A DNA stretch of 64,000 nucleotides from the NCBI GenBank assembly GCA_035299425.1, contig DATGWP010000167.1:17155-81154 (forward strand), in the 5' to 3' direction. The translations under genes were made by a program, and so were the position numbers. This stretch comes from Chitinophagales bacterium (lineage in GTDB: Bacteria; Bacteroidota; Bacteroidia; Chitinophagales; LD1). Positions 1 to 64,000 of the stretch are shown piece after piece. Numbering within the stretch: position 1 is the first letter of the stretch; the number at the start of each line of letters is the position of its first letter. Below the pieces are notes generated by a model. That model was not told where the DNA came from and made no database searches. It saw nothing but the letters and a program-made list of their open reading frames with translations.

Positions 1-1
1 G

Positions 2-775
2 GCCAAACGCAAACCAAACCCCGACGGAAAACTAAAAGTAATGATAGAGGGGCCTGGCGAGGTGTGGTTCCGGAGAGTGGAGGATTCATTTAAAGCTGTA
101 GAGGGGCTGGATGGTATTGAAGTTTGGTTTAAGGCGCGTGGGCCTTATGTAGACCCGAAGTGGAAATACGATAAGATATTTTTTAACTGCACTACGGAAG
201 AACTTGCCGACCTGTATGCACAGTGCGACGTACTGCTGAAGATGAGCGAGGTGGAAGCTTTTTGCCTGCCTAATGTAGAAATGATGGCGTGTGGCGGCAC
301 TATTATAACCACCAATTTTACAGGGCATGAAGAATACTCAGTACCCGATGTAAACTCCATAGTAATAAATATACGCGATACCGATGCTGCACGGCAGGCT
401 GTAATAAAGTTGCGCGATGACCGGGCTCTACTGGCCAAACTGCAGGCCAATGCCTACCAAACAGCCAAGAACATGACATGGACGGTGCAGACTGAAAAGT
501 TTGAAAAGGCGCTGATGGAACTTGTTGAAATATATAAAGGACACGACTACACGCATACACGCCAACTAATGAACAGCCTCCTGGATACAAAAATTGCCAT
601 TGAAATTACCGACAGGACGAAAAAGAAACTTGAGCAGGATTACAATAACTTGTTTGTACAGCACCATCGTAATGAGTATCGCTTATTCAGGTTTATAGGG
701 CGTATTGTATACCGCATACCGGCAATAGGTACATTGTTGCGCAAAATTTTTGCAACCAAAGGGCACAGCAAGTGA
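2..775 (+). CDS. Glycosyltransferase family 4, C-terminal part (5' truncated by window edge)
   Basis: Frame is open from base 2 (AKRKPNPDGKLKV-MIEG). GT-B C-terminal motif DVLLKMSEVEAFCLPNVEMMACG (E-x7-E). Confidence 0.8.
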   Translation, partial: AKRKPNPDGKLKVMIEGPGEVWFRRVEDSFKAVEGLDGIEVWFKARGPYVDPKWKYDKIFFNCTTEELADLYAQCDVLLKMSEVEAFCLPNVEMMACGGTIITTNFTGHEEYSVPDVNSIVINIRDTDAARQAVIKLRDDRALLAKLQANAYQTAKNMTWTVQTEKFEKALMELVEIYKGHDYTHTRQLMNSLLDTKIAIEITDRTKKKLEQDYNNLFVQHHRNEYRLFRFIGRIVYRIPAIGTLLRKIFATKGHSK

Positions 776-1698
776 TAATTTCAAAAATATTTCAGGGGTT
801 GGGCAACCAGCTGTTTCAATACTCGTATGGTTTTGCGCGTGCAAGCGATTTGGGCACTGTTTTAAAAATTGACACCAGCTATTATAACTCATACGCTGAG
901 GTAACCCAGTATGGCTATACGTATAAAAGAGATTTTGGGCTTAACCGGTTTGCTATAACTGCACCAGAAGCAACCGCAGAAGAGATTAACAGCGTATTGC
1001 ACCCTACCGGCAGCACATTGGCACAAAAGCTGAATAATAATTACCGGCATTATGTGGGTGGCTACCATAAAAAATTCCTGGTAAAAGAACCTTCCTACAC
1101 CTTTGATGATAAGCTGCTTCAAATTTGCGACAATACGTATGTAGAAGGCTACTTTACCGATGAGCGGTACTTTAAAAAATACCGCAAAGAGTTGTTGCAA
1201 CAGTTTAAGCTAACTAACAGGCCTAATGAAAAGAATGCTGCTATACTGGCGCAGATGCAGCAAGAAGATTCTGTTTGCATTAGCATACGCCGGACAAATT
1301 TCTTAAATAACCCGTTGATGGGCGTGTGTGGTGAAGATTTTTATTACAACGCTATGGATGAGATGGCCGCCAAACTTAAAAACCCTGTGTTTTATGTATT
1401 CTCTGACGACAACAAATGGGTGAATAGTTTTTTCAAGTCGCCTTACAAGTGTGTGCCTATACAACATAACTATCCTGATTTTTACGAAGATTTCAGGTTG
1501 ATGCAGGGTTGCAAGCACCATATTACACCTAACAGCACTTTTCCGTGGTGGGCAGCATGGCTGGCAGATAACTCCGACAAAATGGTAATTGCCCCCAAAT
1601 ACTGGCTTAACTCAGATACAATTGATTACTCGCGGTTTGTGCCCGATAACTGGATAAGGTTAGAACACAGTATAAATACTAAATTTGCAGGCGATTGA
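772..1698 (+). CDS. Alpha-1,2-fucosyltransferase-like protein (GT11)
   Basis: N-terminal GLGNQLFQY, plus DFRLMQGCKHHITPNSTFPWWAAWL and VIAPKYW, all GT11 hallmarks. The usual HxRRxD motif reads SIRRTN here. Confidence 0.85.
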   Translation: MIISKIFQGLGNQLFQYSYGFARASDLGTVLKIDTSYYNSYAEVTQYGYTYKRDFGLNRFAITAPEATAEEINSVLHPTGSTLAQKLNNNYRHYVGGYHKKFLVKEPSYTFDDKLLQICDNTYVEGYFTDERYFKKYRKELLQQFKLTNRPNEKNAAILAQMQQEDSVCISIRRTNFLNNPLMGVCGEDFYYNAMDEMAAKLKNPVFYVFSDDNKWVNSFFKSPYKCVPIQHNYPDFYEDFRLMQGCKHHITPNSTFPWWAAWLADNSDKMVIAPKYWLNSDTIDYSRFVPDNWIRLEHSINTKFAGD

Positions 1699-2831
1699 TG
1701 ATGAAAAGGATATTGATAACCGGAGGTGCGGGTTTTATAGGATCTAATCTTTCACTACAGCTGCTTAAACGTGGCTACAAAGTGGTGGTATTAGATTGCT
1801 TATCGCCGCAGATACACGGAAACAAGGAGGAATCGACTCTTTACCAGAGCATAAAGGATACGGTAGAGTTTATAGAAGCCGATGTGCGCGACCGTGTGGC
1901 TATGGCTAATGCTGTAAAAGATGCAGATGTGGTAGTACACCTGGCGGCCGAAACCGGCACGGGCCAGAGCATGTATGCTATTGAAAAATACATTGATGTA
2001 AACTGCACTGGCACGGGTGTATTGCTTGATGTATTGCTAAACGAGCCAAACCAGGTTAAGAAAGTAGTATTGTCGTCTTCGCGGGCTGTGTATGGCGAGG
2101 GTAAGTATACAGATAGTGCAGGGAATGTTGTATACCCACCATCGCGCCCCGAGGCACAAATGCGGCAAAAAAAATTTGAGCTGCTGGACCCACAGGGAGC
2201 GCCGCTAAAGCTACAAGCTACCGATGAGCATTCGCAGATAAACCCCCTATCGCTTTACGCTATTACCAAGTATAACCAGGAGCAGTACATTAGCCTTACC
2301 TGCGCCAGCATAGGCATGCCCTATGTGATATTCCGTTACCAAAATGTATACGGGCCGGGCCAATCGCTTAAAAACCCTTATACCGGTATACTATCCATAT
2401 TTTCTACCCAGATAAAAAACGGCAATAATATAAACGTGTTTGAAGACGGGCTGGAGAGCCGTGACTTTGTTTTTATAGATGATGTAGTGCACGCCACAAT
2501 AGCTGGCATAGAAAAAGAGGAGGCTAACAACCAGGTGTTCAATGTAGGCTCCGGCATTGCCACACCGGTTATTAAAGTAGCCGAAACGCTGCGTAGTCTT
2601 TATAAATCGAACGTACAGATAAACATAACCGGCAACTACCGCATAGGCGATATACGCCACAACTATGCCGACCTGGATAAAGCAGGCGCTGTATTGGGTT
2701 ATAGGCCGCAAACAGGTTTTGAGGAAGGTATCCGCAAGTTTTCGGAGTGGGTAAACCTACAGCAAACCGAAAAAGATACTTATGAAAAAAGTATGGCTGA
2801 ATTAGCCGCTAAGGGGCTGCTAAAACAATAA
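1695..2831 (+). CDS. NAD-dependent nucleotide-sugar epimerase/dehydratase (extended SDR; resembles the WbiB dTDP-L-rhamnose 4-epimerase-like subgroup)
   Basis: ITGGAGFIG, HLAAETG, YAITK (YxxxK), RYQNVYGPGQ, RDFVFIDD. Confidence 0.85.
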   Translation: MMMKRILITGGAGFIGSNLSLQLLKRGYKVVVLDCLSPQIHGNKEESTLYQSIKDTVEFIEADVRDRVAMANAVKDADVVVHLAAETGTGQSMYAIEKYIDVNCTGTGVLLDVLLNEPNQVKKVVLSSSRAVYGEGKYTDSAGNVVYPPSRPEAQMRQKKFELLDPQGAPLKLQATDEHSQINPLSLYAITKYNQEQYISLTCASIGMPYVIFRYQNVYGPGQSLKNPYTGILSIFSTQIKNGNNINVFEDGLESRDFVFIDDVVHATIAGIEKEEANNQVFNVGSGIATPVIKVAETLRSLYKSNVQINITGNYRIGDIRHNYADLDKAGAVLGYRPQTGFEEGIRKFSEWVNLQQTEKDTYEKSMAELAAKGLLKQ

Positions 2832-2856
2832 AAGCCCTACAACCAAACCGGCAACG

Positions 2857-3588
2857 ATGTATTATTACAAAAACATACTGGTAGTTTCTGATAATGGTTT
2901 TTTGATAAAAGCCTTTCACGACCTGATAGCGCCACTGCAAGGTGTGCAGGTTACATATACCTGCTCGCCACAAAACACAGCCCTGCTTACCGCTACAAAT
3001 TTACCGGTACCCATAAGGGCTATCAGCATGAAGGCCGATTGGGAACAATTTAATTACGATCTTATTTTTTCGCTGCATTGTAAACAGCTTTTTCCGGCAG
3101 GGTTGGTAAACAAAACAAAGTGCATTAATGTACATCCGGGTTTTAACCCCTATAACCGTGGCTGGTTTCCGCAGGTATTTTCTATTTTAAACGGGCACAC
3201 TGCCGGCGCTACTATACACGAAATAGATGAGCAGCTTGACCACGGCGCCATTATTGCCCAAAGAGAAATTAAAATAGAAGCATACGACACGTCGCTTACG
3301 GCTTATGAAAAAATACAGCAATGCGAAGTTGAATTGCTGAGAGAAAACCTGCGAAATATATTATTTAACACGTATACTAAAACAGTTCCCGCACAAGAAG
3401 GCAACGTAAATCTGAAGAAGGATTTTAATAAGTTAACACGGCTGGACCTTGATGAAAAACTTACTATGCGCGAAGCTATTGACAGACTGCGTGCACTAAC
3501 ACATGGAGAGTACAAAAATGCCTGGTTTACCGACCCTACAACGCAGGAGCGGATTTATATAAGCGTAAATCTTGAAAAGCAGAAGTAA
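2857..3588 (+). CDS. dTDP-4-amino-4,6-dideoxyglucose N-formyltransferase (VioF/Rv3404c-like)
   Basis: IFSLHCKQLFP, CINVHPGFNPYNRGWFPQVFSI, GATIHEIDEQLDHGAII, RALTHGEYKNAWF are characteristic of this sugar N-formyltransferase subfamily. Confidence 0.8.
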   Translation: MYYYKNILVVSDNGFLIKAFHDLIAPLQGVQVTYTCSPQNTALLTATNLPVPIRAISMKADWEQFNYDLIFSLHCKQLFPAGLVNKTKCINVHPGFNPYNRGWFPQVFSILNGHTAGATIHEIDEQLDHGAIIAQREIKIEAYDTSLTAYEKIQQCEVELLRENLRNILFNTYTKTVPAQEGNVNLKKDFNKLTRLDLDEKLTMREAIDRLRALTHGEYKNAWFTDPTTQERIYISVNLEKQK

Positions 3589-3594
3589 CCTGGC

Positions 3595-4539
3595 ATGAAC
3601 CCTAAAGTAAGTGTTTGTCTTATTACTTATAACCACGAAGCCTATATAACTGAGGCACTGGAAGGTATAATGATGCAACAATGCACATTTGACTTTGAAG
3701 TAGTAATAGGCAACGACTGCAGCACCGATAACACACTGGTCAAAATAAAGCCATTTCTGGAAAAGTATGCGGACAAGATACGACTGCACGACCATCCACA
3801 AAATCTGGGCATGACCAAAAACTGGGTATATACTATGCAAGCCTGCCGGGGCGAATATGTAGCTATAATAGAGGGTGATGACAATTGGACCGATCCGCTT
3901 AAGCTACAAGCGCAGATTGATATACTTGATAGGGACCGCAGCCTATCGTTTTGTTGCCACGATGTGGATTATATTTATGAGCAAGGGCTAACACCTTATA
4001 ACCCTTACATTGTAATTGGCGAATCGCGTACATTTACCATTGAAGATATATTAAGAAAAAGGGGATTTATACCAACGTGCAGCATAACATACCGGCGCGC
4101 TATGCTACCAGCATTTCCTGAGTGGGCCGATAGAAGAATTAAAAGCATTGACCTGGTAGTGCAGTTAATGCTGGCAGCTAACGGCCCCTTCTATTATCTA
4201 AACAAAAAAATGGGCCGGTATAGATTGCACCCGCAGGGTATATCGCACGTTAACTGGAACAACAAGAAAAATCAGCTTGAGTACGATAACATCTTTATAC
4301 TCGGCCTGTTCAACTCATTCTCTAAAGGTAAATTTAAAGAGCCTTTGAATGACCGGATAGAAGCGCAGTACCACGCTATACTTAAGCAAAATATCTTTAA
4401 CTCGCCCGATTATAACAAGGCAATAATTGCGCTAATGCGCCTAAGGCCGCGCAAAAACCTACCACTGTTTAAAGGATGGCTTATAAATAAATTTATTCCA
4501 GCTAATTTGTATAACCTTTACCGAAAGTTCACTAAATAG
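3595..4539 (+). CDS. Glycosyltransferase family 2
   Basis: VSVCLITYNHEAYI, NDCSTDNT, IAIIEGDDNW-type DxD region. Confidence 0.9.
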   Translation: MNPKVSVCLITYNHEAYITEALEGIMMQQCTFDFEVVIGNDCSTDNTLVKIKPFLEKYADKIRLHDHPQNLGMTKNWVYTMQACRGEYVAIIEGDDNWTDPLKLQAQIDILDRDRSLSFCCHDVDYIYEQGLTPYNPYIVIGESRTFTIEDILRKRGFIPTCSITYRRAMLPAFPEWADRRIKSIDLVVQLMLAANGPFYYLNKKMGRYRLHPQGISHVNWNNKKNQLEYDNIFILGLFNSFSKGKFKEPLNDRIEAQYHAILKQNIFNSPDYNKAIIALMRLRPRKNLPLFKGWLINKFIPANLYNLYRKFTK

Positions 4540-4567
4540 AGTGCTACAATTAAAACACAGCGCAGAC

Positions 4568-5389
4568 ATGCAAAAAGAAAAATACATCCACGAAGAAACA
4601 ATGCATAACCTGGAAGCACCCCAGCAAATAGTGCCAATAATTATGGCGCTGGCGCAGCCCAAAAGTGTGGTAGATATGGGATGTGGTGTAGGCACCTTTC
4701 TGTATTGTTTTAAACAAAACGGCGTAAACAGAGTTTTAGGCCTGGATGGGCCTTGGGCTAACAAAGAGTTATTAAACAAATATCTTACCCCTGATGAATT
4801 TAAAGAAGTGGACCTTGAAAAGCCACTACAAAATATTACAGAAAAATTCGATCTGGCAGTATGTCTGGAAGTAGCAGAACACCTGAGCGAATCAAGTGCT
4901 GATACCTGCGTGAAAAATCTTACCAACCTTAGCGATGTTATACTTTTTTCGGCGGCTATACCGCAACAGCTTGGACAAAACCATATTAATGAACAATGGC
5001 CTGCTTACTGGGAGGCAAAATTTAATGCACAGGGTTATGAGTTTCACGATGTATTAAGAGCTCCTATCTGGAACAATGAAAAAATATGGTGGTGGTACCG
5101 CCAAAATATTTTTTTGGTTACGCGCAAAGGATATCAATTGAATACAGCACCGCTGGCCTCCTACCCTGCTGCACAATCGCGTAGCGTAGTACATCCCAGC
5201 ATATTTAAGTATCACGCCGATGTGGCTACACTCTCTGTTTCGCGATTAAGCCTGTTAGAGTCGGGCGGCTATAGTATTGGTACCTATTTTAAGTTACTGG
5301 TGCGCGCAGTACTTAAAAAACTAGGCCTGCAGGGCAAATCAAATGAAATGATATTAATTGACACCACAGATCCCTTAAAAAAACTGTAA
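4568..5389 (+). CDS. Class I SAM-dependent methyltransferase (glycan O-methyltransferase candidate); alternative GTG start at 4541
   Basis: VVDMGCGVG SAM motif I, DLAVCLEVAEHL, HINEQWPAYW. Confidence 0.8.
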   Translation: MQKEKYIHEETMHNLEAPQQIVPIIMALAQPKSVVDMGCGVGTFLYCFKQNGVNRVLGLDGPWANKELLNKYLTPDEFKEVDLEKPLQNITEKFDLAVCLEVAEHLSESSADTCVKNLTNLSDVILFSAAIPQQLGQNHINEQWPAYWEAKFNAQGYEFHDVLRAPIWNNEKIWWWYRQNIFLVTRKGYQLNTAPLASYPAAQSRSVVHPSIFKYHADVATLSVSRLSLLESGGYSIGTYFKLLVRAVLKKLGLQGKSNEMILIDTTDPLKKL

Positions 5390-5443
5390 GGGCATTCCAA
5401 TAATTGACCGGCCAATTTTACGTGCCTTACTATACCTGTTGTT

Positions 5444-6484
5444 ATGAAAAGTGGAGTTTCGGTAATTATATGTTGCTACAATAGCGCTAAGCGGTTGCCC
5501 GAAACGCTGCAACACCTGTTGCAGCAAAAGGATGCTGACGTGGACTGGGAGATAGTGATAGTAGATAATGCCAGCACCGATAATACCGCCGTGGTGGCCA
5601 ACGAGATTTTAGCAAAAGAACTACCTGCTGATAAATACAAAGTTGTAACAGAAAAGCAGCCAGGGCTTATTTTTGCCCGTAAAAAAGGATTTAGCGTAGC
5701 ACAATACGATAAGCTATTATACTGCGATGATGATAACTGGCTGGATGAAAACTACATTAAAAATGCAGTTGAAATATTAAATACCCACAGCGATATAATG
5801 GTGCTGGGCGGCAAAGGCGAACCGGTTTTTGAAAAAACCAAGCCAGTGTGGTTTGACAAGTACCAGGGCAGCTTTGCAGTAGGGCCACAAGGGCAACAAA
5901 GCAGCGGTATAGAGCAGGTAAACTCGGTATATGGAGCAGGCACTATTATAAGAAGAAAGCTGTTTAACCAATTAGACCTGGTGCAATTTGAAAGCCTGCT
6001 TACCGGCCGTAAAGAAAACCAATTGATAAGCGGTGAAGATATTGAGCTTAGCAGGGTTGCGGGTTATTTTGGGCATAAAGTGGCCTGGGCACCGGTGCTC
6101 ACCTTTAAGCACCTGATGACCGAAGGCCGCATGAACTGGAACTATTTAAAAAAGCTGAACTTTGGTTTTGGCCGTATGCGGGTGTATTTGCACGCTTATA
6201 CTTACGCCGAGCAAAATAATACAGTGCCGGGCAAGGGATTGCGCCTGCCACTGTGGGCCGATAAATATATACATCTGGCCAAACAGTTATTGAAATACTA
6301 TCCGCAAATACTTTTCAAATTGAATGAAGAAGGGAATGATGAGGTGCTTAAATTTAATGCTTTAAAGGGGGAACTGTTCGAATTGCGCCTACTGAAAGAT
6401 AGATATGCCCAGATATTTGCCGATATAATTAAACTGAGAGAGAGAATAGCCGCATTTAAAACCAAGAATAATAAAAGCGCGTAA
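5444..6484 (+). CDS. Glycosyltransferase family 2
   Basis: VSVIICCYNS, VDNASTDNT, YCDDDNWL, GEDIEL. Confidence 0.9.
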   Translation: MKSGVSVIICCYNSAKRLPETLQHLLQQKDADVDWEIVIVDNASTDNTAVVANEILAKELPADKYKVVTEKQPGLIFARKKGFSVAQYDKLLYCDDDNWLDENYIKNAVEILNTHSDIMVLGGKGEPVFEKTKPVWFDKYQGSFAVGPQGQQSSGIEQVNSVYGAGTIIRRKLFNQLDLVQFESLLTGRKENQLISGEDIELSRVAGYFGHKVAWAPVLTFKHLMTEGRMNWNYLKKLNFGFGRMRVYLHAYTYAEQNNTVPGKGLRLPLWADKYIHLAKQLLKYYPQILFKLNEEGNDEVLKFNALKGELFELRLLKDRYAQIFADIIKLRERIAAFKTKNNKSA

Positions 6485-7576
6485 ATGAACATTTGCATTG
6501 TCTCTAATTTTAAGCAATCAGGATATGGCGAAAGTACACGGCCCGGTCAAATGGCTGCGCACTTAAAATCGTTTGGGCACAACATACTGCACATTTGCGA
6601 TTGGCAGGGTACAGAAAACGGGATTAAGCATCTGCACATAGAACGCGAAAACTGGGAGCCGAATGTTATAAAACGCCTTGTCTCATTTACCAGCGATTAT
6701 ACCAGCATTAAATTGTTTAGCCCCGACTTAGTGTATGCGCACCAGTTTAACAATGTAAAGTGGGCCCTGCAAACCAAATTGTTTGCAGGAACTAAAATTG
6801 TATTTGATGCACACACCAGTAAGTACTTTGAGCATATACATTTTAAAGCTGACACCGCATTGCTGGAGCTTCTTAAGACGCAAGAGAATGATATGTGCCA
6901 CAAGGCCGATTTTATAATAGCGGCATCCCAGGAAACAAAAGATTTTTTTGTTTCTACCTACCAGGTAAAAAAGGAAAAGATAAAAGTGGTGGGAAATGCC
7001 ACAACCATTGCTCCGGTAACAGAAAGCCACCCAACCAATAATCAAAAATTTATTTGTGTAGCCACGCTGCCGCAGGATGGATTTTTATCTAACGAAATGG
7101 CACTGGATATGCTGCAGGATATAGCCCTTGAAACATACAAGCACAGCCAGCAGATTGAGTTTCATGTAGTAGGTGGAGGCAAAATACCTAAAGCAAAAGC
7201 ACCTAACATAGTTTACACCGGTTATGTAGAAAACCTGCGCGACACAATTTTAAATGCAGACATTTGCCTGATGCCGTTTCCACCAGATGCCGTGTGCGGC
7301 GGCGCCCGCAATAAGTTTTGCGACTATATAGCCCTTGGCAAAGTGGTAGTTACAACCACCGAAGGCTTGCGCGGTATGGAAGTATTGAAAGATGAGGTAA
7401 ACTGCGTAGTGGCTGAAACTGCTGCTGAATCATCGGCTAAAATATGCGCACTTGCTGCTGATAAGAAGAAACTGGCAACTATAGAAAAAGGTGTACTGCA
7501 GGTGAAAGATTACTTTAACTGGAAAGACCGCGCGCGCCAGGCAGAAACTATTTTTAAACAACTGCTAAACACATGA
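6485..7576 (+). CDS. Glycosyltransferase family 4
   Basis: GT-B C-terminal features: YTGYVENL, ADICLMPF, KFCDYIALGKVVVTT. Confidence 0.8.
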   Translation: MNICIVSNFKQSGYGESTRPGQMAAHLKSFGHNILHICDWQGTENGIKHLHIERENWEPNVIKRLVSFTSDYTSIKLFSPDLVYAHQFNNVKWALQTKLFAGTKIVFDAHTSKYFEHIHFKADTALLELLKTQENDMCHKADFIIAASQETKDFFVSTYQVKKEKIKVVGNATTIAPVTESHPTNNQKFICVATLPQDGFLSNEMALDMLQDIALETYKHSQQIEFHVVGGGKIPKAKAPNIVYTGYVENLRDTILNADICLMPFPPDAVCGGARNKFCDYIALGKVVVTTTEGLRGMEVLKDEVNCVVAETAAESSAKICALAADKKKLATIEKGVLQVKDYFNWKDRARQAETIFKQLLNT

Positions 7577-8580
7577 GTGCACCGGCCATATCTGTTTTAA
7601 TGCCGGTATACAATGGTGCCAGCTATTTGGCAACAGCTATCGACAGTATATTAAATCAAACCTTTACCGATTTTGAGCTACTGCTTATAAACGATGGTTC
7701 TACAGATAGCTCGGAGAATATAATACACAGTTATGCCGACCCGCGCATACGTTACATAAAGAATGAAACGAACATACGGCTGATAGCCACACTAAATAAA
7801 GGAATAGAGCTATGCCGCGGCAAATACATAGTGCGGATGGATGCTGATGACATAAGCGAGTTGAACAGGCTGCAGTTACAATACGATTTTATGGAAAGCC
7901 ACCCAGGTATTGCCCTATGCGGTTCGTGGTTCAAAATGTTTGGCGAGCAAAACAATATCATAAAGTATACAGGCACGCACGATGCCATCCGAATGAAGAT
8001 GTTGTATCAATGCCATTTTTGCCATCCATCGGTTATTATACGCACGGCTATGATAAAGACCATTGAGCCAAAATTTGATGCGGCCTTTATACACGCCGAA
8101 GATTATGAATTCTTCGCCCGCATAACCGAAAAATTTGAGACAGCCAATATTCAACGGGTGTTATTAAACTACCGCTTCCATGCCGGCAGTGTATCTACCC
8201 AAAACAAAAGTACACAGGTTAGCAACAGTGTAATTATAAAAAAACGGATGTTTGCCAAAATGGGGATAGATGCTACAGATGAAGATTTGCAGCTTTACCA
8301 AAGCATAGAACAGCACGAATACAAAAAGAGTATAGACTACCTGATGAAAAGTAAATTGCTGCTTGAAAAAATGTGCGCAGCAAACAATAGTAGCGGCTAT
8401 ATGAATAAACAATTTGTACAGCAGTACCTGGGGCAACTATGGTTTAATGTAGCTTATAACCTGAGTGCGTTGGGGCCCGTAGCTTTGCGCACCTACAAGT
8501 CTTCTACCCTATCTACCCATATCAATACCGGCCCAATGTTGCTTTTTAAGTTTCGTATTAAAACATTGCTTAAACGTTAA
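7573..8580 (+). CDS. Glycosyltransferase family 2
   Basis: ISVLMPVYNG, NDGSTDSS, RMDADDIS, AEDYEF. Confidence 0.92.
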   Translation: MSAPAISVLMPVYNGASYLATAIDSILNQTFTDFELLLINDGSTDSSENIIHSYADPRIRYIKNETNIRLIATLNKGIELCRGKYIVRMDADDISELNRLQLQYDFMESHPGIALCGSWFKMFGEQNNIIKYTGTHDAIRMKMLYQCHFCHPSVIIRTAMIKTIEPKFDAAFIHAEDYEFFARITEKFETANIQRVLLNYRFHAGSVSTQNKSTQVSNSVIIKKRMFAKMGIDATDEDLQLYQSIEQHEYKKSIDYLMKSKLLLEKMCAANNSSGYMNKQFVQQYLGQLWFNVAYNLSALGPVALRTYKSSTLSTHINTGPMLLFKFRIKTLLKR

Positions 8581-8585
8581 AAAAG

Positions 8586-9503
8586 ATGGCCGCATTTTTC
8601 AGTATAATAATGCCTACTTATAACCGGGCAGCCCTCATAAGCCGCGCTATTAAAAGTGTGCTGGCTCAAACTTACACAGATTGGGAGTTGGTAATAGTAG
8701 ATGACGGTTCTACTGATAACACAAAAGAAGTTGTGCTTTCATTTAACGATAGCCGTATTAAATATATTTTTCAAGATAACGCCGAGCGCAGTGTAGCGCG
8801 TAACAATGCAATGGCCCATAGTACCGGCACCTACATTTGTTTTTTGGATAGCGACGACTACTATCTACCCAACCGACTGAATCGCTTGCACGAGCACATT
8901 ACCCGGCTTGGGCAACCAGTAGCATTTTACTATACAGGTATAGCATACGAAATTAACGGACAAGTAAGTAACCGCCCCGAGCTAAAAAACACGGGCAACA
9001 ATATCTTCGATTTTATAGTGCAGGCTATTATAGGTACACCACAAGTCTGCATTCACCGCGATTTATTAAAACATAACAAATTTAACCCGGCTTTTCATAT
9101 CGGGGAAGATATGGAATTGTGGCTGCGCATAGCGCCCACGGCACCACCAAAATATTTGGATGATCAGTTTACAGTTGTAGCTGTTGAGCATGAAGACAGG
9201 TCGGTAAATGTAAAACGCTACAATAGCTTTCCTCACCAGTTGCGGATGCTTACTACAGTTTTTGCCAATAACCATTCAGGGCAAAAAATTTCGGCCCAGA
9301 TTAAAAGCAAGTTGCTAAGCAATTGCTACTTCGGTATAGCAAAATACCACATTTATGCCGGGAATAAGGGAAGTGCCCTGGTAAACCTTACAAAATCTAT
9401 AATCACGGATCTTTCTCATTACCAAACCAAGTACCGACTTAACATGTTGCTACGCTTATTGCTGCCGGGTGGCTTACAAAAGGCCACTATGTTACTTGAA
9501 TAA
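8586..9503 (+). CDS. Glycosyltransferase family 2
   Basis: FSIIMPTYNRA, VDDGSTDNT, FLDSDDYY, GEDMELW. Confidence 0.92.
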   Translation: MAAFFSIIMPTYNRAALISRAIKSVLAQTYTDWELVIVDDGSTDNTKEVVLSFNDSRIKYIFQDNAERSVARNNAMAHSTGTYICFLDSDDYYLPNRLNRLHEHITRLGQPVAFYYTGIAYEINGQVSNRPELKNTGNNIFDFIVQAIIGTPQVCIHRDLLKHNKFNPAFHIGEDMELWLRIAPTAPPKYLDDQFTVVAVEHEDRSVNVKRYNSFPHQLRMLTTVFANNHSGQKISAQIKSKLLSNCYFGIAKYHIYAGNKGSALVNLTKSIITDLSHYQTKYRLNMLLRLLLPGGLQKATMLLE

Positions 9504-9575
9504 ACTATCTATTTAACCAAGTGCTTGGCGATAAGCGCCACAAATTTACTTTTGCTGCACGCTCAGGGGCCTGTT

Positions 9576-10730
9576 ATGAAAAGGAAAAGCATTTTTATTG
9601 TCAGTACAGAATTTTTGCCTGGGCCTGGCGGCATTGGGTCGCACGCTTACCAGGTAGCTAAAGAACTACATAAGTTGGGTTGGCAGGTAATTGTTTTTAG
9701 CGAGCAGGGTAATTGCGGCGATGAAGAGATTGAAGAATTCAACCGTCAATCGCCTTTTAAGGTATTCAGGCTATTTCCCACCCCAAGTATGGTTTTGCTG
9801 ATAATGAAGCTACTGAAATTGGTATGGGCATCTATTACACAAAGGCCCGGCGTAATACTTGGTACCGGTAAACATGGTGCATGGTTTGCCGCGCTTACAG
9901 GCAAGTTAACCTTTACTCCAACTGCACTTATAGGTCACGGCACCGAGTTTATTGTTACTATGAGCGACCGCTCGAAAAAAATAAATGATTGGGTATTTAA
10001 TAGCGCAGGTGCAATTGTATATGTATCTAACTATACTAAACAAATTGCAGAGCAGGCCGGGGTATATAATAAAAATGCCCATGTGCTGCACAATGGCGGT
10101 GATGATGCACTGTTTTACCCGGTACCTGCTGAGCAAACGCTGGCATTCAAAAAAGCGAAAGGGATAGATGGGCAGAAGATTATACTAACCGTAGGTAACG
10201 TGCAACCCCGCAAAGGCCACGAGTTTGTGATAAGAGCGATGCCTGACATATTAAAAGCCATACCGGACGCGCATTATTACTGTGTAGGGCCGCCAACTAT
10301 TAAACCCTATCTGGAGGGCGTAGCTAAAGAGATGAACGTATCGCAGGCGGTGCATTTTCCCGGCCGTGTGCTGGAGGGCGAGCTTTTGCAATGGATGAAT
10401 GCCTGCGATGTATTTGCATTAACAAGTGTAGCTACCGACTATGGCGATATAGAAGGATTTGGTATTGTAATTATTGAGGCCGCTCTTTGCAAAAAACCTG
10501 CAGTGGTTACCAGCGAATCGGGGCCGGGTGAGGCTATTTCAGAAGGAGTAACCGGGCTGGGGGTGAAAGAAAAAGACAGCAAAGCTATAGCTGAAAAAAT
10601 AATATCCCTACTGGATAACGATGATCTTAGAAATAACATGGGCGAAAATGCATACCAAAATGCACTGGCCAACCTTACATGGACCCGGGTGGTAAAAAAA
10701 TACGATGAAGTGTTGAGTGCCTTGTTATAA
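9576..10730 (+). CDS. Glycosyltransferase family 4 (PimA/PimB-like); ORF track starts at 9525
   Basis: EFLPGPGGIG, TVGNVQPRKGH, EGFGIVIIEAALCKKPAV. Confidence 0.9.
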   Translation: MKRKSIFIVSTEFLPGPGGIGSHAYQVAKELHKLGWQVIVFSEQGNCGDEEIEEFNRQSPFKVFRLFPTPSMVLLIMKLLKLVWASITQRPGVILGTGKHGAWFAALTGKLTFTPTALIGHGTEFIVTMSDRSKKINDWVFNSAGAIVYVSNYTKQIAEQAGVYNKNAHVLHNGGDDALFYPVPAEQTLAFKKAKGIDGQKIILTVGNVQPRKGHEFVIRAMPDILKAIPDAHYYCVGPPTIKPYLEGVAKEMNVSQAVHFPGRVLEGELLQWMNACDVFALTSVATDYGDIEGFGIVIIEAALCKKPAVVTSESGPGEAISEGVTGLGVKEKDSKAIAEKIISLLDNDDLRNNMGENAYQNALANLTWTRVVKKYDEVLSALL

Positions 10731-12011
10731 CTATCCCACTAAAGCCATCACATCATTTACAAAATTTTGATTATTAACCTGAGCGTTGTACTTAGCATTC
10801 CAGGTACAGAAAGCATTTTTACGCAGCACGTTCTTTTGAGCCACCGGTAAGGCATTAAATTTCTCGATGGCTATTTTAACCTCGGCGCTATCGGGGTATG
10901 GTGATAATAAAAATCCATTTACACCGTGCTCTACAATCTCTGCCACGCCGCCCACATTTGTGCCTATTAGCGGCACGCTATAACTCATAGCCTCCATCAT
11001 AGAAACAGGAATCCCTTCTGTTTCACTCACGTTTAAATGCAAATCGAACGGCCTTTCTGCATACAAGTTAAATAAATCTTCCTTGCTTGTTTTGCCGGTA
11101 AAGCGGTAAGAAATATTGCTTTTACCACCAAGCTTATTGGCCGCATACTTCTGTACTTCTATAAAATCAGCTTCGTTGTGATTGCTGTGTCCTACATGAA
11201 CCCACTCTATTTTTGCATCACCCATCAGGGCAAGGGTATCTACTATAAGGTCAATTCTCTTTAGCTTTTGTATATAGCCCACACTTATTATCCGCAGCGT
11301 TTCGTCGGTACGTTGCTCAATAAAATTTGTGGGCGATTCTATGCCAATTCGGCTGATAGCTGTTTTCTGCATTTTATCTGTATCAAAATGGTGAGCCCTG
11401 GCAAAATAGTCGCGTGCATTCGCAGATATAAAATAGATTTTATCCATCTGGCTGAAAATAAACTGACGGAAAGGATGATACTTAACAGGGCTACGGTCAA
11501 AATACACATCTAAAGAATGGGCCCGCGTTATAGTTTTCACTTGAGAGTGTTGTTGTTTCAGCAGGGCAGATGCAAAACTGCTTTCTATCATCCAGTAAGA
11601 ATAAATCAGAAGATTATTCGTATCAATATTTTGCTCAAGTATTACCTGTTGCAAAAAACGCTTTGTTGTTATTGAGCGGGAGTAAAAAGCTAAAACCTCT
11701 TTTAACAGCCCGAAAGAGATCTTTTGTTTGTAAACAAAAAATAATCTAAAAATCTCCTGGCAGAACATTGGCTTAAAAACCAATAGCAACAAACTTACGA
11801 ACGAACTACGTTTCTCAAAAGGAGTGAACCGGTAAACTACAGCATTAGGCGGCGTAGGCCTTCTTTCCTCTGAAAAGGTGTTATTGGTTATAACAATAAC
11901 CTTTTCGAAGCTTTGGGACAGCAGGTCAATTTCTTTATCCAGGTAGCTATCTGATATATGAAAGGGATAGTGCAGTGAGAAAAAAATGATAGATTTGCCC
12001 TTGCTATTCAT
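10731..12011 (-). CDS. Glycosyltransferase family 4, antisense to the surrounding operon; paralog of 12609-13892
   Basis: TRAHSLDVY, KLKRIDLI, NVSETEGIPVSMMEAMSYSVPLIGTNVGGVAEIV. Confidence 0.88.
   Translation of the reverse strand: MNSKGKSIIFFSLHYPFHISDSYLDKEIDLLSQSFEKVIVITNNTFSEERRPTPPNAVVYRFTPFEKRSSFVSLLLLVFKPMFCQEIFRLFFVYKQKISFGLLKEVLAFYSRSITTKRFLQQVILEQNIDTNNLLIYSYWMIESSFASALLKQQHSQVKTITRAHSLDVYFDRSPVKYHPFRQFIFSQMDKIYFISANARDYFARAHHFDTDKMQKTAISRIGIESPTNFIEQRTDETLRIISVGYIQKLKRIDLIVDTLALMGDAKIEWVHVGHSNHNEADFIEVQKYAANKLGGKSNISYRFTGKTSKEDLFNLYAERPFDLHLNVSETEGIPVSMMEAMSYSVPLIGTNVGGVAEIVEHGVNGFLLSPYPDSAEVKIAIEKFNALPVAQKNVLRKNAFCTWNAKYNAQVNNQNFVNDVMALVG
11990..11997 (+). promoter_or_regulatory. 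Candidate Bacteroidota sigma-A -7 element (TAGATTTG) for the acyltransferase, lying inside the 5' end of the antisense GT4
   Basis: Exact TAnnTTTG match 25 nt upstream of ATG 12023. No matching -33 TTTG found. Confidence 0.45.
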
Positions 12012-12022
12012 ACTCAGCTAAT

Positions 12023-12619
12023 ATGAAATTAATCAACAGAATAAAAAACAAAATTAAGTACGAGTTTTTGCGTATGATAAAGCCGGAGATTATCTCTTAC
12101 CCTGGCAGTGATGCGGATGACCCCCTTAAAAAAAAGCGTTTCAGCAATTTCAGCCACATTTCTAAACCAGAAAATGTAAGCATTGGCGATAGTGTTTTTA
12201 TAGGTCACTACAACTATATAGATGGGTTTGAAAAAATTGAGATTGGCGAACGCTGCCAGATTACAAATTTCATAAGTATACTTACGCACTCTTCACATAA
12301 TTCTATCCGTCTGTATGGCCCTAAGTATGTTGCCAATTGGGGAACTAAGATGAAAGGCCTGCAATATGGCGAAGTAAAAATCGGGGCTTATACATTTATT
12401 GGGTCGCACTGCATTATCCTTCCCGGCACCGTATTGGGTAAAGGTTGCCTGGTAAGTGCCTATAGCCTGGTAAAAGGCCAGTTTCCTGATTACTCTGTTT
12501 TAAGGGGCATACCTGCTGTGGTAGTAGGCGACACGCGTAAGATGGATGAAAAATTACTGGCCGAATTTCCTGAACTAGAAGAGATGTATTATCATAAAAA
12601 TCTAACAACTAAAGGGTAA
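12023..12619 (+). CDS. Hexapeptide-repeat (left-handed beta-helix) O/N-acyltransferase
   Basis: VSIGDSVFIG, IEIGERCQI, VKIGAYTFIGSHCIILPGTVLGKGCLVSA, GIPAVVV. Confidence 0.88.
   Translation: MKLINRIKNKIKYEFLRMIKPEIISYPGSDADDPLKKKRFSNFSHISKPENVSIGDSVFIGHYNYIDGFEKIEIGERCQITNFISILTHSSHNSIRLYGPKYVANWGTKMKGLQYGEVKIGAYTFIGSHCIILPGTVLGKGCLVSAYSLVKGQFPDYSVLRGIPAVVVGDTRKMDEKLLAEFPELEEMYYHKNLTTKG
12049..12056 (-). promoter_or_regulatory. Candidate -7 element (TAATTTTG on minus strand) for GT4 10731-12011, lying inside the acyltransferase gene
   Basis: Plus-strand CAAAATTA is an exact TAnnTTTG match on the minus strand, 37 nt upstream of the ATG at 12011. Confidence 0.4.
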
Positions 12620-13892
12620 GCATCTTCTCAATTAGCGCAGCGCTGTTTCTATCTGCATCAAATTTTTCCTGCCAGGTTTTACGTGCCTGTTTAACCAGTT
12701 CTTCTTTACGTGCTAAGGGTAAATTGTACCAAGCGCGTATACTATCTGCTACCTGTTGTTCATTTATATCAACAGGTAGTAAAAACCCGTTTTCAGCATC
12801 TTGTATTATTTCGGGCACACCACCTACACTTGTGCCTATCACAGGCACCCCAAATGACAAAGCCTCCATCATTGAAACCGGAGTTCCTTCAGTAGTGCTT
12901 AAATTTATCAGCAAATTTATTTTGCGCTCAGGATAAAGTTCAAACAATTCCTCGCGGGTAACCCGGCCCAAAAATTCATAGCTAAGATTTTTTTTATGGC
13001 CCAGGTATTCTTCTGCCAGCGCTTTTAATGCAGGAAAACGCCCTGTGCCATAATCATCGCCCACGTGTATCCATTCAATTTCTATATCGTTTATCAGTGC
13101 CAGTGCTTTTATGAGTAGGTCTATCCTCTTTAGAGGTTGTATCCAGGCATTACTAAGAACTACAACGCGGTTAAAATTCTGCTTATAAGGTTTTAATGCG
13201 CATTGCGAGCCTATGCGGTTTACTATGCCCTTTTGCTGAAATGGTTTGCTGATATGATGTTGCGAAAAAAAGTACTGTCGCCCTTGCTCAGAAATGAAAG
13301 CAAACAAATCGCTCTTTAAGTAAACATAGCGCCGAAAGGGATGGTAGTGTTCGGGAACCCTATCAAAATACAGATCCAGGCTATGTGTCCGCACTACAGT
13401 TTTTAAAGGGTATTTTTTTTTTATCAATGTTGATGCGAGAGCATATTCAAAATTCCAGTAAGAATATACCCAAACATCGTGCGTAGTAAAATCCACAGAG
13501 CTTAAAAGCTTATCAAGAAACTTTTCCACTTTTACAGCCTTTGCAGCATAAGCTGCAATGGCTTTTAGCAAATCCAAGTTTAATGAGCGGCCATATACAC
13601 TTTTGAGCGCCTTTATTTCATTGCGAAAGAAACTGCGTGCCATAACCAGAGGCAACAACAGTTTATCTAAGGTTGATATATCTAACCGGAGATTATGCAC
13701 CATCACATTATTGGCTACTTCTACCTGCCCATTATGATCGGTACTCATTGAAATCACGATTACGGAATCAAAATTACGGCTAAGCTCTTCCACCTCACTT
13801 AACAAATAGGCATCATATAACACCTTGTTATGTGTTTTAGGATAAAATAATGTAAAAAAGAATGCTATTCTTTTTTTGCTATGTTTGTCCAT
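12609..13892 (-). CDS. Glycosyltransferase family 4, antisense; paralog of 10731-12011 (ORF track GTG start 13898)
   Basis: VRTHSLDLY, PLKRIDLL, NLSTTEGTPVSMMEALSFGVPVIGTSVGGVPEII. Confidence 0.88.
   Translation of the reverse strand: MDKHSKKRIAFFFTLFYPKTHNKVLYDAYLLSEVEELSRNFDSVIVISMSTDHNGQVEVANNVMVHNLRLDISTLDKLLLPLVMARSFFRNEIKALKSVYGRSLNLDLLKAIAAYAAKAVKVEKFLDKLLSSVDFTTHDVWVYSYWNFEYALASTLIKKKYPLKTVVRTHSLDLYFDRVPEHYHPFRRYVYLKSDLFAFISEQGRQYFFSQHHISKPFQQKGIVNRIGSQCALKPYKQNFNRVVVLSNAWIQPLKRIDLLIKALALINDIEIEWIHVGDDYGTGRFPALKALAEEYLGHKKNLSYEFLGRVTREELFELYPERKINLLINLSTTEGTPVSMMEALSFGVPVIGTSVGGVPEIIQDAENGFLLPVDINEQQVADSIRAWYNLPLARKEELVKQARKTWQEKFDADRNSAALIEKMLTL
13880..13887 (+). promoter_or_regulatory. 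Candidate -7 element (TATGTTTG) for methyltransferase 13911, inside the first codons of the antisense GT4
   Basis: Exact TAnnTTTG match 23 nt upstream of ATG 13911. Confidence 0.45.
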
Positions 13893-13910
13893 ACCCACGC
13901 AATATATAAA

Positions 13911-14723
13911 ATGACTGTATTTGTTAGAAAACTCGTAAACAAAATAGCTTCTGTGCTATTAAATAATCCGGCCACTAACTGGATTTTGATTGCCACCGGC
14001 TACGACTATTTACCCAAGGTTGTATTGCAAAAAAACAATTATCAAACACGAAAATACCTGGATGCGCTAACCCCGCATGAAAATGTGGGCTACTCGCTTA
14101 GGCCCGAAATACAGAAGCTTGTAAATGGTGCCCAGAGTAAATTAAAAAAATTTGCAAATGAGCACCTACTGCCGGGCCAGGCAATTTTAGATATAGGTTG
14201 CGGTGCGGGGTTATATTTAAAAGAATTTAATGATGCACCCTTTGAACTGTATGGTATAGATTTAAATGAAGCTTTTTTAGCTCAGGCAAAAGCAGTGGCG
14301 CCCAAAGCCCACTTGGTTAACGCAAACTATATAACCGGCTTTAATGCACCCCGCAAGTTTGACTTAATATGCAGTTTTAGCGTAACTATGTATATAGAGC
14401 CTTCGCGGATGAAGCTTTTTTTTGACAAAATGTATAACGACCTGAACCCCGGCGGGTATATATTTATTCAATATAGCCAGGCTATGCTATTTAGCGACCT
14501 GTTTTATCCTGAGCTTACTTACATTAAATACTCGCCGCACCGCATAGATAAACTGGCAGCGCAAAAATTTATTACTGTAAAACACGAGCACTTTTACCAT
14601 GGGCATAAGGCCAAATGGTACGATGGCAAGCATTATTACTTTCCCGATGGCACCAATACACGGTTGGATACCTTGGAAAATAGCTTTCTTTTGGTGCTTC
14701 AAAAACCAGGCAATGCGAGTTAG
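13911..14723 (+). CDS. Class I SAM-dependent methyltransferase (ORF track start 13881)
   Basis: ILDIGCGAG, YGIDLNE, FDLICSF, LNPGGYIFI. ATG preceded by A-rich AATATATAAA. Confidence 0.85.
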   Translation: MTVFVRKLVNKIASVLLNNPATNWILIATGYDYLPKVVLQKNNYQTRKYLDALTPHENVGYSLRPEIQKLVNGAQSKLKKFANEHLLPGQAILDIGCGAGLYLKEFNDAPFELYGIDLNEAFLAQAKAVAPKAHLVNANYITGFNAPRKFDLICSFSVTMYIEPSRMKLFFDKMYNDLNPGGYIFIQYSQAMLFSDLFYPELTYIKYSPHRIDKLAAQKFITVKHEHFYHGHKAKWYDGKHYYFPDGTNTRLDTLENSFLLVLQKPGNAS

Positions 14724-15708
14724 TATTTTACAAGAAGAATTATCAAAAGAGGCTCTTCGAAAATTACCTTTCCCCTTTTGTAAAGAATATGCTGATTTTG
14801 AGAAAGGAAGAGGATTTAGCTACTACATTCTTTCTGACGAAAAGAAAGAAATATTTATACCATTAAAAGTTTCGAAAAGACAAATTTTTTATGTCGCCAT
14901 ATTTACCCATGCACCGGTTAAAATTAATGATGATTTAAGCCCTGTAGAGGAAAAAGAATTTATATCTGCAGCTGCTGATTTATGCGCCAAGCAGCTTAAA
15001 TGCATCCGTATAGAACCGGGCTCTACCATATCGGCCTATCATGCTTTTCCTGACAATGCTACAGCCGTAGAACTAGGCATTTTCAGCATCAATTTGCTGC
15101 GTACAGAAGAAGAAATATTTGCCGATTTTAATCCCAAATACCGCACACAAATACGTAAAGCAGAAAGCCAGGGAATAGATGTACGATACGGCAGGAATGA
15201 AATTGGCGCCTTTTACGAGTGCTATGCCCATACGCATGACAGACAAGGCGCAGCCCATGAAAATCTCGCTTTTTTTGAGGATATGTATGATGCCTTGGGC
15301 GAGGATAAGACTATTTGCTGTACCGCTTATGCAAATGGCATGCTGGAATCAGGGACATTTATTGTATTTAACGATTATGCCGGATACTATATGTATGCGG
15401 GATCGGCAGAAAAAACGCTAATGAAGGGTAGTACCCGCAAAATATTATGGGAGTGCATGAAAGTGATGAAACAACGGGGAAGTGCAAAATTTGTATTAGG
15501 CGGTGCACGCTATAAAAATGTAGAAGGCACTAAATTTGAGCAGATACAGGATTTTAAGCGTCGGTTTGGAGCAGAAATTAAAGATGGTTATATCTGGAAA
15601 AAAGATTTGAACCCAGCTATGTGCAAGCTATATGATTTCTTATTTTGGCTCAGATGTCGGTTAAGGGGAAATGAGGTACCAAAGGATATTGTTGACAGTC
15701 AATTGTAA
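14713..15708 (+). CDS. FemAB/FemX-like GNAT-fold aminoacyl/acyl-transferase (VimA-like candidate)
   Basis: INLLRTEEEIFADFNPKYRTQIRKAESQG (Fem-type helix motif), YYMYAGS, FVLGG, FKRRFG. ATG 14713 overlaps the upstream stop. Confidence 0.72.
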   Translation: MRVSILQEELSKEALRKLPFPFCKEYADFEKGRGFSYYILSDEKKEIFIPLKVSKRQIFYVAIFTHAPVKINDDLSPVEEKEFISAAADLCAKQLKCIRIEPGSTISAYHAFPDNATAVELGIFSINLLRTEEEIFADFNPKYRTQIRKAESQGIDVRYGRNEIGAFYECYAHTHDRQGAAHENLAFFEDMYDALGEDKTICCTAYANGMLESGTFIVFNDYAGYYMYAGSAEKTLMKGSTRKILWECMKVMKQRGSAKFVLGGARYKNVEGTKFEQIQDFKRRFGAEIKDGYIWKKDLNPAMCKLYDFLFWLRCRLRGNEVPKDIVDSQL

Positions 15709-15710
15709 TT

Positions 15711-16748
15711 GTGAAGAAAACTCTGCTGCTCACATTTGATTATGAGCTATACCTGGGCGCCAATAGTGGCTCTGCCCAAAACTGTTCGATACTGCCTACC
15801 AATAAAATATTAGATATTTTGGGCAAGTATAAATGCACCGGTGTGTTTTTTATAGATAGCCTGTACCTGGTGCGGCTTAAAGAGGAAGTAGGCAGACAGC
15901 CTGCTGCACAAAAAGATTTTGACAGCGTTTTGGCACAAATACAGCGCATGGTGCGTGATGGCCATTTGGTTTACAACCACTTACACCCGCACTGGCTGGA
16001 TGCAAAATACGATGCCATCAGCAACACCTGGAACCTGGCGGATAAAAGTAAATTTGCCTTAAGCAATCTCAACCCCGCCGAACAGGATTATGTATTTGAT
16101 AGCAGCATGCAGCTGCTGTATAATATAATTAAACCGGTTAATCCCGATTATAAAATAAACGGCTACCGTGCTGGTGGTTTTTTTATTCAGCCATTTGAAA
16201 TTTTTAAGCGGCAGTTTATAAAGTATGGTATAAAATATGAGTTTAGTGTGCAGGCCGGCGCAAAATGCTCTGGACCCAACAACAGTTACTCATTTGACTA
16301 TACATCTACACCGGATAAAAGTTTTTATAATTTTGAAGACAAAGTTATACTGGAAAACCCCAACGGGCAATTTGTGCAATTTCCACTGCGCGAGTGCCGG
16401 GTAGAGGGTTGGCGCAAAATATATTCGGGGCTCCACTACAGGTTAACCTCACGCTATAAATACTACCAGCGCTATGGCGATGGCCTGCCATCGGGCAACC
16501 AGATAACTTTTGAAAAAGCCGGCATAAAAAGCCGCTTTAGCCACACCGAAGGCTTTAGCATAGAAAGCATGAATTCAGTAAAAATTGATTATTACATGCA
16601 GGAACTGGAAAATCACAATCACCTGCACATTATATCGCACCCGAAGCTGATATCGGATTATACACTTGATGTATTGGATAAGTTTCTGGCCCGCGTCACC
16701 AATAAATTTGAAATTATAACCCATCCGGCGTTAATTGCAGGGCAATAG
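15711..16748 (+). CDS. Polysaccharide deacetylase (CE4/NodB-like; VimE-like candidate)
   Basis: LLTFDYELY (TFD motif), NHLHPHW metal-binding His motif, GYRAGGF, IISHPK. Confidence 0.8.
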   Translation: MKKTLLLTFDYELYLGANSGSAQNCSILPTNKILDILGKYKCTGVFFIDSLYLVRLKEEVGRQPAAQKDFDSVLAQIQRMVRDGHLVYNHLHPHWLDAKYDAISNTWNLADKSKFALSNLNPAEQDYVFDSSMQLLYNIIKPVNPDYKINGYRAGGFFIQPFEIFKRQFIKYGIKYEFSVQAGAKCSGPNNSYSFDYTSTPDKSFYNFEDKVILENPNGQFVQFPLRECRVEGWRKIYSGLHYRLTSRYKYYQRYGDGLPSGNQITFEKAGIKSRFSHTEGFSIESMNSVKIDYYMQELENHNHLHIISHPKLISDYTLDVLDKFLARVTNKFEIITHPALIAGQ

Positions 16749-16753
16749 CCATT

Positions 16754-18046
16754 ATGCAAAAGGTATTGATAATTGCGTATTTCTTTCCACCGTGTAACCT
16801 TACTGCATCGGCCCGGCCGGCCGCATGGGCCAAATACCTCGGCCAGTTTGGCTACTATCCTATTGTAATTACCCGCAATTGGGATATTGCCATCAATAAG
16901 CCATCGGATATTTCGAAAACATCGGGCGAGGCTGAAAAGAAAGTGGAGAATGAACAAAGTACGGTGTATTACCTGCCTTATAAAGCATCGCTGAAGGACA
17001 AAATATACGCTGAGCATGGCGATAATAGATACCGTTTGCTACGCAAGGCACTTTCGTTTTTAGAGGTATTGTTTCAAAATTTCTTTTTGAGTGTAGTGCC
17101 TTTCAGCAATTTTTATGATAAAGCTGTTGAATTGGTTGAAAAAAATAAGGACTTAAACCGGGTGGTGATAACCGCTAATCCCTTTGTATCCTTTTTTATA
17201 GGCTACCGGTTGAAGACAAAATTTCCGCATATAAAATGGGTGGCTGACTACCGCGACGACTGGAGCACCAGCGATATAAATGTGCGCGAAAACAAGTTGG
17301 CAGAATTCATATTTAAGCTGGAGAACCGTAGTGAGAAAAAATGGGTGGGCACGGCAGCTATCATTACCACCATTTCTTCCTTTTATGCGCACAAGATATC
17401 GAAGTATGTTGGCGTAAAGGCTACAACCCTTTTGAATGGTTTTACCGAAGACGATTTAGCCAAAGTAAAAGACACCTCGCAACCCGGCGAGTTAAACATA
17501 ACCTACAACGGCACCTTATACCCCACACAAAATATTGAGCCTTTTTTACAAGGGTTTAAAAAAGCCGTAGATACATACGGCAACAGACTTAAATGCAAAT
17601 TGTATTTTCCAGGGCTGGCTTATTATGCCGAGCAGGCCAACCGCGTGCGCAGCAATATGCAGGGTTATGAAAATACGCTGGAGATAACCGAGCGCATACC
17701 CCGCGCTCAGGTATTTGATATACAAAACCGCTCGCATGCCTTTTTAATGGTATCGCACAATGGCATTAAAGGTATACCCAGCAGCAAGTTGTACGAATAT
17801 TTATGTTTCAGGAAACCTGTAATATTGTGCCCTAATGATGGCGATATTGTAGAAGAAACCCTGAACGACACCAACACCGGTATAATTTGTAATACGGCAG
17901 AGGATGTGTTTAAGGGTATAAGCCTGCTGGCAGAAGATATTTTGAAAAACGGCAGGGTTACCGCTGTGGCCAACGACGAACGTGTAATGAGCTATTCGAG
18001 AAAAAACCAGGCCAAAGTGCTGGCAGAAATACTAAACGGATTATGA
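16754..18046 (+). CDS. Glycosyltransferase family 4-like
   Basis: VLIIAYFFPP, WVADYRDDW, ITYNGTLY, IPSSKLYEYL. Confidence 0.8.
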   Translation: MQKVLIIAYFFPPCNLTASARPAAWAKYLGQFGYYPIVITRNWDIAINKPSDISKTSGEAEKKVENEQSTVYYLPYKASLKDKIYAEHGDNRYRLLRKALSFLEVLFQNFFLSVVPFSNFYDKAVELVEKNKDLNRVVITANPFVSFFIGYRLKTKFPHIKWVADYRDDWSTSDINVRENKLAEFIFKLENRSEKKWVGTAAIITTISSFYAHKISKYVGVKATTLLNGFTEDDLAKVKDTSQPGELNITYNGTLYPTQNIEPFLQGFKKAVDTYGNRLKCKLYFPGLAYYAEQANRVRSNMQGYENTLEITERIPRAQVFDIQNRSHAFLMVSHNGIKGIPSSKLYEYLCFRKPVILCPNDGDIVEETLNDTNTGIICNTAEDVFKGISLLAEDILKNGRVTAVANDERVMSYSRKNQAKVLAEILNGL

Positions 18047-19137
18047 AAAAAATACTGGCCTGTGTAGGCACCCGCCCAAATTTTATTAAGATAGTAAAGC
18101 TGGAAAAGCTATTTGCCGAAGCGGGATTTGAATACCGCATACTGCACACCGGCCAGCATTTCGACCAAAAGATGAGCGATGTATTCTTCCACCAGCTTAA
18201 GCTGCGCAAACCCGACTACTATTTAGGTATAGGCGGTGGCAGCAACAATGAGGTAGTGGGTAAAATAATAGTAGAAACAGAAAAAATATTACTGGAGTAT
18301 AAGCCAGACATACTGATAGTGCCCGGCGATGTAAACTCAACCTTTGCCTGTGCCTTTGCGGCAGCATCGCTGCGGATACCAGTAGGCCACATAGAGAGCG
18401 GCCTGCGCAGCGGCGATATGGATATGCCCGAAGAACGCAACCGGATATTGACTGACTCTTTATCGGACTTATTATTTGTAACCGAACCGGTAGGGGTTGA
18501 CTTTTTGCGCAAGGCCGGTGTAGACGAAAAGAAAATAAAACTGGTAGGTAACACTATAGTAGATGCACTAACAGAAATGCTGCCGGTAGTAGATGATTGT
18601 AAAGTGCTGGATGAACTTGGTGTAGCCAAACCATATGCGGTTGTTACCTTCCACCGTCCCGTAAACGTAGATGACGAAAAGAACCTGGGTATAATAGTAG
18701 ATGCATTGGCGCGCATATCGGTAATGATGCAAGTGGTGTTCCCTATACATCCGCGCACATTAAAAAGACTGGAGGCAACAGGATTAAAAAGCAAAATAGA
18801 TAACCCCAACATTAAACTGACAGAACCTCTAGGCTATATTGAGTTTTTGAAACTGATGAAAGAAAGCGTTTGTATCATCAGCGATTCCGGCGGGGTGCAG
18901 ATAGAATCGAGCTATTTTAACATACCGTGCTTTACCGTACGCGATACTACTGAGCTGAAGATAACCATAGAAGAAGGTACCAACCGGCTAATGGAGCTGG
19001 ATGCAGCTAAAATTGCAGCCGAAGTAAAACAGGTAATTGACAAACCCAACACCCCGCCCAAACAGCCATGGCTGTGGGATGGCAAGGCCTCTGAGCGCAT
19101 TGTAGAAGAGGTAAAGAGTTTTTTAATCGGGCGATAA
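18043..19137 (+). CDS. wecB: UDP-N-acetylglucosamine 2-epimerase, non-hydrolysing (WecB/WbpI family)
   Basis: GTRPNFIK, HTGQH, GDVNS, HIESGLRS, MPEERNR, SDSGGVQIE. Confidence 0.92.
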   Translation: MKKILACVGTRPNFIKIVKLEKLFAEAGFEYRILHTGQHFDQKMSDVFFHQLKLRKPDYYLGIGGGSNNEVVGKIIVETEKILLEYKPDILIVPGDVNSTFACAFAAASLRIPVGHIESGLRSGDMDMPEERNRILTDSLSDLLFVTEPVGVDFLRKAGVDEKKIKLVGNTIVDALTEMLPVVDDCKVLDELGVAKPYAVVTFHRPVNVDDEKNLGIIVDALARISVMMQVVFPIHPRTLKRLEATGLKSKIDNPNIKLTEPLGYIEFLKLMKESVCIISDSGGVQIESSYFNIPCFTVRDTTELKITIEEGTNRLMELDAAKIAAEVKQVIDKPNTPPKQPWLWDGKASERIVEEVKSFLIGR

Positions 19138-19164
19138 AGTTATTTTTGGGGATATTTGAGAGGG

Positions 19165-20130
19165 ATGAAAAACTTTGTTCTGATTGGTGCTTCGGGCTAT
19201 ATAGCTCCCCGCCATTTAAAAGCCGTAAAAGATACCGGTAACCAGCTACTAGCCGCCTACGATCCGTTTGACAGCGTGGGTATAATGGATAGCTATTTTC
19301 CTAACGCCGATTTTTTTGTAGAGTTTGAGCGGTTCGACAGGCACGTAGATAAGCTAAAGCGAAAAGACATACCGCTTGATTATGTGTCTATATGCTCGCC
19401 TAACTACCTGCACGATTCGCACATACGCTTTGGCCTGCGCAATGGTGCCGATGTGATTTGCGAAAAGCCGCTGGTGCTTAACCCGTGGAATGCGCAAAGC
19501 CTGATAGACCTGGAAAAAGAAACCGGCAAGCACATTAACAACATATTGCAGCTACGCCTGCACCCCAACATTATAGCGCTAAAGAAAAAAGTAGACGAAA
19601 GCCCGAAGGATAAAATTTTCGATTTCGACTTAACCTATATCACCTCGCGCGGTAACTGGTACTACACCAGCTGGAAAGGCGATGTAAGCAAAAGCGGTGG
19701 CATAGCCACCAACATAGGCATTCACTTTTTCGATATGCTTACCTGGATATTTGGCGCTGTAAAAACCAATATTGTGCATGTGCATACTCATGACCGCGCA
19801 GCCGGTTATTTAGAGTTTGAAAAAGCAAGGGTGCGTTGGTTTTTAAGCATCAATGCAGATACATTGCCCGATGCTGCCAAACAAAAAAACATGCGCACTT
19901 ACCGCAGTATGAACCTGGAGGGCCAGGAAATTGAATTCAGCGATGGATTTACCGACCTGCACACCGCCAGCTATACCGAAATAATTAAAGGGAACGGCTT
20001 TACGGTAAAAGATGCCATGCCGAGTATTGAAATAGCATACACCATACGTAAAGAAACACCGGTGGGGCTTAAAGGCGATTATCACCCGTTTGCAAAAACA
20101 CCGGGTGGCAATCATCCTTTCCATGTTTAA
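19165..20130 (+). CDS. wbpB: UDP-N-acetylglucosaminuronate 3-dehydrogenase (WbpB/WlbA, Gfo/Idh/MocA family)
   Basis: KNFVLIGASGYIAPRHLKAVKDTGN, YDPFDSVG, SICSPNYLHDSH, CEKPLVLNPW, SGGIATNIGIHFFD closely follow the WbpB pattern. Confidence 0.88.
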   Translation: MKNFVLIGASGYIAPRHLKAVKDTGNQLLAAYDPFDSVGIMDSYFPNADFFVEFERFDRHVDKLKRKDIPLDYVSICSPNYLHDSHIRFGLRNGADVICEKPLVLNPWNAQSLIDLEKETGKHINNILQLRLHPNIIALKKKVDESPKDKIFDFDLTYITSRGNWYYTSWKGDVSKSGGIATNIGIHFFDMLTWIFGAVKTNIVHVHTHDRAAGYLEFEKARVRWFLSINADTLPDAAKQKNMRTYRSMNLEGQEIEFSDGFTDLHTASYTEIIKGNGFTVKDAMPSIEIAYTIRKETPVGLKGDYHPFAKTPGGNHPFHV

Positions 20131-20169
20131 ATTGTTGTTTGGTGTTTCACCTATAAGTTTTGAATAAGC

Positions 20170-22020
20170 ATGTGCGGAATAACCGGGTATTACTCCCCAT
20201 CTAGAAAAATAAACGAAGCCGACCTGCACCGGATGACGGACTGCATCAGCCACCGAGGGCCGGATGCTGCAGGTTACTTTTTTGATGATGCAAAAACCAT
20301 AGGCCTGGGGCACCGCCGTTTAAGTATTATAGATTTAAGCGAGGCTGCCAACCAGCCTTTTTACTCGCATAGCGGCCGGTATGTTACCGTATTTAACGGC
20401 GAGGTTTACAATTTTCAGGAAATAGCTAAGCAGTTAAACATTACCCAGCGCACCAGCAGCGATACCGAAATAATAATAGAGGCCTTTGAAAAAAAGGGAG
20501 TTGATTTTGTGCACTTACTCAATGGCATGTTTGCCATTGCTATATGGGATAAACAAGACCATAAGCTTTATCTTTTCCGCGACCGGTTGGGCGTAAAACC
20601 TTTATACTATTATCATAAAGATGGTGAGTTTGCCTTTGGCTCAGAGATTAAAGCGCTGCTAAAGATTGATGAAGTAGCCAACTATGCTAAGCCGGATAAC
20701 AAAACTATTTACACGTTTTTATATTGCGGCTATGTGCCTGAACCGTTTACGGGCTTTAGCCATATACGCCGTTTACCTGCCGGTAGCTTTGCAGTTGTAG
20801 ATGCGAATGGCATAAACATTAAAAACTATTGGAAACCCGAAGAGAAGGTCACCCCTCGGGTTGAAACAGATTTCAAATCGGCGAAAGAAGAGCTTAAAAA
20901 CCTGCTGGTATCATCGGTAAAATACCGGATGATAGCCGATGTGCCATTCGGTACCTTTTTAAGCGGTGGTATAGATAGCAGCACGGTTACAGCTATAGCC
21001 CAAAGCATTAGCAGCAAACCGGTAAAAACTTTCTCTATAGGGTTTAAGGAAGCAAAGTTTAACGAGAGCGAGTACGCTAAAAAAGTGTCGAAACACTTAG
21101 GCACCGAGCATTATGAATTTATTGTAACCGAGGCGGACGCTATGGGGCTTATAGACCGAATGCTGAATGCATACGATGATTTGTATTCAGAGTCATCGGG
21201 CATACCTACCATGCTGGTATCTAAACTAGCAAGGCAACATGTAACCATGACCCTGAGCGGCGATGGTGGTGATGAATTGTTTATGGGTTATGGCTCGTAC
21301 GACTGGGCAAAGCGGTTAAACAATCCGCTGGTAAAAATGCTGCGTAAGCCTGGTGCCGCATTATTATCGATGGCTGGTGGAAAATATAGGCGCGCAGCCG
21401 GAGTAATCAACTACAAAAGCGAAAAGCATTTAAAAAGCCATATCTTTTCGCAAGAGGAATACTACTTTAACGAGAGTGAGTTAGACAGTTTATTAAAGCC
21501 TGAATTAAAAACCCAATTGCTGTTTGACGAGCATTTGAATACCGCCCGCCAACTATCGCCGGCAGAAGAACAAGCCTTGTTTGATATTAAATATTACCTG
21601 AAAGACACTCTGCTTACCAAAGTAGATATAGCCAGTATGCAATACTCGCTGGAGACACGCACACCGTTTTTAGATTACCGGGTGGTAGAGTTTGCGCTCA
21701 ATCTTTCGGAAGATTTGAAGAAGAAAGACGGCACTGCTAAATACCTGCTAAAAGAAGTGCTGTACGATTATGTACCGCGCCAGTTTTTTGATAGGCCTAA
21801 ATGGGGCTTTTCTATTCCGCTAGGCAAATGGCTGCTTACCGATCTGCACTACCTGCTGGATAAATACCTGAGCGAAGAAACCGTGACCCAATGCAATGTG
21901 GTAAACTACAGCGTAGTAAAAAGCCTGCTTCAGCGATTTAAAAACGGCGAAGACTATTTGTTTAAGCGCATCTGGATATTGATAATCCTTCACCATTGGT
22001 TACTTAAATATAAGGGATGA
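20170..22020 (+). CDS. asnB: Asparagine synthase (glutamine-hydrolysing)-like amidotransferase (polysaccharide-associated, WbpS-like)
   Basis: N-terminal MCGITG (Ntn Cys), HRGPD, HRRLSIID, LSGGIDSS, LSGDGGDE, RPKWGF. Confidence 0.92.
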   Translation: MCGITGYYSPSRKINEADLHRMTDCISHRGPDAAGYFFDDAKTIGLGHRRLSIIDLSEAANQPFYSHSGRYVTVFNGEVYNFQEIAKQLNITQRTSSDTEIIIEAFEKKGVDFVHLLNGMFAIAIWDKQDHKLYLFRDRLGVKPLYYYHKDGEFAFGSEIKALLKIDEVANYAKPDNKTIYTFLYCGYVPEPFTGFSHIRRLPAGSFAVVDANGINIKNYWKPEEKVTPRVETDFKSAKEELKNLLVSSVKYRMIADVPFGTFLSGGIDSSTVTAIAQSISSKPVKTFSIGFKEAKFNESEYAKKVSKHLGTEHYEFIVTEADAMGLIDRMLNAYDDLYSESSGIPTMLVSKLARQHVTMTLSGDGGDELFMGYGSYDWAKRLNNPLVKMLRKPGAALLSMAGGKYRRAAGVINYKSEKHLKSHIFSQEEYYFNESELDSLLKPELKTQLLFDEHLNTARQLSPAEEQALFDIKYYLKDTLLTKVDIASMQYSLETRTPFLDYRVVEFALNLSEDLKKKDGTAKYLLKEVLYDYVPRQFFDRPKWGFSIPLGKWLLTDLHYLLDKYLSEETVTQCNVVNYSVVKSLLQRFKNGEDYLFKRIWILIILHHWLLKYKG

Positions 22021-23249
22021 CCGAAGTACTTTACATGAGTTACGACGGCATGACCGACCCGCTGGGCCAAAGCCAGGTTATTCCGTATATCAAAGGACTG
22101 TCTAAACTCGGTTATCATTTCACCCTTATTAGTTTTGAGAAGAAAGACCGTCTTGAAAAATTCGGGGCAGTTATAGCAGCGCTGCTAAAAGACAACAACA
22201 TCGATTGGGTGCCGCTATCTTACACCAAAAGCCCGCCGGTACTTTCTACTATTTACGATACCTGGCGTATGCGCAGGAAGGCGTTTGAGTTACATAGCCG
22301 AAAGAAATTCAGCATAGTGCATTGCCGCAGTTACATTTCGGCACTGGTGGGGCTGGCCATGAAAAAGAAGTTTGGCACAAAGTTCATTTTTGATATGCGC
22401 GGTTTTTATGCCGATGAACGGGTAGATGGCGGCCTGTGGAAGTTAGATAGCCCGCTTTACAAAATGGTGTATGACTTTTTTAAGCGGAAGGAAGTTGAGT
22501 TTTTAACCCATGCCGACCATACTATCAGCCTGACTGAAAACGGCAAGCGTATTATTCATTCGTGGGCGCACATACCCAACCAACCCGTACCTATACAGGT
22601 AATACCCTGCTGTGCCGACCTGGATAAATTTAGTCCCGAAAGTGTAGACCATAGCAAATTACAAGCGCTTAAAAATGAACTGGGCATAAAGCCCGATGAC
22701 TTTGTAATAAGCTACCTGGGCAGTGTAGGCACCTGGTATATGCTGGATGAAATGCTTGCCTTTTTTAAATGCCTGCTGGAGAAAAAACCTCAGGCCAGGT
22801 TTCTGTTTATTACCAACGAGCCGGCCGAACTGGTGCTGAGCAAAGCGCGCGAATTGCAGATTGCCGCTGATAGGTTTATCATAACCCCATCGCCAAGCCC
22901 ACTGGTGCCAACTTATTTGTCGCTCTCCTCCATATCCTTTTTCTTTATCAAGCCTGTGTTTAGCAAGCAGGCTTCCTCTCCTACCAAGCAGGGCGAAATA
23001 ATGGGCATGGGCATACCCTACATTTGCAACACCGGTGTGGGCGATGTAGATGAAATTGTTAAAGACACCCGCTCGGGCTACCTTGTAGACCATTTTACCG
23101 TAGAAGACTACCGTAAAACTATTAATACTATACTTACTACTACCCTGAATGCCAACGAAATAAGGCAAGGGGCCTTCAAATATTACTCGCTGACTAAAGG
23201 AGTAGACAACTACAATAATGTTTATTGCAAACTTCTTGCAAAAACATAG
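22017..23249 (+). CDS. Glycosyltransferase family 4
   Basis: YDGMTDPLGQSQV, HCRSY, FDMRGF, SPTKQGEIMGMGIP. Confidence 0.85.
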   Translation: MTEVLYMSYDGMTDPLGQSQVIPYIKGLSKLGYHFTLISFEKKDRLEKFGAVIAALLKDNNIDWVPLSYTKSPPVLSTIYDTWRMRRKAFELHSRKKFSIVHCRSYISALVGLAMKKKFGTKFIFDMRGFYADERVDGGLWKLDSPLYKMVYDFFKRKEVEFLTHADHTISLTENGKRIIHSWAHIPNQPVPIQVIPCCADLDKFSPESVDHSKLQALKNELGIKPDDFVISYLGSVGTWYMLDEMLAFFKCLLEKKPQARFLFITNEPAELVLSKARELQIAADRFIITPSPSPLVPTYLSLSSISFFFIKPVFSKQASSPTKQGEIMGMGIPYICNTGVGDVDEIVKDTRSGYLVDHFTVEDYRKTINTILTTTLNANEIRQGAFKYYSLTKGVDNYNNVYCKLLAKT

Positions 23250-23360
23250 AGCTATACCTATAAATAAGCATCTTTGAGAGTGAGGCAGACCGTCCATAAA
23301 TTTACGGTTGGCCGATTTGAGTTCGCATTTAATATCTTATATTTACGTATATCATTAAGA

Positions 23361-26300
23361 ATGAGAAAAACACTACTTCTTGCTTTTGTTTTAGGCTTAA
23401 CCACTACCCTGTTTGCGCAGGAATACCGCCTGGTATGGCCTAAACAGGATTATGTATTCGATTCTACCGTAGTTAACTTTCAGTGGAGTGTGGTAGACAA
23501 TGCTACCAGCTACGAGCTTCAGTATTCGGATAACGACCCTACTTTCGGGGTAGCTTCGCTTATTTCAGCTTCAGGTACTTCTTACCAAACTACGCTAACT
23601 GCCCGTAAAACTTATTATTGGCGTGTTAGAGCTATTACCAATCAGGGTACACAAGCGTGGTCATATGCCCGCAGGTTCTACATTTTCGAGCCCCCCCAAA
23701 AAAATGGTTTGCTATTATGGTTCGAGGCTAACAGAAATGTAACAGCACCAGGCGGCGCGGTATCTGAGTGGGTTGACCGCTCAGCCTCTATTACAGCTAC
23801 ACAAACTGCAGCTAACAAACCTACCTTTACGCCCAATGTAACCCAGCTTAAAGGCAAGCCCGTAGTTAGCTTCGCCGGGGGCACCAGCAACCCTCAGATG
23901 ATGACTTTCCCAAGTGTTACTATTGACTACGGTACAAATGGTGGATACACCTGTCTGGCTGTACGCAACTACAACAGCAACCCCGGTACTTACCTGCAAT
24001 ACTTTTTAGGTGGGCCTAGCGGTGTTGAGGCCAACGGGTTTGTAGCAGATGCAAGCTATTACACAGGCTCTACAGGATGGGGAGCATATACAACTGTAGG
24101 AGGATACAATGGCCTTTATACTACTATCGGTGCAGATTTAACCAGCACCTATTCTATTTACACCGTTCAGCCCGAGCAATTAACCCGCAATGGTATTGCC
24201 CGGCCAACAGGAACCAATAATGAGGCTGGGTCGAACGCAAAATCGAATTTCCTGTTAGGTACTTTAGGCCGAACAGCAACCGGTATTGGTCAATTCTTCT
24301 CTTATAAAGGCAACTTAGCCGAGGTTATAGTTTATGACAATACTCTTGATACTACCTCAAGAGTATTAGCCGAGCAATACCTACGCTACAAATATGCAAA
24401 CCCGGTTAACATGGGTCCCGATACAATTTTTCCAAGCTTTTGCGTAAATACAACATTAACCCCGGGGCCCGGCTTTTTTGTCAAGCTTAAATGGTTTGAT
24501 GGAGATAGCACCTCTACCACTAAAACAGTAACCAGCGTAGGCAAATATTGGGTAGAAGGTACTGATATATTTGGTTACAAATCTTATGATACCATTAATG
24601 TAAGGCCACAGATTTTCTTTAACCAGTTGCCTCCGGTAGCGTTTCTTTGTTCCGGCGATTCGCTGGTATGGAACACCGGCTACCCGGCCAATGGCTTTAC
24701 ATTCGATTGGTCTAACGGCGAGTCAACACCAAGCATAGCTATAAAAACAGGTGGCACCTATTCTGTTACTATTGCAGATAATGCCAACTCTACCTGCCAG
24801 TTGCAATCGAGTGCAGTGGTGGTTACGGTAGATACTTTCCCCGATTATACACTCGGTGCCGATACCTCTTTCTGTGCTGGTAACCGGTTGAATTTTCTGC
24901 ATACCGATTCACTACTTTCTATTGTATGGTCTACCGGCGATACAATTCGCGAGACGGCTATAAGCACACCAGGCAACTATTCGGTTGTTGCAGTAAATGC
25001 CAACCAGTGTGTAAACTACGATACCATTGGTGTATTAATCCGTGGTATTGCACCTTCTATTTATTTCAGCAACCCTGTACTGTGCGCTACCGATACTATA
25101 CAGTTTATAGACTCAAGCATTCCGCCAGGGGTGCCTATCAGCTATTGGCAGTGGAACTTTGGCGATGGCGATACCAGCAACCTGCAAAACCCAACTCATG
25201 TCTACGCTACCCCCGGCACATATACAGTTTCGCTTACTGCTACTACCGACTCGGGTTGTGTAAACAGCCTTACCAAACAGTTGCCAGCCTACCTTAAGCC
25301 GGTAAGCCTGTTCCAATCACGCGTATCGTGCGCTACAGCCGAAACACAGTTTTATGATCTTAGTTCTACAGCCCTGCCTGCATTACTTCAAACATGGAAA
25401 TGGAATTTTGGCGGTCTCGATTCCTCGATAGTGCCTAATCCTACGTTTGCTTTCCCTGCGCAAGGCAAATACGAGGTTACCTTACGCACCAGCAACGATA
25501 ATGGCTGCGTGAGCATCAAAAAAGATTCGGTAGAAGTATTTGCCGAGCTTGTGGCCGATTTTGCATTTAACCGGTTATGCCTGGGCGATACGGTTGCGTT
25601 TACCGATTTAACACCATCGTTCTCGTTGGTGTCGTGGCTATGGAACACGGGCGATGGCCGCTTCTTCACACAAAAGAACATCCGGAATAAATATGATGTA
25701 GCGGGCTCGTACCCTGTAACATTACAGATACAAAACGCCATTGGCTGTGTAGATGCTATTACCAAGACAGTAACCGTATACCCTAAACCCGATGCTGCCA
25801 TTGGCAATGGCCTGATATGCGAAGACCAATACTATACACCCGTAAACAATTCGGTAGTTACAGAACAAAACAATACCTGGAACTGGAATATCGCGGGCAA
25901 TAATTATACGGGGTTTGAACCGCAGCACTATTTTGGCGATACAGGTACTTACCCTATTAAACTACAGATTGTTTCGCAAAACGGATGTAAAGATTCTGCA
26001 AGCGGTATAGTATATGTGTCACCCATACCTGTAGCTAACTTTACATTTGTGCCGCTATATGGCGATGCCCCTTTGCTGGCTACCTTTACCAATACCAGCC
26101 AGAATGCCGATAACTACACCTGGAATTTTGGCGATGGTGTTACAGATAATACCACCAACCCTACCCACACCTATACTACCAACGATACTTTCCCTATACA
26201 GCTCGTGGCAATAAACGAAGTTGGTTGCTCGGATACTATAACCAAAAGTATAACTGTAGTCGTTACCGATTTGGATATATCTGTTGATAGGGTATACACC

Positions 26301-26861
26301 GATGAAGCTCCATTGCAGGATGGAACTGTTCTTGTTTCGGTATATGCCGATTTAAGCAATGTGGGCACGCGCCTGATAACCAATGCACGGCTGTATGCCA
26401 CTATAGGCAGTGGCGGGGTTATAAGCGAGGAATGGGATACTATATTCCAGTCTGGCCAGGCCAAGCAGTATAAATTTGAGGCAAATTTTGTAGTAGCGGC
26501 CGGCAGCGCCAATACTTATGTATGTGTAGAAGCCACCAGTGTAAACCATGGCGAAACAGAAACCCGCCTGGATAATAACAGGGAGTGCACATCGCTTACC
26601 GATGTTATACAATTAATCGGCCCATCTCCTAACCCGGCACGGGGCGATGCCTATCTTGGTATTATATTGCCAAAAGCCGGCAAAGTTACTATTGAAATAA
26701 TGGATATCTTAGGACAGCCAGTGCAGGAGATAACCGAGCTTAACCTGCCAGTAGGCCGAACAGATTTTGCGCTGCCTGTAAAAATGCTACGGGCATCGGA
26801 ATATTTTATCCGTATTAAGCATAATGACGACAAACTGGTGCGCAAACTGGTAGTGCATTAA
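23361..26861 (+). CDS. Secreted PKD-repeat surface protein with T9SS type-A C-terminal domain (FN3-like, LamG/ConA-like, PKD repeats, CARDB-like, CTD)
   Basis: Signal peptide MRKTLLLAFVLGLTTTLFAQ; repeated WNFGDG/WQWNFGDG PKD motifs; C-terminus PSPNPARG...EIMDILGQ...YFIRI...VRKLVVH. Confidence 0.85.
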   Translation: MRKTLLLAFVLGLTTTLFAQEYRLVWPKQDYVFDSTVVNFQWSVVDNATSYELQYSDNDPTFGVASLISASGTSYQTTLTARKTYYWRVRAITNQGTQAWSYARRFYIFEPPQKNGLLLWFEANRNVTAPGGAVSEWVDRSASITATQTAANKPTFTPNVTQLKGKPVVSFAGGTSNPQMMTFPSVTIDYGTNGGYTCLAVRNYNSNPGTYLQYFLGGPSGVEANGFVADASYYTGSTGWGAYTTVGGYNGLYTTIGADLTSTYSIYTVQPEQLTRNGIARPTGTNNEAGSNAKSNFLLGTLGRTATGIGQFFSYKGNLAEVIVYDNTLDTTSRVLAEQYLRYKYANPVNMGPDTIFPSFCVNTTLTPGPGFFVKLKWFDGDSTSTTKTVTSVGKYWVEGTDIFGYKSYDTINVRPQIFFNQLPPVAFLCSGDSLVWNTGYPANGFTFDWSNGESTPSIAIKTGGTYSVTIADNANSTCQLQSSAVVVTVDTFPDYTLGADTSFCAGNRLNFLHTDSLLSIVWSTGDTIRETAISTPGNYSVVAVNANQCVNYDTIGVLIRGIAPSIYFSNPVLCATDTIQFIDSSIPPGVPISYWQWNFGDGDTSNLQNPTHVYATPGTYTVSLTATTDSGCVNSLTKQLPAYLKPVSLFQSRVSCATAETQFYDLSSTALPALLQTWKWNFGGLDSSIVPNPTFAFPAQGKYEVTLRTSNDNGCVSIKKDSVEVFAELVADFAFNRLCLGDTVAFTDLTPSFSLVSWLWNTGDGRFFTQKNIRNKYDVAGSYPVTLQIQNAIGCVDAITKTVTVYPKPDAAIGNGLICEDQYYTPVNNSVVTEQNNTWNWNIAGNNYTGFEPQHYFGDTGTYPIKLQIVSQNGCKDSASGIVYVSPIPVANFTFVPLYGDAPLLATFTNTSQNADNYTWNFGDGVTDNTTNPTHTYTTNDTFPIQLVAINEVGCSDTITKSITVVVTDLDISVDRVYTDEAPLQDGTVLVSVYADLSNVGTRLITNARLYATIGSGGVISEEWDTIFQSGQAKQYKFEANFVVAAGSANTYVCVEATSVNHGETETRLDNNRECTSLTDVIQLIGPSPNPARGDAYLGIILPKAGKVTIEIMDILGQPVQEITELNLPVGRTDFALPVKMLRASEYFIRIKHNDDKLVRKLVVH

Positions 26862-26892
26862 TACATAGTACAATAACACCAATCTGCTGTTG

Positions 26893-26924
26893 AAAAAGAG
26901 GCGCTGCATGCAGCGCCTCTTTTT
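26893..26924. terminator. Bidirectional intrinsic terminator (perfect 32-bp palindrome)
   Basis: AAAAAGAGGCGCTGCA|TGCAGCGCCTCTTTTT, 31 nt after the PKD gene stop. Confidence 0.85.
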
Positions 26925-26936
26925 ATTTTTACAGGC

Positions 26937-27506
26937 ATGCAGCATATAGCAATTTTTGCCAGCGGAAAAGGAAGCAACGCACAGGCCATTATCGAATATT
27001 TTAAAAATCACCCCACCATTAAAGTTGCACTGGTAGTAACCAACAACCCCGATGCCGGAGTAATAAAAATCGCCCATCAGCATAAAATCATATCGGCCAT
27101 TGTAAGCAAAAACTTTATGGGTAATGAGGAGAATATGAATAAGCTACTGGGCGCCCTAAATATAGACCTGATAGTGCTAGCAGGGTATCTTCAGCTAATA
27201 CCTGCTTTTCTCATCAAGAAATTCGAAAACCGCATTATAAACATTCATCCGGCACTGCTGCCTAAGCATGGTGGTAAGGGTATGTATGGTAAAAAGGTGC
27301 ATGAGGCAGTGTTGACAGCTAACGACACTGAAACAGGCATAACTATACACTATGTAAATGAAAGATATGATGAAGGCAAAGCCATACTGCAAAAAGCGGT
27401 AGCAGTAGGCACTACCGACAATGCCGAAACCATAGCTGCCAAGGTGCAACAGTTGGAACATGAATGGTTCCCCAAAACCATTGAGCAGTTGCTTGAAAAG
27501 AAATAA
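26937..27506 (+). CDS. purN: Phosphoribosylglycinamide formyltransferase
   Basis: IAIFASGKGSN, LIVLAGYL, INIHPALLP, GITIHYVNERYDEG. Confidence 0.95.
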   Translation: MQHIAIFASGKGSNAQAIIEYFKNHPTIKVALVVTNNPDAGVIKIAHQHKIISAIVSKNFMGNEENMNKLLGALNIDLIVLAGYLQLIPAFLIKKFENRIINIHPALLPKHGGKGMYGKKVHEAVLTANDTETGITIHYVNERYDEGKAILQKAVAVGTTDNAETIAAKVQQLEHEWFPKTIEQLLEKK

Positions 27507-28628
27507 TTATTTAGTGGTGCTGGTTAACTCGTTATAATACTGCAGGTATTTTTGCTGTAGTGCTTTAACCGAGTACTGCTCTACCACCGTTCTACGGCCC
27601 TCGGCACCCATTTTTTTGCGCAGTATTTCATTATCTACCAGGGTAGATATAGCATTTACATACTCATCATCAGTGGTAGCTAAAAAGCCATTTACACCGC
27701 TTTGAATTATCTGGCTATTAACCCCCACCGGCGACATAATGGTTGGAATCTCCAGCGCCATGTATTGCAGGCCTTTTAACCCGCACTTGCCCTTGGCCCA
27801 TTCATCATCGGGCAGAGGCATAATACCAATATCGAAAGAAGAGAGTTCGCGCAGTTCGTCCTGCTTATTCCAGTTCAGGCTTATTACGTCCAGCTCATCA
27901 TTTTTGTAGTTGGCATCGCCTATCACTTTTATCTTAATGCGGTCGCCGTATTTCTTTTTAATTTTTAGCAGGGCAGGCACGGCAAACTTAAAATGCTGTA
28001 TGGTGGTAATACTTCCGCTCCAGCCAATACAGACGCGGCCATCTCCCGGTTGCTCCATACGCTGATACTCATCGGTATCGATAGTAGTAGGCACTATGCG
28101 TATGTTGCTATTGAATGGCTTTGCATAATCGGCCAGATATTGATTACCTGCAAAAATCATATCGCTAAGCCCTATGATAGAAGATGTTTTAGAGGCATCT
28201 TTTAAAAAGCTGAACTTTTTATTGGCATCCGATACATTCTGCATCCAGATAGAATCATCGAAATCGAAAATTACTTTGGCTTTACTGCGCGCAAAATGCT
28301 TTTCGAAAAAAGTAGTGCCGGTCATAAAGGCCTCGCGCTGTATAAAGATGATGTCGTACTGGTTGGCTTTCATCGCATCGCCCAGGCGCTTCATAAAGCA
28401 CTTTAAAAATATGGTGCCTTTTTTAAACAGGTTACCCGGCGAATAGAAAATCTTATCGTCTTCGGGTGTTATCAGAAAAGAGAAGTCGTAATCGTATCCG
28501 TTCTGTTTCAAAAACTCGAGATACTGCTCGAAGCGAAAACGCTGCGACGGTGAGCGGTCGCGGCGGTGCATAGCTATGTATAATACTTTTTTCAATGTGT
28601 AGTGGTCTATCTTAAGAAACGCCGGCAT
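27507..28628 (-). CDS. Glycosyltransferase family 4
   Basis: RSPSQRFRFEQY, IFDFDDSIW, FDIGIMPL, KCGLKGLQYMALEIP. Confidence 0.88.
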   Translation of the reverse strand: MPAFLKIDHYTLKKVLYIAMHRRDRSPSQRFRFEQYLEFLKQNGYDYDFSFLITPEDDKIFYSPGNLFKKGTIFLKCFMKRLGDAMKANQYDIIFIQREAFMTGTTFFEKHFARSKAKVIFDFDDSIWMQNVSDANKKFSFLKDASKTSSIIGLSDMIFAGNQYLADYAKPFNSNIRIVPTTIDTDEYQRMEQPGDGRVCIGWSGSITTIQHFKFAVPALLKIKKKYGDRIKIKVIGDANYKNDELDVISLNWNKQDELRELSSFDIGIMPLPDDEWAKGKCGLKGLQYMALEIPTIMSPVGVNSQIIQSGVNGFLATTDDEYVNAISTLVDNEILRKKMGAEGRRTVVEQYSVKALQQKYLQYYNELTSTTK

Positions 28629-28641
28629 GGCGTATCTATAA

Positions 28642-29640
28642 TTAATCTTCTAACCAGAACGATGGCAGCTTTTCAGTCAACTCAATGTTCTCAAATTTCG
28701 AGCTCTTCTGAATGCCGGCCTTCTTTGCCCAGGCTTCCATTTTTGTTAAGCCTTCCAGCAGGGTTGTATTTGCCGAATCGCCAAAAATAGCCTTGGCCTT
28801 GCTATGGTCGCTATAGGCATGGGTTACCTCGTTGCGTGCCGGCAGATAGCGCAGCTCGCTCTTCAGGTTCATGGCTTCCATTACTGTGTGCGCAAGTTCT
28901 TTTACGGTATAATCTTTATCGGCACCTACGTTAATTACCTGGTTATAAGCAGCCGGTATGTTTACACAGTTGGCAATGTGCGGGGCTATGTCGCCTATAT
29001 AACTAAAGGCGCGTGTTTGCATACCATCGCCAAATACCGATAATTGCTTACCCTGCATCAACTGGTTCATAAATATACCTACCACATTGCGGTAGCGGTC
29101 GCCCAGGTTTTGGTACTCGCCATATACATTGTGCGGACGGAAAATCACATAGTTCAACCCGAACATCTCGTGCGATACTTTCAGGTCCATTTCTACTGCA
29201 TACTTGGCAATGCCGTACGGGTCTTCGGGTACCGGTACCATATCTTCTCGCAAAGGCGGCTTACCTGCACCGTATACAGCTATAGATGAAGTGAACACAA
29301 AGCACTTTACTTTAAACTTAATAGCCAGGTTAATCAGGTTAACGCTACCTATCAGGTTATTGTTGTAGTTAAACCGTTTAATAAAGTGGCTAAGGCCTTC
29401 GGCAGCATAGGCCGCCAGGTGGTATACATATTCAAACTTATGCTCTTCGAATAGTTTCTCTAACAGCACATGGTCCATAATAGACCCCTTGACGAATGTT
29501 GCTTTGGGGTTTACGTTCTCTTCGAACCCACCGCTTAAATCATCCAGTACTACTACATCGTGCCCTAAAGCCACCAGTTCATTCGTAACATGGGCACCAA
29601 TGAAACCTGCCCCTCCTGTAATCAACGATTTTATTGCCAT
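28642..29640 (-). CDS. NAD-dependent epimerase/dehydratase (UDP-glucose 4-epimerase-like extended SDR)
   Basis: ITGGAGFIG, YHLAAYAAEG, YGIAK, RPHNVYGE. Confidence 0.9.
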   Translation of the reverse strand: MAIKSLITGGAGFIGAHVTNELVALGHDVVVLDDLSGGFEENVNPKATFVKGSIMDHVLLEKLFEEHKFEYVYHLAAYAAEGLSHFIKRFNYNNNLIGSVNLINLAIKFKVKCFVFTSSIAVYGAGKPPLREDMVPVPEDPYGIAKYAVEMDLKVSHEMFGLNYVIFRPHNVYGEYQNLGDRYRNVVGIFMNQLMQGKQLSVFGDGMQTRAFSYIGDIAPHIANCVNIPAAYNQVINVGADKDYTVKELAHTVMEAMNLKSELRYLPARNEVTHAYSDHSKAKAIFGDSANTTLLEGLTKMEAWAKKAGIQKSSKFENIELTEKLPSFWLED

Positions 29641-29663
29641 TGTTTTAACTTGTTAGATGGCGC

Positions 29664-29671
29664 CAAAAATA
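29664..29671 (-). promoter_or_regulatory. Candidate -7 element (TATTTTTG) for the minus-strand epimerase-GT4 pair
   Basis: Plus-strand CAAAAATA, 23 nt upstream of ATG 29640. Confidence 0.45.
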
Positions 29672-29747
29672 ATCTTTACAATGGTATAACGAAGCCTTGC
29701 AGATACTCAATTACTATTACTTTTATACCCCTAAAATCATATCTGCC

Positions 29748-30197
29748 ATGCATAGCCAAACCTTAGCCTATTTTTTTGAACGCGACCTGCTAAAACTTAA
29801 AGAAGAATTAAACCTGTATAAAAACGAAGGCGACCTATGGGTTGTGAAAAAAGACATTAGCAACAGTGCAGGCAACCTGTGCCTGCACCTGATAGGTAAC
29901 CTTAATCACTTTATAGGTGCCACCCTGGGCAACACCGGCTATGTGCGCACGCGCGAGGTTGAGTTTGCTGCCAAGGATATACCGCGCGATAAACTGCTGG
30001 CTGATATTGATGCCGTAACCGGTATAGTAAAAACCACCCTTGGCACATTAACTGCCGATGACTTTGCTAAAGATTTCCCCCTGCGCATGCAGGATAGGGT
30101 GGTAACTACCGAACAAATGCTGCTACACCTGCTTATGCACCTGAGCTATCATTTGGGACAGATAAATTATCACCGCAGGCTTATAGCTGCTGGTTGA
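29748..30197 (+). CDS. DinB/YfiT (DUF1572-like) metal-binding four-helix protein (ORF track start 29697)
   Basis: NSAGNLCLHLIGNLNHFIG...R-x-R-x-x-EF...HLSYHLGQINYHRR. Confidence 0.85.
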   Translation: MHSQTLAYFFERDLLKLKEELNLYKNEGDLWVVKKDISNSAGNLCLHLIGNLNHFIGATLGNTGYVRTREVEFAAKDIPRDKLLADIDAVTGIVKTTLGTLTADDFAKDFPLRMQDRVVTTEQMLLHLLMHLSYHLGQINYHRRLIAAG

Positions 30198-30314
30198 AAC
30201 CTGCCGGTACATGATAACCGGACATTACGCAGCATTACAAGGAACATATTTGACAATTTGAAGAAGGTAGCTTATATTATACAATTGTAGCACACCTGTA
30301 TGCCAATAATGGCC

Positions 30315-30322
30315 TATATTTG
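30315..30322 (+). promoter_or_regulatory. Candidate -7 element (TATATTTG) for the fibre gene
   Basis: Exact TAnnTTTG match 30 nt upstream of ATG 30353. Confidence 0.45.
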
Positions 30323-30352
30323 AGTATTCCTTAGTTCATAAATCCCCCGGTA

Positions 30353-33300
30353 ATGAAAAATAATCTACTCTTATCTTTAACGTTATTGATATTCAGCGTT
30401 CCGGCCTTTTCTCAGAACGTAGGTATAGGTACCAATAACCCTCAAACCAAATTGCAGGTAGCAGGGGCAATTAGTTCTACGCCGGTTTCGGCACCAGCGC
30501 AGGCGGCTTATGTTATTCCCGATAATACCTCGGTGTTCCGCCTGACAGGCGTAGCGGGTACACAAGGTAACGCCCTTAGCATGGCCACACCAAAGGAAGG
30601 ACAATACCTTATTATTTTTAACGATGATAATGATGTTGCCACATTTGGCGGGTTTAACTTATCGGCGGGGGCAACTATTACTTTAAATTACATAAATGGA
30701 GCCTGGCGACTTACAGGCAGAAGTGATGCAGTAGGCCCTACCGGGGCTACAGGGGCTACCGGTTCTGCCGGAGCTACGGGCCCACAGGGTAATGCAGGCC
30801 CGGTTGGCGCCAGTGGTGCCGATGGTAAAAATGCGTATACGACAACTACTACAGGTTATACCCAGCCTGTATTGGGAAACAACGTATCGGTAAGCGTGGC
30901 AAACACCAGCTGGATGACAACCGGCCAGGCAGTGTTTGTGGGTGGCAGCGGTGGTTATTACATAGTAAACAGTATTACAAACAGCACCACCGTGGTGCTT
31001 ACCTATTTGGGTGGTGGCAGTACAGGTACTGTAGGTGCAGCAGGCTCAGGTGTTTCGGCTTCGGGCCAAACCGGAGCACAAGGGGTAACCGGCGCGCAAG
31101 GCAGTGTGGGCGCTACAGGGCCACAGGGTAGTGCAGGTCCTACGGGTGCTCAGGGTACTGCTGGCGCAACCGGCGCTCAAGGACCAACCGGCGCACAAGG
31201 CATTGCAGGCCCTACAGGTGCACAAGGCACCGCAGGTGCAACAGGAGCGCAGGGTAGCGTTGGACCAACCGGTGCGCAAGGCCCGGCAGGTTCGTTAAGC
31301 GCGGGTACTGCAGCAGGCAATACAACTTACTGGAACGGCACCACATGGGTGCTTAACAGCAGCAATATTTATAATAACGGTGGTAATGTGGGTATAGGCA
31401 CAGCCTCACCAGGCACAAAACTGGATGTTACAGGAGCTATTCGCACCAATAACCAGCTCATTTCAACTGTAGCAACCGGCACTGCTCCCGTGGCTGTTAG
31501 TTCTGCCACAATGGCCCCCAACCTTAACGCCGACCGTGTAGATGACAGACATCTCTCTGAAATTCAATTTCAACAGTCTGGCAGGGATTTTCCAAACGGA
31601 ACACTTATACAATCAGATATTGATTACTCTGTAGCCAATGGAGACCCCTGGTTGTTTGAAATAGAAGGTAACTCGTACGGTCAAATTGTGCCTATAGACA
31701 TAAAGATTCAGGGTTATATTTATTACGATTCGCTTATTAACGTAGGCGGTATTTCGAACGGAACCGGCATTACAGGATTATCCGCTTTTAATTATGGTGG
31801 CAAATTATGTTTCTGGTTCCCTTACCAGGCATACTGGAATGGTTATAGCGTGTTTATTAACGATAGCTACAACGGTGTTAAACACAACCGGCTGGTTTCC
31901 ATTACGCATGTAGCCAAACCGGGCGGTGTTACTAAAGAAGTTGCCCTTACACCTAAAATTCGCCAATCGTGGCACTCGGGTAACTTTACACCGGGCAGTT
32001 ATTCGGCAGGTACCGGCACAGCAAATACCGTTTCAAAATTTATAACATCCACTACTATTGGTGATAGTAAGATAACCGATGACGGGGTAAATACCATTAA
32101 TGCGGGCAGCCGCTGGTTCCGTGTAAACGGTAAAGAAGCTATTGATGGTAACGATAGCTGGTTACGGTTAAACCAGGCTGGTGCCTATGCCAGCGGGATA
32201 TATACTCCGGGCTTTTTCAGAGCCGATGGGGGTATTGCCTCGGGCGGTGTGGGTGCTTCGGCTGGTATTGTAAATGCGCTTACCGGTTACCAGGTTAATA
32301 GTGGCGCTGCCAGTGGTACGTATTTACGAGGTAACGGAACCAATTACGTATCATCGGGCATTCAAGCTGCAGATGTACCAACCCTTAACCAAAACACTAC
32401 CGGTTACGCTACCTATTTAAAATCGCCTTACCCTTATAACATAAATATTAGCGATGCTACTACTGCTGCCAGTTTATGCGAGCCTGCCAGCCTTAGCTCT
32501 GTAAACATGCATGCATCGCATGGTTTATTCGGCAGCTGGGCTACTACTTTGACCATGTCGGGTTACGACCGCTACGGCGCTTACCAGATAAGCGGAAATT
32601 ATAATAGCGGAACTCCTGAACTGGCAATCCGCAATTATGTGCAAGGTACCAGCACATGGAACTCGTGGGTTAAGCTGATTACTACTGCTAATATTGGAAG
32701 CTATGCCGATAACCTGGGTAACCATACCGCCACTACTAATCTTAACATGAATGCAAGAAATATTAGTGCAGTTGGCGACATAGTATCTGACCAATATACG
32801 GGTATGGGCTTGGTAGGTCTTTACGATCCTACCAAATATCAAAACGTATGGTCAATGGGTGGTTCATACCGCTTACCCTCTAACGGAGCCAGTCCGGGCA
32901 ATTTGTATGGACTTGCCTTTTCATATAATCCCGATTACGGTGGGGCAGGTAACAACGCACAGGCTAAAGCAGGTTTAAACCACCAGCTGCTTCTTATGAT
33001 GAATGGAGTTACTTATACTGCTTTAGGTAATGGTATGTGGACTAACGGCAATTTGCGCTTTGGCACTTACCTGTTAGGAAACGACAAGTATGCCATTGAT
33101 GCCGGAGACAGCTGGCTAAGGTTGAACCAGCAGAATAGCTTTGGAAATGGTACGTATAGCCCTTATTTAATAAGAGCTGATGGAGGCTTTAATGTAGACG
33201 ACCAAACAGTAATAGATAATGACGGAGGCTGGCACAGAACTTACGGTGCTACCGGCTGGTATAACAATACTTACCAGGGTGGATGGTATATGGCCGATGC

Positions 33301-34360
33301 CACATGGATAAGAAATTACAATCAAAAAAAATTGTATTTTGATACAGATGGCGGCGATAACACAGAAACTGCACGTACTGATATGCAAAGTGCCACGCAA
33401 GACCATGCATTGACAAGCGAGAATGATGTTTGGGGATACGTTGGTTTTAGCAACCAGCGGTGGTGGACCATGTATGCTTACAATGGCTTTGGCACTTCAA
33501 GTTTAAAGCACAAGACAGATGTTCACGAATTAACCGGCGCAGAAATTGACAAAAGTCTTACTGATTTAAATAAAATCCAATCCATTACTTACAAATGGAA
33601 TAAATCAGTTTGGGAGCAGATGAATGGCAATTTTGCAGATAACCGTTTGCATGAGGCCGGAGAAAAACCAGACCCGAATTTCCAAGTTCCTTCATGGATG
33701 GGCTTTTCGGTAGAAAGCCTTCCACAGAACATTGTTGACGAAACAGGCGAAAACTACCAATACGGCGCTATGTTTGGTTTATTAGTATCTGCTACAAAAG
33801 CGCTTACAAAGCGAACAGAAATATTAGCAGAGGCGCTGGATGTAAATTTTGAAGAGCTAAAAACAGCAAAGTCTGTAACCAAAAATATTTCAGATTTTGG
33901 TACTGCATCGGCCAATGCTAAAGAAACCTGGATTAATTTTTCAGATGAATTTACCCACCAGTTGAATGGCAAAACTCCAACTGTTACTATCAGTTCCTCG
34001 CAGGCAGGTGTAACTATTTCGGTAGTTGAGAAATCGGCGAAAGGGTTTAAAGTAGTTTCCAGTTCGGAAAAACCTGTTGATTTTGATTACATAGCTATGG
34101 GCAAAACAGTAATTGAATTTCCAGACTATGCTTCGACAGTTGAAAAGCCCATGCAAAAAGCGGATATCAATGCATGGTATACAAACATCTCTAAAAAGAA
34201 TAAGACTTTACCTGTACAGGTAGGTAACCCTGCCGAGGAAGCCCTGGCAAAACAACAAAAGAAAACTGTTGACCCTACCCTAAAAGGCACCTACATTGAA
34301 CCGGTTAAAGAAGTAGCTCCACCGGCACAAGCGTCCCCGGCGAATACAAATCCGAAATAG
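30353..34360 (+). CDS. Secreted collagen-repeat / phage tail-fibre-like protein with C-terminal S74-type intramolecular chaperone domain
   Basis: Signal peptide ending AFSQ; NVGIGTxxP repeats; two Gly-X-Y tracts; DNLGNHTATTNL; GWYNNTYQGGWYMADATWIR; TSSLKHKTDV (SxxxxK) followed by a coiled coil (LLVSATKALTKRTEIL). Confidence 0.75.
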   Translation: MKNNLLLSLTLLIFSVPAFSQNVGIGTNNPQTKLQVAGAISSTPVSAPAQAAYVIPDNTSVFRLTGVAGTQGNALSMATPKEGQYLIIFNDDNDVATFGGFNLSAGATITLNYINGAWRLTGRSDAVGPTGATGATGSAGATGPQGNAGPVGASGADGKNAYTTTTTGYTQPVLGNNVSVSVANTSWMTTGQAVFVGGSGGYYIVNSITNSTTVVLTYLGGGSTGTVGAAGSGVSASGQTGAQGVTGAQGSVGATGPQGSAGPTGAQGTAGATGAQGPTGAQGIAGPTGAQGTAGATGAQGSVGPTGAQGPAGSLSAGTAAGNTTYWNGTTWVLNSSNIYNNGGNVGIGTASPGTKLDVTGAIRTNNQLISTVATGTAPVAVSSATMAPNLNADRVDDRHLSEIQFQQSGRDFPNGTLIQSDIDYSVANGDPWLFEIEGNSYGQIVPIDIKIQGYIYYDSLINVGGISNGTGITGLSAFNYGGKLCFWFPYQAYWNGYSVFINDSYNGVKHNRLVSITHVAKPGGVTKEVALTPKIRQSWHSGNFTPGSYSAGTGTANTVSKFITSTTIGDSKITDDGVNTINAGSRWFRVNGKEAIDGNDSWLRLNQAGAYASGIYTPGFFRADGGIASGGVGASAGIVNALTGYQVNSGAASGTYLRGNGTNYVSSGIQAADVPTLNQNTTGYATYLKSPYPYNINISDATTAASLCEPASLSSVNMHASHGLFGSWATTLTMSGYDRYGAYQISGNYNSGTPELAIRNYVQGTSTWNSWVKLITTANIGSYADNLGNHTATTNLNMNARNISAVGDIVSDQYTGMGLVGLYDPTKYQNVWSMGGSYRLPSNGASPGNLYGLAFSYNPDYGGAGNNAQAKAGLNHQLLLMMNGVTYTALGNGMWTNGNLRFGTYLLGNDKYAIDAGDSWLRLNQQNSFGNGTYSPYLIRADGGFNVDDQTVIDNDGGWHRTYGATGWYNNTYQGGWYMADATWIRNYNQKKLYFDTDGGDNTETARTDMQSATQDHALTSENDVWGYVGFSNQRWWTMYAYNGFGTSSLKHKTDVHELTGAEIDKSLTDLNKIQSITYKWNKSVWEQMNGNFADNRLHEAGEKPDPNFQVPSWMGFSVESLPQNIVDETGENYQYGAMFGLLVSATKALTKRTEILAEALDVNFEELKTAKSVTKNISDFGTASANAKETWINFSDEFTHQLNGKTPTVTISSSQAGVTISVVEKSAKGFKVVSSSEKPVDFDYIAMGKTVIEFPDYASTVEKPMQKADINAWYTNISKKNKTLPVQVGNPAEEALAKQQKKTVDPTLKGTYIEPVKEVAPPAQASPANTNPK
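30733..31291 (+). repeat. Collagen-like Gly-X-Y coding repeats in two tracts (about 30733-30825 and 31064-31291)
   Basis: GPTGATGATGSAGATGPQG... and GQTGAQGVTGAQG...GPTGAQGPAG. Degenerate 9-nt periodicity. Confidence 0.9.
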
Positions 34361-34375
34361 CTATTTAGAAATACA

Positions 34376-34420
34376 TAATAAAACAGCCTGTCAATTAATC
34401 ATCGACAGGCTGTTTTATTA
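34376..34420. terminator. Bidirectional intrinsic terminator between convergent genes
   Basis: TAATAAAACAGCCTGTC - 11-nt loop - GACAGGCTGTTTTATTA (17-bp perfect stem). Confidence 0.88.
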
Positions 34421-34444
34421 CCGGCAACGGAACTTATACGTTCA

Positions 34445-36679
34445 TTACTCAGCAAAAAGCTCCTGCAGCTTATTGAAGGACTTTACGTTGTTAGGTCGTT
34501 TCATCGAGCGCATGATGTCGCTTTTATCGCGGGTGGTCAGGTGCAGGCTCATAGCGGCTTTGTTTTCTACTTTTTCACTGGTGTATTCAAACAATACAAA
34601 TTGCAGTTTGCCGCGCAGTTCTTCGCTCATTTCATCCAACCGGTAATCGGTAAGAAAATCCTGCATGTTTTCCATATTGGTGTACACGGTACCCAGCGGG
34701 TCGGTAATGCGGGCAAACACGGTTTTCTTCTCGGAGGCTGCGGGCTCTTCAAATTTTTCTGAATCGCGTATTTGTATAATAACTACACCGCTCGTGTTTT
34801 TGTCTATCCAGTCGCCAAAGGTGTTTAAAAACCGAAGTGTAGTTTCAATACCAAAGTTATCCAATGCACCGCCATCCATTACATAGGTTGAGGGTTCGCT
34901 GGGTAGCACCGAATTGGGGAAGAAAAAAGGGAAAGTGGCGTTCATGCGCATGGCAGAAGTAACCAATAAGCTATCGCTGGCTTGCTTTTTAAAGAAACGG
35001 CCAAAATCTATCGCATCTATCTCCAGGCGGTTATCCAGTGCCTTTTTGCCATGCGGGCGCATTAAGAATGATACCGGCTGCGGACTTATATAATAGCGAC
35101 GCGAATCGTTCATAATGGTAGTGTGAAAAATAAGCAAAGGAATTTTGGCACTGTATTCATCCTGCCGGTAATCGCCAATTGTTTTTTCGAATGGGAACTG
35201 CAGGTTGCGGCAGTAGAATTTCTCAAACACATAGCCACGGTCTACGCTGTACTTTTTATCGTTTAGTTTAAACTTATGAAACGGTATAAGCACATCGTTG
35301 CTGATAATAGAAAGCGCAATGGGGTTCAGCACATCCTTTGATACATTTTCAGTGTATTGCGGGTCAGATAGATTGATAGGAAAGCCGTTTTTCTTTTGCA
35401 AAAACAACTCGCGCAAATAGGTAGTGGCAAACATGCCGCCCGATGCACCGCTTATTAAAAATGTTTTGTCTAACAGGTTGCCTTTAGCCAGGCTATCGCA
35501 AAACTGCAGCGTTACCATAGAGTACATAGCCGCCCGCAAACCGCCCCCACTCACATTTACAAAGTACATTTTAGGTTTCTTAAATGGATTGCGCGGGTCG
35601 GTGTTTTTGTGCAGCCAGTTTTCGAGTATGGGCTTAAAATATTCCTTATCCTGCGCTATGAGCGAATCGGACGATAACTCGCGGAAAGTTTCGAGGTTGT
35701 AGCGCGCACGCGTGCTATAGTTAAGTCCGTAAGCCCGGCTTTGAAAACCAAATACATCGTACTGGGTAAGGTAGTTGGCTACCAGTAAAAACACAATGAT
35801 AGCCGCCGAGCCCCAGCCACCGGTCCAGTACAGAAACATGCCAAACAGCGACATGAGCAAACTAACAAAAAGGAAACCAGTGGCGGCAATAGGAAACTGA
35901 AAAAAGGGATTCTCAAGAAAAAAACCCATGCTTACCAACAAGGTCATGGTAACCAAAAAAGCCATAAAGGCATTCCAGTGATGGCGGCGGAAAACCAATT
36001 GGTGTAGCTTAGGGTCGTAATGGTCTACCGTGCGGGTATGGCGTATGTTGAATTTATTGGTAAGGTAAAATTCTACCTTATTAAGCTCTTCACGCTGAAG
36101 CGTATCACTAAACTGCACCCGCCGCACAGCCCTTTTGCGCCGAACCCGTTCTTTATTCTCCTGTATTATGCTGCCGGTGTTTTTATTGGTAAAATTGAAG
36201 TAAACCGCGGTGATTAATATTACCAGTATGAAGCCTGCAGTAAAGCCTAAAATTTCAAAAACAATTTGCCACGGAGTTTCGAACTCGTACTGTACCCTGA
36301 AGATAATAACAGATACTATGTAAGTAATAATAAAGATGCCCGGTATAAGGGCATTGTTTAGCACAAACATACCCAGGGGGTACTGCAGGCTGGCCATAAA
36401 AGGGAACCGGTGCGAGTTAAGAATATACATCACCACATTCCAGGTAATAAACATAGCACCAAAGCCTATACCCACTACAGCAAAACTAAGGTAACCTACA
36501 TTACCTAAATATTCGGGATCGAGTAGTACCGAGTGAGTGCCTATCCCCGCGCCAAATTTGCCTACTATAATGGCAAACATGAGTAGCCAGAAAAAAAGCA
36601 AAAACTGGTGCCGCTTAAAGGACAGCAACAACAACTGTACGGGGAATGAGTAATAAATATCCTTAAACAGCGTAAGCAT
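34445..36679 (-). CDS. Polytopic membrane protein with C-terminal patatin/cPLA2-like domain
   Basis: Several hydrophobic helices in the N-terminal half, then VSGGGLRAA (GGGxR), ISGASGG (GxSxG) and DGGALDNFG (DGG). Confidence 0.75.
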   Translation of the reverse strand: MLTLFKDIYYSFPVQLLLLSFKRHQFLLFFWLLMFAIIVGKFGAGIGTHSVLLDPEYLGNVGYLSFAVVGIGFGAMFITWNVVMYILNSHRFPFMASLQYPLGMFVLNNALIPGIFIITYIVSVIIFRVQYEFETPWQIVFEILGFTAGFILVILITAVYFNFTNKNTGSIIQENKERVRRKRAVRRVQFSDTLQREELNKVEFYLTNKFNIRHTRTVDHYDPKLHQLVFRRHHWNAFMAFLVTMTLLVSMGFFLENPFFQFPIAATGFLFVSLLMSLFGMFLYWTGGWGSAAIIVFLLVANYLTQYDVFGFQSRAYGLNYSTRARYNLETFRELSSDSLIAQDKEYFKPILENWLHKNTDPRNPFKKPKMYFVNVSGGGLRAAMYSMVTLQFCDSLAKGNLLDKTFLISGASGGMFATTYLRELFLQKKNGFPINLSDPQYTENVSKDVLNPIALSIISNDVLIPFHKFKLNDKKYSVDRGYVFEKFYCRNLQFPFEKTIGDYRQDEYSAKIPLLIFHTTIMNDSRRYYISPQPVSFLMRPHGKKALDNRLEIDAIDFGRFFKKQASDSLLVTSAMRMNATFPFFFPNSVLPSEPSTYVMDGGALDNFGIETTLRFLNTFGDWIDKNTSGVVIIQIRDSEKFEEPAASEKKTVFARITDPLGTVYTNMENMQDFLTDYRLDEMSEELRGKLQFVLFEYTSEKVENKAAMSLHLTTRDKSDIMRSMKRPNNVKSFNKLQELFAE

Positions 36680-36772
36680 GGGCAATATATTCAGCTACAA
36701 TAAACTGAAAAGAAGTGAATGCTATAGGCTACTAATCAACGCTTAAATGTGCTTGTGTATAGTAGTATACAA

Positions 36773-37375
36773 CTAAGGCATCTTCACCTCTGCCAGTTGC
36801 ATAGTCCAGCCGATATCTAAAAGATAGATAAGCGGAAACTTAAAAGATTCCAGCACCTGCACGGTATATTTAATATCGCTGCCACCCTGCAGTTCCCATC
36901 CCGGTATGGCTACCAGGTTACCGTTCAGATTAAAATTAAACTCGCCTATGGTGTTGCTAAGCGCGGTAGTGGTATCGCTGGCACCATTTACCTTTATGTT
37001 GGCTGCAGAGGTAGCCGATATATCGTTGAACATTTTTTGGCTTAGAAACAGGGCTGTTTCTTTATCCAGCTTAGTATCGCCACCGGTAAAATAATTGTTA
37101 AGTGCATCTGCTTTGGTTACGGCAGCATTGGTAACACTTACAGTACCAGACTGCGGTGTGTTCTCGGTGGTTTTCCAGAAAAAAGAGATTTCTTCTCCCG
37201 CCTTTTTTAGCGTAGCTATCAACTGGTATTTTTTGCCACCTGAGTTTACATCGTACGTGAGTTGTGTTCCGGGCATCATGCTCTTTTCATAAGCTGCCAG
37301 GTCTTCAATATTTTGTGCAGGCAATACAAAAGCAAGTAATTGTATGGCAAATACGAGGCAGGTAGATTTTAGCAT
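36773..37375 (-). CDS. Hypothetical exported protein (ORF track start 37444)
   Basis: Signal-peptide-like MLKSTCLVFAIQLLAFVLPAQ; beta-rich body; no recognised family. Confidence 0.7.
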   Translation of the reverse strand: MLKSTCLVFAIQLLAFVLPAQNIEDLAAYEKSMMPGTQLTYDVNSGGKKYQLIATLKKAGEEISFFWKTTENTPQSGTVSVTNAAVTKADALNNYFTGGDTKLDKETALFLSQKMFNDISATSAANIKVNGASDTTTALSNTIGEFNFNLNGNLVAIPGWELQGGSDIKYTVQVLESFKFPLIYLLDIGWTMQLAEVKMP

Positions 37376-37471
37376 GGCATATGGGTATTGGTTACCATAA
37401 AAGTAAGTATTAAGCCCAAATGCGAAGGAAACTTTGAATAACACAGATAACTACCTGTTTCTACTGCTATA

Positions 37472-37504
37472 TTAAAAATGTGTTAACCTTGGCTTAACAT
37501 TGGG
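37472..37504 (+). promoter_or_regulatory. Three in-phase 11-bp direct repeats (Pho-box/OmpR-type operator) upstream of the response regulator
   Basis: TTAAAAATGTG / TTAACCTTGGC / TTAACATTGGG at 37472, 37483 and 37494, followed by a -7-like TACCTTCG at 37509-37516. Confidence 0.55.
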
Positions 37505-37537
37505 AAGCTACCTTCGCATTAAATAAAAAATGGCAAA

Positions 37538-38218
37538 ATGGACGTAAATGATTTTAAAGTTTTACTGGTAGATGATGAAACCGATGTGTTGGATTTTATG
37601 AAATATAACCTTGAGAAGGAAGGTTTTTGGGTATACACTGCCAGTAACGGGATAGAGGCTATACAAATGGCCAAGAAAATGAACCCACACCTGATAATAC
37701 TGGACCTGATGATGCCCAAAATGGACGGTATAGAAACCTGCCGCGAATTGCGTAACCTACCGGAGTTTAAAAACACCATTATCACTTTTCTTACAGCACG
37801 CGATGAAGACTATTCGCAGATAGCAGGTTTTGAAGTGGGTGCCGATGATTATATAACTAAACCTATTAAACCACGCGTATTTATCAGCCGCATAAAAGCC
37901 CTTTTGCGCAGGCTGGAAACCAACGAAACGGCTGGCAAACTGGTAGTAGGTAATATAGAAATTGACCGCGAGCGCTACCTGGTTATAAAAGATGGCAATG
38001 AAATTTCGCTGCCACGCAAAGAGTTTGAACTGCTAAACCTGCTTATAAGCAAACCAGGCCGTGTTTTTAAGCGTGAAGAGATATTAAGCAAAGTGTGGGG
38101 CAACGATACTATTGTAGGCGACAGAACCATTGATGTACACATACGTAAGCTCCGCGAAAAAATAGGTGACGACTACTTTAAAACCATCAAGGGTATTGGG
38201 TATAAATTTGATGCCTAA
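37538..38218 (+). CDS. OmpR/PhoB-family response regulator (PhoP-like), no adjacent sensor kinase
   Basis: LLVDDE, ILDLMMPKMDG, LTAR, GADDYITKP, winged-helix DRTIDVHIRKLREK, GIGYKF. Confidence 0.93.
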   Translation: MDVNDFKVLLVDDETDVLDFMKYNLEKEGFWVYTASNGIEAIQMAKKMNPHLIILDLMMPKMDGIETCRELRNLPEFKNTIITFLTARDEDYSQIAGFEVGADDYITKPIKPRVFISRIKALLRRLETNETAGKLVVGNIEIDRERYLVIKDGNEISLPRKEFELLNLLISKPGRVFKREEILSKVWGNDTIVGDRTIDVHIRKLREKIGDDYFKTIKGIGYKFDA

Positions 38219-38233
38219 TCACAGCTTTCTGGT

Positions 38234-38731
38234 CTACTTCTCTACCAGCGCTATATCTTCTTCTTTGTAGAACTTTCTTTCTGCCCAGTTAAACCGCTCC
38301 CAGTAAAGGTTTTCATCCATAGCAAACTTGCCGGTTAGAGAATCTGCAACTATTCTTTCTTCGTCAGAAAAAGCGTCAGATTTAACCGACTGCAAAAAAG
38401 GGCCGTGTTCTTTTTCAAGTGTCTTTTTGTAAAAGGTTAATAGCTCTTTGGAGTATACTTGTAAGGTGGTATCGCCTTCAAAATCTTTCATCTCCTCTAT
38501 TTTGACCAGAGTTTCGTTAACCATGGTTAAATACTTCTGTTGCGACTGCAAGGCGCGGTTTTTTTCGTAACTCTGCAACGCATCACCATATTCCAGCGAG
38601 TTGTCTATCACAGCCTGCACCTTTTGCAAGATGGTATCACGGTACTCTTTGGCACGTTTTTCCTTCAAATGGCAGCTACTGAGCGCTAATGTTAACAAAC
38701 AGGCAGAAAAAAGGACAGCTATAGCTCTCAT
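38234..38731 (-). CDS. Hypothetical alpha-helical lipoprotein (ORF track start 38752)
   Basis: Lipobox LALSSC after a hydrophobic core; charged amphipathic body. Confidence 0.75.
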   Translation of the reverse strand: MRAIAVLFSACLLTLALSSCHLKEKRAKEYRDTILQKVQAVIDNSLEYGDALQSYEKNRALQSQQKYLTMVNETLVKIEEMKDFEGDTTLQVYSKELLTFYKKTLEKEHGPFLQSVKSDAFSDEERIVADSLTGKFAMDENLYWERFNWAERKFYKEEDIALVEK

Positions 38732-38822
38732 GTTAAATGTTTTAGGGTTCAAAATACCTTTTTGAAATTGTTACGTATAATATTTACTACCTTAAGTATA
38801 GTCAAATCTACCGAATATAAAA

Positions 38823-41800
38823 TTGCTGTGGTTTAGAAAAATATCGCTTCTGTGCATGGTATTGCTGGCAAGTGCTGGTGCCAGAGCTTCCGCCCATTGG
38901 GAGGGTGATTCTGCAACTGACCTGTATGAATCTGAAAAAAACATCCTGCTACAGCGTATAAATTTTGAAAAAAGCCGTATTGCAAATGATTACCGCAGTG
39001 CCGACAGTCGCCTTTTTGTGCTGGTAGATAGCCTGACCCAATTTATACAAGAACAAAATGTAATAGCTGCCAGGCGCAACCTTTACCTTACCCGGCTACA
39101 GGTATTTCTTTCCAATATCAACCGCTATTACTCCGATAGCTATCTCAAGTCGGGTACTTACCTGGCTGTACTTAGCTATTACCCCCTTATGATAGAGTGG
39201 GACCAACAGGATGAGCTGCAGCGGAATATAAAACGGTACTCTGCCTTTTCGATAAAGGCAGTACGCCTTATACCGAGCGATACAATTGCCGAAGACTTTT
39301 TGACAGATTACCTAAAAGATCATCCTGACGACATTTTTCGATACACTGAGGAGTTTGATGATCGGCGTTTTGCTTTGCGCATGCTAGAGAAAGCCACCAA
39401 GCTTTCTCCCGAATCGGCAAAGCGCTATTATACCAGCCCCGGCCCTGTAAATAACCTGCTACGCCAAAGCAAAGATTTATTTGTGCGTAAATCGTTTGAA
39501 ATTTATGCCCGCTTTGGCCAAAAATCGCGGGCGTACCTGCTGCTTGATAAAATTGTGAGCGGTAATATGAGTGTAGAGACAGCCGACTCTATTGGCAACA
39601 AGCCCGACCAATTGTTTCGTATGCTGGTGCAGATGTCGATGCAGTACGAAAGCAACGTTACGTTCTCCATCTACAGATATTTGAATACCTACAGTGTAGA
39701 TGCTATGCGTAAAATAAACCAGGATGCGCTGAATGCCGCTTACTCGTTTGAATCGTTTAAAAACCGCAGCCCCGAAGAAATGTTTGTGCTGCTTAGCTAT
39801 GGCTATAAAGAAACCACAGCCAAAAACTTTCAGGTATTGCTGGATATTTTAAAGAAAAAATCTACCGATATACCTATCAGCAGCGTAATGATAACCTCGC
39901 TGGACAAACAAAAACTGAAAGACCTTATCATCCATTGTGATAAGAACATGATGCTGGATAAAATACTGGGATTGGTAGATGATGAAAAGAAAGATTACTT
40001 GCTGGCCCTATCATCGCTTGAAGAAAAAGAAAACCTATTTCCCCCATTCCGCACTTTTGCTAAAGATAACCCTCTTACCAATAATGAGCCCGAAGACCGG
40101 GCAATTAATGAAATGGCAAAAGTTCCACCATCAAAGCCCGTTTCGCCCGATACTACCGATGATGATACCCCTATTGCACGGCCCGAAAAAATGAAAGAAT
40201 GGGTGGAGCCTAAAAAAATACAGGCTGTATCGGGCAGTTCGCCGGCTGCACCGGTGGCTGTTACATCGGCGGAGGAGTCGGCGGATATTGTGGCTGTTCC
40301 TGTTCCCGAACCAGAGCCTGCGCCGGAGCCGGTAAATATCATACTGGACGACCGTACACGAACCATTATTGCGCTGAAGAAAAACATATTAAATACACTT
40401 CATAATTTCCCTTCATTTATAGAGAAGGATTATTGCGAAGAGATATTAACCTATGCTGCGCAGAAAGAGCCCGACGAGCTTTTTAAAAAAATAGACAGCT
40501 ATAAGCACAAACGTTTCAGCCTTAAGATTCTGGAACTGTGTGCCATTAATGCACCCTTATCGGTAAAGCGATATTTGTATAACAACACCCACCCCGTAAA
40601 CTATATACTGCAATACAGCAAAAACACGCTGGTTAAAAAGATACTTGAAATAAATCCTCAACTAGGTTATCACAGCAAGCCTCTTTTGTTGCTGGATGAA
40701 ATTGTAAAAAACGGCATGTCTCCCCAGGAAGCAATTTACATCAGCAATGACCCCAACAAGTTGTTTAGCGCTATGGCCAAAATCATTTCGCGGTCAGACT
40801 ACGTAGGTGGCTATAGCATAAACCGGGAAATGCGCGATTACAGCTTGCGCTTTATACGCGAGATAAATGATAAGATTGCTACCGGTGGCACGCAACCCTT
40901 TTATTCAGTAGAAGGTTTTGGCAGCGCCGAATTGTATTTCCTTATGCTCTACGGAAGGGATGAAGTATTTACATCTACTTTTAATGGTTTGTTTAACCGG
41001 TTTATGCAAAAGCTGCCCAACAACGATGGAGATGATTTTTTGCGCTCGGTTAACCATAACCAATTCCGCGATTTTATTTCGCTGTGCTCCAACTTTGGCA
41101 CCATAAAAGATTTTCTCGCCAAATTCTCACCACAGGCAAAAAATGATTTATTCCTGGCTTACACCTCTAACCTGGAAAAACAACAGGATAATTTATCGGG
41201 TATAATTCTAATCGCCGAATCATTATCCAACATTAATGACAACCAACTGCTCACCTTACTTCAATCAAATATTAAAAGCGAGTACGACCGCGTAAGGCGC
41301 GATAGCAACCAGGTAGGCATATCTATTTACGGCGTACTGTCCAGCATGATATCGGGCAATGCCAAAACAGAAACGAGTTGGTATAAAACGGTTTCAAGGC
41401 AGTTTAAAATATCCCCGGTAGCTTCACTGGCATCTACGGCCTTGTTTAATAATAGCGGCACCTGTATAGAGCAGATGTATTTTTATAATGACGATGATGG
41501 GCGCAGCTCTTATATTAACTTTATAAATACCTATAAAAATCAAAGTGCCTGGGTGGTAGAAGACCGCAATAGTTATGTGCGCATTTATTCGCAACAAGGC
41601 AAGCTGGTAGAAATATTTGCCAATAAACCCGAATTTGAAGAAAACGGCATAAGCGCTATAGATGCCTACTTTAAAGAGAAGAACTATACTCCCACGGTTA
41701 TTGTACACCGGGGCCACAGCTTTCATACAGAATCTACTCTTGAAAAAGTACCTTCATCGGCCCGGCTAATATTTGTAGGCTCGTGCGGCGGCTTTTACAA

Positions 41801-42059
41801 ACTACCTATTGCGTTGGAAAATGCTCCTGAAGCGCATATTATTTCTACCAAACAAATTGGCACAAAAACAGTTAACGACGCTATGATTTACTCGCTGAAT
41901 GAGAACATTCGCAATGGTAAGGATATAGTGTGGAATGACTTTTGGGATAAAATGCGCGATAAGCTTAGCAGCAACCAGTATTTTGGTGATTACATACCCC
42001 CTAACAAAAACCTGGGCGCAATATTTATAAGAGCGTACTATAAAATACTTGGTGTGTAA
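38823..42059 (+). CDS. Large secreted hypothetical protein with duplicated helical domain and C-terminal HRGHS/GSCGG putative His-Cys peptidase domain
   Basis: Signal peptide (...ASAGARASA); internal repeat; Pro/Glu linker PVPEPEPAPEP; VHRGHSFH and IFVGSCGG. Confidence 0.75.
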   Translation: MLWFRKISLLCMVLLASAGARASAHWEGDSATDLYESEKNILLQRINFEKSRIANDYRSADSRLFVLVDSLTQFIQEQNVIAARRNLYLTRLQVFLSNINRYYSDSYLKSGTYLAVLSYYPLMIEWDQQDELQRNIKRYSAFSIKAVRLIPSDTIAEDFLTDYLKDHPDDIFRYTEEFDDRRFALRMLEKATKLSPESAKRYYTSPGPVNNLLRQSKDLFVRKSFEIYARFGQKSRAYLLLDKIVSGNMSVETADSIGNKPDQLFRMLVQMSMQYESNVTFSIYRYLNTYSVDAMRKINQDALNAAYSFESFKNRSPEEMFVLLSYGYKETTAKNFQVLLDILKKKSTDIPISSVMITSLDKQKLKDLIIHCDKNMMLDKILGLVDDEKKDYLLALSSLEEKENLFPPFRTFAKDNPLTNNEPEDRAINEMAKVPPSKPVSPDTTDDDTPIARPEKMKEWVEPKKIQAVSGSSPAAPVAVTSAEESADIVAVPVPEPEPAPEPVNIILDDRTRTIIALKKNILNTLHNFPSFIEKDYCEEILTYAAQKEPDELFKKIDSYKHKRFSLKILELCAINAPLSVKRYLYNNTHPVNYILQYSKNTLVKKILEINPQLGYHSKPLLLLDEIVKNGMSPQEAIYISNDPNKLFSAMAKIISRSDYVGGYSINREMRDYSLRFIREINDKIATGGTQPFYSVEGFGSAELYFLMLYGRDEVFTSTFNGLFNRFMQKLPNNDGDDFLRSVNHNQFRDFISLCSNFGTIKDFLAKFSPQAKNDLFLAYTSNLEKQQDNLSGIILIAESLSNINDNQLLTLLQSNIKSEYDRVRRDSNQVGISIYGVLSSMISGNAKTETSWYKTVSRQFKISPVASLASTALFNNSGTCIEQMYFYNDDDGRSSYINFINTYKNQSAWVVEDRNSYVRIYSQQGKLVEIFANKPEFEENGISAIDAYFKEKNYTPTVIVHRGHSFHTESTLEKVPSSARLIFVGSCGGFYKLPIALENAPEAHIISTKQIGTKTVNDAMIYSLNENIRNGKDIVWNDFWDKMRDKLSSNQYFGDYIPPNKNLGAIFIRAYYKILGV

Positions 42060-44225
42060 ATGAAGAAGTTGAACCCACAGATGACTATTAACCTGGCGCT
42101 TAAGGCTTTGAATACCGCCAGCAGATTGCTGCTATTGCCGGTGTTGCTGCTTTGGTTTGCCACAGCAGTTTACGCATCGCCAAAAGATTCTACCGTTAGC
42201 AACATTAAGAAAGCTGATTACTACATAGATGATTACCAGGATAAAATTGACCTGTTTGACGATGTACGTGATGGTAAAGTTGATTTAGGCGACAGCGCCC
42301 TTACAGCCTATGCAGGTAGGGTTTATTTTAAAATGATAGATTCTATTCAGAGGCTGGTTGAGCACCCTAAATTTGAAGAAGCACGCAGAAAGCCTATACG
42401 CGAGACTGTGTATTTGCAAATGCGCCGCATTAACAGCCGTACCATTTTTAATGTAAAACGTTTTGATGCTATTTTCAGATTTATGCAAGGCGAGCTAAAT
42501 GCCATACACCAAAACAAACTGAATAATTACCTGCAATCAAATATCCGGATGTCGTTCAATACGCTGGGTATTTTTAAAAATGAAAGCTGTGCCGATTCAT
42601 TCCTGGTATTTGCGGCACAATACCGGCCCGATCTTGTGTTTAGCAGCTTTGAGTTATATTCATCCAAGCCTTATGCTTTGCATGTATTAGAAGAGGCTAC
42701 TAAGATTGACCCGGTAAAAGTTAAACGCTACTTTAACCCCAAAGATGAAATTTATAAGGCTTTGCTTACCAGTAACGATACTGCCGTAAAAGTTATACTG
42801 CGGATAAAAGACAAGTACAGCCGAAAGTCGAATGCCTTTACCCTGATAGATGATATTGTCCACGGCTATACTACTATAGAAAAAGCCGACGCTACAGGCA
42901 ACAACCCGCAAAAATACCTGCGTGCTATGCTAACCATAAGGGCCCGTAAAAACCCGCTGGCAGCGCGTTCGTTAGAAGACGAATTACAGATATATGCCCT
43001 TAAATTTGTGCGCGTAATAAACGACCTGCATAACGAAAAAGATGAGGTTCGGTTTGCAAGCATAGAAGATTTTAGCGCCCAGGAGATGTATACCCTGATG
43101 GTGTACAGCGAGGAGGAAATTTTTACCTCCACCTTCAACGGTTTGTTTAACCGCATGATGGTAAAGATGGGCGATCAAAGCGGCTTCGATTTTTTGAAAA
43201 GTGTTGGCGATAATAAGTTCCGGACGTTTATTAAAATGTGTGCCGGCTTTGGCAAACTGGGCGAATTTTTAGGCACTATGAGCCAGCTGCACCAGCAAAT
43301 GCTGATGGTAAAGTTTGCTACCGGGCTTGAACAGTACAACGATCTTTCGCAGGCGGTGGAGGTGGCCGACGCTTTTGGCAGCATTACCGACTCACTGGTA
43401 TTGCGTATACTGCGGGGCACTATTAAATACGAATATGTACGCCTGAATGCAAAGCATGACCACCGTGGCATGGCATTATATGGCCTCTTCTCTAATCTGT
43501 TTGTAGATAAAAATGTAAACAGTTCGAGTTGGTTTTCGTCGGTTTCTAAACAATATGCTTTACCCGCATTCGACCGTATTAAAAACGAAAAGCTATTTGC
43601 ACACGACAGCATAAACCGCTGGCAGATATATTTTTATGATGATGAAGATGGGGAAGCATCTTTTGCCGCCTTCCGCAAAACATTTACCGACTCCAACTGG
43701 GCTGTAATAGACTCGGGTAAATACATTATTATAAAATCGAAAAAGGGCATGGCCGTAAATATTTACGCCAACAAACCTAAAGATGAATATGAGGGCCAGG
43801 CCGAGGTAGAAAAAGTGTTTGCCGATAATTTTTATGAGCCGAACGTGCTCGTACACCGCGGCCATAGCTACTACGCTCCTAAAACAATTGATAAGATAAA
43901 AGATGAAACGCAGATTTTTGTACTAGGCTCGTGCGGCGGTTATCATAGCATTTCGACCATTATCGAAAAATCGTCGGAGGCCAGCATTATATCCAGCAAG
44001 CAGATAGGTACTATGTTTGTAAACAATCCCATGCTGAAGCTAATGGCAGGCTATATAAATAAAGGAGAGGATGTAGAGTGGCAAAAGCTGTGGGATGATT
44101 TGGAAGTAAGCGTCAAAAGCAATCCTAAAGCATACGAACGTTTTCTTGATTACATACCGCCGCATAAAAATCTGGGGGCTATATTTATAAAGACTTATAA
44201 CCGCATGATAGAGCAGCAAAACTAG
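42060..44225 (+). CDS. Secreted hypothetical protein, paralog of 38823-42059 (one helical domain plus HRGHS/GSCGG domain)
   Basis: Signal peptide (...WFATAVYAS); EEIFTSTFNGLFNR vs DEVFTSTFNGLFNR; VHRGHSYY, VLGSCGG, YIPPHKNLGAIFI vs YIPPNKNLGAIFI. Confidence 0.75.
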   Translation: MKKLNPQMTINLALKALNTASRLLLLPVLLLWFATAVYASPKDSTVSNIKKADYYIDDYQDKIDLFDDVRDGKVDLGDSALTAYAGRVYFKMIDSIQRLVEHPKFEEARRKPIRETVYLQMRRINSRTIFNVKRFDAIFRFMQGELNAIHQNKLNNYLQSNIRMSFNTLGIFKNESCADSFLVFAAQYRPDLVFSSFELYSSKPYALHVLEEATKIDPVKVKRYFNPKDEIYKALLTSNDTAVKVILRIKDKYSRKSNAFTLIDDIVHGYTTIEKADATGNNPQKYLRAMLTIRARKNPLAARSLEDELQIYALKFVRVINDLHNEKDEVRFASIEDFSAQEMYTLMVYSEEEIFTSTFNGLFNRMMVKMGDQSGFDFLKSVGDNKFRTFIKMCAGFGKLGEFLGTMSQLHQQMLMVKFATGLEQYNDLSQAVEVADAFGSITDSLVLRILRGTIKYEYVRLNAKHDHRGMALYGLFSNLFVDKNVNSSSWFSSVSKQYALPAFDRIKNEKLFAHDSINRWQIYFYDDEDGEASFAAFRKTFTDSNWAVIDSGKYIIIKSKKGMAVNIYANKPKDEYEGQAEVEKVFADNFYEPNVLVHRGHSYYAPKTIDKIKDETQIFVLGSCGGYHSISTIIEKSSEASIISSKQIGTMFVNNPMLKLMAGYINKGEDVEWQKLWDDLEVSVKSNPKAYERFLDYIPPHKNLGAIFIKTYNRMIEQQN

Positions 44226-44293
44226 CCCGGGCACAAATCCGGCACTGCTTGCTATACATATTTAGCACCGGCACATAACCATTAAAAAAACAT

Positions 44294-44983
44294 ATGGCAT
44301 CAGTTGTTATAAAAAAGGAAACGCTACGTTTTTTACAATCCCTTAGCAAGAACAACAACCGCGAATGGTTTGCTGCGCATAAAAACAACTATACCACTGC
44401 GCACGAAAACATGATTGCATTTGCCCATGCCCTGTTACTGCAAATGGAAAAACACGATAAGATTGAAACGCCATCGGGCCGGCAAAGCCTGCACCGTATA
44501 TACCGCGATATACGCTTTAGCAAAGATAAAACACCTTATAACACCCACTGGGGTGGCGGGTTTATGCGCGCTACTAAACTACTGCGCGGCAGCTATTACT
44601 TCCATATAGAGCCGGGCCGGTCATTTATATCGGGTGGGTTTTGGGGGCCTAATGCTGAGGATATGAAACGCATACGAGAAGATATAGACACCAACCACGA
44701 TGCATGGCGCAAACTGCTTAATAGCAAAACACTTCAACAAACATTTGGTGTCTTAAACGGAGCACAGCTAAGCAGCGCCCCACGTGGCTATGCAAAAGAC
44801 CACCCGGCTATAGATTTACTGCGCTACAAACAGTTCAGACTAGTGCATACATTTACTGATGAAGATGTGCTTAGCCCGGGTTTTATAAGCATGGTAAACG
44901 ATACGTTTAAAAAAATGCGCCCTTTTCTTAACCACATGAGCGAGGTGCTTACTACCGATGCCAATGGGGAATTGCTGGTGTAA
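44294..44983 (+). CDS. DUF2461 family protein (TIGR02453-like)
   Basis: LSKNNNREWF, RIYRDIRFSKDKTPY, YYFHIEPG, PRGYAKDHPAIDLLRYK. Confidence 0.9.
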   Translation: MASVVIKKETLRFLQSLSKNNNREWFAAHKNNYTTAHENMIAFAHALLLQMEKHDKIETPSGRQSLHRIYRDIRFSKDKTPYNTHWGGGFMRATKLLRGSYYFHIEPGRSFISGGFWGPNAEDMKRIREDIDTNHDAWRKLLNSKTLQQTFGVLNGAQLSSAPRGYAKDHPAIDLLRYKQFRLVHTFTDEDVLSPGFISMVNDTFKKMRPFLNHMSEVLTTDANGELLV

Positions 44984-45028
44984 TTAAAACCATCAGTCCA
45001 TACTATCCAAAAGCAAACATAGGATGAC

Positions 45029-45058
45029 AAAAAAGCCCCGCTGTTTCCAGCGGGGCTT
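45029..45058 (-). terminator. Intrinsic terminator of the OmpA-family gene (may also act on the + strand)
   Basis: AAGCCCCGCTG-TTTC-CAGCGGGGCTT with an A6 run giving a U-tract on the minus strand. Confidence 0.85.
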
Positions 45059-45080
45059 ATGCTTAGTTTAAGTGGTGTTA

Positions 45081-47282
45081 CTATTTATTAGAGCCTGCCT
45101 TTAAGCCCGGGTGTGGGGCAGGTGGGTTGCTATCGCCGCCTTCGCCATCGTTAGCATATCGGAACTCAACCTTGTTCTTCATCTTCTTCTCGTAAGGCGT
45201 ACCCTCGGCTGCCTTTTTACCGCCCTGGTATTTCACAATAAACCTGTCGCGGCTTATACCGTACTTTTCCACCATGTAATCTACGGCGGCGTTGGCACGG
45301 TTCCAGGCCAACTGCTCGTTAAATTTCTGGTCGTTCTTAGATTCATCGTAACCGGTAACCACTACCTTCATATCAGGGCACATTTGCATGCGCTCCGCAA
45401 TCTGGTGCAGATTGCCATAGTATTGAGGGTCTATATAGTATTTATCAGCATCAAATATTACGCTTGGCAATTCTATTTTGCTGCAATCGTAGTTACCACC
45501 GCCTGCACCGCGGCGTTTTCCGCCAGTAGCACCAGCACCACCTACACCGTTAGTGCCATCTGTACCATCGGTTCCATCCAAGCCTTCGCCGTTACCAAAG
45601 CCGGTTGTATCGCAGCATGGGTTAGGTGGAATAATAGCCGCACCATTCGAGTCGATAGGGAATCCCGGTGGAGAGAATGGTTCTTTATCCAAACAATCTA
45701 TTATGCCATCCTTATCGCTATCCAGCGCTACACCGTGTGTATCAACCGGGCAATCTTTCTTGGTATTAGGTTCTTTATCCAATGCATTGATTACACCATC
45801 GCCGTCATCATCCTTCAATATATCGTCGGCCACGCCCTTAGGATCTACCTCACCCAATTTACGATAGGTGTGATACATTGGGTTAAGCCAATACATCGGC
45901 TCTGTTCTGTTTTTGCCCACGTGGAAATTAAGTGTAATGGCTGTGTAAGAGATATTATCGTTACTGCGGGTAAAGCCCGAGTGCTCATCCTGCTGCCAAC
46001 GGTAACCATCCAGCAAATCGCTGCCGGTAAATATCATACGCTCTTCAAGACCTATGCTCATGAATTTAGCTACGTGAAACTGAACACCTATACCCACAGT
46101 ACCTGCCGGTATAAACTGCCATTGTTTAAAACCTGTAGCGTTGTTTTCGTGCTCCGCATTCGATTCGTACTTGCCATCCAAAATACCGTTGAGCAACTTT
46201 AAAGATTGCTTTCTTCTATCCAAACGCTCATTTACTACCGGGCCATTAGGATTATTGTTTGCCGGGTTAACGTATAAATCATGCACGGATGAAAAATCGT
46301 ACACATTACCATTAGCATCCAGAGCATCCATTTTTGTTCTGAATAAAAAGCCGTCAACTCCTGCTACTACGTAAAAATTACAGATGTTTCTTTCTTTATG
46401 AAAACGAACATTGCCCAGGTTAAGCACTGCGCCAAAGTGCGCCTCGTGGACATAAGTTCGGTAGTTGTAAAAAAATACCTTATTCATGTTCAGATTCTTC
46501 TCGGTGCTGGCAGCTACCAGGTTAGGGTTATTCCAGTAGTTTACACGCGTGTCATATTCGCCGTGCAAAGCGCGGTTAAAAGCCAGGTTAGCATCCGGCT
46601 CCCAGTTTCTTCCGGTCATCATCATAAAATTGTAACCGCCACGTAATGAAATAGTGTAACCTAATGCTTTGCGTATAGTAAATCCGGCTCCAATGTTTTG
46701 TGTTAAGCCCTTTATACTTACAAATGGTTTAACGTCACCACTCAATAAGGCTACACCAAAGTTAACACCTATCTCCCATTGATCTTTAGGCCTGGCCGGA
46801 AAAGCGTACTGGCGCGCTAAATATGACTGCTGTTGCTTGGTTTTTTGTTTGCCTTTTTGAAAAGCAGCTGAATCTAAATCATACCGCGGTTGCAATGGTG
46901 TAGAAATTTCTTTGCGACGGTAGAAATTAAAATTCTTCGACTCCATATCCGGCTTCAAAAACTGAAGTTGGTTTTGACTGTCTTTACCTTTTACAGTATC
47001 ATTTTTAGCGTCTATATTTGCAGTTTTTTCAGCGCTTCCGCCTTTCACACTCTTATCCTTTGCATCGCTTTTGCTATCCTTATCTTTAGACTTGCTATCT
47101 TTAGTAGATTTATTTTTAGAAGTCTCCTTGTCTGCTTTCTTGGCATCCTTCTCCTTAGCAGGTTTGGATGCTGTAGTTTTAGCAGGCTCCTTCTTTTTGG
47201 ATGACGAATTGTTTTGAGCATGCGTAGCCATAGCTGCATTCAAAAACACAAATACCAGGAGTAGTTTTGTAAATTTTCCCAT
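45081..47282 (-). CDS. OmpA-family outer-membrane protein (Lys-rich N-terminus, beta-barrel, TSP3-like Ca-binding repeats, OmpA-like C-domain); ORF track start 47375
   Basis: Signal peptide MGKFTKLL...ATHAQ; WEIGVNFG; DDDGDGVINALD, DSDKDGIIDCLD; VIFDADK...QLAWNRANAAVDYMVEKYGISRDR. Confidence 0.82.
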   Translation of the reverse strand: MGKFTKLLLVFVFLNAAMATHAQNNSSSKKKEPAKTTASKPAKEKDAKKADKETSKNKSTKDSKSKDKDSKSDAKDKSVKGGSAEKTANIDAKNDTVKGKDSQNQLQFLKPDMESKNFNFYRRKEISTPLQPRYDLDSAAFQKGKQKTKQQQSYLARQYAFPARPKDQWEIGVNFGVALLSGDVKPFVSIKGLTQNIGAGFTIRKALGYTISLRGGYNFMMMTGRNWEPDANLAFNRALHGEYDTRVNYWNNPNLVAASTEKNLNMNKVFFYNYRTYVHEAHFGAVLNLGNVRFHKERNICNFYVVAGVDGFLFRTKMDALDANGNVYDFSSVHDLYVNPANNNPNGPVVNERLDRRKQSLKLLNGILDGKYESNAEHENNATGFKQWQFIPAGTVGIGVQFHVAKFMSIGLEERMIFTGSDLLDGYRWQQDEHSGFTRSNDNISYTAITLNFHVGKNRTEPMYWLNPMYHTYRKLGEVDPKGVADDILKDDDGDGVINALDKEPNTKKDCPVDTHGVALDSDKDGIIDCLDKEPFSPPGFPIDSNGAAIIPPNPCCDTTGFGNGEGLDGTDGTDGTNGVGGAGATGGKRRGAGGGNYDCSKIELPSVIFDADKYYIDPQYYGNLHQIAERMQMCPDMKVVVTGYDESKNDQKFNEQLAWNRANAAVDYMVEKYGISRDRFIVKYQGGKKAAEGTPYEKKMKNKVEFRYANDGEGGDSNPPAPHPGLKAGSNK

Positions 47283-47471
47283 AGTCAAAACGTTAATTAA
47301 TTCCCATCTACAATTTACAAGAATGACAAACACGCCGGAATGCCGGCACACCGTCAAATCCCCGTAGGTCGGCAAATTAAATTAAATTTTGTGAATGCAG
47401 GAAAAAAAGACGAATAATATGCATTCGATAATTTTAAAGAAATTATGAGACAACCAAGGGTTAATCTGCTC

Positions 47472-49370
47472 TTAATAAGCCCTGGCTGTCTTACCTTCCA
47501 TGTAATTTATGAATGCACGGTTAGCCACCTTATTACCACCGGGAGTAGGATAGTTACCTGTAAAATACCAATCGCCAAGGTTGTGTGGACAAGCTGTATG
47601 TAAATCTTCTATGGTTTGATAGATAACCTGTACATCAGCAAATATGTGTTTAGGCCTTACTATCTCCGAAATTTTTGCAGAAATCTCGTCGGCGGTAAAC
47701 AAGCCATACAACTCCTTTACATGGTTTTTACAATCGGCTGCTGGTTTCAAATCATCGGCCTTGCACTTATCATACACTTCTGTAAGCTTATCTGACAGGT
47801 TCCTGTCTTTCAGCAAATCTATCAGTGCTCGGAAAGCGATAAAGTCATACATGCGGCTCATGTCTATACCATAGCAATCCGGGTAGCGTATTTGAGGAGC
47901 CGATGAAACAATAATTATCTTCTTCGGGTTAAGCCGGTCTAATATGGCAAGTATGCTCTTTTGTAAAGTGGTCCCCCGTACAATAGAATCATCAATAACC
48001 ACCAGTGTATCAGTATGTGCGTTTATCGAACCATACGTAATATCATACACATGGCTTACCATTTCATCGCGGCTTGTATCGTCGGTAATAAATGTGCGGG
48101 CCTTTACGTCTTTTACAGCAATCTTCTCTACCCGCGGGTGCAGGGCCAGCAACTTATCAAGTTGCTCAGGCGTCATGTTCTTTTCCTCTAAAATCCTCTT
48201 TTGCTTATGTTGTTTCAAATGCTCTTCCATACCTTCCATTAAGCCATAAAATGCTACTTCGGCCGTGTTAGGTATAAATGAGAACACGGTGTTTTCAAAA
48301 TCACCGTTAATGGTATCTAATATGGTTTTGCTTAGCTGTTCACCAAGTTTTTTACGCTCGCTGTAAATTTCCTTATCGGTACCACGGCTAAAATAAATAC
48401 GCTCAAAACTGCACGATTTTTTCTCGCCTGGGTCGCGTACCAGGTCATGCTTTACTCGGCCGTCTTTTTTAATAACCAATGCGTGGCCGGGCTGTACTTC
48501 GTGTATTTTCTCAAAAGGAACATTAAAGGTGGTTTGTATAGCCGGTCGCTCTGAAGCCACTACTACTACTTCATCGTCATAGTAATAATATGCAGGGCGT
48601 ATGCCGTTGGGGTCGCGCAGCACAAATGCATCGCCATGGCCAAACATACCCGCCATAGCATAGCCGCCATCAAAATCTTTGGCAGAGCGCGATAGTATAC
48701 GGCGCACACTCAACTCTTTTACTATAAAATCGGTAATCTGGCTATTGCCATAACCCTGATCTTTATACTTGTCAAAAATCTTCTGTACTTCATCGTCGAG
48801 AAAGTGGCCGATTTTTTCCATTACCGTAATAGTGTCGCTGCGCTCGCGCGGGTGCTGGCCCAATGTAATAAGCATATCAAACTGCTCCTGCACGTTGGTC
48901 ATATTAAAGTTGCCCGCCAACACAAGGTTACGGGTCATCCAGTTGTTTTCGCGTATAAACGGATGGCAGTAGCTATCGCTGTTGCGGCCATAGGTACCAT
49001 AGCGCAAATGCCCCAACAATAGTTCGCCTATAAAAGGGCTATTGCGCTTATACCAATCTGCTTCTGCTTCAGGATTATCCAGCGGTTTCCGGTCCTTGGG
49101 AAAGGTGTCAAAAATCTGGCTAAACACATCAACAATAGCCTGGTTGGTGGTGCTACGCACCCGGTTAATAAAATGGCTGCCTGGATGGGGGTCGAGTTTA
49201 ATTACTGCGGCACCTGCGCCATCCTGCCCTCTGTTATGTTGCTTTTCCATAAGCAGGTACAGCTTGTTAAGGCCGTACGCTACAGTTCTGTATTTTTCAA
49301 CATAGTATTCTATTGGTTTGAGCAGTCGGATGAGAGCTATGCCGCACTCGTGTTTTATTGAATCACTCAT
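47472..49370 (-). CDS. purF: Amidophosphoribosyltransferase, Bacteroidota type (ORF track start 49481)
   Basis: MSDSIKHE-CGIA propeptide/Ntn Cys, QHNRGQDGAG, GHLRYGT, VIDDSIVRGTT. Confidence 0.93.
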   Translation of the reverse strand: MSDSIKHECGIALIRLLKPIEYYVEKYRTVAYGLNKLYLLMEKQHNRGQDGAGAAVIKLDPHPGSHFINRVRSTTNQAIVDVFSQIFDTFPKDRKPLDNPEAEADWYKRNSPFIGELLLGHLRYGTYGRNSDSYCHPFIRENNWMTRNLVLAGNFNMTNVQEQFDMLITLGQHPRERSDTITVMEKIGHFLDDEVQKIFDKYKDQGYGNSQITDFIVKELSVRRILSRSAKDFDGGYAMAGMFGHGDAFVLRDPNGIRPAYYYYDDEVVVVASERPAIQTTFNVPFEKIHEVQPGHALVIKKDGRVKHDLVRDPGEKKSCSFERIYFSRGTDKEIYSERKKLGEQLSKTILDTINGDFENTVFSFIPNTAEVAFYGLMEGMEEHLKQHKQKRILEEKNMTPEQLDKLLALHPRVEKIAVKDVKARTFITDDTSRDEMVSHVYDITYGSINAHTDTLVVIDDSIVRGTTLQKSILAILDRLNPKKIIIVSSAPQIRYPDCYGIDMSRMYDFIAFRALIDLLKDRNLSDKLTEVYDKCKADDLKPAADCKNHVKELYGLFTADEISAKISEIVRPKHIFADVQVIYQTIEDLHTACPHNLGDWYFTGNYPTPGGNKVANRAFINYMEGKTARAY

Positions 49371-49470
49371 AAAGAGGATGCAAATGTAAATTTTTGAGTT
49401 ACAAAATTTTATTCGCTGGCAATAATCAGCTGTTATATTTTCAAAAGAATTTAAAGACAGCCCTTTAATC

Positions 49471-49499
49471 AAAAAAGCCACGCAATGCGTGGCTTTTTT
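49471..49499. terminator. Bidirectional intrinsic terminator downstream of porV
   Basis: AAAAAAGCCACGC-AAT-GCGTGGCTTTTTT. Confidence 0.88.
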
Positions 49500-49525
49500 G
49501 ATATATCCGATTTAAAATGCTTAAC

Positions 49526-50926
49526 CTATTTAGGTTCTGTATCAATTTTCTTTTCTACAGGTGCATTCTCTACAGGAGCATCGCCCTCTTTTACTTTCTT
49601 TTCTTTCTTCTTTTTAGGGGTATCGTCTACCAAAGAGATGCCGGTTTCGCTTGAAGAAGCTTTTCCGCCTCCCTTGGCAAAATCGAACAATAGGGTAAAG
49701 CGAAGGGTGTTATCCAACGGGTTACGTTGAATAGTGGTAGGGATAAGGTATGAGAAGTTAAGGCCCACTACGCTGTATTTCACAGTAAGACCGGCAGTTA
49801 AAAACTGGCGGTTACCCTTCTTAGGATTTTCGTAGAAATAGCCGAAGCGCACACCGAATTGCTTATTGTAAAGATACTCCGCACCAATACCCCAGGTTAC
49901 CTCAGCAAACTCTTCGGCAGAGCGACTACCCTTAACACGCTGGCCGGTAGCAGGGTCAATTACTCCCGGAGCGTCATTAAATGAAGTGAACATACCGCCG
50001 ATTGAGCTTTTCTTTCTGAAATCGTAAACACCATCACGTGGATTAGCATCAATAGTATCTGCTGTTGGCACCATTAGTTTATTTACATCCGCATATACCC
50101 CCACAGAGTGGTGCTTATCTATATTGAACGTATAACCCACCCCAAGACCCAGGTTGGTAGGTATAAAATCTTTTACTGTACTGCTGGTATAAGAAATTTT
50201 GCTGCCGATATTAGAAATATTAAGACCTACCGATAATTCGTGCTCCATTTTGTGCGCCGCATTCTCATTAAACTTCTTTCTGAAAAATGCCGAGATATCG
50301 CCTGCACCAGCTAAGCCCGGCCTTACAAGGCTACCATCTACACTGGCGCCGCCAGCCAGGTTAGAATAAATAAACCGAAGTGAGGCGGCTACTGAAAAAT
50401 AAGGACCCAAACGGCGCGCATAGTGTGCATCTATTGCAAACTCCTGCGGGCGGAAAGTTTGAAGCTCCTGGCCATTGTAATCAGTAAAGGTGATGTTACC
50501 CAACGAGAAATAACGCAGTGAAATAGCTATGGTTTGCTGTTTCTTTATTTTATAGTAACCGGCCAGGTTAGCCAGGTAAATATCATTTACAAGTGCTTTT
50601 AGCCATGGGCTAAAGCCAACTGAAAAACCAAAATCTTTATCGATAAAAGCCAGCTTAGCGGGGTTTACATATATAGCATTTACATCCGGGCTCTGGTAAT
50701 CATCCTTGGTATCGCCATTGCCATATACCGGCGTAGCCAAACCTACATCGCCCATACCTCCGGCACGTGCATCGGGATTAATACGCAAAAACGGAACAGC
50801 AGTAGTTACCGTGTTTATTCTGGCGTTATCTTTATAGTTTACTGATTGCCCGTTGGCAAACTGTGCCGAAAGGATAATAGCCCCCAAAAAAGCAAAAACA
50901 CTTTTAGTACGCAACAAATAATTCAT
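49526..50926 (-). CDS. porV: T9SS outer-membrane shuttle PorV
   Basis: INTVTTAVPFLRINPDARAGGMGD, WLKALVNDIYL, GYFYENPKKGNRQF, NPLDNTLRFTL; lies directly downstream of porU. Confidence 0.93.
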   Translation of the reverse strand: MNYLLRTKSVFAFLGAIILSAQFANGQSVNYKDNARINTVTTAVPFLRINPDARAGGMGDVGLATPVYGNGDTKDDYQSPDVNAIYVNPAKLAFIDKDFGFSVGFSPWLKALVNDIYLANLAGYYKIKKQQTIAISLRYFSLGNITFTDYNGQELQTFRPQEFAIDAHYARRLGPYFSVAASLRFIYSNLAGGASVDGSLVRPGLAGAGDISAFFRKKFNENAAHKMEHELSVGLNISNIGSKISYTSSTVKDFIPTNLGLGVGYTFNIDKHHSVGVYADVNKLMVPTADTIDANPRDGVYDFRKKSSIGGMFTSFNDAPGVIDPATGQRVKGSRSAEEFAEVTWGIGAEYLYNKQFGVRFGYFYENPKKGNRQFLTAGLTVKYSVVGLNFSYLIPTTIQRNPLDNTLRFTLLFDFAKGGGKASSSETGISLVDDTPKKKKEKKVKEGDAPVENAPVEKKIDTEPK

Positions 50927-51138
50927 GCCGGAAAATTATTGAAATTAAATTAAAGGTAAAAGTGTTGCTATAGTTTTGTTTGCTTGTATTTTACAAATGG
51001 GTGCCAAACCTACATAATTTTTTGATATACAGAAGGCTGGCGTTTGTTTTACGGGATTCTGCCCAAAGGGTTACAAGCTACAGTCTTACATTTACCCACT
51101 TGCCTGTTATATTAGGATATGTGCAATTAACGGCGGAT

Positions 51139-54100
51139 TTAGCGCAAAACAACCAGTTTTTCGTATTTATGGGCGGTATTGCCCTCGCCATCGCGTACAG
51201 CCAGTTTGTATACATATACCCCCTTACCAATGGCATCGCCATAATCATCAAGCCCATCCCATTCAATATTATCTACCCTGTAGCCCTGGCTTTGCACCTG
51301 CTGCACTATACTTTTTACCAGTTTACCGCTTACCGAGAATATCTGCACGCTGATACTTAAATCATCGCAGCAACGGTTATGCTCAAACATAAACTGGGTA
51401 TGAGTAGTAAACGGATTGGGGTAATTGTATACGTGCGACAACGCCAGTTTGGCATTGTTAGCCACTATAAACTCAGTAAATTCCTCGGATGAGTTATTAT
51501 GAATATCCCAGGCTTTTACCTTTAACGTATGGCGGCCCTCTTTCAGTTTGCTATAAGGATATTTTACCTCGCCTTGCTTATAATTATCAAGGGCACTTTC
51601 GTAGTAATCGTTCAGTACAACCCGGTTTTGCGTATTATCATCCAATATAGCCGTAAGGTCGTGGCCTATGCCATTACCTACCGTATTTATACCGCTTTGG
51701 TCCATTAGCTTAACCAGTAGCATAGGGTCGGTATTGGTAGTGCCGCCATACACAAACTTCTCATCGTTCATGTAAATACTCATCTCGGGGCCGGCATTAT
51801 CTACCCGGAAAGAGTCGGCCGAGCCGCCTATAATAATTTCATTGGTGTAGCCGTGCGCATCTACATAGCTGCTGTTATCGGCATAGTAGCTGATGCGGCC
51901 TTTGCCGTATTGGTAGTCTATATCTTTAGGCACTAAAAAGGTGAAACTAAAATCGCCATTGGTAACACTGGCCTTGCCTTTAAACAATACATTTTTGTAT
52001 TGCAGGAAGTTTACAATATTGCTTCCGGGGTCATTTTTAAGCGTGGTAACGGTTGATATTTTATCGTATACCATAGGATAAACCGTACCGGTAAATGAAG
52101 TCATTTTGTTTCCGTTATCATCGCGCACTTCGCCGCGTATTGTAACTTCTTCCAGCGCTTTTATGGTATCGGCGCTTATTACAGGGTTGTTGTTTACAGC
52201 TGTGGTTACCACATCGTAGCGCGGGTAGTTAAGCGTAAGGGCCGGGTCGCCAAGCAGGGTAAATTTACGGGTATTAGAACCCTGATTTACAGTGGCGTTT
52301 TTGGTCAGCATTATTATTTCGCCCAGGCGCGGGTAGCGGCCTTCGTAATCATCAAACATGTAATCGAAGGCGGCATCGTTAAGCGCTGCATTGCCCGATG
52401 AATAAACCAAACGCACGGTGGTGAGCGAGGCTATAGCGCCGCCTTTACCATTAACCACCAGCCACTCTCCGGCTGTGCGGATAGGTAAATCGAACCGGCT
52501 AAAATCGCAGGTGGCGGTAATAAACATAGGCAGCTTCTCTTTATTCTCCAGCGGCACTATATCGGCCATATTAAAAATACGCTCGTGCGCCCAGTTGGTT
52601 TCGCCGCCGTGGCCCACCCAGTTCATAATAAGGCAACCGGCGTTTAAGCGGTTAAGTATGGCTGTATTTACATCAGGGTACCTGTCGCCTGCCGGTGTAG
52701 GCGTTTGCTTGTAGGCATCCAGGTATATTTTTTCGTAGTTGTAAGCAGGTTGGCGCAAGCGGGTTTGCTCTGCCAATATATCGCTGCTGCCCAGGTGCAC
52801 GTTGTAATCTTCATCATCGCCAATAAACGAGATGATATTGCGCCAGCTGGCGTTATTATTTATCTGCACACAAGTGGCATCCTGTACCGGCCTTTTGTAG
52901 TTTTTTATCTTGTTTACCATATCCCAGGCATCGGTTTCGCTGCCGGCGGTAAGGCGGCCTATGCCAATATCCAGCAATTGCCCGCCACCGGTTATGTCGC
53001 CACCTTCGTTACTATCCAGCAAGCCAAAAAAATCATCAGATGTATAGCTTTCGGTAGGGCTGTCCGATTCAATACTCTGGTATGTAGAAACATAATTGTT
53101 ATTATTAGGCACACGGTTCTTAGGGTCGTAAGTACCATCGCCCATTAGCAAAAGGTAACGTGGCATTAATGCCGTATCGCCATTAGCGCGGTCGTAAAAC
53201 ATTTTTACAAAATCGCGCATGGCCGATATATCGGGTTTGCCGCTGCCAAACTCGTTGAATATCTGGCTTATTTTAACCACATCTACCGACAGATTGTCCA
53301 TGGTGCGGTGAAACTGCGCCAGCTCGTTGCTCGGATTAACAAACTCATCGGCTGTTATTATCAGCATGTCTGCCTGGCCCAGGGCGTGTAGGTTCTGATT
53401 CTCTATTTTGCCTACAAGAGTTGGGTTGGCAAACGAAGCCCCCATATTAAAGGCTATAAACTCTTTAAGCTCGCTGGTGGTGGTGGTGAAAGAAAACTGA
53501 GAGCCATTAAGCGTACCCTGCATCTCCTGTATATTGTCCAGGCTGGTAATGTTCCACACTTTAGTGTTTCCGCCGGCGTTGTTCAACTGAAAAGTAGAAA
53601 CGCTGCCTGCGCCAATAGATGCCACACTACGAAATGGCATGGCATCGCCGGCCATGGTTAGGCTGCGCTTAAGGAAAAGCTCAAACCAATCTACATAACA
53701 CGCTGCTGTTCCGGCGGGGTCTGCATTTGGGTTAAAGGTATAATTGATATTTAGCTGGCTGGAGTTGGCATTGTAGTTGGCAGTAAGCTGACCGGGTATA
53801 GATGCCTGCGGGTAGCTGCTGCTGGGTATGCCCCCTACCGAATGGGTAAACACAGTTTGGCCATTTATGCGCACAGCAGTGTTAGAGCCATACGTGGTAG
53901 CTGCGGCCACGCGTGAAGTAAATTTTACCGGTACCGATGTAATAAGGTTAGGAAAGTTAAGCGAAAAATCTTTGCTGTTATCAAAGCTGCTCATTTTGTT
54001 GCCCAGCCAACGCTTGCCCGTAGCTATCAGGTTCACTTCATCGCTTTCGTGGTAGGCATGCTCATCAAAATCCGTTATTGTTTTATTAGGGCTGGCATCA

Positions 54101-55002
54101 GAATATGCCGGTGTAACTCTTTTACCGGTTCCGGCATCGGTGGTTAAAAAATAATAGGTCTGGTCGGTGTATAGGTTCTTTTCGTGGGTAAACACCTGCG
54201 TGGTAGCATTAAATTTCCAGGCATCGGGCATTTGTCCGTAAAACAACAGATAGTCGCCATCGTCCATTTTATTGTTGCCGTTGTTATCTACCACCATAGT
54301 GGGGTTCTCTATCAGGTCATCGGGGCGGGCTACTGAGTTTAACTCAGGTACCATGCCGCCACCATTGCCATATATAGCCAGGGTGTTCAGGTTAAAGCTG
54401 GTGGGCTCTACTTTCAATATGTTCTTTACAAAATTGTAATCAACCTTATACATACCCTCTGCAGTTACGGCTATTTTATAGAAATTGCCACTGGCGAGTC
54501 GCGATGTGGTAGCATAAGCATTTAGCCCGCGATGCTGGGGTTTGGCGGTAACGGTTAAGCGCAGTGTAAACGATTCTAATCTCTCTACCACACCTGTCGA
54601 GGTGTTTTTTCTAAATGGCAAAAAAGAAACACTGGCATAAGGCTGTTTGCGCAATAGGCTCAAATCTGCTTTAGGTTCTATAGCATCTTTAATAAAGGCA
54701 AGGCTCGCATTATCTAACTGGCCCGATACAGCGTATACCGGGTTTACTAACTGAACACTAACATCGCCACTAACCGATAAGGGGATTAGCTCGCTATATA
54801 CAGGCAGCAATCCCAGTTGGTCGCTATGGGCAGCCTTAGTGAAAGTAGGCTGTATTATAGTTTTACCATCTATAGTTGAAAAGGTCTTTGTTTTGGGCAA
54901 CCACTCCAGTGTGCGATCGTAGCTTTGGGCATTAACATTTGCTACCCACAATAGCACCATTGCCAGTGCTGAGAATTTACAATTACCTGAAATTTTATTC
55001 AT
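51139..55002 (-). CDS. porU: T9SS sortase PorU (gingipain-like C25 peptidase); ORF track start 55029
   Basis: YKIAVTAEGMYKV, GNGGGMVPE, C25 dyad NWVGHGG / ITATCDF, GDPAL, own CTD (YPNPF...KLVVLR). Confidence 0.95.
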   Translation of the reverse strand: MNKISGNCKFSALAMVLLWVANVNAQSYDRTLEWLPKTKTFSTIDGKTIIQPTFTKAAHSDQLGLLPVYSELIPLSVSGDVSVQLVNPVYAVSGQLDNASLAFIKDAIEPKADLSLLRKQPYASVSFLPFRKNTSTGVVERLESFTLRLTVTAKPQHRGLNAYATTSRLASGNFYKIAVTAEGMYKVDYNFVKNILKVEPTSFNLNTLAIYGNGGGMVPELNSVARPDDLIENPTMVVDNNGNNKMDDGDYLLFYGQMPDAWKFNATTQVFTHEKNLYTDQTYYFLTTDAGTGKRVTPAYSDASPNKTITDFDEHAYHESDEVNLIATGKRWLGNKMSSFDNSKDFSLNFPNLITSVPVKFTSRVAAATTYGSNTAVRINGQTVFTHSVGGIPSSSYPQASIPGQLTANYNANSSQLNINYTFNPNADPAGTAACYVDWFELFLKRSLTMAGDAMPFRSVASIGAGSVSTFQLNNAGGNTKVWNITSLDNIQEMQGTLNGSQFSFTTTTSELKEFIAFNMGASFANPTLVGKIENQNLHALGQADMLIITADEFVNPSNELAQFHRTMDNLSVDVVKISQIFNEFGSGKPDISAMRDFVKMFYDRANGDTALMPRYLLLMGDGTYDPKNRVPNNNNYVSTYQSIESDSPTESYTSDDFFGLLDSNEGGDITGGGQLLDIGIGRLTAGSETDAWDMVNKIKNYKRPVQDATCVQINNNASWRNIISFIGDDEDYNVHLGSSDILAEQTRLRQPAYNYEKIYLDAYKQTPTPAGDRYPDVNTAILNRLNAGCLIMNWVGHGGETNWAHERIFNMADIVPLENKEKLPMFITATCDFSRFDLPIRTAGEWLVVNGKGGAIASLTTVRLVYSSGNAALNDAAFDYMFDDYEGRYPRLGEIIMLTKNATVNQGSNTRKFTLLGDPALTLNYPRYDVVTTAVNNNPVISADTIKALEEVTIRGEVRDDNGNKMTSFTGTVYPMVYDKISTVTTLKNDPGSNIVNFLQYKNVLFKGKASVTNGDFSFTFLVPKDIDYQYGKGRISYYADNSSYVDAHGYTNEIIIGGSADSFRVDNAGPEMSIYMNDEKFVYGGTTNTDPMLLVKLMDQSGINTVGNGIGHDLTAILDDNTQNRVVLNDYYESALDNYKQGEVKYPYSKLKEGRHTLKVKAWDIHNNSSEEFTEFIVANNAKLALSHVYNYPNPFTTHTQFMFEHNRCCDDLSISVQIFSVSGKLVKSIVQQVQSQGYRVDNIEWDGLDDYGDAIGKGVYVYKLAVRDGEGNTAHKYEKLVVLR

Positions 55003-55081
55003 AAAAAAGGGATAAGCCGATTCAATCATTATTTTTGACGCTCTTAAAAACTATAAATAGCGCAATAAAACGCAGCCATTT

Positions 55082-56143
55082 GTGTTTTATTTTGCAAAGA
55101 TTCGAATTTTGAACGCCAAACATAAATATACAGCCTTTATATTACTTGCGCTGCTTCCTTTTTGTGAACTTTTTTCGCAAGATGTAGAAATGAGCCAGTA
55201 TTTCACCGCCCCGCTGCACCTAAACCCGGCCATGGCGGGGGTATCTTACGGCCCGCGGGCTATGATAAACTACCGTAACCAATGGAGTGGCCTGGGCGAT
55301 GGGTTCAACGGCGGTTACACTACCTACATGGCGGGCGCCGATATGTTTATTGATAAAATACGCGGTGGCATAGGCCTGCACTTTGTGGGCGACCAGGTGA
55401 TGAATAACCTGTACGGTACCTATAAAGTGAGCCTTACCTACGCCCAGCAAATAAAATTTAACCGCAAAATGGCCTTGCGCATTGGCGTTCAGGGCACTTA
55501 TATACATAGCCGCATTAAGTGGAACGAACTGCTGTGGACAGACATGATAAACCCCTACACGGGTTTTTATAACAACATAAGCGTTCGCAATCCTACCAGC
55601 GAGCCTGCGCCGGGCGTAACTTCGCTGAATACGGGGGAATTTGGGGCCGGCCTGTTGTTTTTTATGGAGAAGTTTTACATAGGGTTTGCGGCCAATAACC
55701 TGCTGATGCACAAAGAGTCGTTTGCCCAGGGGGTAGACGCCCGCGTGCCTATGCGCTTTGCGGTACATCTGGGCAGCAACCTCAATGTAAAGCACCGCGC
55801 CTCCGCGCGATACAATATCTGGGTATCGCCTAACGTTTTATTTGTGAACCAGGGCATGGCTTTTCAGACCCAGGCAACGTTCCTTGCAGGAGTTAGTTTT
55901 ATGTATTTTGGGCTGGCCTATCGCAACGTGGTGTATAATTCAGATGCCGTAATTGGCCATTTGGGCTTTCGTAAAGGGAAATTCAGGGTGGGATACAGCT
56001 ACGATTACACTATTTCGAAGCTGATGAACAAAACAGGCGGAACACATGAGCTCTCCTTTACGTTTAACTGGACGGGCGAAGACAACTCTCTTAATTCACG
56101 TAAGAATTCAGGGTACATTGACTGCCCGGATATTCTGAAATAA
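55082..56143 (+). CDS. PorP/SprF-family T9SS membrane protein
   Basis: QDVEMSQYFTAPLHLNPAMAG, NYRNQWSG, GYSYDYTISKL, GGTHELSF. Confidence 0.9.
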   Translation: MFYFAKIRILNAKHKYTAFILLALLPFCELFSQDVEMSQYFTAPLHLNPAMAGVSYGPRAMINYRNQWSGLGDGFNGGYTTYMAGADMFIDKIRGGIGLHFVGDQVMNNLYGTYKVSLTYAQQIKFNRKMALRIGVQGTYIHSRIKWNELLWTDMINPYTGFYNNISVRNPTSEPAPGVTSLNTGEFGAGLLFFMEKFYIGFAANNLLMHKESFAQGVDARVPMRFAVHLGSNLNVKHRASARYNIWVSPNVLFVNQGMAFQTQATFLAGVSFMYFGLAYRNVVYNSDAVIGHLGFRKGKFRVGYSYDYTISKLMNKTGGTHELSFTFNWTGEDNSLNSRKNSGYIDCPDILK

Positions 56144-56285
56144 GCGGCCAACCGGTAAATTTAAACAGGTATGAACTTGTTAAATACCGATTGAAAATTT
56201 ATTACTGCTTTTTTTTGGGCTTTGATTGAAAATTATAATTTAGCAACCTTTAAATTTGAAACCCTTTTAAAATTAAATAAACAAC

Positions 56286-57779
56286 ATGAAGCTAAGTAAA
56301 TTGTATCCGCTTCTCGCTTTGCCGCTGTTGATAGCATCTTGCGGTAAAGAAAAGTCGTCGGTAACCGGATGGAACTACAACGACTCCAAGAACGGAGGTT
56401 TCGAAGTAGTAAAAAACAGAGAGCAGGAAACAGGCCCTGGTCTGGTTTACGTTCAGGGTGGTACTTTTGTAATGGGTAATACCGAACAGGATGTAATGTT
56501 CGAATATCACAACATTGCACGCCGCGCTACTGTATCATCGTACTACATGGACGAAACAGAGGTTGCCAACGTACACTACCGCGAATACCTTTACTGGATG
56601 AACCGCGTTTTCGGAACAGATTTTCCGGATGTGGTTAAGAAAGCTTTGCCAGATACTTTGGTATGGAGAGATGAATTAGCTTACAACGAGCCTTACGTAG
56701 AGTACTACTTCCGTCACCCGGCTTACGATTTCTACCCGGTGGTAGGTGTTAACTGGTTACAGGCTAACGACTTTGCTTCATGGCGTTCTGATCGTGTAAA
56801 CGAAAGAATACTTATTGAAAAAGGTGTATTAGCTGAAAACCCATCGCAAGTGGGTAGCGATAACTTCAATACAGAAGCTTACCTGGTAGGCCAGTATGAA
56901 GGTGCTGCCGGTAAACGCCCTATGAAAGATTTGAACCCGCAAGGAACAGGTACTCGCCATGTGCGCTTAGAAGATGGTATCATGTTGCCTAAATACCGCT
57001 TACCAACAGAAGCTGAATGGGAATATGCAGCCCTGGGCCTTATTGGTAACCAACCAGCCGGTAGCGAAGAGCGTATTACAGACCGTCGTATCTATCCATG
57101 GAATGGTACTTCTACCCGTTATCCTAAATCAGGACAATGGCAAGGTGAGTTCCTGGCTAACTTTAAGAGAGGACGTGGTGATAACATGGGTATCTCTGGC
57201 CGCCTGAACGATAACGCAGATATTACTGCACCGGTTAAGTCTTTCTGGCCAAACGATTTCGGCTTGTATAACATGAGCGGTAACGTAAACGAGTGGGTAT
57301 TGGATGTTTACCGTCCTATGACTTCGCAGGATGCTAACGACTTCCGTACCTTCCGTGGTAACCAGTTTAAGACCAAGGTACTTGATGCCGATGGCAAACC
57401 GGTTGAAAAAGACTCTTTGGGTAAAGTTCAATACCGCGATGTTACACAGGAAGAAAGCGCTAACCGCCGTAACTATCGCCGTGGCGATGTTAGAAATAAC
57501 ATAGACGGTGATGAGGTTTCTAACGTAGATTACAAATTCGGCCAATCTTCACTGATTAACGAAGATTCTCGTGTATACAAAGGTGGTAGCTGGAAAGACC
57601 GTGCATACTTCCTTTCACCAGGAACCCGCCGTTACTTAGACCAGGCTTTGGCTACCGATGATTTAGGTTTCCGTTGCGCTATGGACCGCGTAGGTTCTCC
57701 ATCGGGTAAAACCATGAAGGGCGGTAAGGGAGGAAACAACTTCCCTAAAGAAAAAGGTAAACGTAAAATGAAAGGATAA
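56286..57779 (+). CDS. gldJ: Gliding motility lipoprotein GldJ (FGE-sulfatase domain)
   Basis: Lipobox IASC; SSVTGWNYND, EQETGPGLVYVQGGTF, YMDETEV, RLPTEAEWEYAA; porU-gldJ-murF synteny typical of gliding Bacteroidota. Confidence 0.88.
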   Translation: MKLSKLYPLLALPLLIASCGKEKSSVTGWNYNDSKNGGFEVVKNREQETGPGLVYVQGGTFVMGNTEQDVMFEYHNIARRATVSSYYMDETEVANVHYREYLYWMNRVFGTDFPDVVKKALPDTLVWRDELAYNEPYVEYYFRHPAYDFYPVVGVNWLQANDFASWRSDRVNERILIEKGVLAENPSQVGSDNFNTEAYLVGQYEGAAGKRPMKDLNPQGTGTRHVRLEDGIMLPKYRLPTEAEWEYAALGLIGNQPAGSEERITDRRIYPWNGTSTRYPKSGQWQGEFLANFKRGRGDNMGISGRLNDNADITAPVKSFWPNDFGLYNMSGNVNEWVLDVYRPMTSQDANDFRTFRGNQFKTKVLDADGKPVEKDSLGKVQYRDVTQEESANRRNYRRGDVRNNIDGDEVSNVDYKFGQSSLINEDSRVYKGGSWKDRAYFLSPGTRRYLDQALATDDLGFRCAMDRVGSPSGKTMKGGKGGNNFPKEKGKRKMKG

Positions 57780-57810
57780 TTCAGTTGACAGTTCGCTGTT
57801 AGCAGTAAAT

Positions 57811-57848
57811 AATAAAAAGTCCTCCGCCAACGCGGGGGACTTTTTATT
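57811..57848 (+). terminator. Intrinsic terminator after gldJ
   Basis: AATAAAAAGTCCTCCGC-CAAC-GCGGGGGACTTTTTATT. Confidence 0.8.
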
Positions 57849-57856
57849 TTCAGCCC

Positions 57857-59197
57857 ATGCAAGTTGAACAGCTATATCAAAAGTATTTAGCCTCTACGGG
57901 TGTAACCACCGATACCCGTAACATTGGCCAGGGCAATATCTTTTTTGCCCTGAAGGGTGAAAAATTTAATGCGAATGAGTTTGCCGCCGAAGCGCTAAAC
58001 AAAGGTGCTGCTTGCGTAGTGATAGATGAATTAATAAACCCGCATTGGCAAACCGAATACGGCGACAGGCTGATACTGGTTGATGATGTGCTTACAACCT
58101 TGCAGCAACTATCCGGCTACCACAGGCAACAACTAAACTGCCCGGTAATAGCCATAACCGGTAGCAACGGCAAAACAACCACCAAAGAACTTGTAGCTGC
58201 TGTGTTGGCTAAAAAATACCGCACCTATGCTACCAAAGGCAACCTGAATAACCACATAGGTATACCGCTTACACTGTTGAGCATAAAGGATGATGTGGAG
58301 ATGGCTGTGATAGAAATGGGCGCGAACCACCAAGGCGAAATAGCGGGCTATTGCGAATATGTAAAACCCGACTATGGACTAATAACCAATGTAGGCAAGG
58401 CACACCTGGAGGGTTTTGGAGGCTTTGAGGGCGTGGTAAAAGGCAAAACAGAGTTATATCGGGATATTGCAGCACGCAAAGGCAAGGTTTTCATTAACCG
58501 CAATAATGAAATACTGGCACTTATTTGGGCTGGGCTGGCATCCAGAGCCAGTTTCGAAAAAGGTTCAACTATTACATATGGCTCTTCTTCTGATGTATTT
58601 AGCAGCGGTATAATAAAGGCGGGCACAGAGTTTCTTACGATTTCCACCGAAGGCTTGGATATTTCCACCAACCTGCTAGGCGATTACAACTTCGAAAATG
58701 TAATGAGCGCTATATGCATAGGTAAATATTTTGAGGTGCCGCTGCCTGCTATAAAAAACGCCATTGAAACTTATACGCCAACCAATAACCGGTCGCAAAA
58801 AATTGAGTGGGGCAGCAATACAATTATTCTTGATGCATATAATGCCAACCCAAGCAGCATGATAGAGGCCTTAAAGAATTTTGAAAAGTACATTGCTGGC
58901 GATAACACTAAAAAGGGCATAGCCATTATAGGGCAAATGATGGAGCTTGGCGAATACGCTGCACAGGAGCACGAAAAAATATTTGCTGCAGCTAATACCT
59001 CGGCATGGCAGAATATAAAGCGGGTGTTTGTAGGCAAAGGGTTTGAAATGGTAAAGCACTTATCTGCAAGTAACCTGCTTTGGTTTGAAACCACTGATGA
59101 GGTGAAGCATTGGTTTAAGCAGCAGGCATTTGAAAATACACTCCTACTTATAAAAGGCTCACGCAAAAATGAGCTGGAGAAAATTTTGAAAAATTAA
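57857..59197 (+). CDS. murF: UDP-N-acetylmuramoyl-tripeptide--D-alanyl-D-alanine ligase
   Basis: TTDTRN, AITGSNGKTTTKE, GNLNNHIGIPLT, EMGANH, DAYNANPSS, KGSR. Confidence 0.96.
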   Translation: MQVEQLYQKYLASTGVTTDTRNIGQGNIFFALKGEKFNANEFAAEALNKGAACVVIDELINPHWQTEYGDRLILVDDVLTTLQQLSGYHRQQLNCPVIAITGSNGKTTTKELVAAVLAKKYRTYATKGNLNNHIGIPLTLLSIKDDVEMAVIEMGANHQGEIAGYCEYVKPDYGLITNVGKAHLEGFGGFEGVVKGKTELYRDIAARKGKVFINRNNEILALIWAGLASRASFEKGSTITYGSSSDVFSSGIIKAGTEFLTISTEGLDISTNLLGDYNFENVMSAICIGKYFEVPLPAIKNAIETYTPTNNRSQKIEWGSNTIILDAYNANPSSMIEALKNFEKYIAGDNTKKGIAIIGQMMELGEYAAQEHEKIFAAANTSAWQNIKRVFVGKGFEMVKHLSASNLLWFETTDEVKHWFKQQAFENTLLLIKGSRKNELEKILKN

Positions 59198-59235
59198 AAC
59201 AAGTACGGAGAGCATTTGACTGCTGCTCAAAATCA

Positions 59236-59267
59236 TTTGGCGCTTTCCTTCTCAAGGCGTAAACTTG
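59236..59267 (+). promoter_or_regulatory. Candidate sigma-A promoter TTTG-N20-TAAACTTG for the small Cys-rich ORF / mbnPH unit
   Basis: -33 TTTG at 59236-59239 and -7 at 59260-59267 (one mismatch), with canonical spacing; TTG start only 7 nt downstream. Confidence 0.5.
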
Positions 59268-59274
59268 CAGTGCT

Positions 59275-59646
59275 TTGAAAAAACTACTGTCTGTTTTTTT
59301 GGTTGTAACCATTATATCGCAAACGCTTATCAGCGTAGGCGTAGTGTTGCATTATCAGGCCAACAAAGCATATATAAGCCAGCAGCTTTGCGAAAACCGC
59401 AATAACCCTATGGCCCATTGCAAAGGACACTGCTACTTAAGCAAGCAATTGAAAAAAGCCGAAGAAGGCGAGCAGAAACAATCGAGAAACATTTTGAAAG
59501 AAAAAGACGAGATAATTTCTTGTACTACCAAAACGGCACCTGCTAAGTATTACCCGGCTTTTTCTGCCATAATATATACTCCCCACCAGGAAAACAAACC
59601 GCCTACCGATTGTACCGGAAGCCTGCTTAAGCCACCAACTGCTTAG
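59275..59646 (+). CDS. Small exported Cys-rich protein (DUF2946/CruR-like upstream ORF candidate)
   Basis: N-terminal hydrophobic segment, LCENRNNPMAHCKGHCYLSKQL, C-terminal LLKPPTA; TTG start. Confidence 0.7.
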   Translation: MKKLLSVFLVVTIISQTLISVGVVLHYQANKAYISQQLCENRNNPMAHCKGHCYLSKQLKKAEEGEQKQSRNILKEKDEIISCTTKTAPAKYYPAFSAIIYTPHQENKPPTDCTGSLLKPPTA

Positions 59647-59759
59647 CCAATATTTTTTTGAAGAGGCTTCGCCTCTCTTTTCCGGGTTATCATATCATTA
59701 TCCTAATTGCTATGCGGCATTATGCGCGTATAGCGTAATCTTATTTAATATTCAAAAAC

Positions 59760-60554
59760 ATGAAAAAGAATTTCTTTTATATAGCTATTGCGTTTATCCT
59801 TTTCACTTCGGTATCGTCTTGCAAAAAAGAAGATACAGGACTTACCGGTAACGGGCCATTAACCTTACATTTTGACAACAGAGTTGGTAATGACAACTTT
59901 ATTATGAATACAGACGTAACCATCGAGTCGGGCGAAACGATAAACGTATCGAACCTGAAATACTATGTAAGCAACTTCGTTCTGGTAAAAGAAGACGGCT
60001 CTGAATATACTGTACCGCAAGAAGGCAACTACTTTCTGATAGATGAATCAGTAGATTCATCACTTGAAGTAACCCTGCAAAATATCCCGGCTGGCAACTA
60101 CACCAGCATAAAATATATTCTGGGTGTAGATAGCTTACGAAGCACCATGGATGTGTCTCAACGCACCGGCGCACTGGACCCTGCCGGCGCTGGTTCAGAC
60201 ATGTACTGGAGCTGGAACAGCGGCTATATATTCTTTAGAATAGATGCTACTTCGCCTGCCAGCACCGAAGTGGGTAATATGTGTATGTTCCATGTTGGCG
60301 GCTATGGTGGCTACTCTACACCAAGCGCCAACAATATCCGTAACATTACCCTGAGCGCTCCTCAAACAATACATGTGCGCGAAAATGAAAATCCGGAAGT
60401 ACACATTTTTGCTGATATACTTCAGGCTTTTAAAAGCCCCCAGGTCTATTCTATTGCAACTGATGGTGCAGTATTTCACATGGCCCCGGGCTCTGGAACA
60501 AAAATGGCCAATAACTATGTAGATATGTTTACCATTGACCATGTACATGAATAA
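59760..60554 (+). CDS. mbnP: MbnP-family copper-binding lipoprotein
   Basis: Lipobox VSSC; LKYYVSNFVL, MYWSWNSGYIF (WxW), FHVGGYG; sits directly before a di-heme enzyme. Confidence 0.82.
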   Translation: MKKNFFYIAIAFILFTSVSSCKKEDTGLTGNGPLTLHFDNRVGNDNFIMNTDVTIESGETINVSNLKYYVSNFVLVKEDGSEYTVPQEGNYFLIDESVDSSLEVTLQNIPAGNYTSIKYILGVDSLRSTMDVSQRTGALDPAGAGSDMYWSWNSGYIFFRIDATSPASTEVGNMCMFHVGGYGGYSTPSANNIRNITLSAPQTIHVRENENPEVHIFADILQAFKSPQVYSIATDGAVFHMAPGSGTKMANNYVDMFTIDHVHE

Positions 60555-60603
60555 GATATTGAAACAACCGGGCGCTTACAATCGCCCGGTTGCTATTTCA
60601 AAA

Positions 60604-61638
60604 ATGAAAACGCTATTCCTCCTGTTTTGTGTAGGCCTTGTGACTATTTCTTCATGTAACAAGACGGGAAACACTAAGGAAGAAATAACTTTTTCCAGTC
60701 CATCCAACTTTCCTGCGCCTAAGTACAATTTTAACAACAACCCTGTTACAACCCAGGGATTTGAACTGGGCAGAAAATTGTTTTATGATGTTTCGCTTTC
60801 GCGCGATAACTCTACCAGCTGCGGGACGTGCCATTCTTCATTTTCTTCGTTTACACATCACGGGCATGCGGTTAGCCACGGCATAGACAATAAACTTGGT
60901 ATACGCAACGCTCCACCGGTGATGAATATGGCCTGGCTGGATGAGTTTATGTGGGATGGAGGCATTAACCAACTGGATATGCTGCCTATTGCACCTATAG
61001 AAAACCCCGTAGAAATGGACCTGGAGTTTGCCGATGCGGTTAATAAAATACGGAATAACCCGGCTTATCCTCCACTGTTTAAATCGGCATTTGGTTCCGA
61101 AGAGGTTAGCGGCCCCAGGCTTCTGCAAGCCTTAAGCCAGTTTATGAATATGCTGGTTAGTGCAAACTCTAAATTTGACAAATGGAAACGCGGTGAAGAT
61201 GGAGTAACTCTTACACCGGAGGAAAATGAAGGGTATCAGTTGTTTGCTCAAAAAAAATGCAGCAGCTGCCACAGTACCGATTTGTTTACCGACCAGAAGT
61301 TTCACAATAACGGAATTAAGAATAGCTTTTTGATTGATAGTGGCCGCACCCATATTACAAACCGTGCCGAAGACATTGGCAAATTTAAAACCCCATCGCT
61401 TCGCAATCTGCAGTATACGAGGCCCTTTATGCACGATGGCAGCATCTCGACCCTTGAAGGGGTTTTAGATCATTATAGCAGTGAGGTTAAGATATCGGCT
61501 ACACTGGATACAGTTCTAAACAACAATGGAGCCTTAGGCATTCCACTTACTTCAGATGAGAAGGCTAAAATTATTATGTTCCTTAACACGCTTAACGATC
61601 CGGGCTTTGTAACGGACAGGCGCTTTGCCGAGCAGTAA
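60604..61638 (+). CDS. mbnH: MbnH/MauG-type di-heme cytochrome c enzyme, lipoprotein (ORF track start 60535)
   Basis: Two CxxCH (SCGTCH, CSSCH), FMWDGG, KFKTPSLRN, MHDG with Tyr at His+14 (VLDHY), the MauG-type rather than the Met/CcP-type ligand position. Confidence 0.82.
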   Translation: MKTLFLLFCVGLVTISSCNKTGNTKEEITFSSPSNFPAPKYNFNNNPVTTQGFELGRKLFYDVSLSRDNSTSCGTCHSSFSSFTHHGHAVSHGIDNKLGIRNAPPVMNMAWLDEFMWDGGINQLDMLPIAPIENPVEMDLEFADAVNKIRNNPAYPPLFKSAFGSEEVSGPRLLQALSQFMNMLVSANSKFDKWKRGEDGVTLTPEENEGYQLFAQKKCSSCHSTDLFTDQKFHNNGIKNSFLIDSGRTHITNRAEDIGKFKTPSLRNLQYTRPFMHDGSISTLEGVLDHYSSEVKISATLDTVLNNNGALGIPLTSDEKAKIIMFLNTLNDPGFVTDRRFAEQ

Positions 61639-61720
61639 CTAAAAAAGATTCTCTTTTTTTAGCACAGATTATTTAAGAAGCTTGGAGGGGCCTTTATTAT
61701 TTGTGTTTAAATTGCAAGGT

Positions 61721-62851
61721 ATGCTAACCCTTACCAACAAAGAAGCCCGCAACATCATTCTCACCAGTCAAGGCTTGGCCGATAACTCTTTTGGCAAAAA
61801 GAAAGAGGGCGCCTTAAACGCTATAGAGCATTTAGGTTATGTGCAGATAGATACTATATCGGTAGTAGAGCGGGCACACCACCACACCATCTGGAGCAGG
61901 GTAAACGATTACCACAGAAAATATTTAGACGAATTAGTGGAAGATAAAAAGGTGTTTGAATACTGGAGCCATGCGGCAGCTTACCTGCCCATGCGCGATT
62001 ACCGGTTTAGCCTGATGAGAAAGAACCTATACGCTACCCGTAAGCTGGGCTGGTATTTTAATAAGCGCGCCACCAAATTTATTTATGACCGTATTAAAGC
62101 CGAAGGCCCGTTGCAATCAAAAGATTTTGAAGAGAAGAAAAAACAAGGCGGTTGGTGGAACTGGAAAGAGAGCAAAATTGCACTGGAGCAGCTTTATATG
62201 GAAGGCAAATTAATGGCAACAAGCCGCAAAGGTTTTCAGAAAGTATATGACCTTACCGAGCGTGTATTGCCTGCCGGTATAAATACAACGCCACCTACCG
62301 AAGGAGAATATGCCGAATACCTTATCCGCAAAATCGTTCGTGCCAATGGCATAGCTGCCAAAAGCGAAATGGGCTATCTGCGTCCCTACACTAAAGCATT
62401 GGTAGCAAAAACGCTTAACGAACTTATAGAGGGAAAGGAAATTATACCGGTAAAAGTAAAAGGCATAGAGAAGGATGTGTTTTACAGCACCGAAGCGAAC
62501 ATGGAGAACAACCTCACACAAAAAGCAAATAAGCAGGTTAAAATACTTTCGCCCTTTGATAACAGTGTAATACAGCGCAACCGGCTGAAGAACATCTTTG
62601 GCTACGACTATACTATTGAGTGCTATGTGCCTGAACCTAAACGTGTGTATGGCTACTTCTGCCTGCCTGTACTATTCGGTAATGACTTTATAGGCCGTAT
62701 GGACTGCAAAGCCGACCGCCAGAATGAAACCCTGATAGTAAAAAGCGCTTACTACGAAAAAGGATTTAAGCCCACTGCTAAATTCAAATCAGAATTTGAG
62801 AAAGAGATGAAGCTGTTTGCCAGGTTTAACGGGTGTGTCGCAATTAAATAA
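61721..62851 (+). CDS. YcaQ/AlkZ-family winged-helix DNA glycosylase (crosslink repair); ORF track start 61682
   Basis: LGYVQIDTISVVERAHHHTIWSR (QxD), FEYWSHAA, ILSPFDN, YTIECYVPEPKRVYGYF. Confidence 0.88.
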   Translation: MLTLTNKEARNIILTSQGLADNSFGKKKEGALNAIEHLGYVQIDTISVVERAHHHTIWSRVNDYHRKYLDELVEDKKVFEYWSHAAAYLPMRDYRFSLMRKNLYATRKLGWYFNKRATKFIYDRIKAEGPLQSKDFEEKKKQGGWWNWKESKIALEQLYMEGKLMATSRKGFQKVYDLTERVLPAGINTTPPTEGEYAEYLIRKIVRANGIAAKSEMGYLRPYTKALVAKTLNELIEGKEIIPVKVKGIEKDVFYSTEANMENNLTQKANKQVKILSPFDNSVIQRNRLKNIFGYDYTIECYVPEPKRVYGYFCLPVLFGNDFIGRMDCKADRQNETLIVKSAYYEKGFKPTAKFKSEFEKEMKLFARFNGCVAIK

Positions 62852-62872
62852 TTTTACATATTAGCGTCCTAT

Positions 62873-63592
62873 ATGAACTTTACATTACACTTATTCATCT
62901 TACTCTCTTTTATAGTCTTTAACATAAAGACAACCCAAGCTCAAAACAAAAATAGCGAAGACACCACCGGTAAAAAGAAATTAAGCAAAGCAGAACGTCT
63001 TGCAAAGAAGCATGCTACCTGGGATAGCTGCTTTATAGTTAAAGCAGAAGGAGATACTATTTATGGCAAAGTAGACCACCGTTACGACCAAAGTACATTG
63101 CTAAGCAGTTACATAAGTGATATGCTAATCTTCTTTGCTCACCCCGATGGGAAAGAAGAACAATTTATACCTAATGACTTAAAAGAGCTGTATGTATACA
63201 ACCTTGCCGATGGTTTTAAAAAATATGTGGTGTTGGATGATGAATACTACCTGTCTAACTATGGCATATTATATCGCGTATTGGTAGATGGGCCCTGTAA
63301 GCTTGTTGCCGACAGGGTAAAGTCTACATTGCCATTAAGTGTAGCCAGTGCGTTTCAGGAAGCCCATTACTATATACTTTACAAGAAAAAATTCACGCCC
63401 ATTAAAATTGCCTTCTCTGATGGAGGCGCAAATTCAGGCACAATCAATATTGCACCTGGTTTTATAAAAAAATGCGCTAAAGCTTTTGCCGAATGCCCTG
63501 CGTTGGTCCAACAAATTGAAAACAAAACTTTCCGTTCAGGAGATATACGTGAGATTGTAAAAGAATTCAATAATTGCATTAGCGTAAAATAG
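62873..63592 (+). CDS. Hypothetical exported protein
   Basis: Signal peptide ending TQAQ; GDTIYGKV motif; no confident family. Confidence 0.7.
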   Translation: MNFTLHLFILLSFIVFNIKTTQAQNKNSEDTTGKKKLSKAERLAKKHATWDSCFIVKAEGDTIYGKVDHRYDQSTLLSSYISDMLIFFAHPDGKEEQFIPNDLKELYVYNLADGFKKYVVLDDEYYLSNYGILYRVLVDGPCKLVADRVKSTLPLSVASAFQEAHYYILYKKKFTPIKIAFSDGGANSGTINIAPGFIKKCAKAFAECPALVQQIENKTFRSGDIREIVKEFNNCISVK

Positions 63593-63609
63593 GACGTTAT
63601 ATAACAGCT

Positions 63610-63999
63610 CTATTGAGCAGGTGCAGCTTTGGTTTCCTTTTCCTGCCTTTCCAGGTATTCTTTATACTCCTCTTCGCTGGTAATTATAACCGTATCACCG
63701 GCTTTAACCGATTTGGTTTTTATAGTATGGTAAATAGTTTCCATCCTGATAGTTGGTTGCTGCTGCGATGGCGCTGTGGAAGGGTTTGAAAATCCTCCTT
63801 CACTCTTAATCATCTGTTCAATTTCCGATTTTATATGTGGGTCTACCTCAATTTTATCGTTATGCACCAATAAAGGAAAACCTACTCCGCCCAATGCAGC
63901 CAAAAATATCACCCCTTTAAGCAGGGTCCATCCCCAACTGCCCCCGCCTTTAGATGGTTTGTAATTGTCCAGATTACTCTTGGCCGCAATACCCGTAGC
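63610..63999 (-). CDS. Hypothetical membrane protein, C-terminal part (5' end lies beyond the window)
   Basis: The frame of track ORF 63610-63912 stays open to the window end (...KGGGSWGWTLLKGVIFLAALGGVGFPLL..., one TM segment). Confidence 0.6.
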   Translation of the reverse strand, partial: ATGIAAKSNLDNYKPSKGGGSWGWTLLKGVIFLAALGGVGFPLLVHNDKIEVDPHIKSEIEQMIKSEGGFSNPSTAPSQQQPTIRMETIYHTIKTKSVKAGDTVIITSEEEYKEYLERQEKETKAAPAQ

Positions 64000-64000
64000 T

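Follow-up and report, generated by a model that had tools for sequence, protein, structure and literature searches.

Two paralogous glycosyltransferase genes on the opposite strand of a Chitinophagales surface-glycan cluster: conserved head-to-head pairs with predicted antisense overlap

Introduction

The genome of an uncultured Chitinophagales bacterium (a MAG) carries a surface-glycan cluster that spans at least 44 kb and, apart from two genes, here named GTa and GTb, runs in one direction. From the contig start to position 26861 of the window (the whole 64,000-nt stretch of DNA analysed), all other genes lie on the plus strand, and these two are the sole minus-strand genes against about 45 plus-strand glycan genes. 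The question raised by this locus is why two genes should be kept on the opposite strand of such a cluster, and whether their layout ties their expression to that of their neighbours.

Noncontiguous operons are defined by co-transcription across an antisense gene, and in Staphylococcus aureus 18 candidates, such as menE-menC-MW1733-ytkD-MW1731, have been reported, 16 of which were confirmed by RT-PCR (PMC11034616). With regard to excludons, which occur in Listeria and others, transcriptional interference and RNase III cleavage have been proposed (PMC7154746, PMC12288877).

Gene Content and Layout of the Locus

A first-pass annotation of this DNA had described five genes of alternating orientation with almost no space between them. 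The ORF calls of the window bear out this +/-/+/-/+ order across 9525-14723, and all four junction sizes were reproduced from the ORF coordinates. A plus-strand GT4 glycosyltransferase gene (9525..10730; ORF call and domain match) is the convergent, tail-side neighbour of GTa (10731..12011, minus strand), and the stop codons of the two abut with a gap of 0 nt. GTa lies head-to-head, across 11 nt (12012-12022), with a plus-strand gene for a hexapeptide-repeat acyltransferase (12023..12619), which resembles WbbJ/WcaF-like O-acetyltransferases in its domain match and neighbourhoods. The reading frame of this gene overlaps the 3′ end of GTb (12609..13892, minus strand) by 11 nt (12609..12619). GTb in turn lies head-to-head with a plus-strand gene for a SAM-dependent methyltransferase (13911..14723; domain match and neighbourhoods) across 18 nt (13893-13910), a gap that assumes ATG starts at 13892 for GTb and 13911 for the methyltransferase. 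Both starts are backed by ortholog N-termini; the longest GTb ORF extends to 13898, and the longest methyltransferase ORF begins at 13881.

GTa (426 aa) and GTb (427 aa) share 37% identity over their full length (E 5e-93). Both match Glycos_transf_1 (PF00534), for which the cut-off is 26.4 bits, with scores of 65 and 80 bits, and contain the EX7E motif (EGIPVSMME and EGTPVSMME). Their closest PDB matches are BshA-type GT4 enzymes, while the N-terminal half of each is without a Pfam match. By sequence, both are assigned to the GT4 retaining glycosyltransferases. Orthologs of GTa were found in seven other MAG species at 53-67% identity, and the exact GTa protein is encoded on none of the public contigs searched.

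The plus-strand genes that flank GTa and GTb encode functionally related glycan enzymes according to domain searches. The methyltransferase gene appears, from domain matches and neighbourhoods, to lead a Wbp/Vim-like sugar-modification module; the co-oriented genes downstream (14599..23249, plus strand) encode a FemAB-like protein, a CE4 deacetylase-like protein, a 430-aa GT-B-like protein, a UDP-GlcNAc 2-epimerase, a GFO oxidoreductase, an AsnB-type amidotransferase and a GT4 enzyme. The 430-aa gene was considered as a further paralog of GTa and dismissed, as no paralogy was found; a sequence search returned no solved structures related to its product. All partners of GTa and GTb are glycan-building or glycan-modifying enzymes, with no antagonism evident among them. 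Searches of window positions 1-30000 gave no match to known RNA families.

It is extremely improbable that the layout is an assembly artefact, a phase-variable invertible segment or the product of spurious minus-strand ORFs. Both minus-strand ORFs combine strong GT4 domain matches with full-length homologs, and the longest ORF on the plus strand opposite them has only 81 codons. A comparison of orientation in related genomes, which had been named beforehand as a check, recovered the same layout in MAGs assembled independently by different studies. A search for flanking inverted repeats gave nothing beyond chance length, and the opposite state was never met among close orthologs. The phase-variable segment was rejected on these two grounds, and the earlier suggestion that no DNA inversion takes place at the locus is upheld.

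Conservation of the Layout in Related Genomes

The same alternating layout is present in five relatives (G001, G004, G014, L027 and L031), and two others (L025 and L028) have GTa only, antisense to both neighbours. Single-copy homologs antisense to both neighbours occur in ten further Chitinophagales genomes (G022, G008, G016, G017, G023, G019, G024, G028, L040 and L044), one of which, G028, belongs to a different family. The arrangement is thus kept in related species, and the antisense genes lie between co-oriented genes of related function, both of which are features by which noncontiguous operons are recognized.

The head-to-head partners are fixed: GTa faces the acyltransferase gene in 8/8 cases and GTb the methyltransferase gene in 6/6, while the single-copy antisense transferases face the 430-aa gene in all genomes but G019. 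The tail-side neighbours, on the other hand, differ among genomes. In G022 this position is taken by an unrelated AcrB-type (RND) efflux-pump gene, identified by a Pfam match, and in G016 also by an AcrB-type pump gene, as judged by its length and matching flanking ORFs only. It is the pairing of each transferase with the gene head-to-head to it, and not the interruption of an operon, that these neighbourhoods show to be conserved. A tree of the transferases traces the clades of GTa and of GTb, supported at 99 and 100, to a single old duplication, and the antisense state is clustered on it (0/500 shuffles gave a value as low).

These data bear on a neutral account, in which an ancestral divergent pair simply persisted, compaction pushed the promoters into the coding regions of the neighbours, and the resulting overlap has no regulatory role. 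The orientation would persist because precise single-gene inversions are rare. We regard this account as possible but rather doubtful. In its favour, the antisense state is largely inherited, with well-supported branches forcing as few as two changes; the pump genes at the tail side in G022 and G016 fit it as well. Moreover, the transferase is co-oriented with its neighbours in the G012 lineage, which functions with this copy, so the antisense layout is not obligatory, and in three genomes the divergent gap is of ordinary size, about 200-250 nt. According to the crude ORF calls made here for the whole genome, tight convergent junctions are also fairly common, with gaps of 21 nt or less in 30% of convergent pairs.

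Against the neutral account, all eight GTa/acyltransferase pairs have kept a head-to-head spacing of 11-20 nt. In addition, the tail junctions remain tight (-37 to +21 nt) in 22/24 loci with an opposite-strand tail neighbour, beside many different genes. 

As a genome background, the same crude calls give gaps of 21 nt or less for 6% of divergent pairs and of 0 nt or less for 11% of convergent pairs. They also give about 20/3608 genes that run antisense to both neighbours and have no gap above 40 nt on either side. The others among these tight singletons were set aside as comparable loci, since they are housekeeping genes unrelated to this locus, and the starts of some are probably over-extended.

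Candidate Promoters within the Facing Genes

With start codons 11-20 nt apart, each promoter would be embedded in the opening 5-12 codons of the gene that faces it. The first-pass annotation had pointed to exact TAnnTTTG motifs at 11990 and 13880 on the plus strand and at 12049-12056 on the minus strand, and all three were found. In Bacteroidota, the -7 box occupies positions -12 to -5, and 5′ UTRs have medians of 24 and 32 nt (PMC9723704). The candidate sigma-A -7 box of the acyltransferase gene, TAGATTTG (11990..11997, plus strand), falls in GTa codons 5-8 and predicts a transcription start site (TSS) near 12002 and a 5′ UTR of about 21 nt. The candidate box of GTa itself, TAATTTTG (12049..12056, minus strand), falls in acyltransferase codons 9-12, with a predicted TSS near 12044 and a 5′ UTR of about 33 nt. 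A third, TATGTTTG (13880..13887, plus strand), lies in GTb codons 2-5 and may serve the methyltransferase and downstream genes, with a predicted TSS near 13892 and a 5′ UTR of about 19 nt. The implied UTRs of 19-33 nt agree with the Bacteroidota medians.

Genome-wide, TAnnTTTG peaks between -10 and -60 relative to the start codon, with 20-31 matches in each 10-nt bin, compared with 2-9 per bin beyond -100 and within genes; in this genome the motif is thus a valid promoter signal. Across the entire window it is not enriched (80 matches vs 77.4 expected); since this raw count is at chance, only positional conservation counts as evidence. Expected numbers were obtained by synonymous recoding of the orthologs, with N-terminal codon usage for P values. 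The acyltransferase box is exact at the same place in 5/8 orthologs (0.32-0.39 expected; P = 1e-6), the methyltransferase box in 4/6 (0.67-0.69 expected; P = 1e-3), and the GTa box in 6/8, where it precedes the start of GTa by 31-37 nt (0.7-1.0 expected; P = 4e-6); these counts come from orthologs that are not fully independent of one another. In three orthologs, TAnnTTCG stands where the exact box would be. Among control families that are co-oriented in these loci, the box occurs in 4/62 cases, and its genome-wide background is 3.2%. The boxes proposed in the first pass are thus conserved beyond what the protein sequence requires, and their retention in place despite near-saturated synonymous sites speaks against the neutral account.

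A broad synonymous constraint over the first 25 codons was also considered and dismissed, since conservation of synonymous sites rises only modestly (0.51-0.59 vs 0.45-0.50 mid-gene) and stays inside the control range (0.42-0.68). Upstream of GTb, the canonical box is found in 0/6 orthologs; two weak candidates came up, one a box of the TAnnTTGY type that the window and L031 have in codons 11-13 of the methyltransferase gene, the other TATTTTCG, which 4/6 orthologs have some 154 nt upstream. At the junctions between single-copy transferases and the 430-aa gene, the canonical box is absent from promoter-like positions, although two of these loci have an isolated box at a distance of 50 and 81 nt.

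Predicted Transcript Overlap and Its Possible Consequences

At the first head-to-head junction, an overlap of about 40 nt covering both start codons had been anticipated; the boxes predict about 43 nt (12002..12044), likewise including both start codons, over which the GTa transcript and that of the acyltransferase gene would overlap at their 5′ ends. No terminator hairpin was detected by folding at either convergent junction, as had been noted before: shuffled sequence folds more strongly than the sequence there (z +0.9 to +1.7), and the region has no excess of terminator-like matches (6 vs 7.2 expected by chance). Because the stop codons abut or overlap and no terminator is present, the transcripts would also overlap at their 3′ ends. 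That antisense overlap is obligatory at this locus, in a layout of the excludon type, is well supported as a prediction from the gene and box coordinates.

The lack of a terminator at 10730 or 12619, or of any above chance inside the antisense genes, would also suit a true noncontiguous operon, in which a long plus-strand mRNA spans GTa and GTb, co-transcribes the flanking genes and represses both transferases throughout; such an mRNA may coexist with internal promoters. The functionally related flanking enzymes and the conserved arrangement point the same way, and these features were also argued for the S. aureus cases (PMC11034616). We consider this explanation unlikely. The conserved internal promoters of the acyltransferase and methyltransferase genes make read-through unnecessary, and read-through cannot be a conserved feature, because a pump gene lies upstream in G022 and G016 and the L025 cluster ends after the acyltransferase gene. 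Noncontiguous operons are, in addition, not predictable without a transcriptome according to the source paper (PMC11034616).

GTa and GTb are anciently fixed opposite-strand genes, and each is paired head-to-head with one plus-strand gene, GTa with the acyltransferase gene and GTb with the methyltransferase gene. On balance, we lean, with modest confidence, towards a reading in which they belong to at least five interleaved transcription units, whose sense/antisense overlap would be obligatory and would couple their expression. At the first junction, two promoters whose start sites are about 43 bp from one another would be directed face to face, and polymerase collision or RNA duplexes could couple the level of the transferase to that of its partner, probably reciprocally. 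RNase III is encoded in the genome, which permits a duplex-cleavage mechanism.

A more far-reaching version, which we hold to be quite improbable, sees an old head-to-head module, spread across Chitinophagales, as an inversion-free bistable switch, in which a GT4 transferase gene and the leading gene of a sugar-modification operon would each harbour the other's promoter in their first codons. The cell would make either a transferase-dependent glycan or an acetylated/methylated/aminoacylated (Wbp/Vim-like) one, and duplication in the genus would have yielded two coupled switches with up to four glycoforms.

Comparison with Known Systems

As in the noncontiguous operons of S. aureus, opposite genes lie between co-oriented related genes, the neighbourhood is conserved and antisense overlap is expected. 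That class, however, is defined by co-transcription, whereas the plus-strand segments of the present locus have apparent conserved promoters of their own inside the antisense genes; two paralogous antisense genes alternate with plus-strand genes, and the host is a member of the Bacteroidota with a different promoter type. The locus shares with excludons opposite-strand neighbours whose transcripts (here predicted) overlap in untranslated regions. Unlike classical excludons, in which an unusually long UTR covers the neighbour, the overlap here would result from extreme compaction, and no opposing functions are apparent in the paired genes.

In coliphage 186, the pR and pL promoters lie face-to-face with start sites tens of bp apart and hinder initiation at each other. 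The predicted promoters described here likewise face each other a few tens of bp apart, but both lie inside protein-coding sequence and would drive biosynthetic enzymes. In Bacteroides capsule loci, invertible promoters switch polysaccharide genes and so vary the surface glycan, for which inverted repeats and a recombinase are needed; the present locus has neither, and its orientation is fixed across genomes.

Implications

For genome annotation, loci of this kind would be mis-split by operon predictors, and the embedded promoters yield exact start-site predictions. Should the overlap have no regulatory role, the locus would remain a clean case of extreme intergenic compaction without loss of gene function. 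If it is regulatory, promoter boxes can persist inside protein-coding N-termini over very long periods. Glycan variation in Bacteroidota is usually put down to invertible promoters; a regulatory overlap would mean that surface-glycan genes in this phylum may also be controlled by antisense transcription or interference, without DNA inversion.

Organization of the Cluster and Its Two Antisense Genes

The MAG of 4.9 Mb that contains the window (C167:17155-81154) has close relatives labeled as uncultured Chitinophaga or Chitinophagales. From the contig start to window position 26861, all genes of at least 120-150 codons but two lie on the plus strand. The cluster genes scanned by Pfam, all located beyond ~7.5 kb from the contig start, encode glycan-building enzymes nearly throughout (GT2, GT4, and GT11 transferases, epimerases, methyltransferases, a DegT aminotransferase, and a formyltransferase). 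The two minus-strand genes, GTa (10731-12011, 426 aa) and GTb (12609-13892, 427 aa), each have a Glycos_transf_1 domain and an EX7E motif, share 37% identity from end to end, and have BshA-type GT4 enzymes as top PDB matches. A plus-strand hexapeptide acyltransferase gene (12023-12619) lies between them, and a plus-strand methyltransferase gene (13911-14723) comes next after GTb, followed by FemAB-like, CE4-like, 430-aa (GT-B-like), epimerase, GFO, AsnB-type, and GT4 genes.

The junction sizes described in the first-pass annotation, both tail-to-tail (0 nt and an 11-nt overlap) and head-to-head (11 and 18 nt), were recovered from the ORF layout, and the ATG starts assumed for GTb and the methyltransferase agree with ortholog N-termini. 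As had also been described, neither convergent junction has a terminator hairpin (folding energies were weaker than those of shuffled sequence). Terminator-like matches were at chance level, the Rfam search of window 1-30000 gave zero family matches, and no inverted repeats flanking the antisense genes were found beyond short, chance-level ones.

After GTb (14599-23249) lies a gene set reminiscent of the Porphyromonas and Tannerella Wbp/Vim linking-sugar pathway, with FemAB/VimA-like, CE4/VimE-like, WbpI-like epimerase, GFO/WbpB-like oxidoreductase, and AsnB/WbpS-like amidotransferase (TIGR03108) genes. A DegT aminotransferase gene is located upstream of this module (L047, 11669-12802), and the gene directly after it (23274-26861) encodes a T9SS cargo protein of 1195 aa that combines PKD-like repeats with a Por_Secre_tail domain. 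The longest FemAB-like ORF overlaps the methyltransferase gene by 125 nt (14599-14723); since its product has 369 aa versus 327-358 aa in orthologs, translation probably begins at a start codon further downstream.

Conservation of the Divergent Gene Pairs

The +/-/+/-/+ layout with the same gene families was also detected in the related genomes G001, G004, and G014 (where two genes separate the transferases) and at loci L027 and L031, and this recurrence shows that the orientation is not an artefact. GTa occurs without GTb, again antisense, in L025 and L028. In L025, a 465-aa ORF without a Pfam match (3996-5393) holds the position and orientation of GTb beside the acyltransferase, and the glycan cluster ends there, as S41 peptidase genes come next. 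Ten more genomes or loci (G022, G008, G016, G017, G023, G019, G024, L040, L044, and G028, the last from another family of the order) have single-copy homologs (30-39% identity) antisense to both neighbours. Exceptions to the antisense state are G012 (co-oriented) and L030 (partly co-oriented). Beyond Chitinophagales, distant homologs from Anaerolineae, Clostridia, and Cyclobacteriaceae run in the same direction as both neighbours, and one from Flavobacteriia (L034) shares the direction of a single neighbour.

In a maximum-likelihood tree, the GTa clade (8 members, support 99) is sister to the GTb clade (6 members, support 100), which points to a single duplication predating the divergence of these species. 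Seven single-copy antisense genes form a separate clade (support 99), and antisense orientation clusters strongly across the tree. Judged from sequence comparison, the antisense arrangement is old.

Each lineage retains one head-to-head partner. GTa is opposite the acyltransferase in 8/8 cases (gaps of 11-20 nt, with starts corrected by alignment), GTb is opposite the methyltransferase in 6/6, and the single-copy antisense genes are opposite the 430-aa gene in all but G019. In this last group the gap is 21-40 nt (six genomes) or about 200-250 nt (three genomes), and it is undefined in G016, whose longest ORFs overlap. The tail-side neighbour varies among a GT4, an unrelated GT4, an 814-aa double GT4, a FemAB-like gene, and an AcrB-type efflux pump (in G022 by Pfam and apparently in G016, by gene order only). 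Because the head-to-head partner is kept while the tail neighbour changes, it is the divergent pair that is conserved as a unit, and the "operon interruption" is the appearance of such a pair once further plus-strand glycan genes sit on its tail side. Despite the change of neighbour, 22 of the 24 loci with an opposite-strand tail neighbour have a tail junction within -37 to +21 nt.

Both pump ORFs are ~1120 aa long and convergent with the antisense GT: an AcrB-type RND pump identified by Pfam (L016 of G022, 5318-8686) and a putative pump recognized by matching 377- and 484-aa neighbours (L018 of G016, 7942-11307). Stop codons at these junctions overlap by 11-12 nt, and thus an unrelated operon abuts the glycan genes with zero terminator space.

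Candidate Promoter Boxes Embedded in the Facing Genes

In Bacteroidota, the sigma-A -7 box TAnnTTTG spans -12 to -5 from the start site, and 5′ UTRs have a median length of 24 nt (Flavobacterium psychrophilum) or 32 nt (Bacteroides thetaiotaomicron) (PMC9723704, PMC7366714). Genome-wide, TAnnTTTG counts in 10-nt bins rise to 20-31 between -10 and -60 relative to start codons, compared with 2-9 beyond -100 and within genes. Over the whole window it is not enriched (80 found vs 77.4 expected), and therefore one isolated occurrence means little. Overlapping boxes on both strands at 9541-9554, within codons 6-10 of the co-oriented GT4 gene (9525-10730), lack conservation among orthologs and are probably due to chance.

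All three boxes reported by the first-pass annotation were present where it had placed them, and among orthologs an opposing-strand box occurs at a fixed position within the first 25 codons of the facing gene. Boxes were found in GTa for the acyltransferase in 5/8 orthologs (expected 0.32-0.39, P 1e-6), in GTb for the methyltransferase in 4/6 (expected 0.67-0.69, P 1e-3), and in the acyltransferase for GTa in 6/8 (expected 0.73-0.96, P 4e-6). Expected counts were obtained by synonymous-codon recoding of each protein; the P values use N-terminal codon usage, and the excess also stands under cluster-wide usage. Identical-codon fractions among orthologs are about 0.45-0.5, with synonymous sites near saturation, so that the samples are close to independent at those sites. 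As a control, 4/62 genes of thirteen co-oriented families at the same loci had a box, without positional conservation except for one position common to two GT2 orthologs; the genome-wide rate is 3.2%.

In three orthologs of one subclade (L013, L014, and L027), TAnnTTCG replaces the exact box at the same positions in the GTa/GTb N-termini, owing to a Lys-to-Glu change in the transferase. No canonical box was found for GTb (0/6 orthologs), nor at a promoter-like position in the single-copy junctions, where two loci have isolated boxes at distances of 50 and 81 nt. Some 45 nt ahead of the GTb start, TATTTTGT (13935-13945, minus strand; equivalent in L031) matches TAnnTTGY, a box reported in F. 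psychrophilum for an alternative sigma motif that is associated with LPS genes (PMC9723704); it is a possible but unsupported candidate for the GTb promoter.

Possible Regulatory Consequences

Judging by the box positions, transcription would start at about 12002(+), 12044(-), and 13892(+), which would give 5′ UTRs of 21, 33, and 19 nt, respectively. At the first junction, the predicted transcripts would overlap by 43 nt, a stretch that includes both start codons, in line with the earlier estimate of roughly 40 nt. The predicted face-to-face promoters, about 43 bp apart, would be expected to interfere with each other, and the complementary 5′ ends might form RNA duplexes; an RNase III gene is present in the genome. 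At the convergent junctions, geometry would force the transcript 3′ ends to overlap.

A serious rival explanation, judged less likely than not, is that the orientation is simply inherited, with promoters pushed into neighbouring genes by compaction and overlap lacking any regulatory role. The first-pass observation holds, and its interpretation is partly supported: the geometry of the convergent junctions and the conserved boxes within the facing genes speak for antisense overlap, and plus-strand read-through, reciprocal expression of the two GTs and the acyl-/methyltransferases, and an effect on the glycan would be further, hypothetical steps. According to the literature on noncontiguous operons, in which one mRNA spans an antisense gene, calling them requires a transcriptome (PMC11034616). 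On sequence grounds, the description that fits the locus best is a conserved arrangement of excludon type, with interleaved transcription units and embedded, face-to-face predicted promoters.

Follow-up and report, generated by a model that had tools for sequence, protein, structure and literature searches.

Is the tethering of T9SS cargo to an aminoacyl sugar a peculiarity of oral pathogens, or does it extend beyond them? The gene block described here bears on that question. In Porphyromonas gingivalis and Tannerella forsythia, cargo is anchored via Wbp/Vim aminoacyl-sugar chemistry (PMC7468200, PMC13086638; Veith et al. 2020, 2026), a literature that an earlier sequence-only reading of this DNA had summarized accurately. 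That reading had proposed a single-locus pathway of the same kind in the window, by which we mean the whole 64,000-nucleotide stretch of Chitinophagales DNA analyzed. The host is a Bacteroidota bacterium of soil or sediment that has not been cultured, and the sequence runs listed are all of metagenomic DNA type, from sediment, soil, and freshwater.

Positions 13881-23249 of the window hold a dense, co-directional run of plus-strand genes with intergenic distances of -11 to +39 nt:

13881..14723, plus strand: SAM-dependent methyltransferase (MT; Methyltransf_25/11/23, ~1e-13)
14713..15708, plus strand: FemAB-fold aminoacyl-tRNA-dependent aminoacyl transferase (PF02388 6.9e-15, PF13480 6e-8)
15711..16748, plus strand: divergent CE4/NodB-fold de-N-acetylase (fold match; Pfam PF01522 2.6e-4, sub-threshold)
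16754..18046, plus strand: GT-B-type glycosyltransferase, 430 aa (weak Glycos_transf_1 match, 1e-4)
18043..19137, plus strand: non-hydrolysing UDP-HexNAc(A) 2-epimerase, WecB/WbpI family (PF02350 9.8e-95, TIGR00236 1.5e-89)
19156..20130, plus strand: WbpB, UDP-GlcNAcA 3-dehydrogenase (PDB 3OA2, P. aeruginosa WbpB, 1.7e-112; 3O9Z 5e-94)
20170..22020, plus strand: Gln-dependent AsnB-type amidotransferase, 616 aa, WbpS-like (best NCBIfam TIGR03108, 3.7e-150)
22017..23249, plus strand: GT4 glycosyltransferase (GTb), last gene of the block (Glyco_transf_4 6e-12, Glycos_transf_1 5.6e-9)

The seven genes from FemAB to GTb had been named by the sequence-only reading, and all of them lie at the coordinates that it gave. 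It had also called the first glycosyltransferase (16754-18046) a GT4; the gene is present, and its GT4 class is tentative, the only match being to GT1 at 1e-4. The conserved MT was missing from that earlier list. Its 3' end overlaps the FemAB start by 11 nt, it is 56-78% identical and unchanged in position in loci L052-L056 and L067-L069, and 26 of 80 related loci have an MT next to FemAB/CE4. The arrangement is not due to chance: relatives with a FemAB protein of 58-64% identity keep the whole block, every gene in its place.

The FemAB start at 14713 is supported by its close homologues, all of which are 331 aa long. The best NCBIfam match of the protein is TIGR03019 (2.9e-14, far under the cut-off of that family). 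All of the 28 highest-ranking Foldseek matches to its structure model (pLDDT 93.5) are aminoacyl-tRNA-dependent transferases (Sbb17/Sba18, FemX, FemA, and MprF), the best with TM scores of 0.66-0.77. The gene is single-copy in the genome, and model and sequence together indicate a product that is most likely VimA-like in function. The CE4 gene begins 2 nt further on and adjoins FemAB in 56 of the 80 related loci. Its AlphaFold model (pLDDT 94.5) has as best folds 3RXZ (Foldseek 1.8e-7, TM 0.51/0.60), HP0310 PgdA, ArnD, and a Vibrio chitin de-N-acetylase; the motifs TFDYE, H-x-HPHW, RAGG-x-IQP, and SHPK, with their Asp and His residues, are invariant. From fold and motifs it is most likely a CE4-type de-N-acetylase, VimE-like in function. 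The 430-aa glycosyltransferase follows CE4 immediately in 23/80 loci, is 59-94% identical in close relatives, and, standing in the VimF position, is presumably the transferase for the modified sugar.

The 2-epimerase adjoins WbpB and scores 300.7 bits against TIGR00236 (cut-off 210), a score with which WecB-type (UDP-GlcNAc) and WbpI-type specificities are not separable; such a gene lies within 10 kb of CE4 in 47/80 loci. WbpB itself is unambiguous, with the next non-WbpB PDB match at just 4e-9. The AsnB-type amidotransferase keeps the N-terminal MCG nucleophile (Cys2); it exceeds the cut-off of TIGR01536 and falls under that of TIGR03108 (501.6 versus 816.9 bits). An AsnB gene joins the FemAB + CE4 association in 28/80 loci. 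GTb is 72-82% identical in relatives, including those in which the 5' part of the block has been swapped.

Other enzymes of a Wbp pathway are encoded outside the window, in a second locus beside waaA:

C165:1816-3111, minus strand: WbpE, 3-aminotransferase (top PDB matches WbpE 3NYU/3NU7, 1.8e-106)
C118:922-1518, minus strand: WbpD/WlbB, 3-N-acetyltransferase (WlbB 3MQG 4.5e-65; next match 4.5e-38)

There are two candidates for the WbpA role, with specificities that are not readable from sequence. The first is Cap5O/UDP-ManNAc-dehydrogenase-like (Cap5O/TviB-like; 2.1e-51), adjoins WbpD, and is split over contigs C118 and C26, whose join is based on 8 nt of overlap and an unbroken reading frame. 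The second, a Ugd/TuaD-like dehydrogenase, adjoins WbpE. No sequence overlap was found between C118 and C165, and a split UXS-like SDR gene suggests that the two are neighbours. A hexapeptide protein within the window (12023-12619) was rejected as WbpD, being LacA/WbbJ-like. The pathway is thus not single-locus, as had been proposed, but split over at least two loci; a genome devoid of wbpA and wbpE, the outcome against which the sequence-only reading had staked itself, is not what we see. Homology shows that a WbpA-class dehydrogenase, WbpE, WbpD, and the in-window WbpB, acting in their predicted roles, can make UDP-2,3-diacetamido-2,3-dideoxy-glucuronic acid.

Enzyme families and folds agree with the Wbp/Vim-like chemistry that had been assigned to the block, for which Veith 2020 (PMC7468200) provides a precedent. 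Judging from family, fold, and neighbourhood, the WbpI-type epimerase would turn the sugar to its manno form, and the Gln-dependent WbpS-like enzyme would amidate C6 to give a uronamide. The CE4-fold enzyme would strip one N-acetyl group, at N-2 by analogy with VimE, and the FemAB-fold enzyme would transfer an amino acid from aminoacyl-tRNA to the amine so freed. The adjacent MT would add a methyl group at an unspecified position, and the two glycosyltransferases of the block would install the residue in a glycan. Sequence and fold both lend good support to the predicted product, a diamino-mannuronamide-type sugar with an N-aminoacyl and an N-acetyl group. The pairing of epimerase and amidotransferase is not special to the window: FemAB, CE4, 2-epimerase, and AsnB occur together in 17 of the 80 related Bacteroidota loci.

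The block is embedded in a glycosyltransferase-rich glycan locus that exceeds 45 kb, and the following features surround it:

1..13898: upstream part of the glycan locus, with at least nine glycosyltransferases, an SDR, a dTDP-4-amino-4,6-dideoxyglucose formyltransferase, a methyltransferase, and a LacA/WbbJ-type O-acetyltransferase
23361..26861, plus strand: secreted PKD-repeat protein with a T9SS type-A CTD (PKD_4 3.3e-52; Por_Secre_tail TIGR04183 30.4 bits, cut-off 23)
27507..29640, minus strand: GT4 and GalE/TviC-like SDR pair
49526-50926, minus strand: porV (NF033710, 420 bits)
51139-55029, minus strand: porU (NF033707, 1300 bits)

Upstream, the glycan locus runs on into C167:1-17154, where it includes a nonulosonic-acid pathway; the glycosyltransferase array at 1..13898 is also found in L052, L055, and L056. 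Homologues of the GT4/SDR pair directly follow the block elsewhere (after GTb in the Flavobacteriales loci L073, L078, and L081), which indicates that the glycan locus extends on either side of the cargo gene. That gene has its true ATG at 23361 and encodes a signal peptide. A sigma-70 promoter scan gave 36 sites where 35 were expected, with a tool that does not cover Bacteroidota promoters. Wzx, Wzy, WaaL, and an initiating transferase were not identified, and the glycan may accordingly be LPS, EPS, or protein glycan.

The FemAB + CE4 cassette, with or without MT, GT, 2-epimerase, and AsnB, gave 272 matches across species genomes and occurs in 13% of a class-wide sample. Within the genus it is present in 9/36 other species, as two divergent allele classes; it is absent from the remaining 27, many with a completeness of 95% or more, and none of the order's 12 other genomes in the class sample has it. 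In L070-L074, sequence identity is 72-92% for WbpB, WbpS, and GTb and just 27-51% for FemAB, CE4, GT, and epimerase. The 5' half (MT-FemAB-CE4-GT-epimerase) is thus an exchangeable cassette, swapped among close relatives like a serotype module, and its evolution resembles O-antigen diversity. Many glycan loci of environmental Bacteroidota carry this cassette too, mostly without WbpB; a named-genome scan with the CE4 alignment returned matches from environmental Bacteroidota alone, and none of the 21 matches to the FemAB profile in a 5.8-billion-protein set came from Porphyromonas or Tannerella. In WbpB-positive genomes (G206, G173, and seven others), the FemAB neighbourhoods contain no CE4 or epimerase partners. 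On balance, we think that the block probably tailors and transfers a single unusual residue of a surface polysaccharide that is large, variable, and of the O-antigen or EPS type, in a lineage that would have coupled the 5' cassette to the Wbp 2,3-diamino pathway.

It is possible, if doubtful, that WbpB/WbpS act on one residue and the FemAB/CE4/GT/epimerase cassette on another. In that case, the amino sugar aminoacylated by the cassette would be a 2-amino uronic one or some other, such as ManNAcA supplied directly via the 2-epimerase, and WbpB would contribute to a distinct diacetamido-uronic residue within the same polysaccharide. Consistent with this, the two halves differ in evolutionary history, L054 retains MT-FemAB-CE4-GT-epimerase alone, and 76/80 related loci lack a true WbpB within 10 kb of the cassette. 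Across the class sample, the CE4 family occurs in only one of 27 WbpB-positive genomes, the window's own, so that no other CE4-positive genome there has WbpB anywhere. As the CE4 family of that sample is without WbpB outside this lineage, the CE4/FemAB pair may act on another amino sugar even here. Against a division of labour, however, the halves abut co-directionally in the window's lineage, with gaps of 18 and 39 nt, they remain joined under either 5' allele (L052, L055, and L070-L074), and the canonical Wbp/Vim pathway makes exactly such a coupling.

We regard it as unlikely that the aminoacyl-mannuronamide is the T9SS linking sugar, with PorZ delivering the glycan and PorU forming an amide bond between the free amine on the sugar's aminoacyl group and the newly made C terminus of type-A CTD cargo, the adjacent PKD protein for instance. 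Like chemistry does anchor cargo in P. gingivalis and T. forsythia, and the genome encodes PorU, PorV, and a true PorZ (NF052228, 561.6 bits; cut-off 260), together with a single FemAB gene and no exosortase. The cargo gene and porV-porU also lie where the sequence-only reading had put them, right after the block and about 26 kb away, respectively. No terminator separates the block from the cargo gene, a 14-bp-stem terminator follows the latter at 26893-26924, and the cargo gene is syntenic in L052, L055, L056, and L074. It is nonetheless absent after the block in L070-L072, and unrelated genes fill the 26 kb to porV; the PKD protein is a neighbour of the block and a candidate member of the system at most. 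With PorU present in 381 of 401 genomes of the class sample, co-occurrence with it is uninformative. The CE4 family is restricted to PorU-positive genomes (53/381 versus 0/20), a weak association (one-sided p = 0.054, uncorrected for phylogeny), but 328 of the 381 lack it, and FemAB-like genes are equally common with and without PorU (98/381 and 4/20). Linking sugars, moreover, vary by species, as in P. intermedia (PMC11969387), so no given sugar is to be expected. The lineage-wide conservation expected of a T9SS-anchoring component is not what the genus and order display, and the 5' module is swapped in close relatives, in contrast to the vim genes, whose conservation from one P. gingivalis strain to the next is strict (PMC8003790). 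On these grounds, the link to T9SS that had been drawn for the block is not supported.

A role in a PEP-CTERM/exosortase-type exopolysaccharide system, with the aminoacyl sugar serving exosortase-sorted proteins, is highly improbable and was rejected for this genome: the best NCBIfam matches of FemAB (TIGR03019), AsnB (TIGR03108), and the GT4s (TIGR04063 and TIGR03088) are all XrtA/PEP-CTERM-associated, but all lie far under their curated cut-offs, and PF09721 has no match at E <= 0.01 in the 98%-complete genome.

The block thus resembles the genes with which gum-disease bacteria make their protein-tethering sugar, yet behaves as a swappable serotype-type module, and its distribution warns that a FemAB/CE4/AsnB block near a CTD gene need not be a T9SS anchor pathway. 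The analysis defines a recurrent FemAB + CE4 cassette in environmental Bacteroidota, and one lineage that joins it to a putatively complete Wbp pathway provides a concrete, testable candidate. It is a long shot that, in this Chitinophagales lineage, PorZ delivers N-aminoacyl-diamino-mannuronamide and PorU uses it as the acceptor for type-A CTD cargo, with cassette exchange re-specifying the amino acid and sugar decoration of the anchor; if so, free-living Bacteroidota would swap their T9SS linking sugar horizontally, much as serotypes are swapped.

Several known systems share parts of this chemistry. The FemAB protein is like FemX and Sbb17 in fold and in its tandem-GNAT architecture without the FemA coiled-coil insert, and Sbb17 and Sba18 likewise aminoacylate an amino sugar; it differs in sequence (13-17% identity) and in its presumed acceptor, a nucleotide- or lipid-linked amino-uronic sugar rather than lipid II or streptothrisamine. 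The amidotransferase, with a uronic acid as its putative substrate, shares with WbpS/WbqG (TIGR03108) its Gln-hydrolysing AsnB homology, Cys2, and best family, and differs in its sub-cut-off score. For the UDP-ManNAc3NAcA pathways of P. aeruginosa O5 (WbpA-B-E-D-I) and Bordetella pertussis band A (WlbA-D), WbpB, WbpE, and WbpD/WlbB are clear orthologues, and a WecB/WbpI-family 2-epimerase again adjoins WbpB. Here, the genes occupy two loci, two dehydrogenases (Cap5O/TviB-like or Ugd-like) compete for the WbpA role, and CE4, FemAB, and AsnB steps are added; the O5/band-A pathway itself has no known protein-anchoring role.

Closest is the Wbp/Vim pathway of P. gingivalis and T. forsythia (WbpA/B/E/D, WbpI-like epimerase, VimE, VimA, WbpS, and VimF), whose enzyme classes all recur here, alongside PorU, PorV, and PorZ in the same genome. 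The common logic leads from a 2,3-diacetamido uronic acid through CE4 deacetylation and FemAB/GNAT-fold aminoacylation to an adjacent GT, with epimerisation and amidation optional. TIGR03019, the reported family of VimA, is the family matched best, below cut-off, by the window's FemAB protein. The gene order resembles vimA-vimE-vimF, as had been noted, and the FemAB-CE4-GT-epimerase order is closer still to that of T. forsythia (vimA BFO_2568, epimerase BFO_2566, and vimF BFO_2565). Unlike either organism, the window has both the epimerase, found only in T. forsythia, and the amidotransferase, found only in P. gingivalis; its cassette includes a methyltransferase, and its CE4 belongs to an environmental Bacteroidota family otherwise without WbpB in the class sample. 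Finally, whereas the vim genes show strict conservation, the cassette is accessory and allelic within its genus.

The window spans C167:17155-81154 of its source genome (4.9 Mb in 242 contigs, 98% complete), which has been recorded only in sediment, soil and freshwater metagenomes, and its nearest named relatives are Chitinophagales MAGs. ORF calling bears out the gene run described in the sequence-only reading: all the named genes are present and tightly packed within a block of eight co-directional plus-strand genes, whose junctions range from -11 to +39 nt. Domain searches concur with its labels, with weak spots at the CE4-like protein and the first glycosyltransferase (GT).

Genes of the block and the basis of each assignment
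13881-14723, +, SAM-methyltransferase (MT; ORF calling, domain search)
14713-15708, +, FemAB-like protein (ORF calling, domain search, AlphaFold model)
15711-16748, +, CE4-like protein (PF01522 at 2.6e-4, below the Pfam threshold; AlphaFold model)
16754-18046, +, 430-aa GT (match at 1e-4, below the Pfam threshold)
18043-19137, +, 2-epimerase (ORF calling, domain search)
19156-20130, +, MocA-family dehydrogenase, WbpB (Pseudomonas aeruginosa WbpB, 3OA2, 1.7e-112)
20170-22020, +, AsnB-type amidotransferase (best family TIGR03108, below cut-off)
22017-23249, +, GT4 (ORF calling, domain search)

The next non-WbpB match of the MocA-family dehydrogenase lies at 4e-9, and by these matches the protein is a true WbpB. 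In a 49-sequence alignment of the CE4-like family, the invariant residues sit in the NodB-type motifs TFDYE, H-x-HPHW, RAGG-x-IQP and SHPK, and the best matches of the model (pLDDT 94.5) are the CE4 de-N-acetylases 3RXZ, Helicobacter pylori HP0310, ArnD and Vibrio chitin de-N-acetylases. The top 28 structure matches of the FemAB-like model (pLDDT 93.5) are all aminoacyl-tRNA-dependent transferases, led by Sbb17/Sba18, which aminoacylate an amino sugar, and followed by FemX, FemA and MprF (best TM 0.66 to 0.77). The amidotransferase retains the Cys2 nucleophile, and the family it matches best includes WbpS and WbqG. From these families and folds, an N-aminoacyl, N-acetyl diamino-mannuronamide-type residue is a well-supported prediction for the product; it may be methylated, and the adjacent GTs would install it.

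The remaining Wbp enzymes were sought across the genome, and WbpE, WbpD and a WbpA-class dehydrogenase were found outside the window. One of six DegT genes, at C165:1816-3111 on the minus strand of contig C165, has WbpE as its top structure match (1.8e-106); on one side of it stands waaA, the divergent gene for a Kdo transferase, and on the other a Ugd-like dehydrogenase. A hexapeptide transferase on contig C118 matches WlbB, the WbpD orthologue, best by far (4.5e-65). Directly 3' of it lies a dehydrogenase of the Cap5O/UDP-ManNAc dehydrogenase class, split across C118 and C26 with an 8-nt overlap, and then rfbB-like and TviC/WbpP-like genes. The 2,3-diacetamido uronic acid pathway thus appears complete, but it is spread over at least two loci rather than the single one first proposed. 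These three contigs probably make up a second Wbp locus beside waaA, where a UXS-like SDR is also split between contigs and the contig breaks are intragenic. The hexapeptide protein inside the window was rejected as WbpD, being of the O-acetyltransferase type.

The block closes a very large glycan locus at its 3' end. Positions 1-13898 of the window hold at least nine GTs, a dTDP-4-amino-4,6-dideoxyglucose formyltransferase (2857-3588; NF005755, 295.8 bits against a curated cut-off of 238) and other tailoring enzymes, and from the formyltransferase the same glycan is predicted to contain an N-formylated 4-amino-6-deoxy sugar. The upstream 17 kb (C167:1-17154) encodes a nonulosonic-acid pathway made up of NeuB, a CMP-transferase (cytidylyltransferase), a PIG-L deacetylase, an ATP-grasp protein, a formyltransferase-like gene and an MptE/Maf-like protein, together with further GTs, methyltransferases and a DegT aminotransferase. 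At 10731-13898, two paralogous minus-strand GT4 genes are interleaved with plus-strand genes at near-zero spacing, an arrangement kept in four contigs of other genomes (L052, L053, L055 and L056).

Immediately after the block comes a gene for a secreted PKD-repeat protein with a T9SS CTD (23361-26861). The interval between the last GT4 and this gene is terminator-free, and a strong terminator follows the PKD gene. Beyond it lies a purN-like gene, followed on the opposite strand by a GT4 and an SDR; because homologues of this GT4 and SDR come right after the block in Flavobacteriales loci, the PKD cargo gene looks embedded in the glycan locus. The genes porV, porU, porP/sprF and gldJ lie at 49.5-57.8 kb, and the stretch between them and the block is taken up by unrelated genes (collagen-like, patatin-like, response regulator, secreted proteins). 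For a 669-aa protein encoded directly downstream of porV (47472-49481, minus strand), the sole family match, to PurF/Gln-amidotransferase, is sub-threshold (TIGR01134, 2.7e-35; 122.6 bits, cut-off 350).

Close relatives of the FemAB-like protein are few, with nine at 57-83% identity among 5.8 billion proteins. The contigs carrying them repeat the entire array gene for gene, upstream GTs included, and the PKD-CTD gene follows as well in L052, L055 and L056; L054 retains MT-FemAB-CE4-GT-epimerase alone. In L052 (17305-19043) and L053 (12408-14146), genes for an additional Polysacc_deac_1 deacetylase and for a formyltransferase are inserted between AsnB and the last GT4, suggesting a variant in which the same or a neighbouring residue is deacetylated and then formylated.

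A scan with the CE4 alignment, at one genome per species, gave 272 relatives. The best 80 of these, which the neighbourhood counts cover, are essentially all from environmental Bacteroidota. Counted up to 10 kb from the CE4 gene, FemAB was present in 56 of the 80 loci, the epimerase in 47, AsnB in 28, a TviC-like SDR in 27 and MT in 26. FemAB, CE4, epimerase and AsnB occur together in 17/80, so the "manno + amide" gene combination, initially taken as distinctive, is not peculiar to the window. True WbpB lies within that distance in only 4/80 (L070-L072 and L074). These four come from close relatives; their 3' genes are close to those of the window (WbpB 88-92%, WbpS 71-75% and last GT4 72-75% identical) and their 5' genes are distant (FemAB 27-33%, CE4 41-44%, GT 38-41%, epimerase 49-51%). 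In these four loci a divergent allele has taken the place of the 5' half, a pattern familiar from serotype-determining loci. Across L070-L074 the exchange is clean and takes in MT as well (27-51% identity over MT-FemAB-CE4-GT-epimerase, 72-92% over WbpB, AsnB and GT4), with the breakpoint between epimerase and WbpB.

Elsewhere, a CE4-like or FemAB-like domain lies inside a much longer open frame (L059 6666-8729, G196:C38:307171-308199 and G109:C13:122164-122631); one is a 687-aa CE4-GT2 fusion and the others are 785 and 748 aa, which suggests fused tailoring and transfer steps. Two loci with a typical Bacteroidota cassette (L136 and L145) come from MAGs labelled Bifidobacterium and are probably mislabelled or mis-binned.

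Co-occurrence with porU lent the proposed T9SS link little. Of 401 genomes sampled evenly across the class, 381 have PorU, and TIGR03019-like FemAB genes (102/401) are equally frequent with and without it (98/381 vs 4/20, p = 0.79). The CE4 family, in 53/401 genomes, is confined to PorU-positive ones (53/381 vs 0/20), a weak association (one-sided p = 0.054, phylogeny-uncorrected) because so few genomes lack PorU. WbpB occurs in 27/401 genomes, and the only one of these 27 that also has the CE4 family is the genome of the window itself. Within the genus, only 9 of 36 other species carry the CE4 marker, which falls into two allele classes, and many near-complete congeners are without it; in L070-L072 a membrane protein and more glycan genes follow the block, with no PKD gene there. 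All this is how a variable surface-glycan module behaves.

That the aminoacyl sugar serves to anchor T9SS cargo via PorU is, in our view, unlikely. We retain it at that level because the genome encodes a true PorZ, which delivers A-LPS, and has a single FemAB gene, because no exosortase was found in this 98% complete assembly, and because no terminator separates the last GT4 from the PKD gene. Against it stand the patchy CE4 marker among congeners, the blocks without a following PKD gene, the independence of FemAB from PorU, and the unrelated genes parting porV/porU from the block. The sequence-only reading stands in its biosynthetic chemistry, at the level of families and folds; its single locus is wrong, and its anchor role is unsupported and improbable. 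In one Chitinophagales lineage, the block joins an exchangeable environmental FemAB-CE4 cassette to a Wbp pathway.

Published work confirms the earlier summary of the linking sugars of Porphyromonas gingivalis and Tannerella forsythia. As judged from sequences and models, the kinship of the block to the Vim families is one of family and fold. Current thinking has VimF adding the aminoacyl sugar at the distal end of a linker that is built on und-PP and caps the O-polysaccharide. The linking sugar of Prevotella intermedia is quite different, an N-alanyl-deoxyhexose, and the species lacks WbpB, WbpD, VimA and VimE (PMC11969387). The contiguous FemAB, CE4, GT and epimerase genes of the block are close in order to those of T. 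forsythia, where a contiguous vimA/(vimE)/epimerase/vimF set was already known.

Follow-up and report, generated by a model that had tools for sequence, protein, structure and literature searches.

The leader ORF and its surroundings

The stretch of DNA analysed here (the window, 64,000 nucleotides from a Chitinophagales bacterium) contains a short open reading frame ahead of mbnP and an mbnH-like gene (Table 1). This ORF, which we call the leader ORF, is a real, conserved gene and has the TTG start and the 123 residues that the sequence-only reading had given it. The products of the two downstream genes score below the curated NCBIfam cut-offs (MbnP, TIGR04052, 58.1 bits against 140; MbnH-like protein, TIGR04039, the MbnH family, 213.7 bits against 362.85). 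They thus belong to these families, though not as equivalogs of the proteins of the methanobactin operon. The mbnH-like gene likely starts at the ATG at 60604; tblastn alignments of relatives to its product begin near residue 24. The window sequence is also found in DNA contigs from a strain that is about 96.5% identical. A search for RNA runs gave none for the Pedobacter locus of the family and, for the Chryseobacterium locus, fragmentary contigs of low depth that carry no information on 5′ or 3′ ends.

Table 1 Features of the leader ORF, its promoter region and the downstream genes (window coordinates)
Feature	Coordinates	Strand	Basis
Promoter-like element: -33 TTTG (59236-59239), 20-nt spacer, -7 box TAAACTTG (59260-59267)	59236-59267	+	Sequence reading, motif scan
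Leader ORF, 123 aa, TTG start at 59275	59275-59646	+	Read from sequence; member of an unnamed Bacteroidota family
Signal anchor, K2-K3 then hydrophobic helix, residues 2-29; putative N-in, C-out topology	59278-59361	+	AF2 helix, pLDDT >90
Cys motif C39-E-N-x3-P-x3-C49-x-G-H-C53; candidate metal (Cu) site	59389-59433	+	Invariant residues
C-terminal core L-L-K-P-P, then T-A-stop; candidate ribosome-arrest motif	59623-59646	+	P120/P121 invariant
Spacer between leader ORF and mbnP, 113 nt; hairpins 1 and 2, no -7 promoter box	59647-59759	+	Sequence, fold, motif scan
Hairpin 1, AGAGGC/TTC/GCCTCT then CTTTT	59662-59676	+	Sequence; in minimum-free-energy fold
Hairpin 2	59709-59734	+	Sequence; in minimum-free-energy fold
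mbnP, 264 aa, predicted copper-binding MbnP family	59760-60554	+	PF20243, E = 1.9e-51
mbnH-like, di-haem MauG/CCP enzyme	60535-61638	+	PF03150, 3.1e-51

An export signal had been proposed for the leader protein, and the AF2 model does have a predicted transmembrane (TM) helix at its N-terminus with the two lysines ahead of it. The 15 residues that follow the helix carry, as read from the sequence, a net charge of zero. The cysteine cluster sits shortly beyond. Its three cysteines and the two histidines within it (H48 and H52) are present as proposed; the spacing is C39-x9-C49-x3-C53, with nine residues in the first interval and not ten. At the far end the protein reads S-L-L-K119-P120-P121-T-A-stop, so the KPP assigned to its C-terminus is there, and the proline codons occupy 59632-59637.

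A family of hypothetical proteins

Searches located 123 close homologs of the leader protein and 3545 cluster representatives at 50% identity. Members turned up in 110 of the 301 Bacteroidota genomes in the sample (58 of 144 genera) and include proteins of Flavobacterium, Chryseobacterium and Pedobacter. Every NCBI or UniRef name retrieved for a member is 'hypothetical protein'. Profile scans against Pfam and NCBIfam and a sequence search of the PDB gave no relative of the family, nor did Foldseek match the 123-residue protein to any PDB entry; assignment to a known family or structure was rejected on these empty searches. The NCBI family name 'HYC_CC_PP', considered as a candidate, had no match in NCBIfam release 20 or the literature and was dropped.

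Conservation is concentrated in the N-terminal half and the last five residues. Among 97 diverse members, the invariant positions are confined to C39, N41, C49, G51, C53 and the pair P120-P121. The N-terminal TM helix occurs throughout the family, as does the motif C-x9-C-x-G-x-C, and C-x9-C-x3-C is carried by 262 of 266 proteins. Conservation of the terminal xPP had been named as a check on the proposal and proved strong: Pro-Pro lies within the last 16 residues in 258 of the 266 proteins. It is preceded by K, H, R or Q in 238 of these 258 and followed most often by two residues (146 proteins), otherwise by three (39) or four (36). The C-terminal consensus is [ILV]-[F/L]-[H/K/R/Q]-P-P, usually with 2-4 residues then remaining to the stop; the position profile of the core is [ILV]-F-[HRKQ]-P-P. 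Between the two conserved ends the sequence of the linker shows little conservation, whereas its length is fixed, with 65-68 residues separating the last cysteine from the first proline in 213 of 254 proteins (84%; modes 66 and 67). The ORF, its Cys motif, the terminal Pro-Pro and the promoter position are all conserved in hundreds of homologs and therefore lie far beyond chance; the hairpins of the spacer, taken alone, do not.

Promoter and spacer

The promoter-like element, TTTG and a box 20 nt further on that ends 7 nt ahead of the TTG, is present as the sequence-only reading described it and its position is conserved among homologs. The box TAAACTTG departs at one position from TAnnTTTG, the -7 consensus of Bacteroidota. 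The Bacteroidota -7 box spans -12 to -5 (PMC9723704). The predicted 5′ UTR is about 3 nt, in agreement with the suggestion of a nearly leaderless mRNA. A strict TAnnTTTG ending 4-9 nt before the start codon was found in 25 of 63 genes of the family, against 6 of 466 control ORFs, and the mRNAs of those 25 copies would thus be leaderless. As a background, 3.7-5.5% of Bacteroidota mRNAs are leaderless. Start codons in the family are TTG or GTG in 44 of 64 genes.

The spacer is constrained in sequence. When the window is compared with a second locus (L104), the spacer is 77.6% and the 77 nt upstream of the ORF 87% identical, against 58.5% at codon third positions; by this measure both regions change at a lower rate than third codon positions do in the window's lineage. 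Spacers between the leader and the next gene are also long across the family (median 91 nt, 4% below 30 nt) when set against control co-directional pairs (median 40 nt, 46% below 30 nt; p = 2e-7), and they are skewed towards C over G (p = 0.005).

The two hairpins described from the sequence are both present in the spacer. The first had been called terminator-like; it fell short on the T-run criterion of the terminator scan. The stability of the 171-nt region holding both hairpins is not significantly above that of shuffled sequences (z = -1.6). Among close relatives, a change disrupts hairpin 1, and G-U wobbles preserve hairpin 2. Conservation of the hairpins, also put forward as a check, found no support at the level of the family, and phylum-wide the excess is marginal: perfect hairpins occur in 29 of 60 leader spacers (48%) and 69 of 198 control spacers (35%), which is not significant (p = 0.07). 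Neither pairing of the 3′ end of the leader ORF nor sequestration of the next start codon by pairing is enriched in the family spacers. A conserved hairpin, terminator or start-masking structure was rejected on these results. Leader spacers do fold somewhat better than control spacers, with median z-scores, computed with mononucleotide shuffles, of -1.85 and -0.86 (p = 0.014). An Rfam search of the spacer returned no known RNA family, which excluded that candidate. An internal promoter for mbnPH was likewise discarded, as the motif scan of 59647-59759 gave no strict TAnnTTTG and only one-mismatch matches within T-runs.

Operon context

The leader is followed by a co-directional gene in 68 of 71 copies. 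A Cys-rich barrel-like protein (CCC-barrel) is encoded next in 23 cases and MbnP (with or without MbnH) in 17. In 12 cases the next gene is that of a TonB receptor, and in 7 a YtkA-like protein and a TonB receptor follow; YHS-SCO1-SOD or DUF2911-COX1 genes come after other copies. There is one leader copy per sub-operon. The genome of the window has a second copy, 54% identical to the first, which heads genes for a CCC-barrel and a DUF4625-like protein; in relatives these two genes share a single operon with mbnPH. In L086, two copies that are 80% identical head different units. In the same clusters as the family, a small ORF of the RGPP type precedes the TonB receptor; arrest by the RGPP motif has been validated by experiment (PMC12992588).

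For two of the downstream TonB receptors the best NCBIfam match is the copper receptor TIGR01778, with scores far below its cut-off. Others look siderophore-like, and copper specificity is not general among them. The assignment of copper therefore rests on the MbnP/H, SCO1, YHS, COX1 and CopC-like neighbours.

Proposed function of the leader

We favour, with a probability of roughly 55%, a reading in which the ORF is a cis-acting leader (upstream ORF, uORF) whose nascent peptide reports the metal status of the envelope, most likely that of copper, to mbnP-mbnH. Transcription would begin 0-5 nt ahead of the start codon and give a leaderless mRNA. The N-terminal signal anchor would bring the translating ribosome to the membrane. 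When the ribosome reached the invariant Pro-Pro, the invariant Cys3 motif would lie about 67 residues behind. Exit tunnel and translocon together span roughly that distance, so the motif would only now have come out into the periplasm. If the Cys3 site binds metal or folds there, this may change the duration of a pause on [ILV]-F/L-[H/K/R/Q]-P-P, 2-4 codons before the stop. The length of this pause at the 3′ end of the ORF would decide whether transcription or translation crosses the spacer into mbnPH. Candidate means are that Rho or terminator action is blocked (as for CruR) or that an RNA structure is opened (as for CutF). What the analysis shows is the anatomy common to the family, its place in operons, the position of its promoter and the constraint on the spacer sequence. 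The membrane topology, which metal is sensed, whether the ribosome arrests, and in what direction and how the downstream genes are controlled are inferences, and the leader is put forward here as a candidate copper sensor that would control mbnPH through such an arrest. Several findings speak against this reading: DUF2946 homology is not detectable, the motif is neither RAPP nor RGPP, AF2 gives the C-terminal coil fairly good confidence, the spacers hold no conserved RNA structure, and some of the downstream TonB receptors do not look specific for copper.

It is unlikely, although to be taken seriously, that the protein is instead a stable, small bitopic inner-membrane protein acting in trans in a copper-uptake machinery. 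It might be a Cu(I) relay with its Cys3/His site facing the periplasm, or it might anchor MbnP, the barrel or the TonB receptor. On this view the C-terminal F-H/K-P-P would serve structure or the binding of a partner and would be no arrest signal. The AF2 model (mean pLDDT 84) speaks for such a protein: the coil at residues 80-123 has a moderately high pLDDT of 63-87 and is not disordered, which would fit a folded mature protein with its C-terminus packed on the rest. The strong conservation of the juxtamembrane residues N30, I34, L38 and P45, the constant co-occurrence with envelope metal proteins and the spacers' want of a conserved RNA element point the same way. A structural subunit, however, need not stand first in 68 of 71 units ahead of a long constrained spacer, nor be supplied once per sub-operon while its partners differ (lipoprotein MbnP, outer-membrane barrels, SCO1, COX1). 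The two similar copies of L086 head different gene sets, the linker varies in sequence while its length is held, Pro-Pro is always a few codons from the stop, and the protein has no fold or sequence relative in the PDB; all of this counts against action in trans.

We regard as improbable a dual role, in which the nascent chain regulates in cis and the released product serves as a copper-binding membrane protein. The evidence for the cis and the trans readings is all compatible with it, and the published work on CutF and CruR does not fully settle what becomes of the protein once released; the dual role is less parsimonious, however, and has no specific support. It is highly improbable that the ORF encodes the precursor of a chalkophore-like peptide, secreted or modified, that binds copper and contains cysteine, or a part of a trans-envelope, anti-sigma-like signalling device for the TonB receptors: the ORF is small, bears cysteines and adjoins MbnPH and TonB receptors, but MbnB/MbnC-type maturases, sigma factors and FecR-like genes are absent from the neighbours examined, conservation in the N-terminal half and the last five residues gives no leader/core layout, and a TM anchor is atypical of a RiPP precursor.

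The cis-acting uORF, extended to the family, would be a phylum-wide, hitherto unrecognised class of leaderless, mostly non-AUG, membrane-targeted arrest peptides that evolved independently of DUF2946, with a new arrest core and a periplasm-exposed Cys3 site that senses copper co-translationally and gates copper-acquisition operons (MbnPH, TonB receptors, the Cys-rich outer-membrane barrel, SCO1/YHS). We hold this wider proposal tentatively, at a little under even odds. If it is true, the family is an independent solution that fills the gap in copper uORFs of Bacteroidota, present in about a third of the sampled genomes of the phylum. It would offer ribosome structural studies a new candidate arrest sequence, provide an example of regulation on leaderless, non-AUG mRNAs and open a way into the copper-uptake clusters of Bacteroidota (MbnPH, CCC-barrel, TonB receptors), which are unstudied. 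Thousands of 'hypothetical proteins' gain a testable annotation.

Comparison with known systems

Metal-sensing arrest uORFs, of which CruR and CutF are examples, are a recently discovered regulatory principle, to date tied to DUF2946 and to RAPP or PPP motifs and known mostly from Proteobacteria. The sequence-only reading had proposed a Bacteroidota analogue of the DUF2946 uORFs. The analogy of architecture is there, without detectable homology or a RAPP motif, and the hairpins lack family-wide conservation. The comparison with the DUF2946 HMM was negative: the window protein has no PF11162 match at E ≤ 1, none of the 97 diverse relatives matches, and hhalign of the leader profile against DUF2946-like proteins gave a probability of 13%, over the TM segment only. 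Membership of DUF2946 is ruled out by these scans. PF11162 is also absent from the genome of the window. The leaders probably make up a new family of nascent-chain metal sensors, analogous to the DUF2946 uORFs, with a putative mechanism as proposed above.

CruR (Bp2923 of Bordetella pertussis; DUF2946/PF11162; PMC9426467) resembles the leader in its small size, its export signal or N-in TM segment, its conserved Cys motif and a Pro-Pro that lies a few residues ahead of the stop. [quoted passage not shown] Both head operons for TonB receptors and for copper proteins, of the MbnP/H type among others, and are set off from the next gene by a long intergenic stretch. They differ in that the leader shares no sequence or profile similarity with CruR, has C-x9-C-x3-C in place of CxxC and [ILV]-F/L-[HKRQ]-P-P in place of R-A-P-P, and separates cysteine from proline by about 67 residues, compared with 45 in CruR and DUF2946 proteins. 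The leader is leaderless, with mostly non-AUG starts, and belongs to Bacteroidota, whereas the CruR type is mainly proteobacterial. A control function has been shown for CruR; that of the leader is a candidate role, read from sequence.

CutF of Rhodobacter capsulatus, a DUF2946 protein, stalls in response to Cu while it is exported co-translationally, and the stalling opens a stem-loop that shields cutO (PMC9973294; bioRxiv 10.1101/2025.02.05.636593). The leader shares with it a C-x3-C metal motif (C49-x3-C53, the third invariant cysteine, C39, preceding it in the spacing given above), a Sec/SRP-type N-terminal targeting signal, a C-terminal proline motif, a position directly upstream of a copper protein gene and the idea that periplasmic Cu is sensed via the nascent chain. 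There is no detectable homology between the two. CutF differs in its cleavable signal peptide and its PPP motif. CutF uses a stem-loop over a Shine-Dalgarno (SD) site, whereas the leader spacers have no conserved start-masking hairpin. Bacteroidota do without SD-led initiation.

XPPX pause sites are defined by two consecutive prolines in a set context and by relief of the pause through EF-P; in the leader family the Pro-Pro pair is invariant. The RAPP/RGPP peptides (ApdA, ApdP, SecM-like; the S. lividans uORFs; PMC12992588, PMC10951233) are, like the leader, small secretory or membrane proteins that have Pro-Pro close to the C-terminus; their ORFs precede regulated genes, some of which are metal-related. 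The leader lacks their defining Arg at -3 and Ala/Gly at -2 and has a basic or polar residue directly before Pro-Pro and an aromatic one before that. In the family, F, L, I or V stands two before Pro-Pro and the R-x-P-P pattern is absent; a RAPP-like core (R-[A/G]-P-P, R-A-G-P or R-A-P-G) was rejected for this motif. A survey of 2025 found Cu-related RAPP/RGPP uORFs lacking in Bacteroidota (PMC12992588). Another system in the same phylum has a single proline directly at the stop and lies upstream of protein-export genes, whereas the leader has Pro-Pro followed by 2-4 residues, a Cys3 motif and a place upstream of metal-related envelope genes. The idea of a CruR/CutF analogue is favoured by the fixed distance from cysteine to Pro-Pro, the position at the head of operons, the long constrained spacers, the single copy per sub-operon, the leaderless promoters and the RGPP-type uORFs nearby.

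The leader family and its conserved anatomy

The 123-aa leader ORF upstream of mbnP is a real gene belonging to a large unnamed family. We found 123 word-sharing homologs, mostly of exactly 123 aa, and 3545 representatives at 50% identity (E<=1e-3), nearly all of 120-130 aa. With a search profile built from 97 diverse members, 110 of 301 Bacteroidota genomes (an even sample) and 58 of 144 genera proved to carry the family, often in one to three copies. Members identified by exact look-up (Pedobacter, Thermoflavifilum, Flavisolibacter, Chryseobacterium, Flavobacterium, Edaphocola, Ignavibacterium) all carry the name 'hypothetical protein', and the family has no match in Pfam, NCBIfam, PDB sequences or Foldseek.

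The protein starts M-K-K followed by a hydrophobic helix (residues 2-29 in the AF2 model), in keeping with the export signal proposed in the sequence-only reading. Only C39, N41, C49, G51, C53, P120 and P121 are invariant in the 97 diverse sequences. The cysteine cluster described in that reading is present with a spacing of x9, not x10 (C39-x9-C49-K-G-H-C53); this was its single slip, all the elements it named being found in place. C-x9-C-x3-C is seen in 262 of 266 family proteins. The ORF ends S-L-L-K-P-P-T-A-stop, as the earlier KPP assignment had it, and the terminal Pro-Pro is indeed conserved, lying in the last 16 residues of 258/266 proteins. It is followed by two residues in 146 of the 266, three in 39 and four in 36, directly preceded by K/H/R/Q in 238/258, and has F, L, I or V two positions before it; a core of six residues, [S/D]-[ILV]-F-[HRKQ]-P-P, emerges from the information profile. 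Sequence conservation is poor in the stretch that links the charged helix (52-79) to this core, yet the length is kept: the last Cys and the first Pro lie 65-68 residues apart in 213/254 proteins. More distant branches have an altered first Cys spacing and retain a terminal PP or PPP plus 2-3 residues.

Promoter and start codon

The promoter-like element reported 7 nt before the TTG start was confirmed by reading the sequence. Its TAAACTTG box departs at one position from the Bacteroidota -7 consensus TAnnTTTG. A strict TAnnTTTG ending 4-9 nt upstream of the start codon occurs in 25/63 family genes compared with 6/466 control ORFs, and 13 further family genes, the window copy among them, have a one-mismatch box at this position. 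The -7 box spans -12 to -5 (PMC9723704), which would leave these family mRNAs with 5' UTRs of 0-5 nt, making them predicted leaderless transcripts. In B. thetaiotaomicron and F. psychrophilum, only 3.7-5.5% of transcripts are leaderless. Family genes start with TTG (26), GTG (18) or ATG (20), and 20 of the 25 in the strictly leaderless set have a non-ATG start. The assigned start is supported by the constant distance to the first Cys (38 residues in most members), synonymous changes in codons 2-9 among close relatives, and agreeing NCBI gene calls.

Features of the leader ORF region and related loci
Feature	Position (strand)	Detail
Promoter-like element	TTTG 59236-59239; TAAACTTG 59260-59267 (+)	20-nt spacer; sequence reading
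Leader ORF	TTG start 59275, end 59646 (+)	123 codons; translation of sequence
Hairpin 1	59662-59676	followed by CTTTT
Hairpin 2	59709-59734	
MbnP gene	59760-60554	next after leader ORF; PF20243, 1.9e-51
MauG/MbnH-type di-haem enzyme gene	60535-61638	after MbnP; PF03150, 3.1e-51; TIGR04039 below cut-off
Second leader copy, window's genome	L063 5998-6369 (-) = G000:C68:23700-24068	54% identical to window copy
RGPP-type small ORF, window's genome	L105 1070-1408 (-) = G000:C6	
RGPP-type small ORFs, related clusters	L001 1084-1410; L008 1095-1427; L014 939-1277; L015 1145-1471; L016 3415-3822	

Genes headed by the family

The window comes from a Bacteroidota genome, and the closest relatives are Chitinophagales MAGs. 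We compared 71 family genes in 65 loci across the phylum, and 68 of the 71 are followed by a co-directional gene. The next gene encodes a CCC-barrel (a Cys-rich barrel-like protein of ~300-340 aa with N-terminal 'CCC(T/N)..NYSILPN') in 23 cases, MbnP, usually with MbnH after it, in 17, a TonB-dependent receptor in 12 and a YtkA-like protein then a TonB receptor in 7; YHS-SCO1-SOD or DUF2911-COX1 sets follow at other loci. Since some of the downstream receptors look siderophore-like, the metal is not certain.

The uncharacterised CCC-barrel family (L001 4461-5381, the gene beside the leader in L063, and 34 other loci) has a signal peptide followed by 'Q-[AS]-C-C-C-[TNA]-[GS]-x-[GS]-x-N-[YW]-S-I-[LM]-P-N'. 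It has no NCBIfam match, and Pfam gives nothing beyond a weak hit to an autotransporter beta-domain. Across Bacteroidota it is found together with MbnP-MbnH, and it may form an outer-membrane barrel, rich in Cys, for copper. Behind leader-headed TonB receptors there is often a BNR/sialidase-like lipoprotein of 405-432 aa (L069 4340-5557 (-), L070 8904-10202, L019 6795-8081) with 'C-C-P-C-C-R-T-D' and 'G-C-P-H-T-G-P' motifs. Chryseobacterium camelliae (L084 5959-8510) has two tandem leader copies, the first heading a YHS-domain lipoprotein, SCO1/SenC and Fe/Mn superoxide dismutase, the second MbnP-MbnH-CCC-barrel. In the window, type IX secretion/gliding genes (51139-57779: a 1296-aa Peptidase_C25 PorU-like protein, a PorP/SprF membrane protein and an FGE-sulfatase-domain GldJ-like lipoprotein) and then murF (57857-59197) precede the leader region. 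Directly behind mbnH is an AlkZ-like DNA glycosylase gene (PF06224, 1.8e-66; 61682-62851), which probably has no link with the copper genes.

Several Chitinophagales relatives have a single cluster of RGPP-type ORF, TonB receptor, family gene, CCC-barrel, MbnP, MbnH and DUF4625/CopC-like lipoprotein. In the window's genome this cluster is split over three contigs, each piece headed by a small Cys/PP ORF. The window copy heads mbnPH; the second copy, with a -7 box TAGCTTTG 7 nt before its TTG start, heads the CCC-barrel and DUF4625/CopC-like lipoprotein genes, which relatives have in one operon with mbnPH; the third piece has an RGPP-type ORF before a TonB receptor. A serious rival to a cis-acting leader is that the protein is a stable trans-acting membrane copper protein, alone or besides a cis role. 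In other genomes, two copies in one cluster head different sub-operons (the L086 pair is 80% identical). A cis-acting leader accounts for this pattern of one copy per unit more easily than a partner-specific subunit does.

RGPP-type ORFs (108-135 aa) lie directly upstream of TonB-dependent receptors and comprise a TM segment, a His-rich 'HYLF..H..HEHC.NH.H', C-x-x-C and a C-terminal L-R-G-P-P plus 2-4 residues. The L016 protein passes the PF11162 threshold (31.3 bits) and the others do not, their likeness to it being mainly the LRGPP end; for that of the window's genome, which has no Pfam pass, this likeness was seen by BLAST. Arrest at RGPP has been validated by experiment (PMC12992588). These ORFs show that a validated arrest class occurs in the same clusters as the leader family.

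Spacer and proposed mechanism

Spacers after family genes are long (median 91 nt, IQR 57-130, only 4% <30 nt) compared with the rest of the co-directional pairs in those loci (median 40 nt, 46% <30 nt; p = 2e-7), and more C-over-G skewed than control spacers (p = 0.005). Both hairpins noted between leader and mbnP appear in the minimum-free-energy fold; the structure of the region overall is not significant (z = -1.6). Hairpin 1, first taken to be terminator-like, fails a terminator scan, and the hairpins are not conserved across the family; no family-wide RNA signature was found in the family spacers examined. A motif scan for an internal mbnPH promoter found no -7 box in the window spacer.

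The non-coding flanks are constrained in the window's own lineage: identity to locus L104 is 58.5% at codon third positions, 87% over the upstream 77 nt (59198-59274) and 77.6% over the spacer (59647-59747), so that both flanks evolve much more slowly than the synonymous sites of the ORF. Hairpin 2 keeps its 5' arm and loop perfectly, its 3' arm changing only to G-U pairs, and the 22-nt block TAATTGCTATGCGGCATTATGC containing the 5' arm is perfectly conserved. It might serve as an RNA element or as the operator of a protein.

The leader family is a strong candidate for a new kind of metal-sensing arrest uORF. We infer that the leaderless mRNA would be translated from its 5' end, the signal anchor bringing the ribosome to the membrane. 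With the ribosome at PP, ~35 residues would occupy the exit tunnel and ~30 cross the translocon, placing the Cys3 site just at the periplasm. Metal binding or folding there would change how long the ribosome stays on PP, which is 2-4 codons short of the stop codon, and a ribosome parked at the ORF end would govern entry into the spacer. The C-rich spacers and the lack of conserved RNA structure are in line with a Rho-type mechanism; in the window, further local control could come from hairpin 1 (as a weak terminator) and hairpin 2. MbnPH and TonB receptors serve acquisition, so repression by copper, the direction known for CruR, seems more likely than induction. The trans-acting protein stays a serious rival to the arrest uORF given the siderophore-like receptors, the absence of a family-wide RNA signature, an arrest motif that is a candidate, and the AF2 pLDDT of 63-87 for the C-terminal coil, compatible with a folded mature protein.

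Comparison with known arrest uORFs

The leader family was initially likened to the DUF2946 proteins CruR and CutF. Membership is ruled out: neither the window protein nor the 97 diverse members gave a PF11162 hit, and the hhalign probability is 13%. The likeness stands as one of shared architecture, an analogue without detectable homology, which supports the initial interpretation in part. A survey that found RAPP/RGPP uORFs ahead of copper genes in many phyla reported none there in Bacteroidota (PMC12992588), and the only Bacteroidota arrest-uORF candidates we found described precede secA/secDF and end N-S/A-P-stop (PMC10987492). The leader family is new as a described entity.

CruR and CutF have an export signal, CxxC or CxxxC and a C-terminal RAPP or proline-rich motif ~3 residues from the end, with motif spacing conserved within 1-2 residues; they stand first in copper or TonB operons before a long intergenic region (PMC9426467, PMC9973294). 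Cu-modulated ribosome stalling prevents Rho termination in CruR (PMC9426467) and in CutF opens the stem-loop that covers the following ribosome-binding site (PMC9973294). The leader family differs in having F/L-[HKRQ]-P-P and ~67 residues in place of R-A-P-P and 45-residue spacing, and a Cys3 motif whose C-x3-C matches the CxxxC of CutF, not the CxxC of CruR. Every architectural feature of CruR and CutF nevertheless has a counterpart in the leader family.
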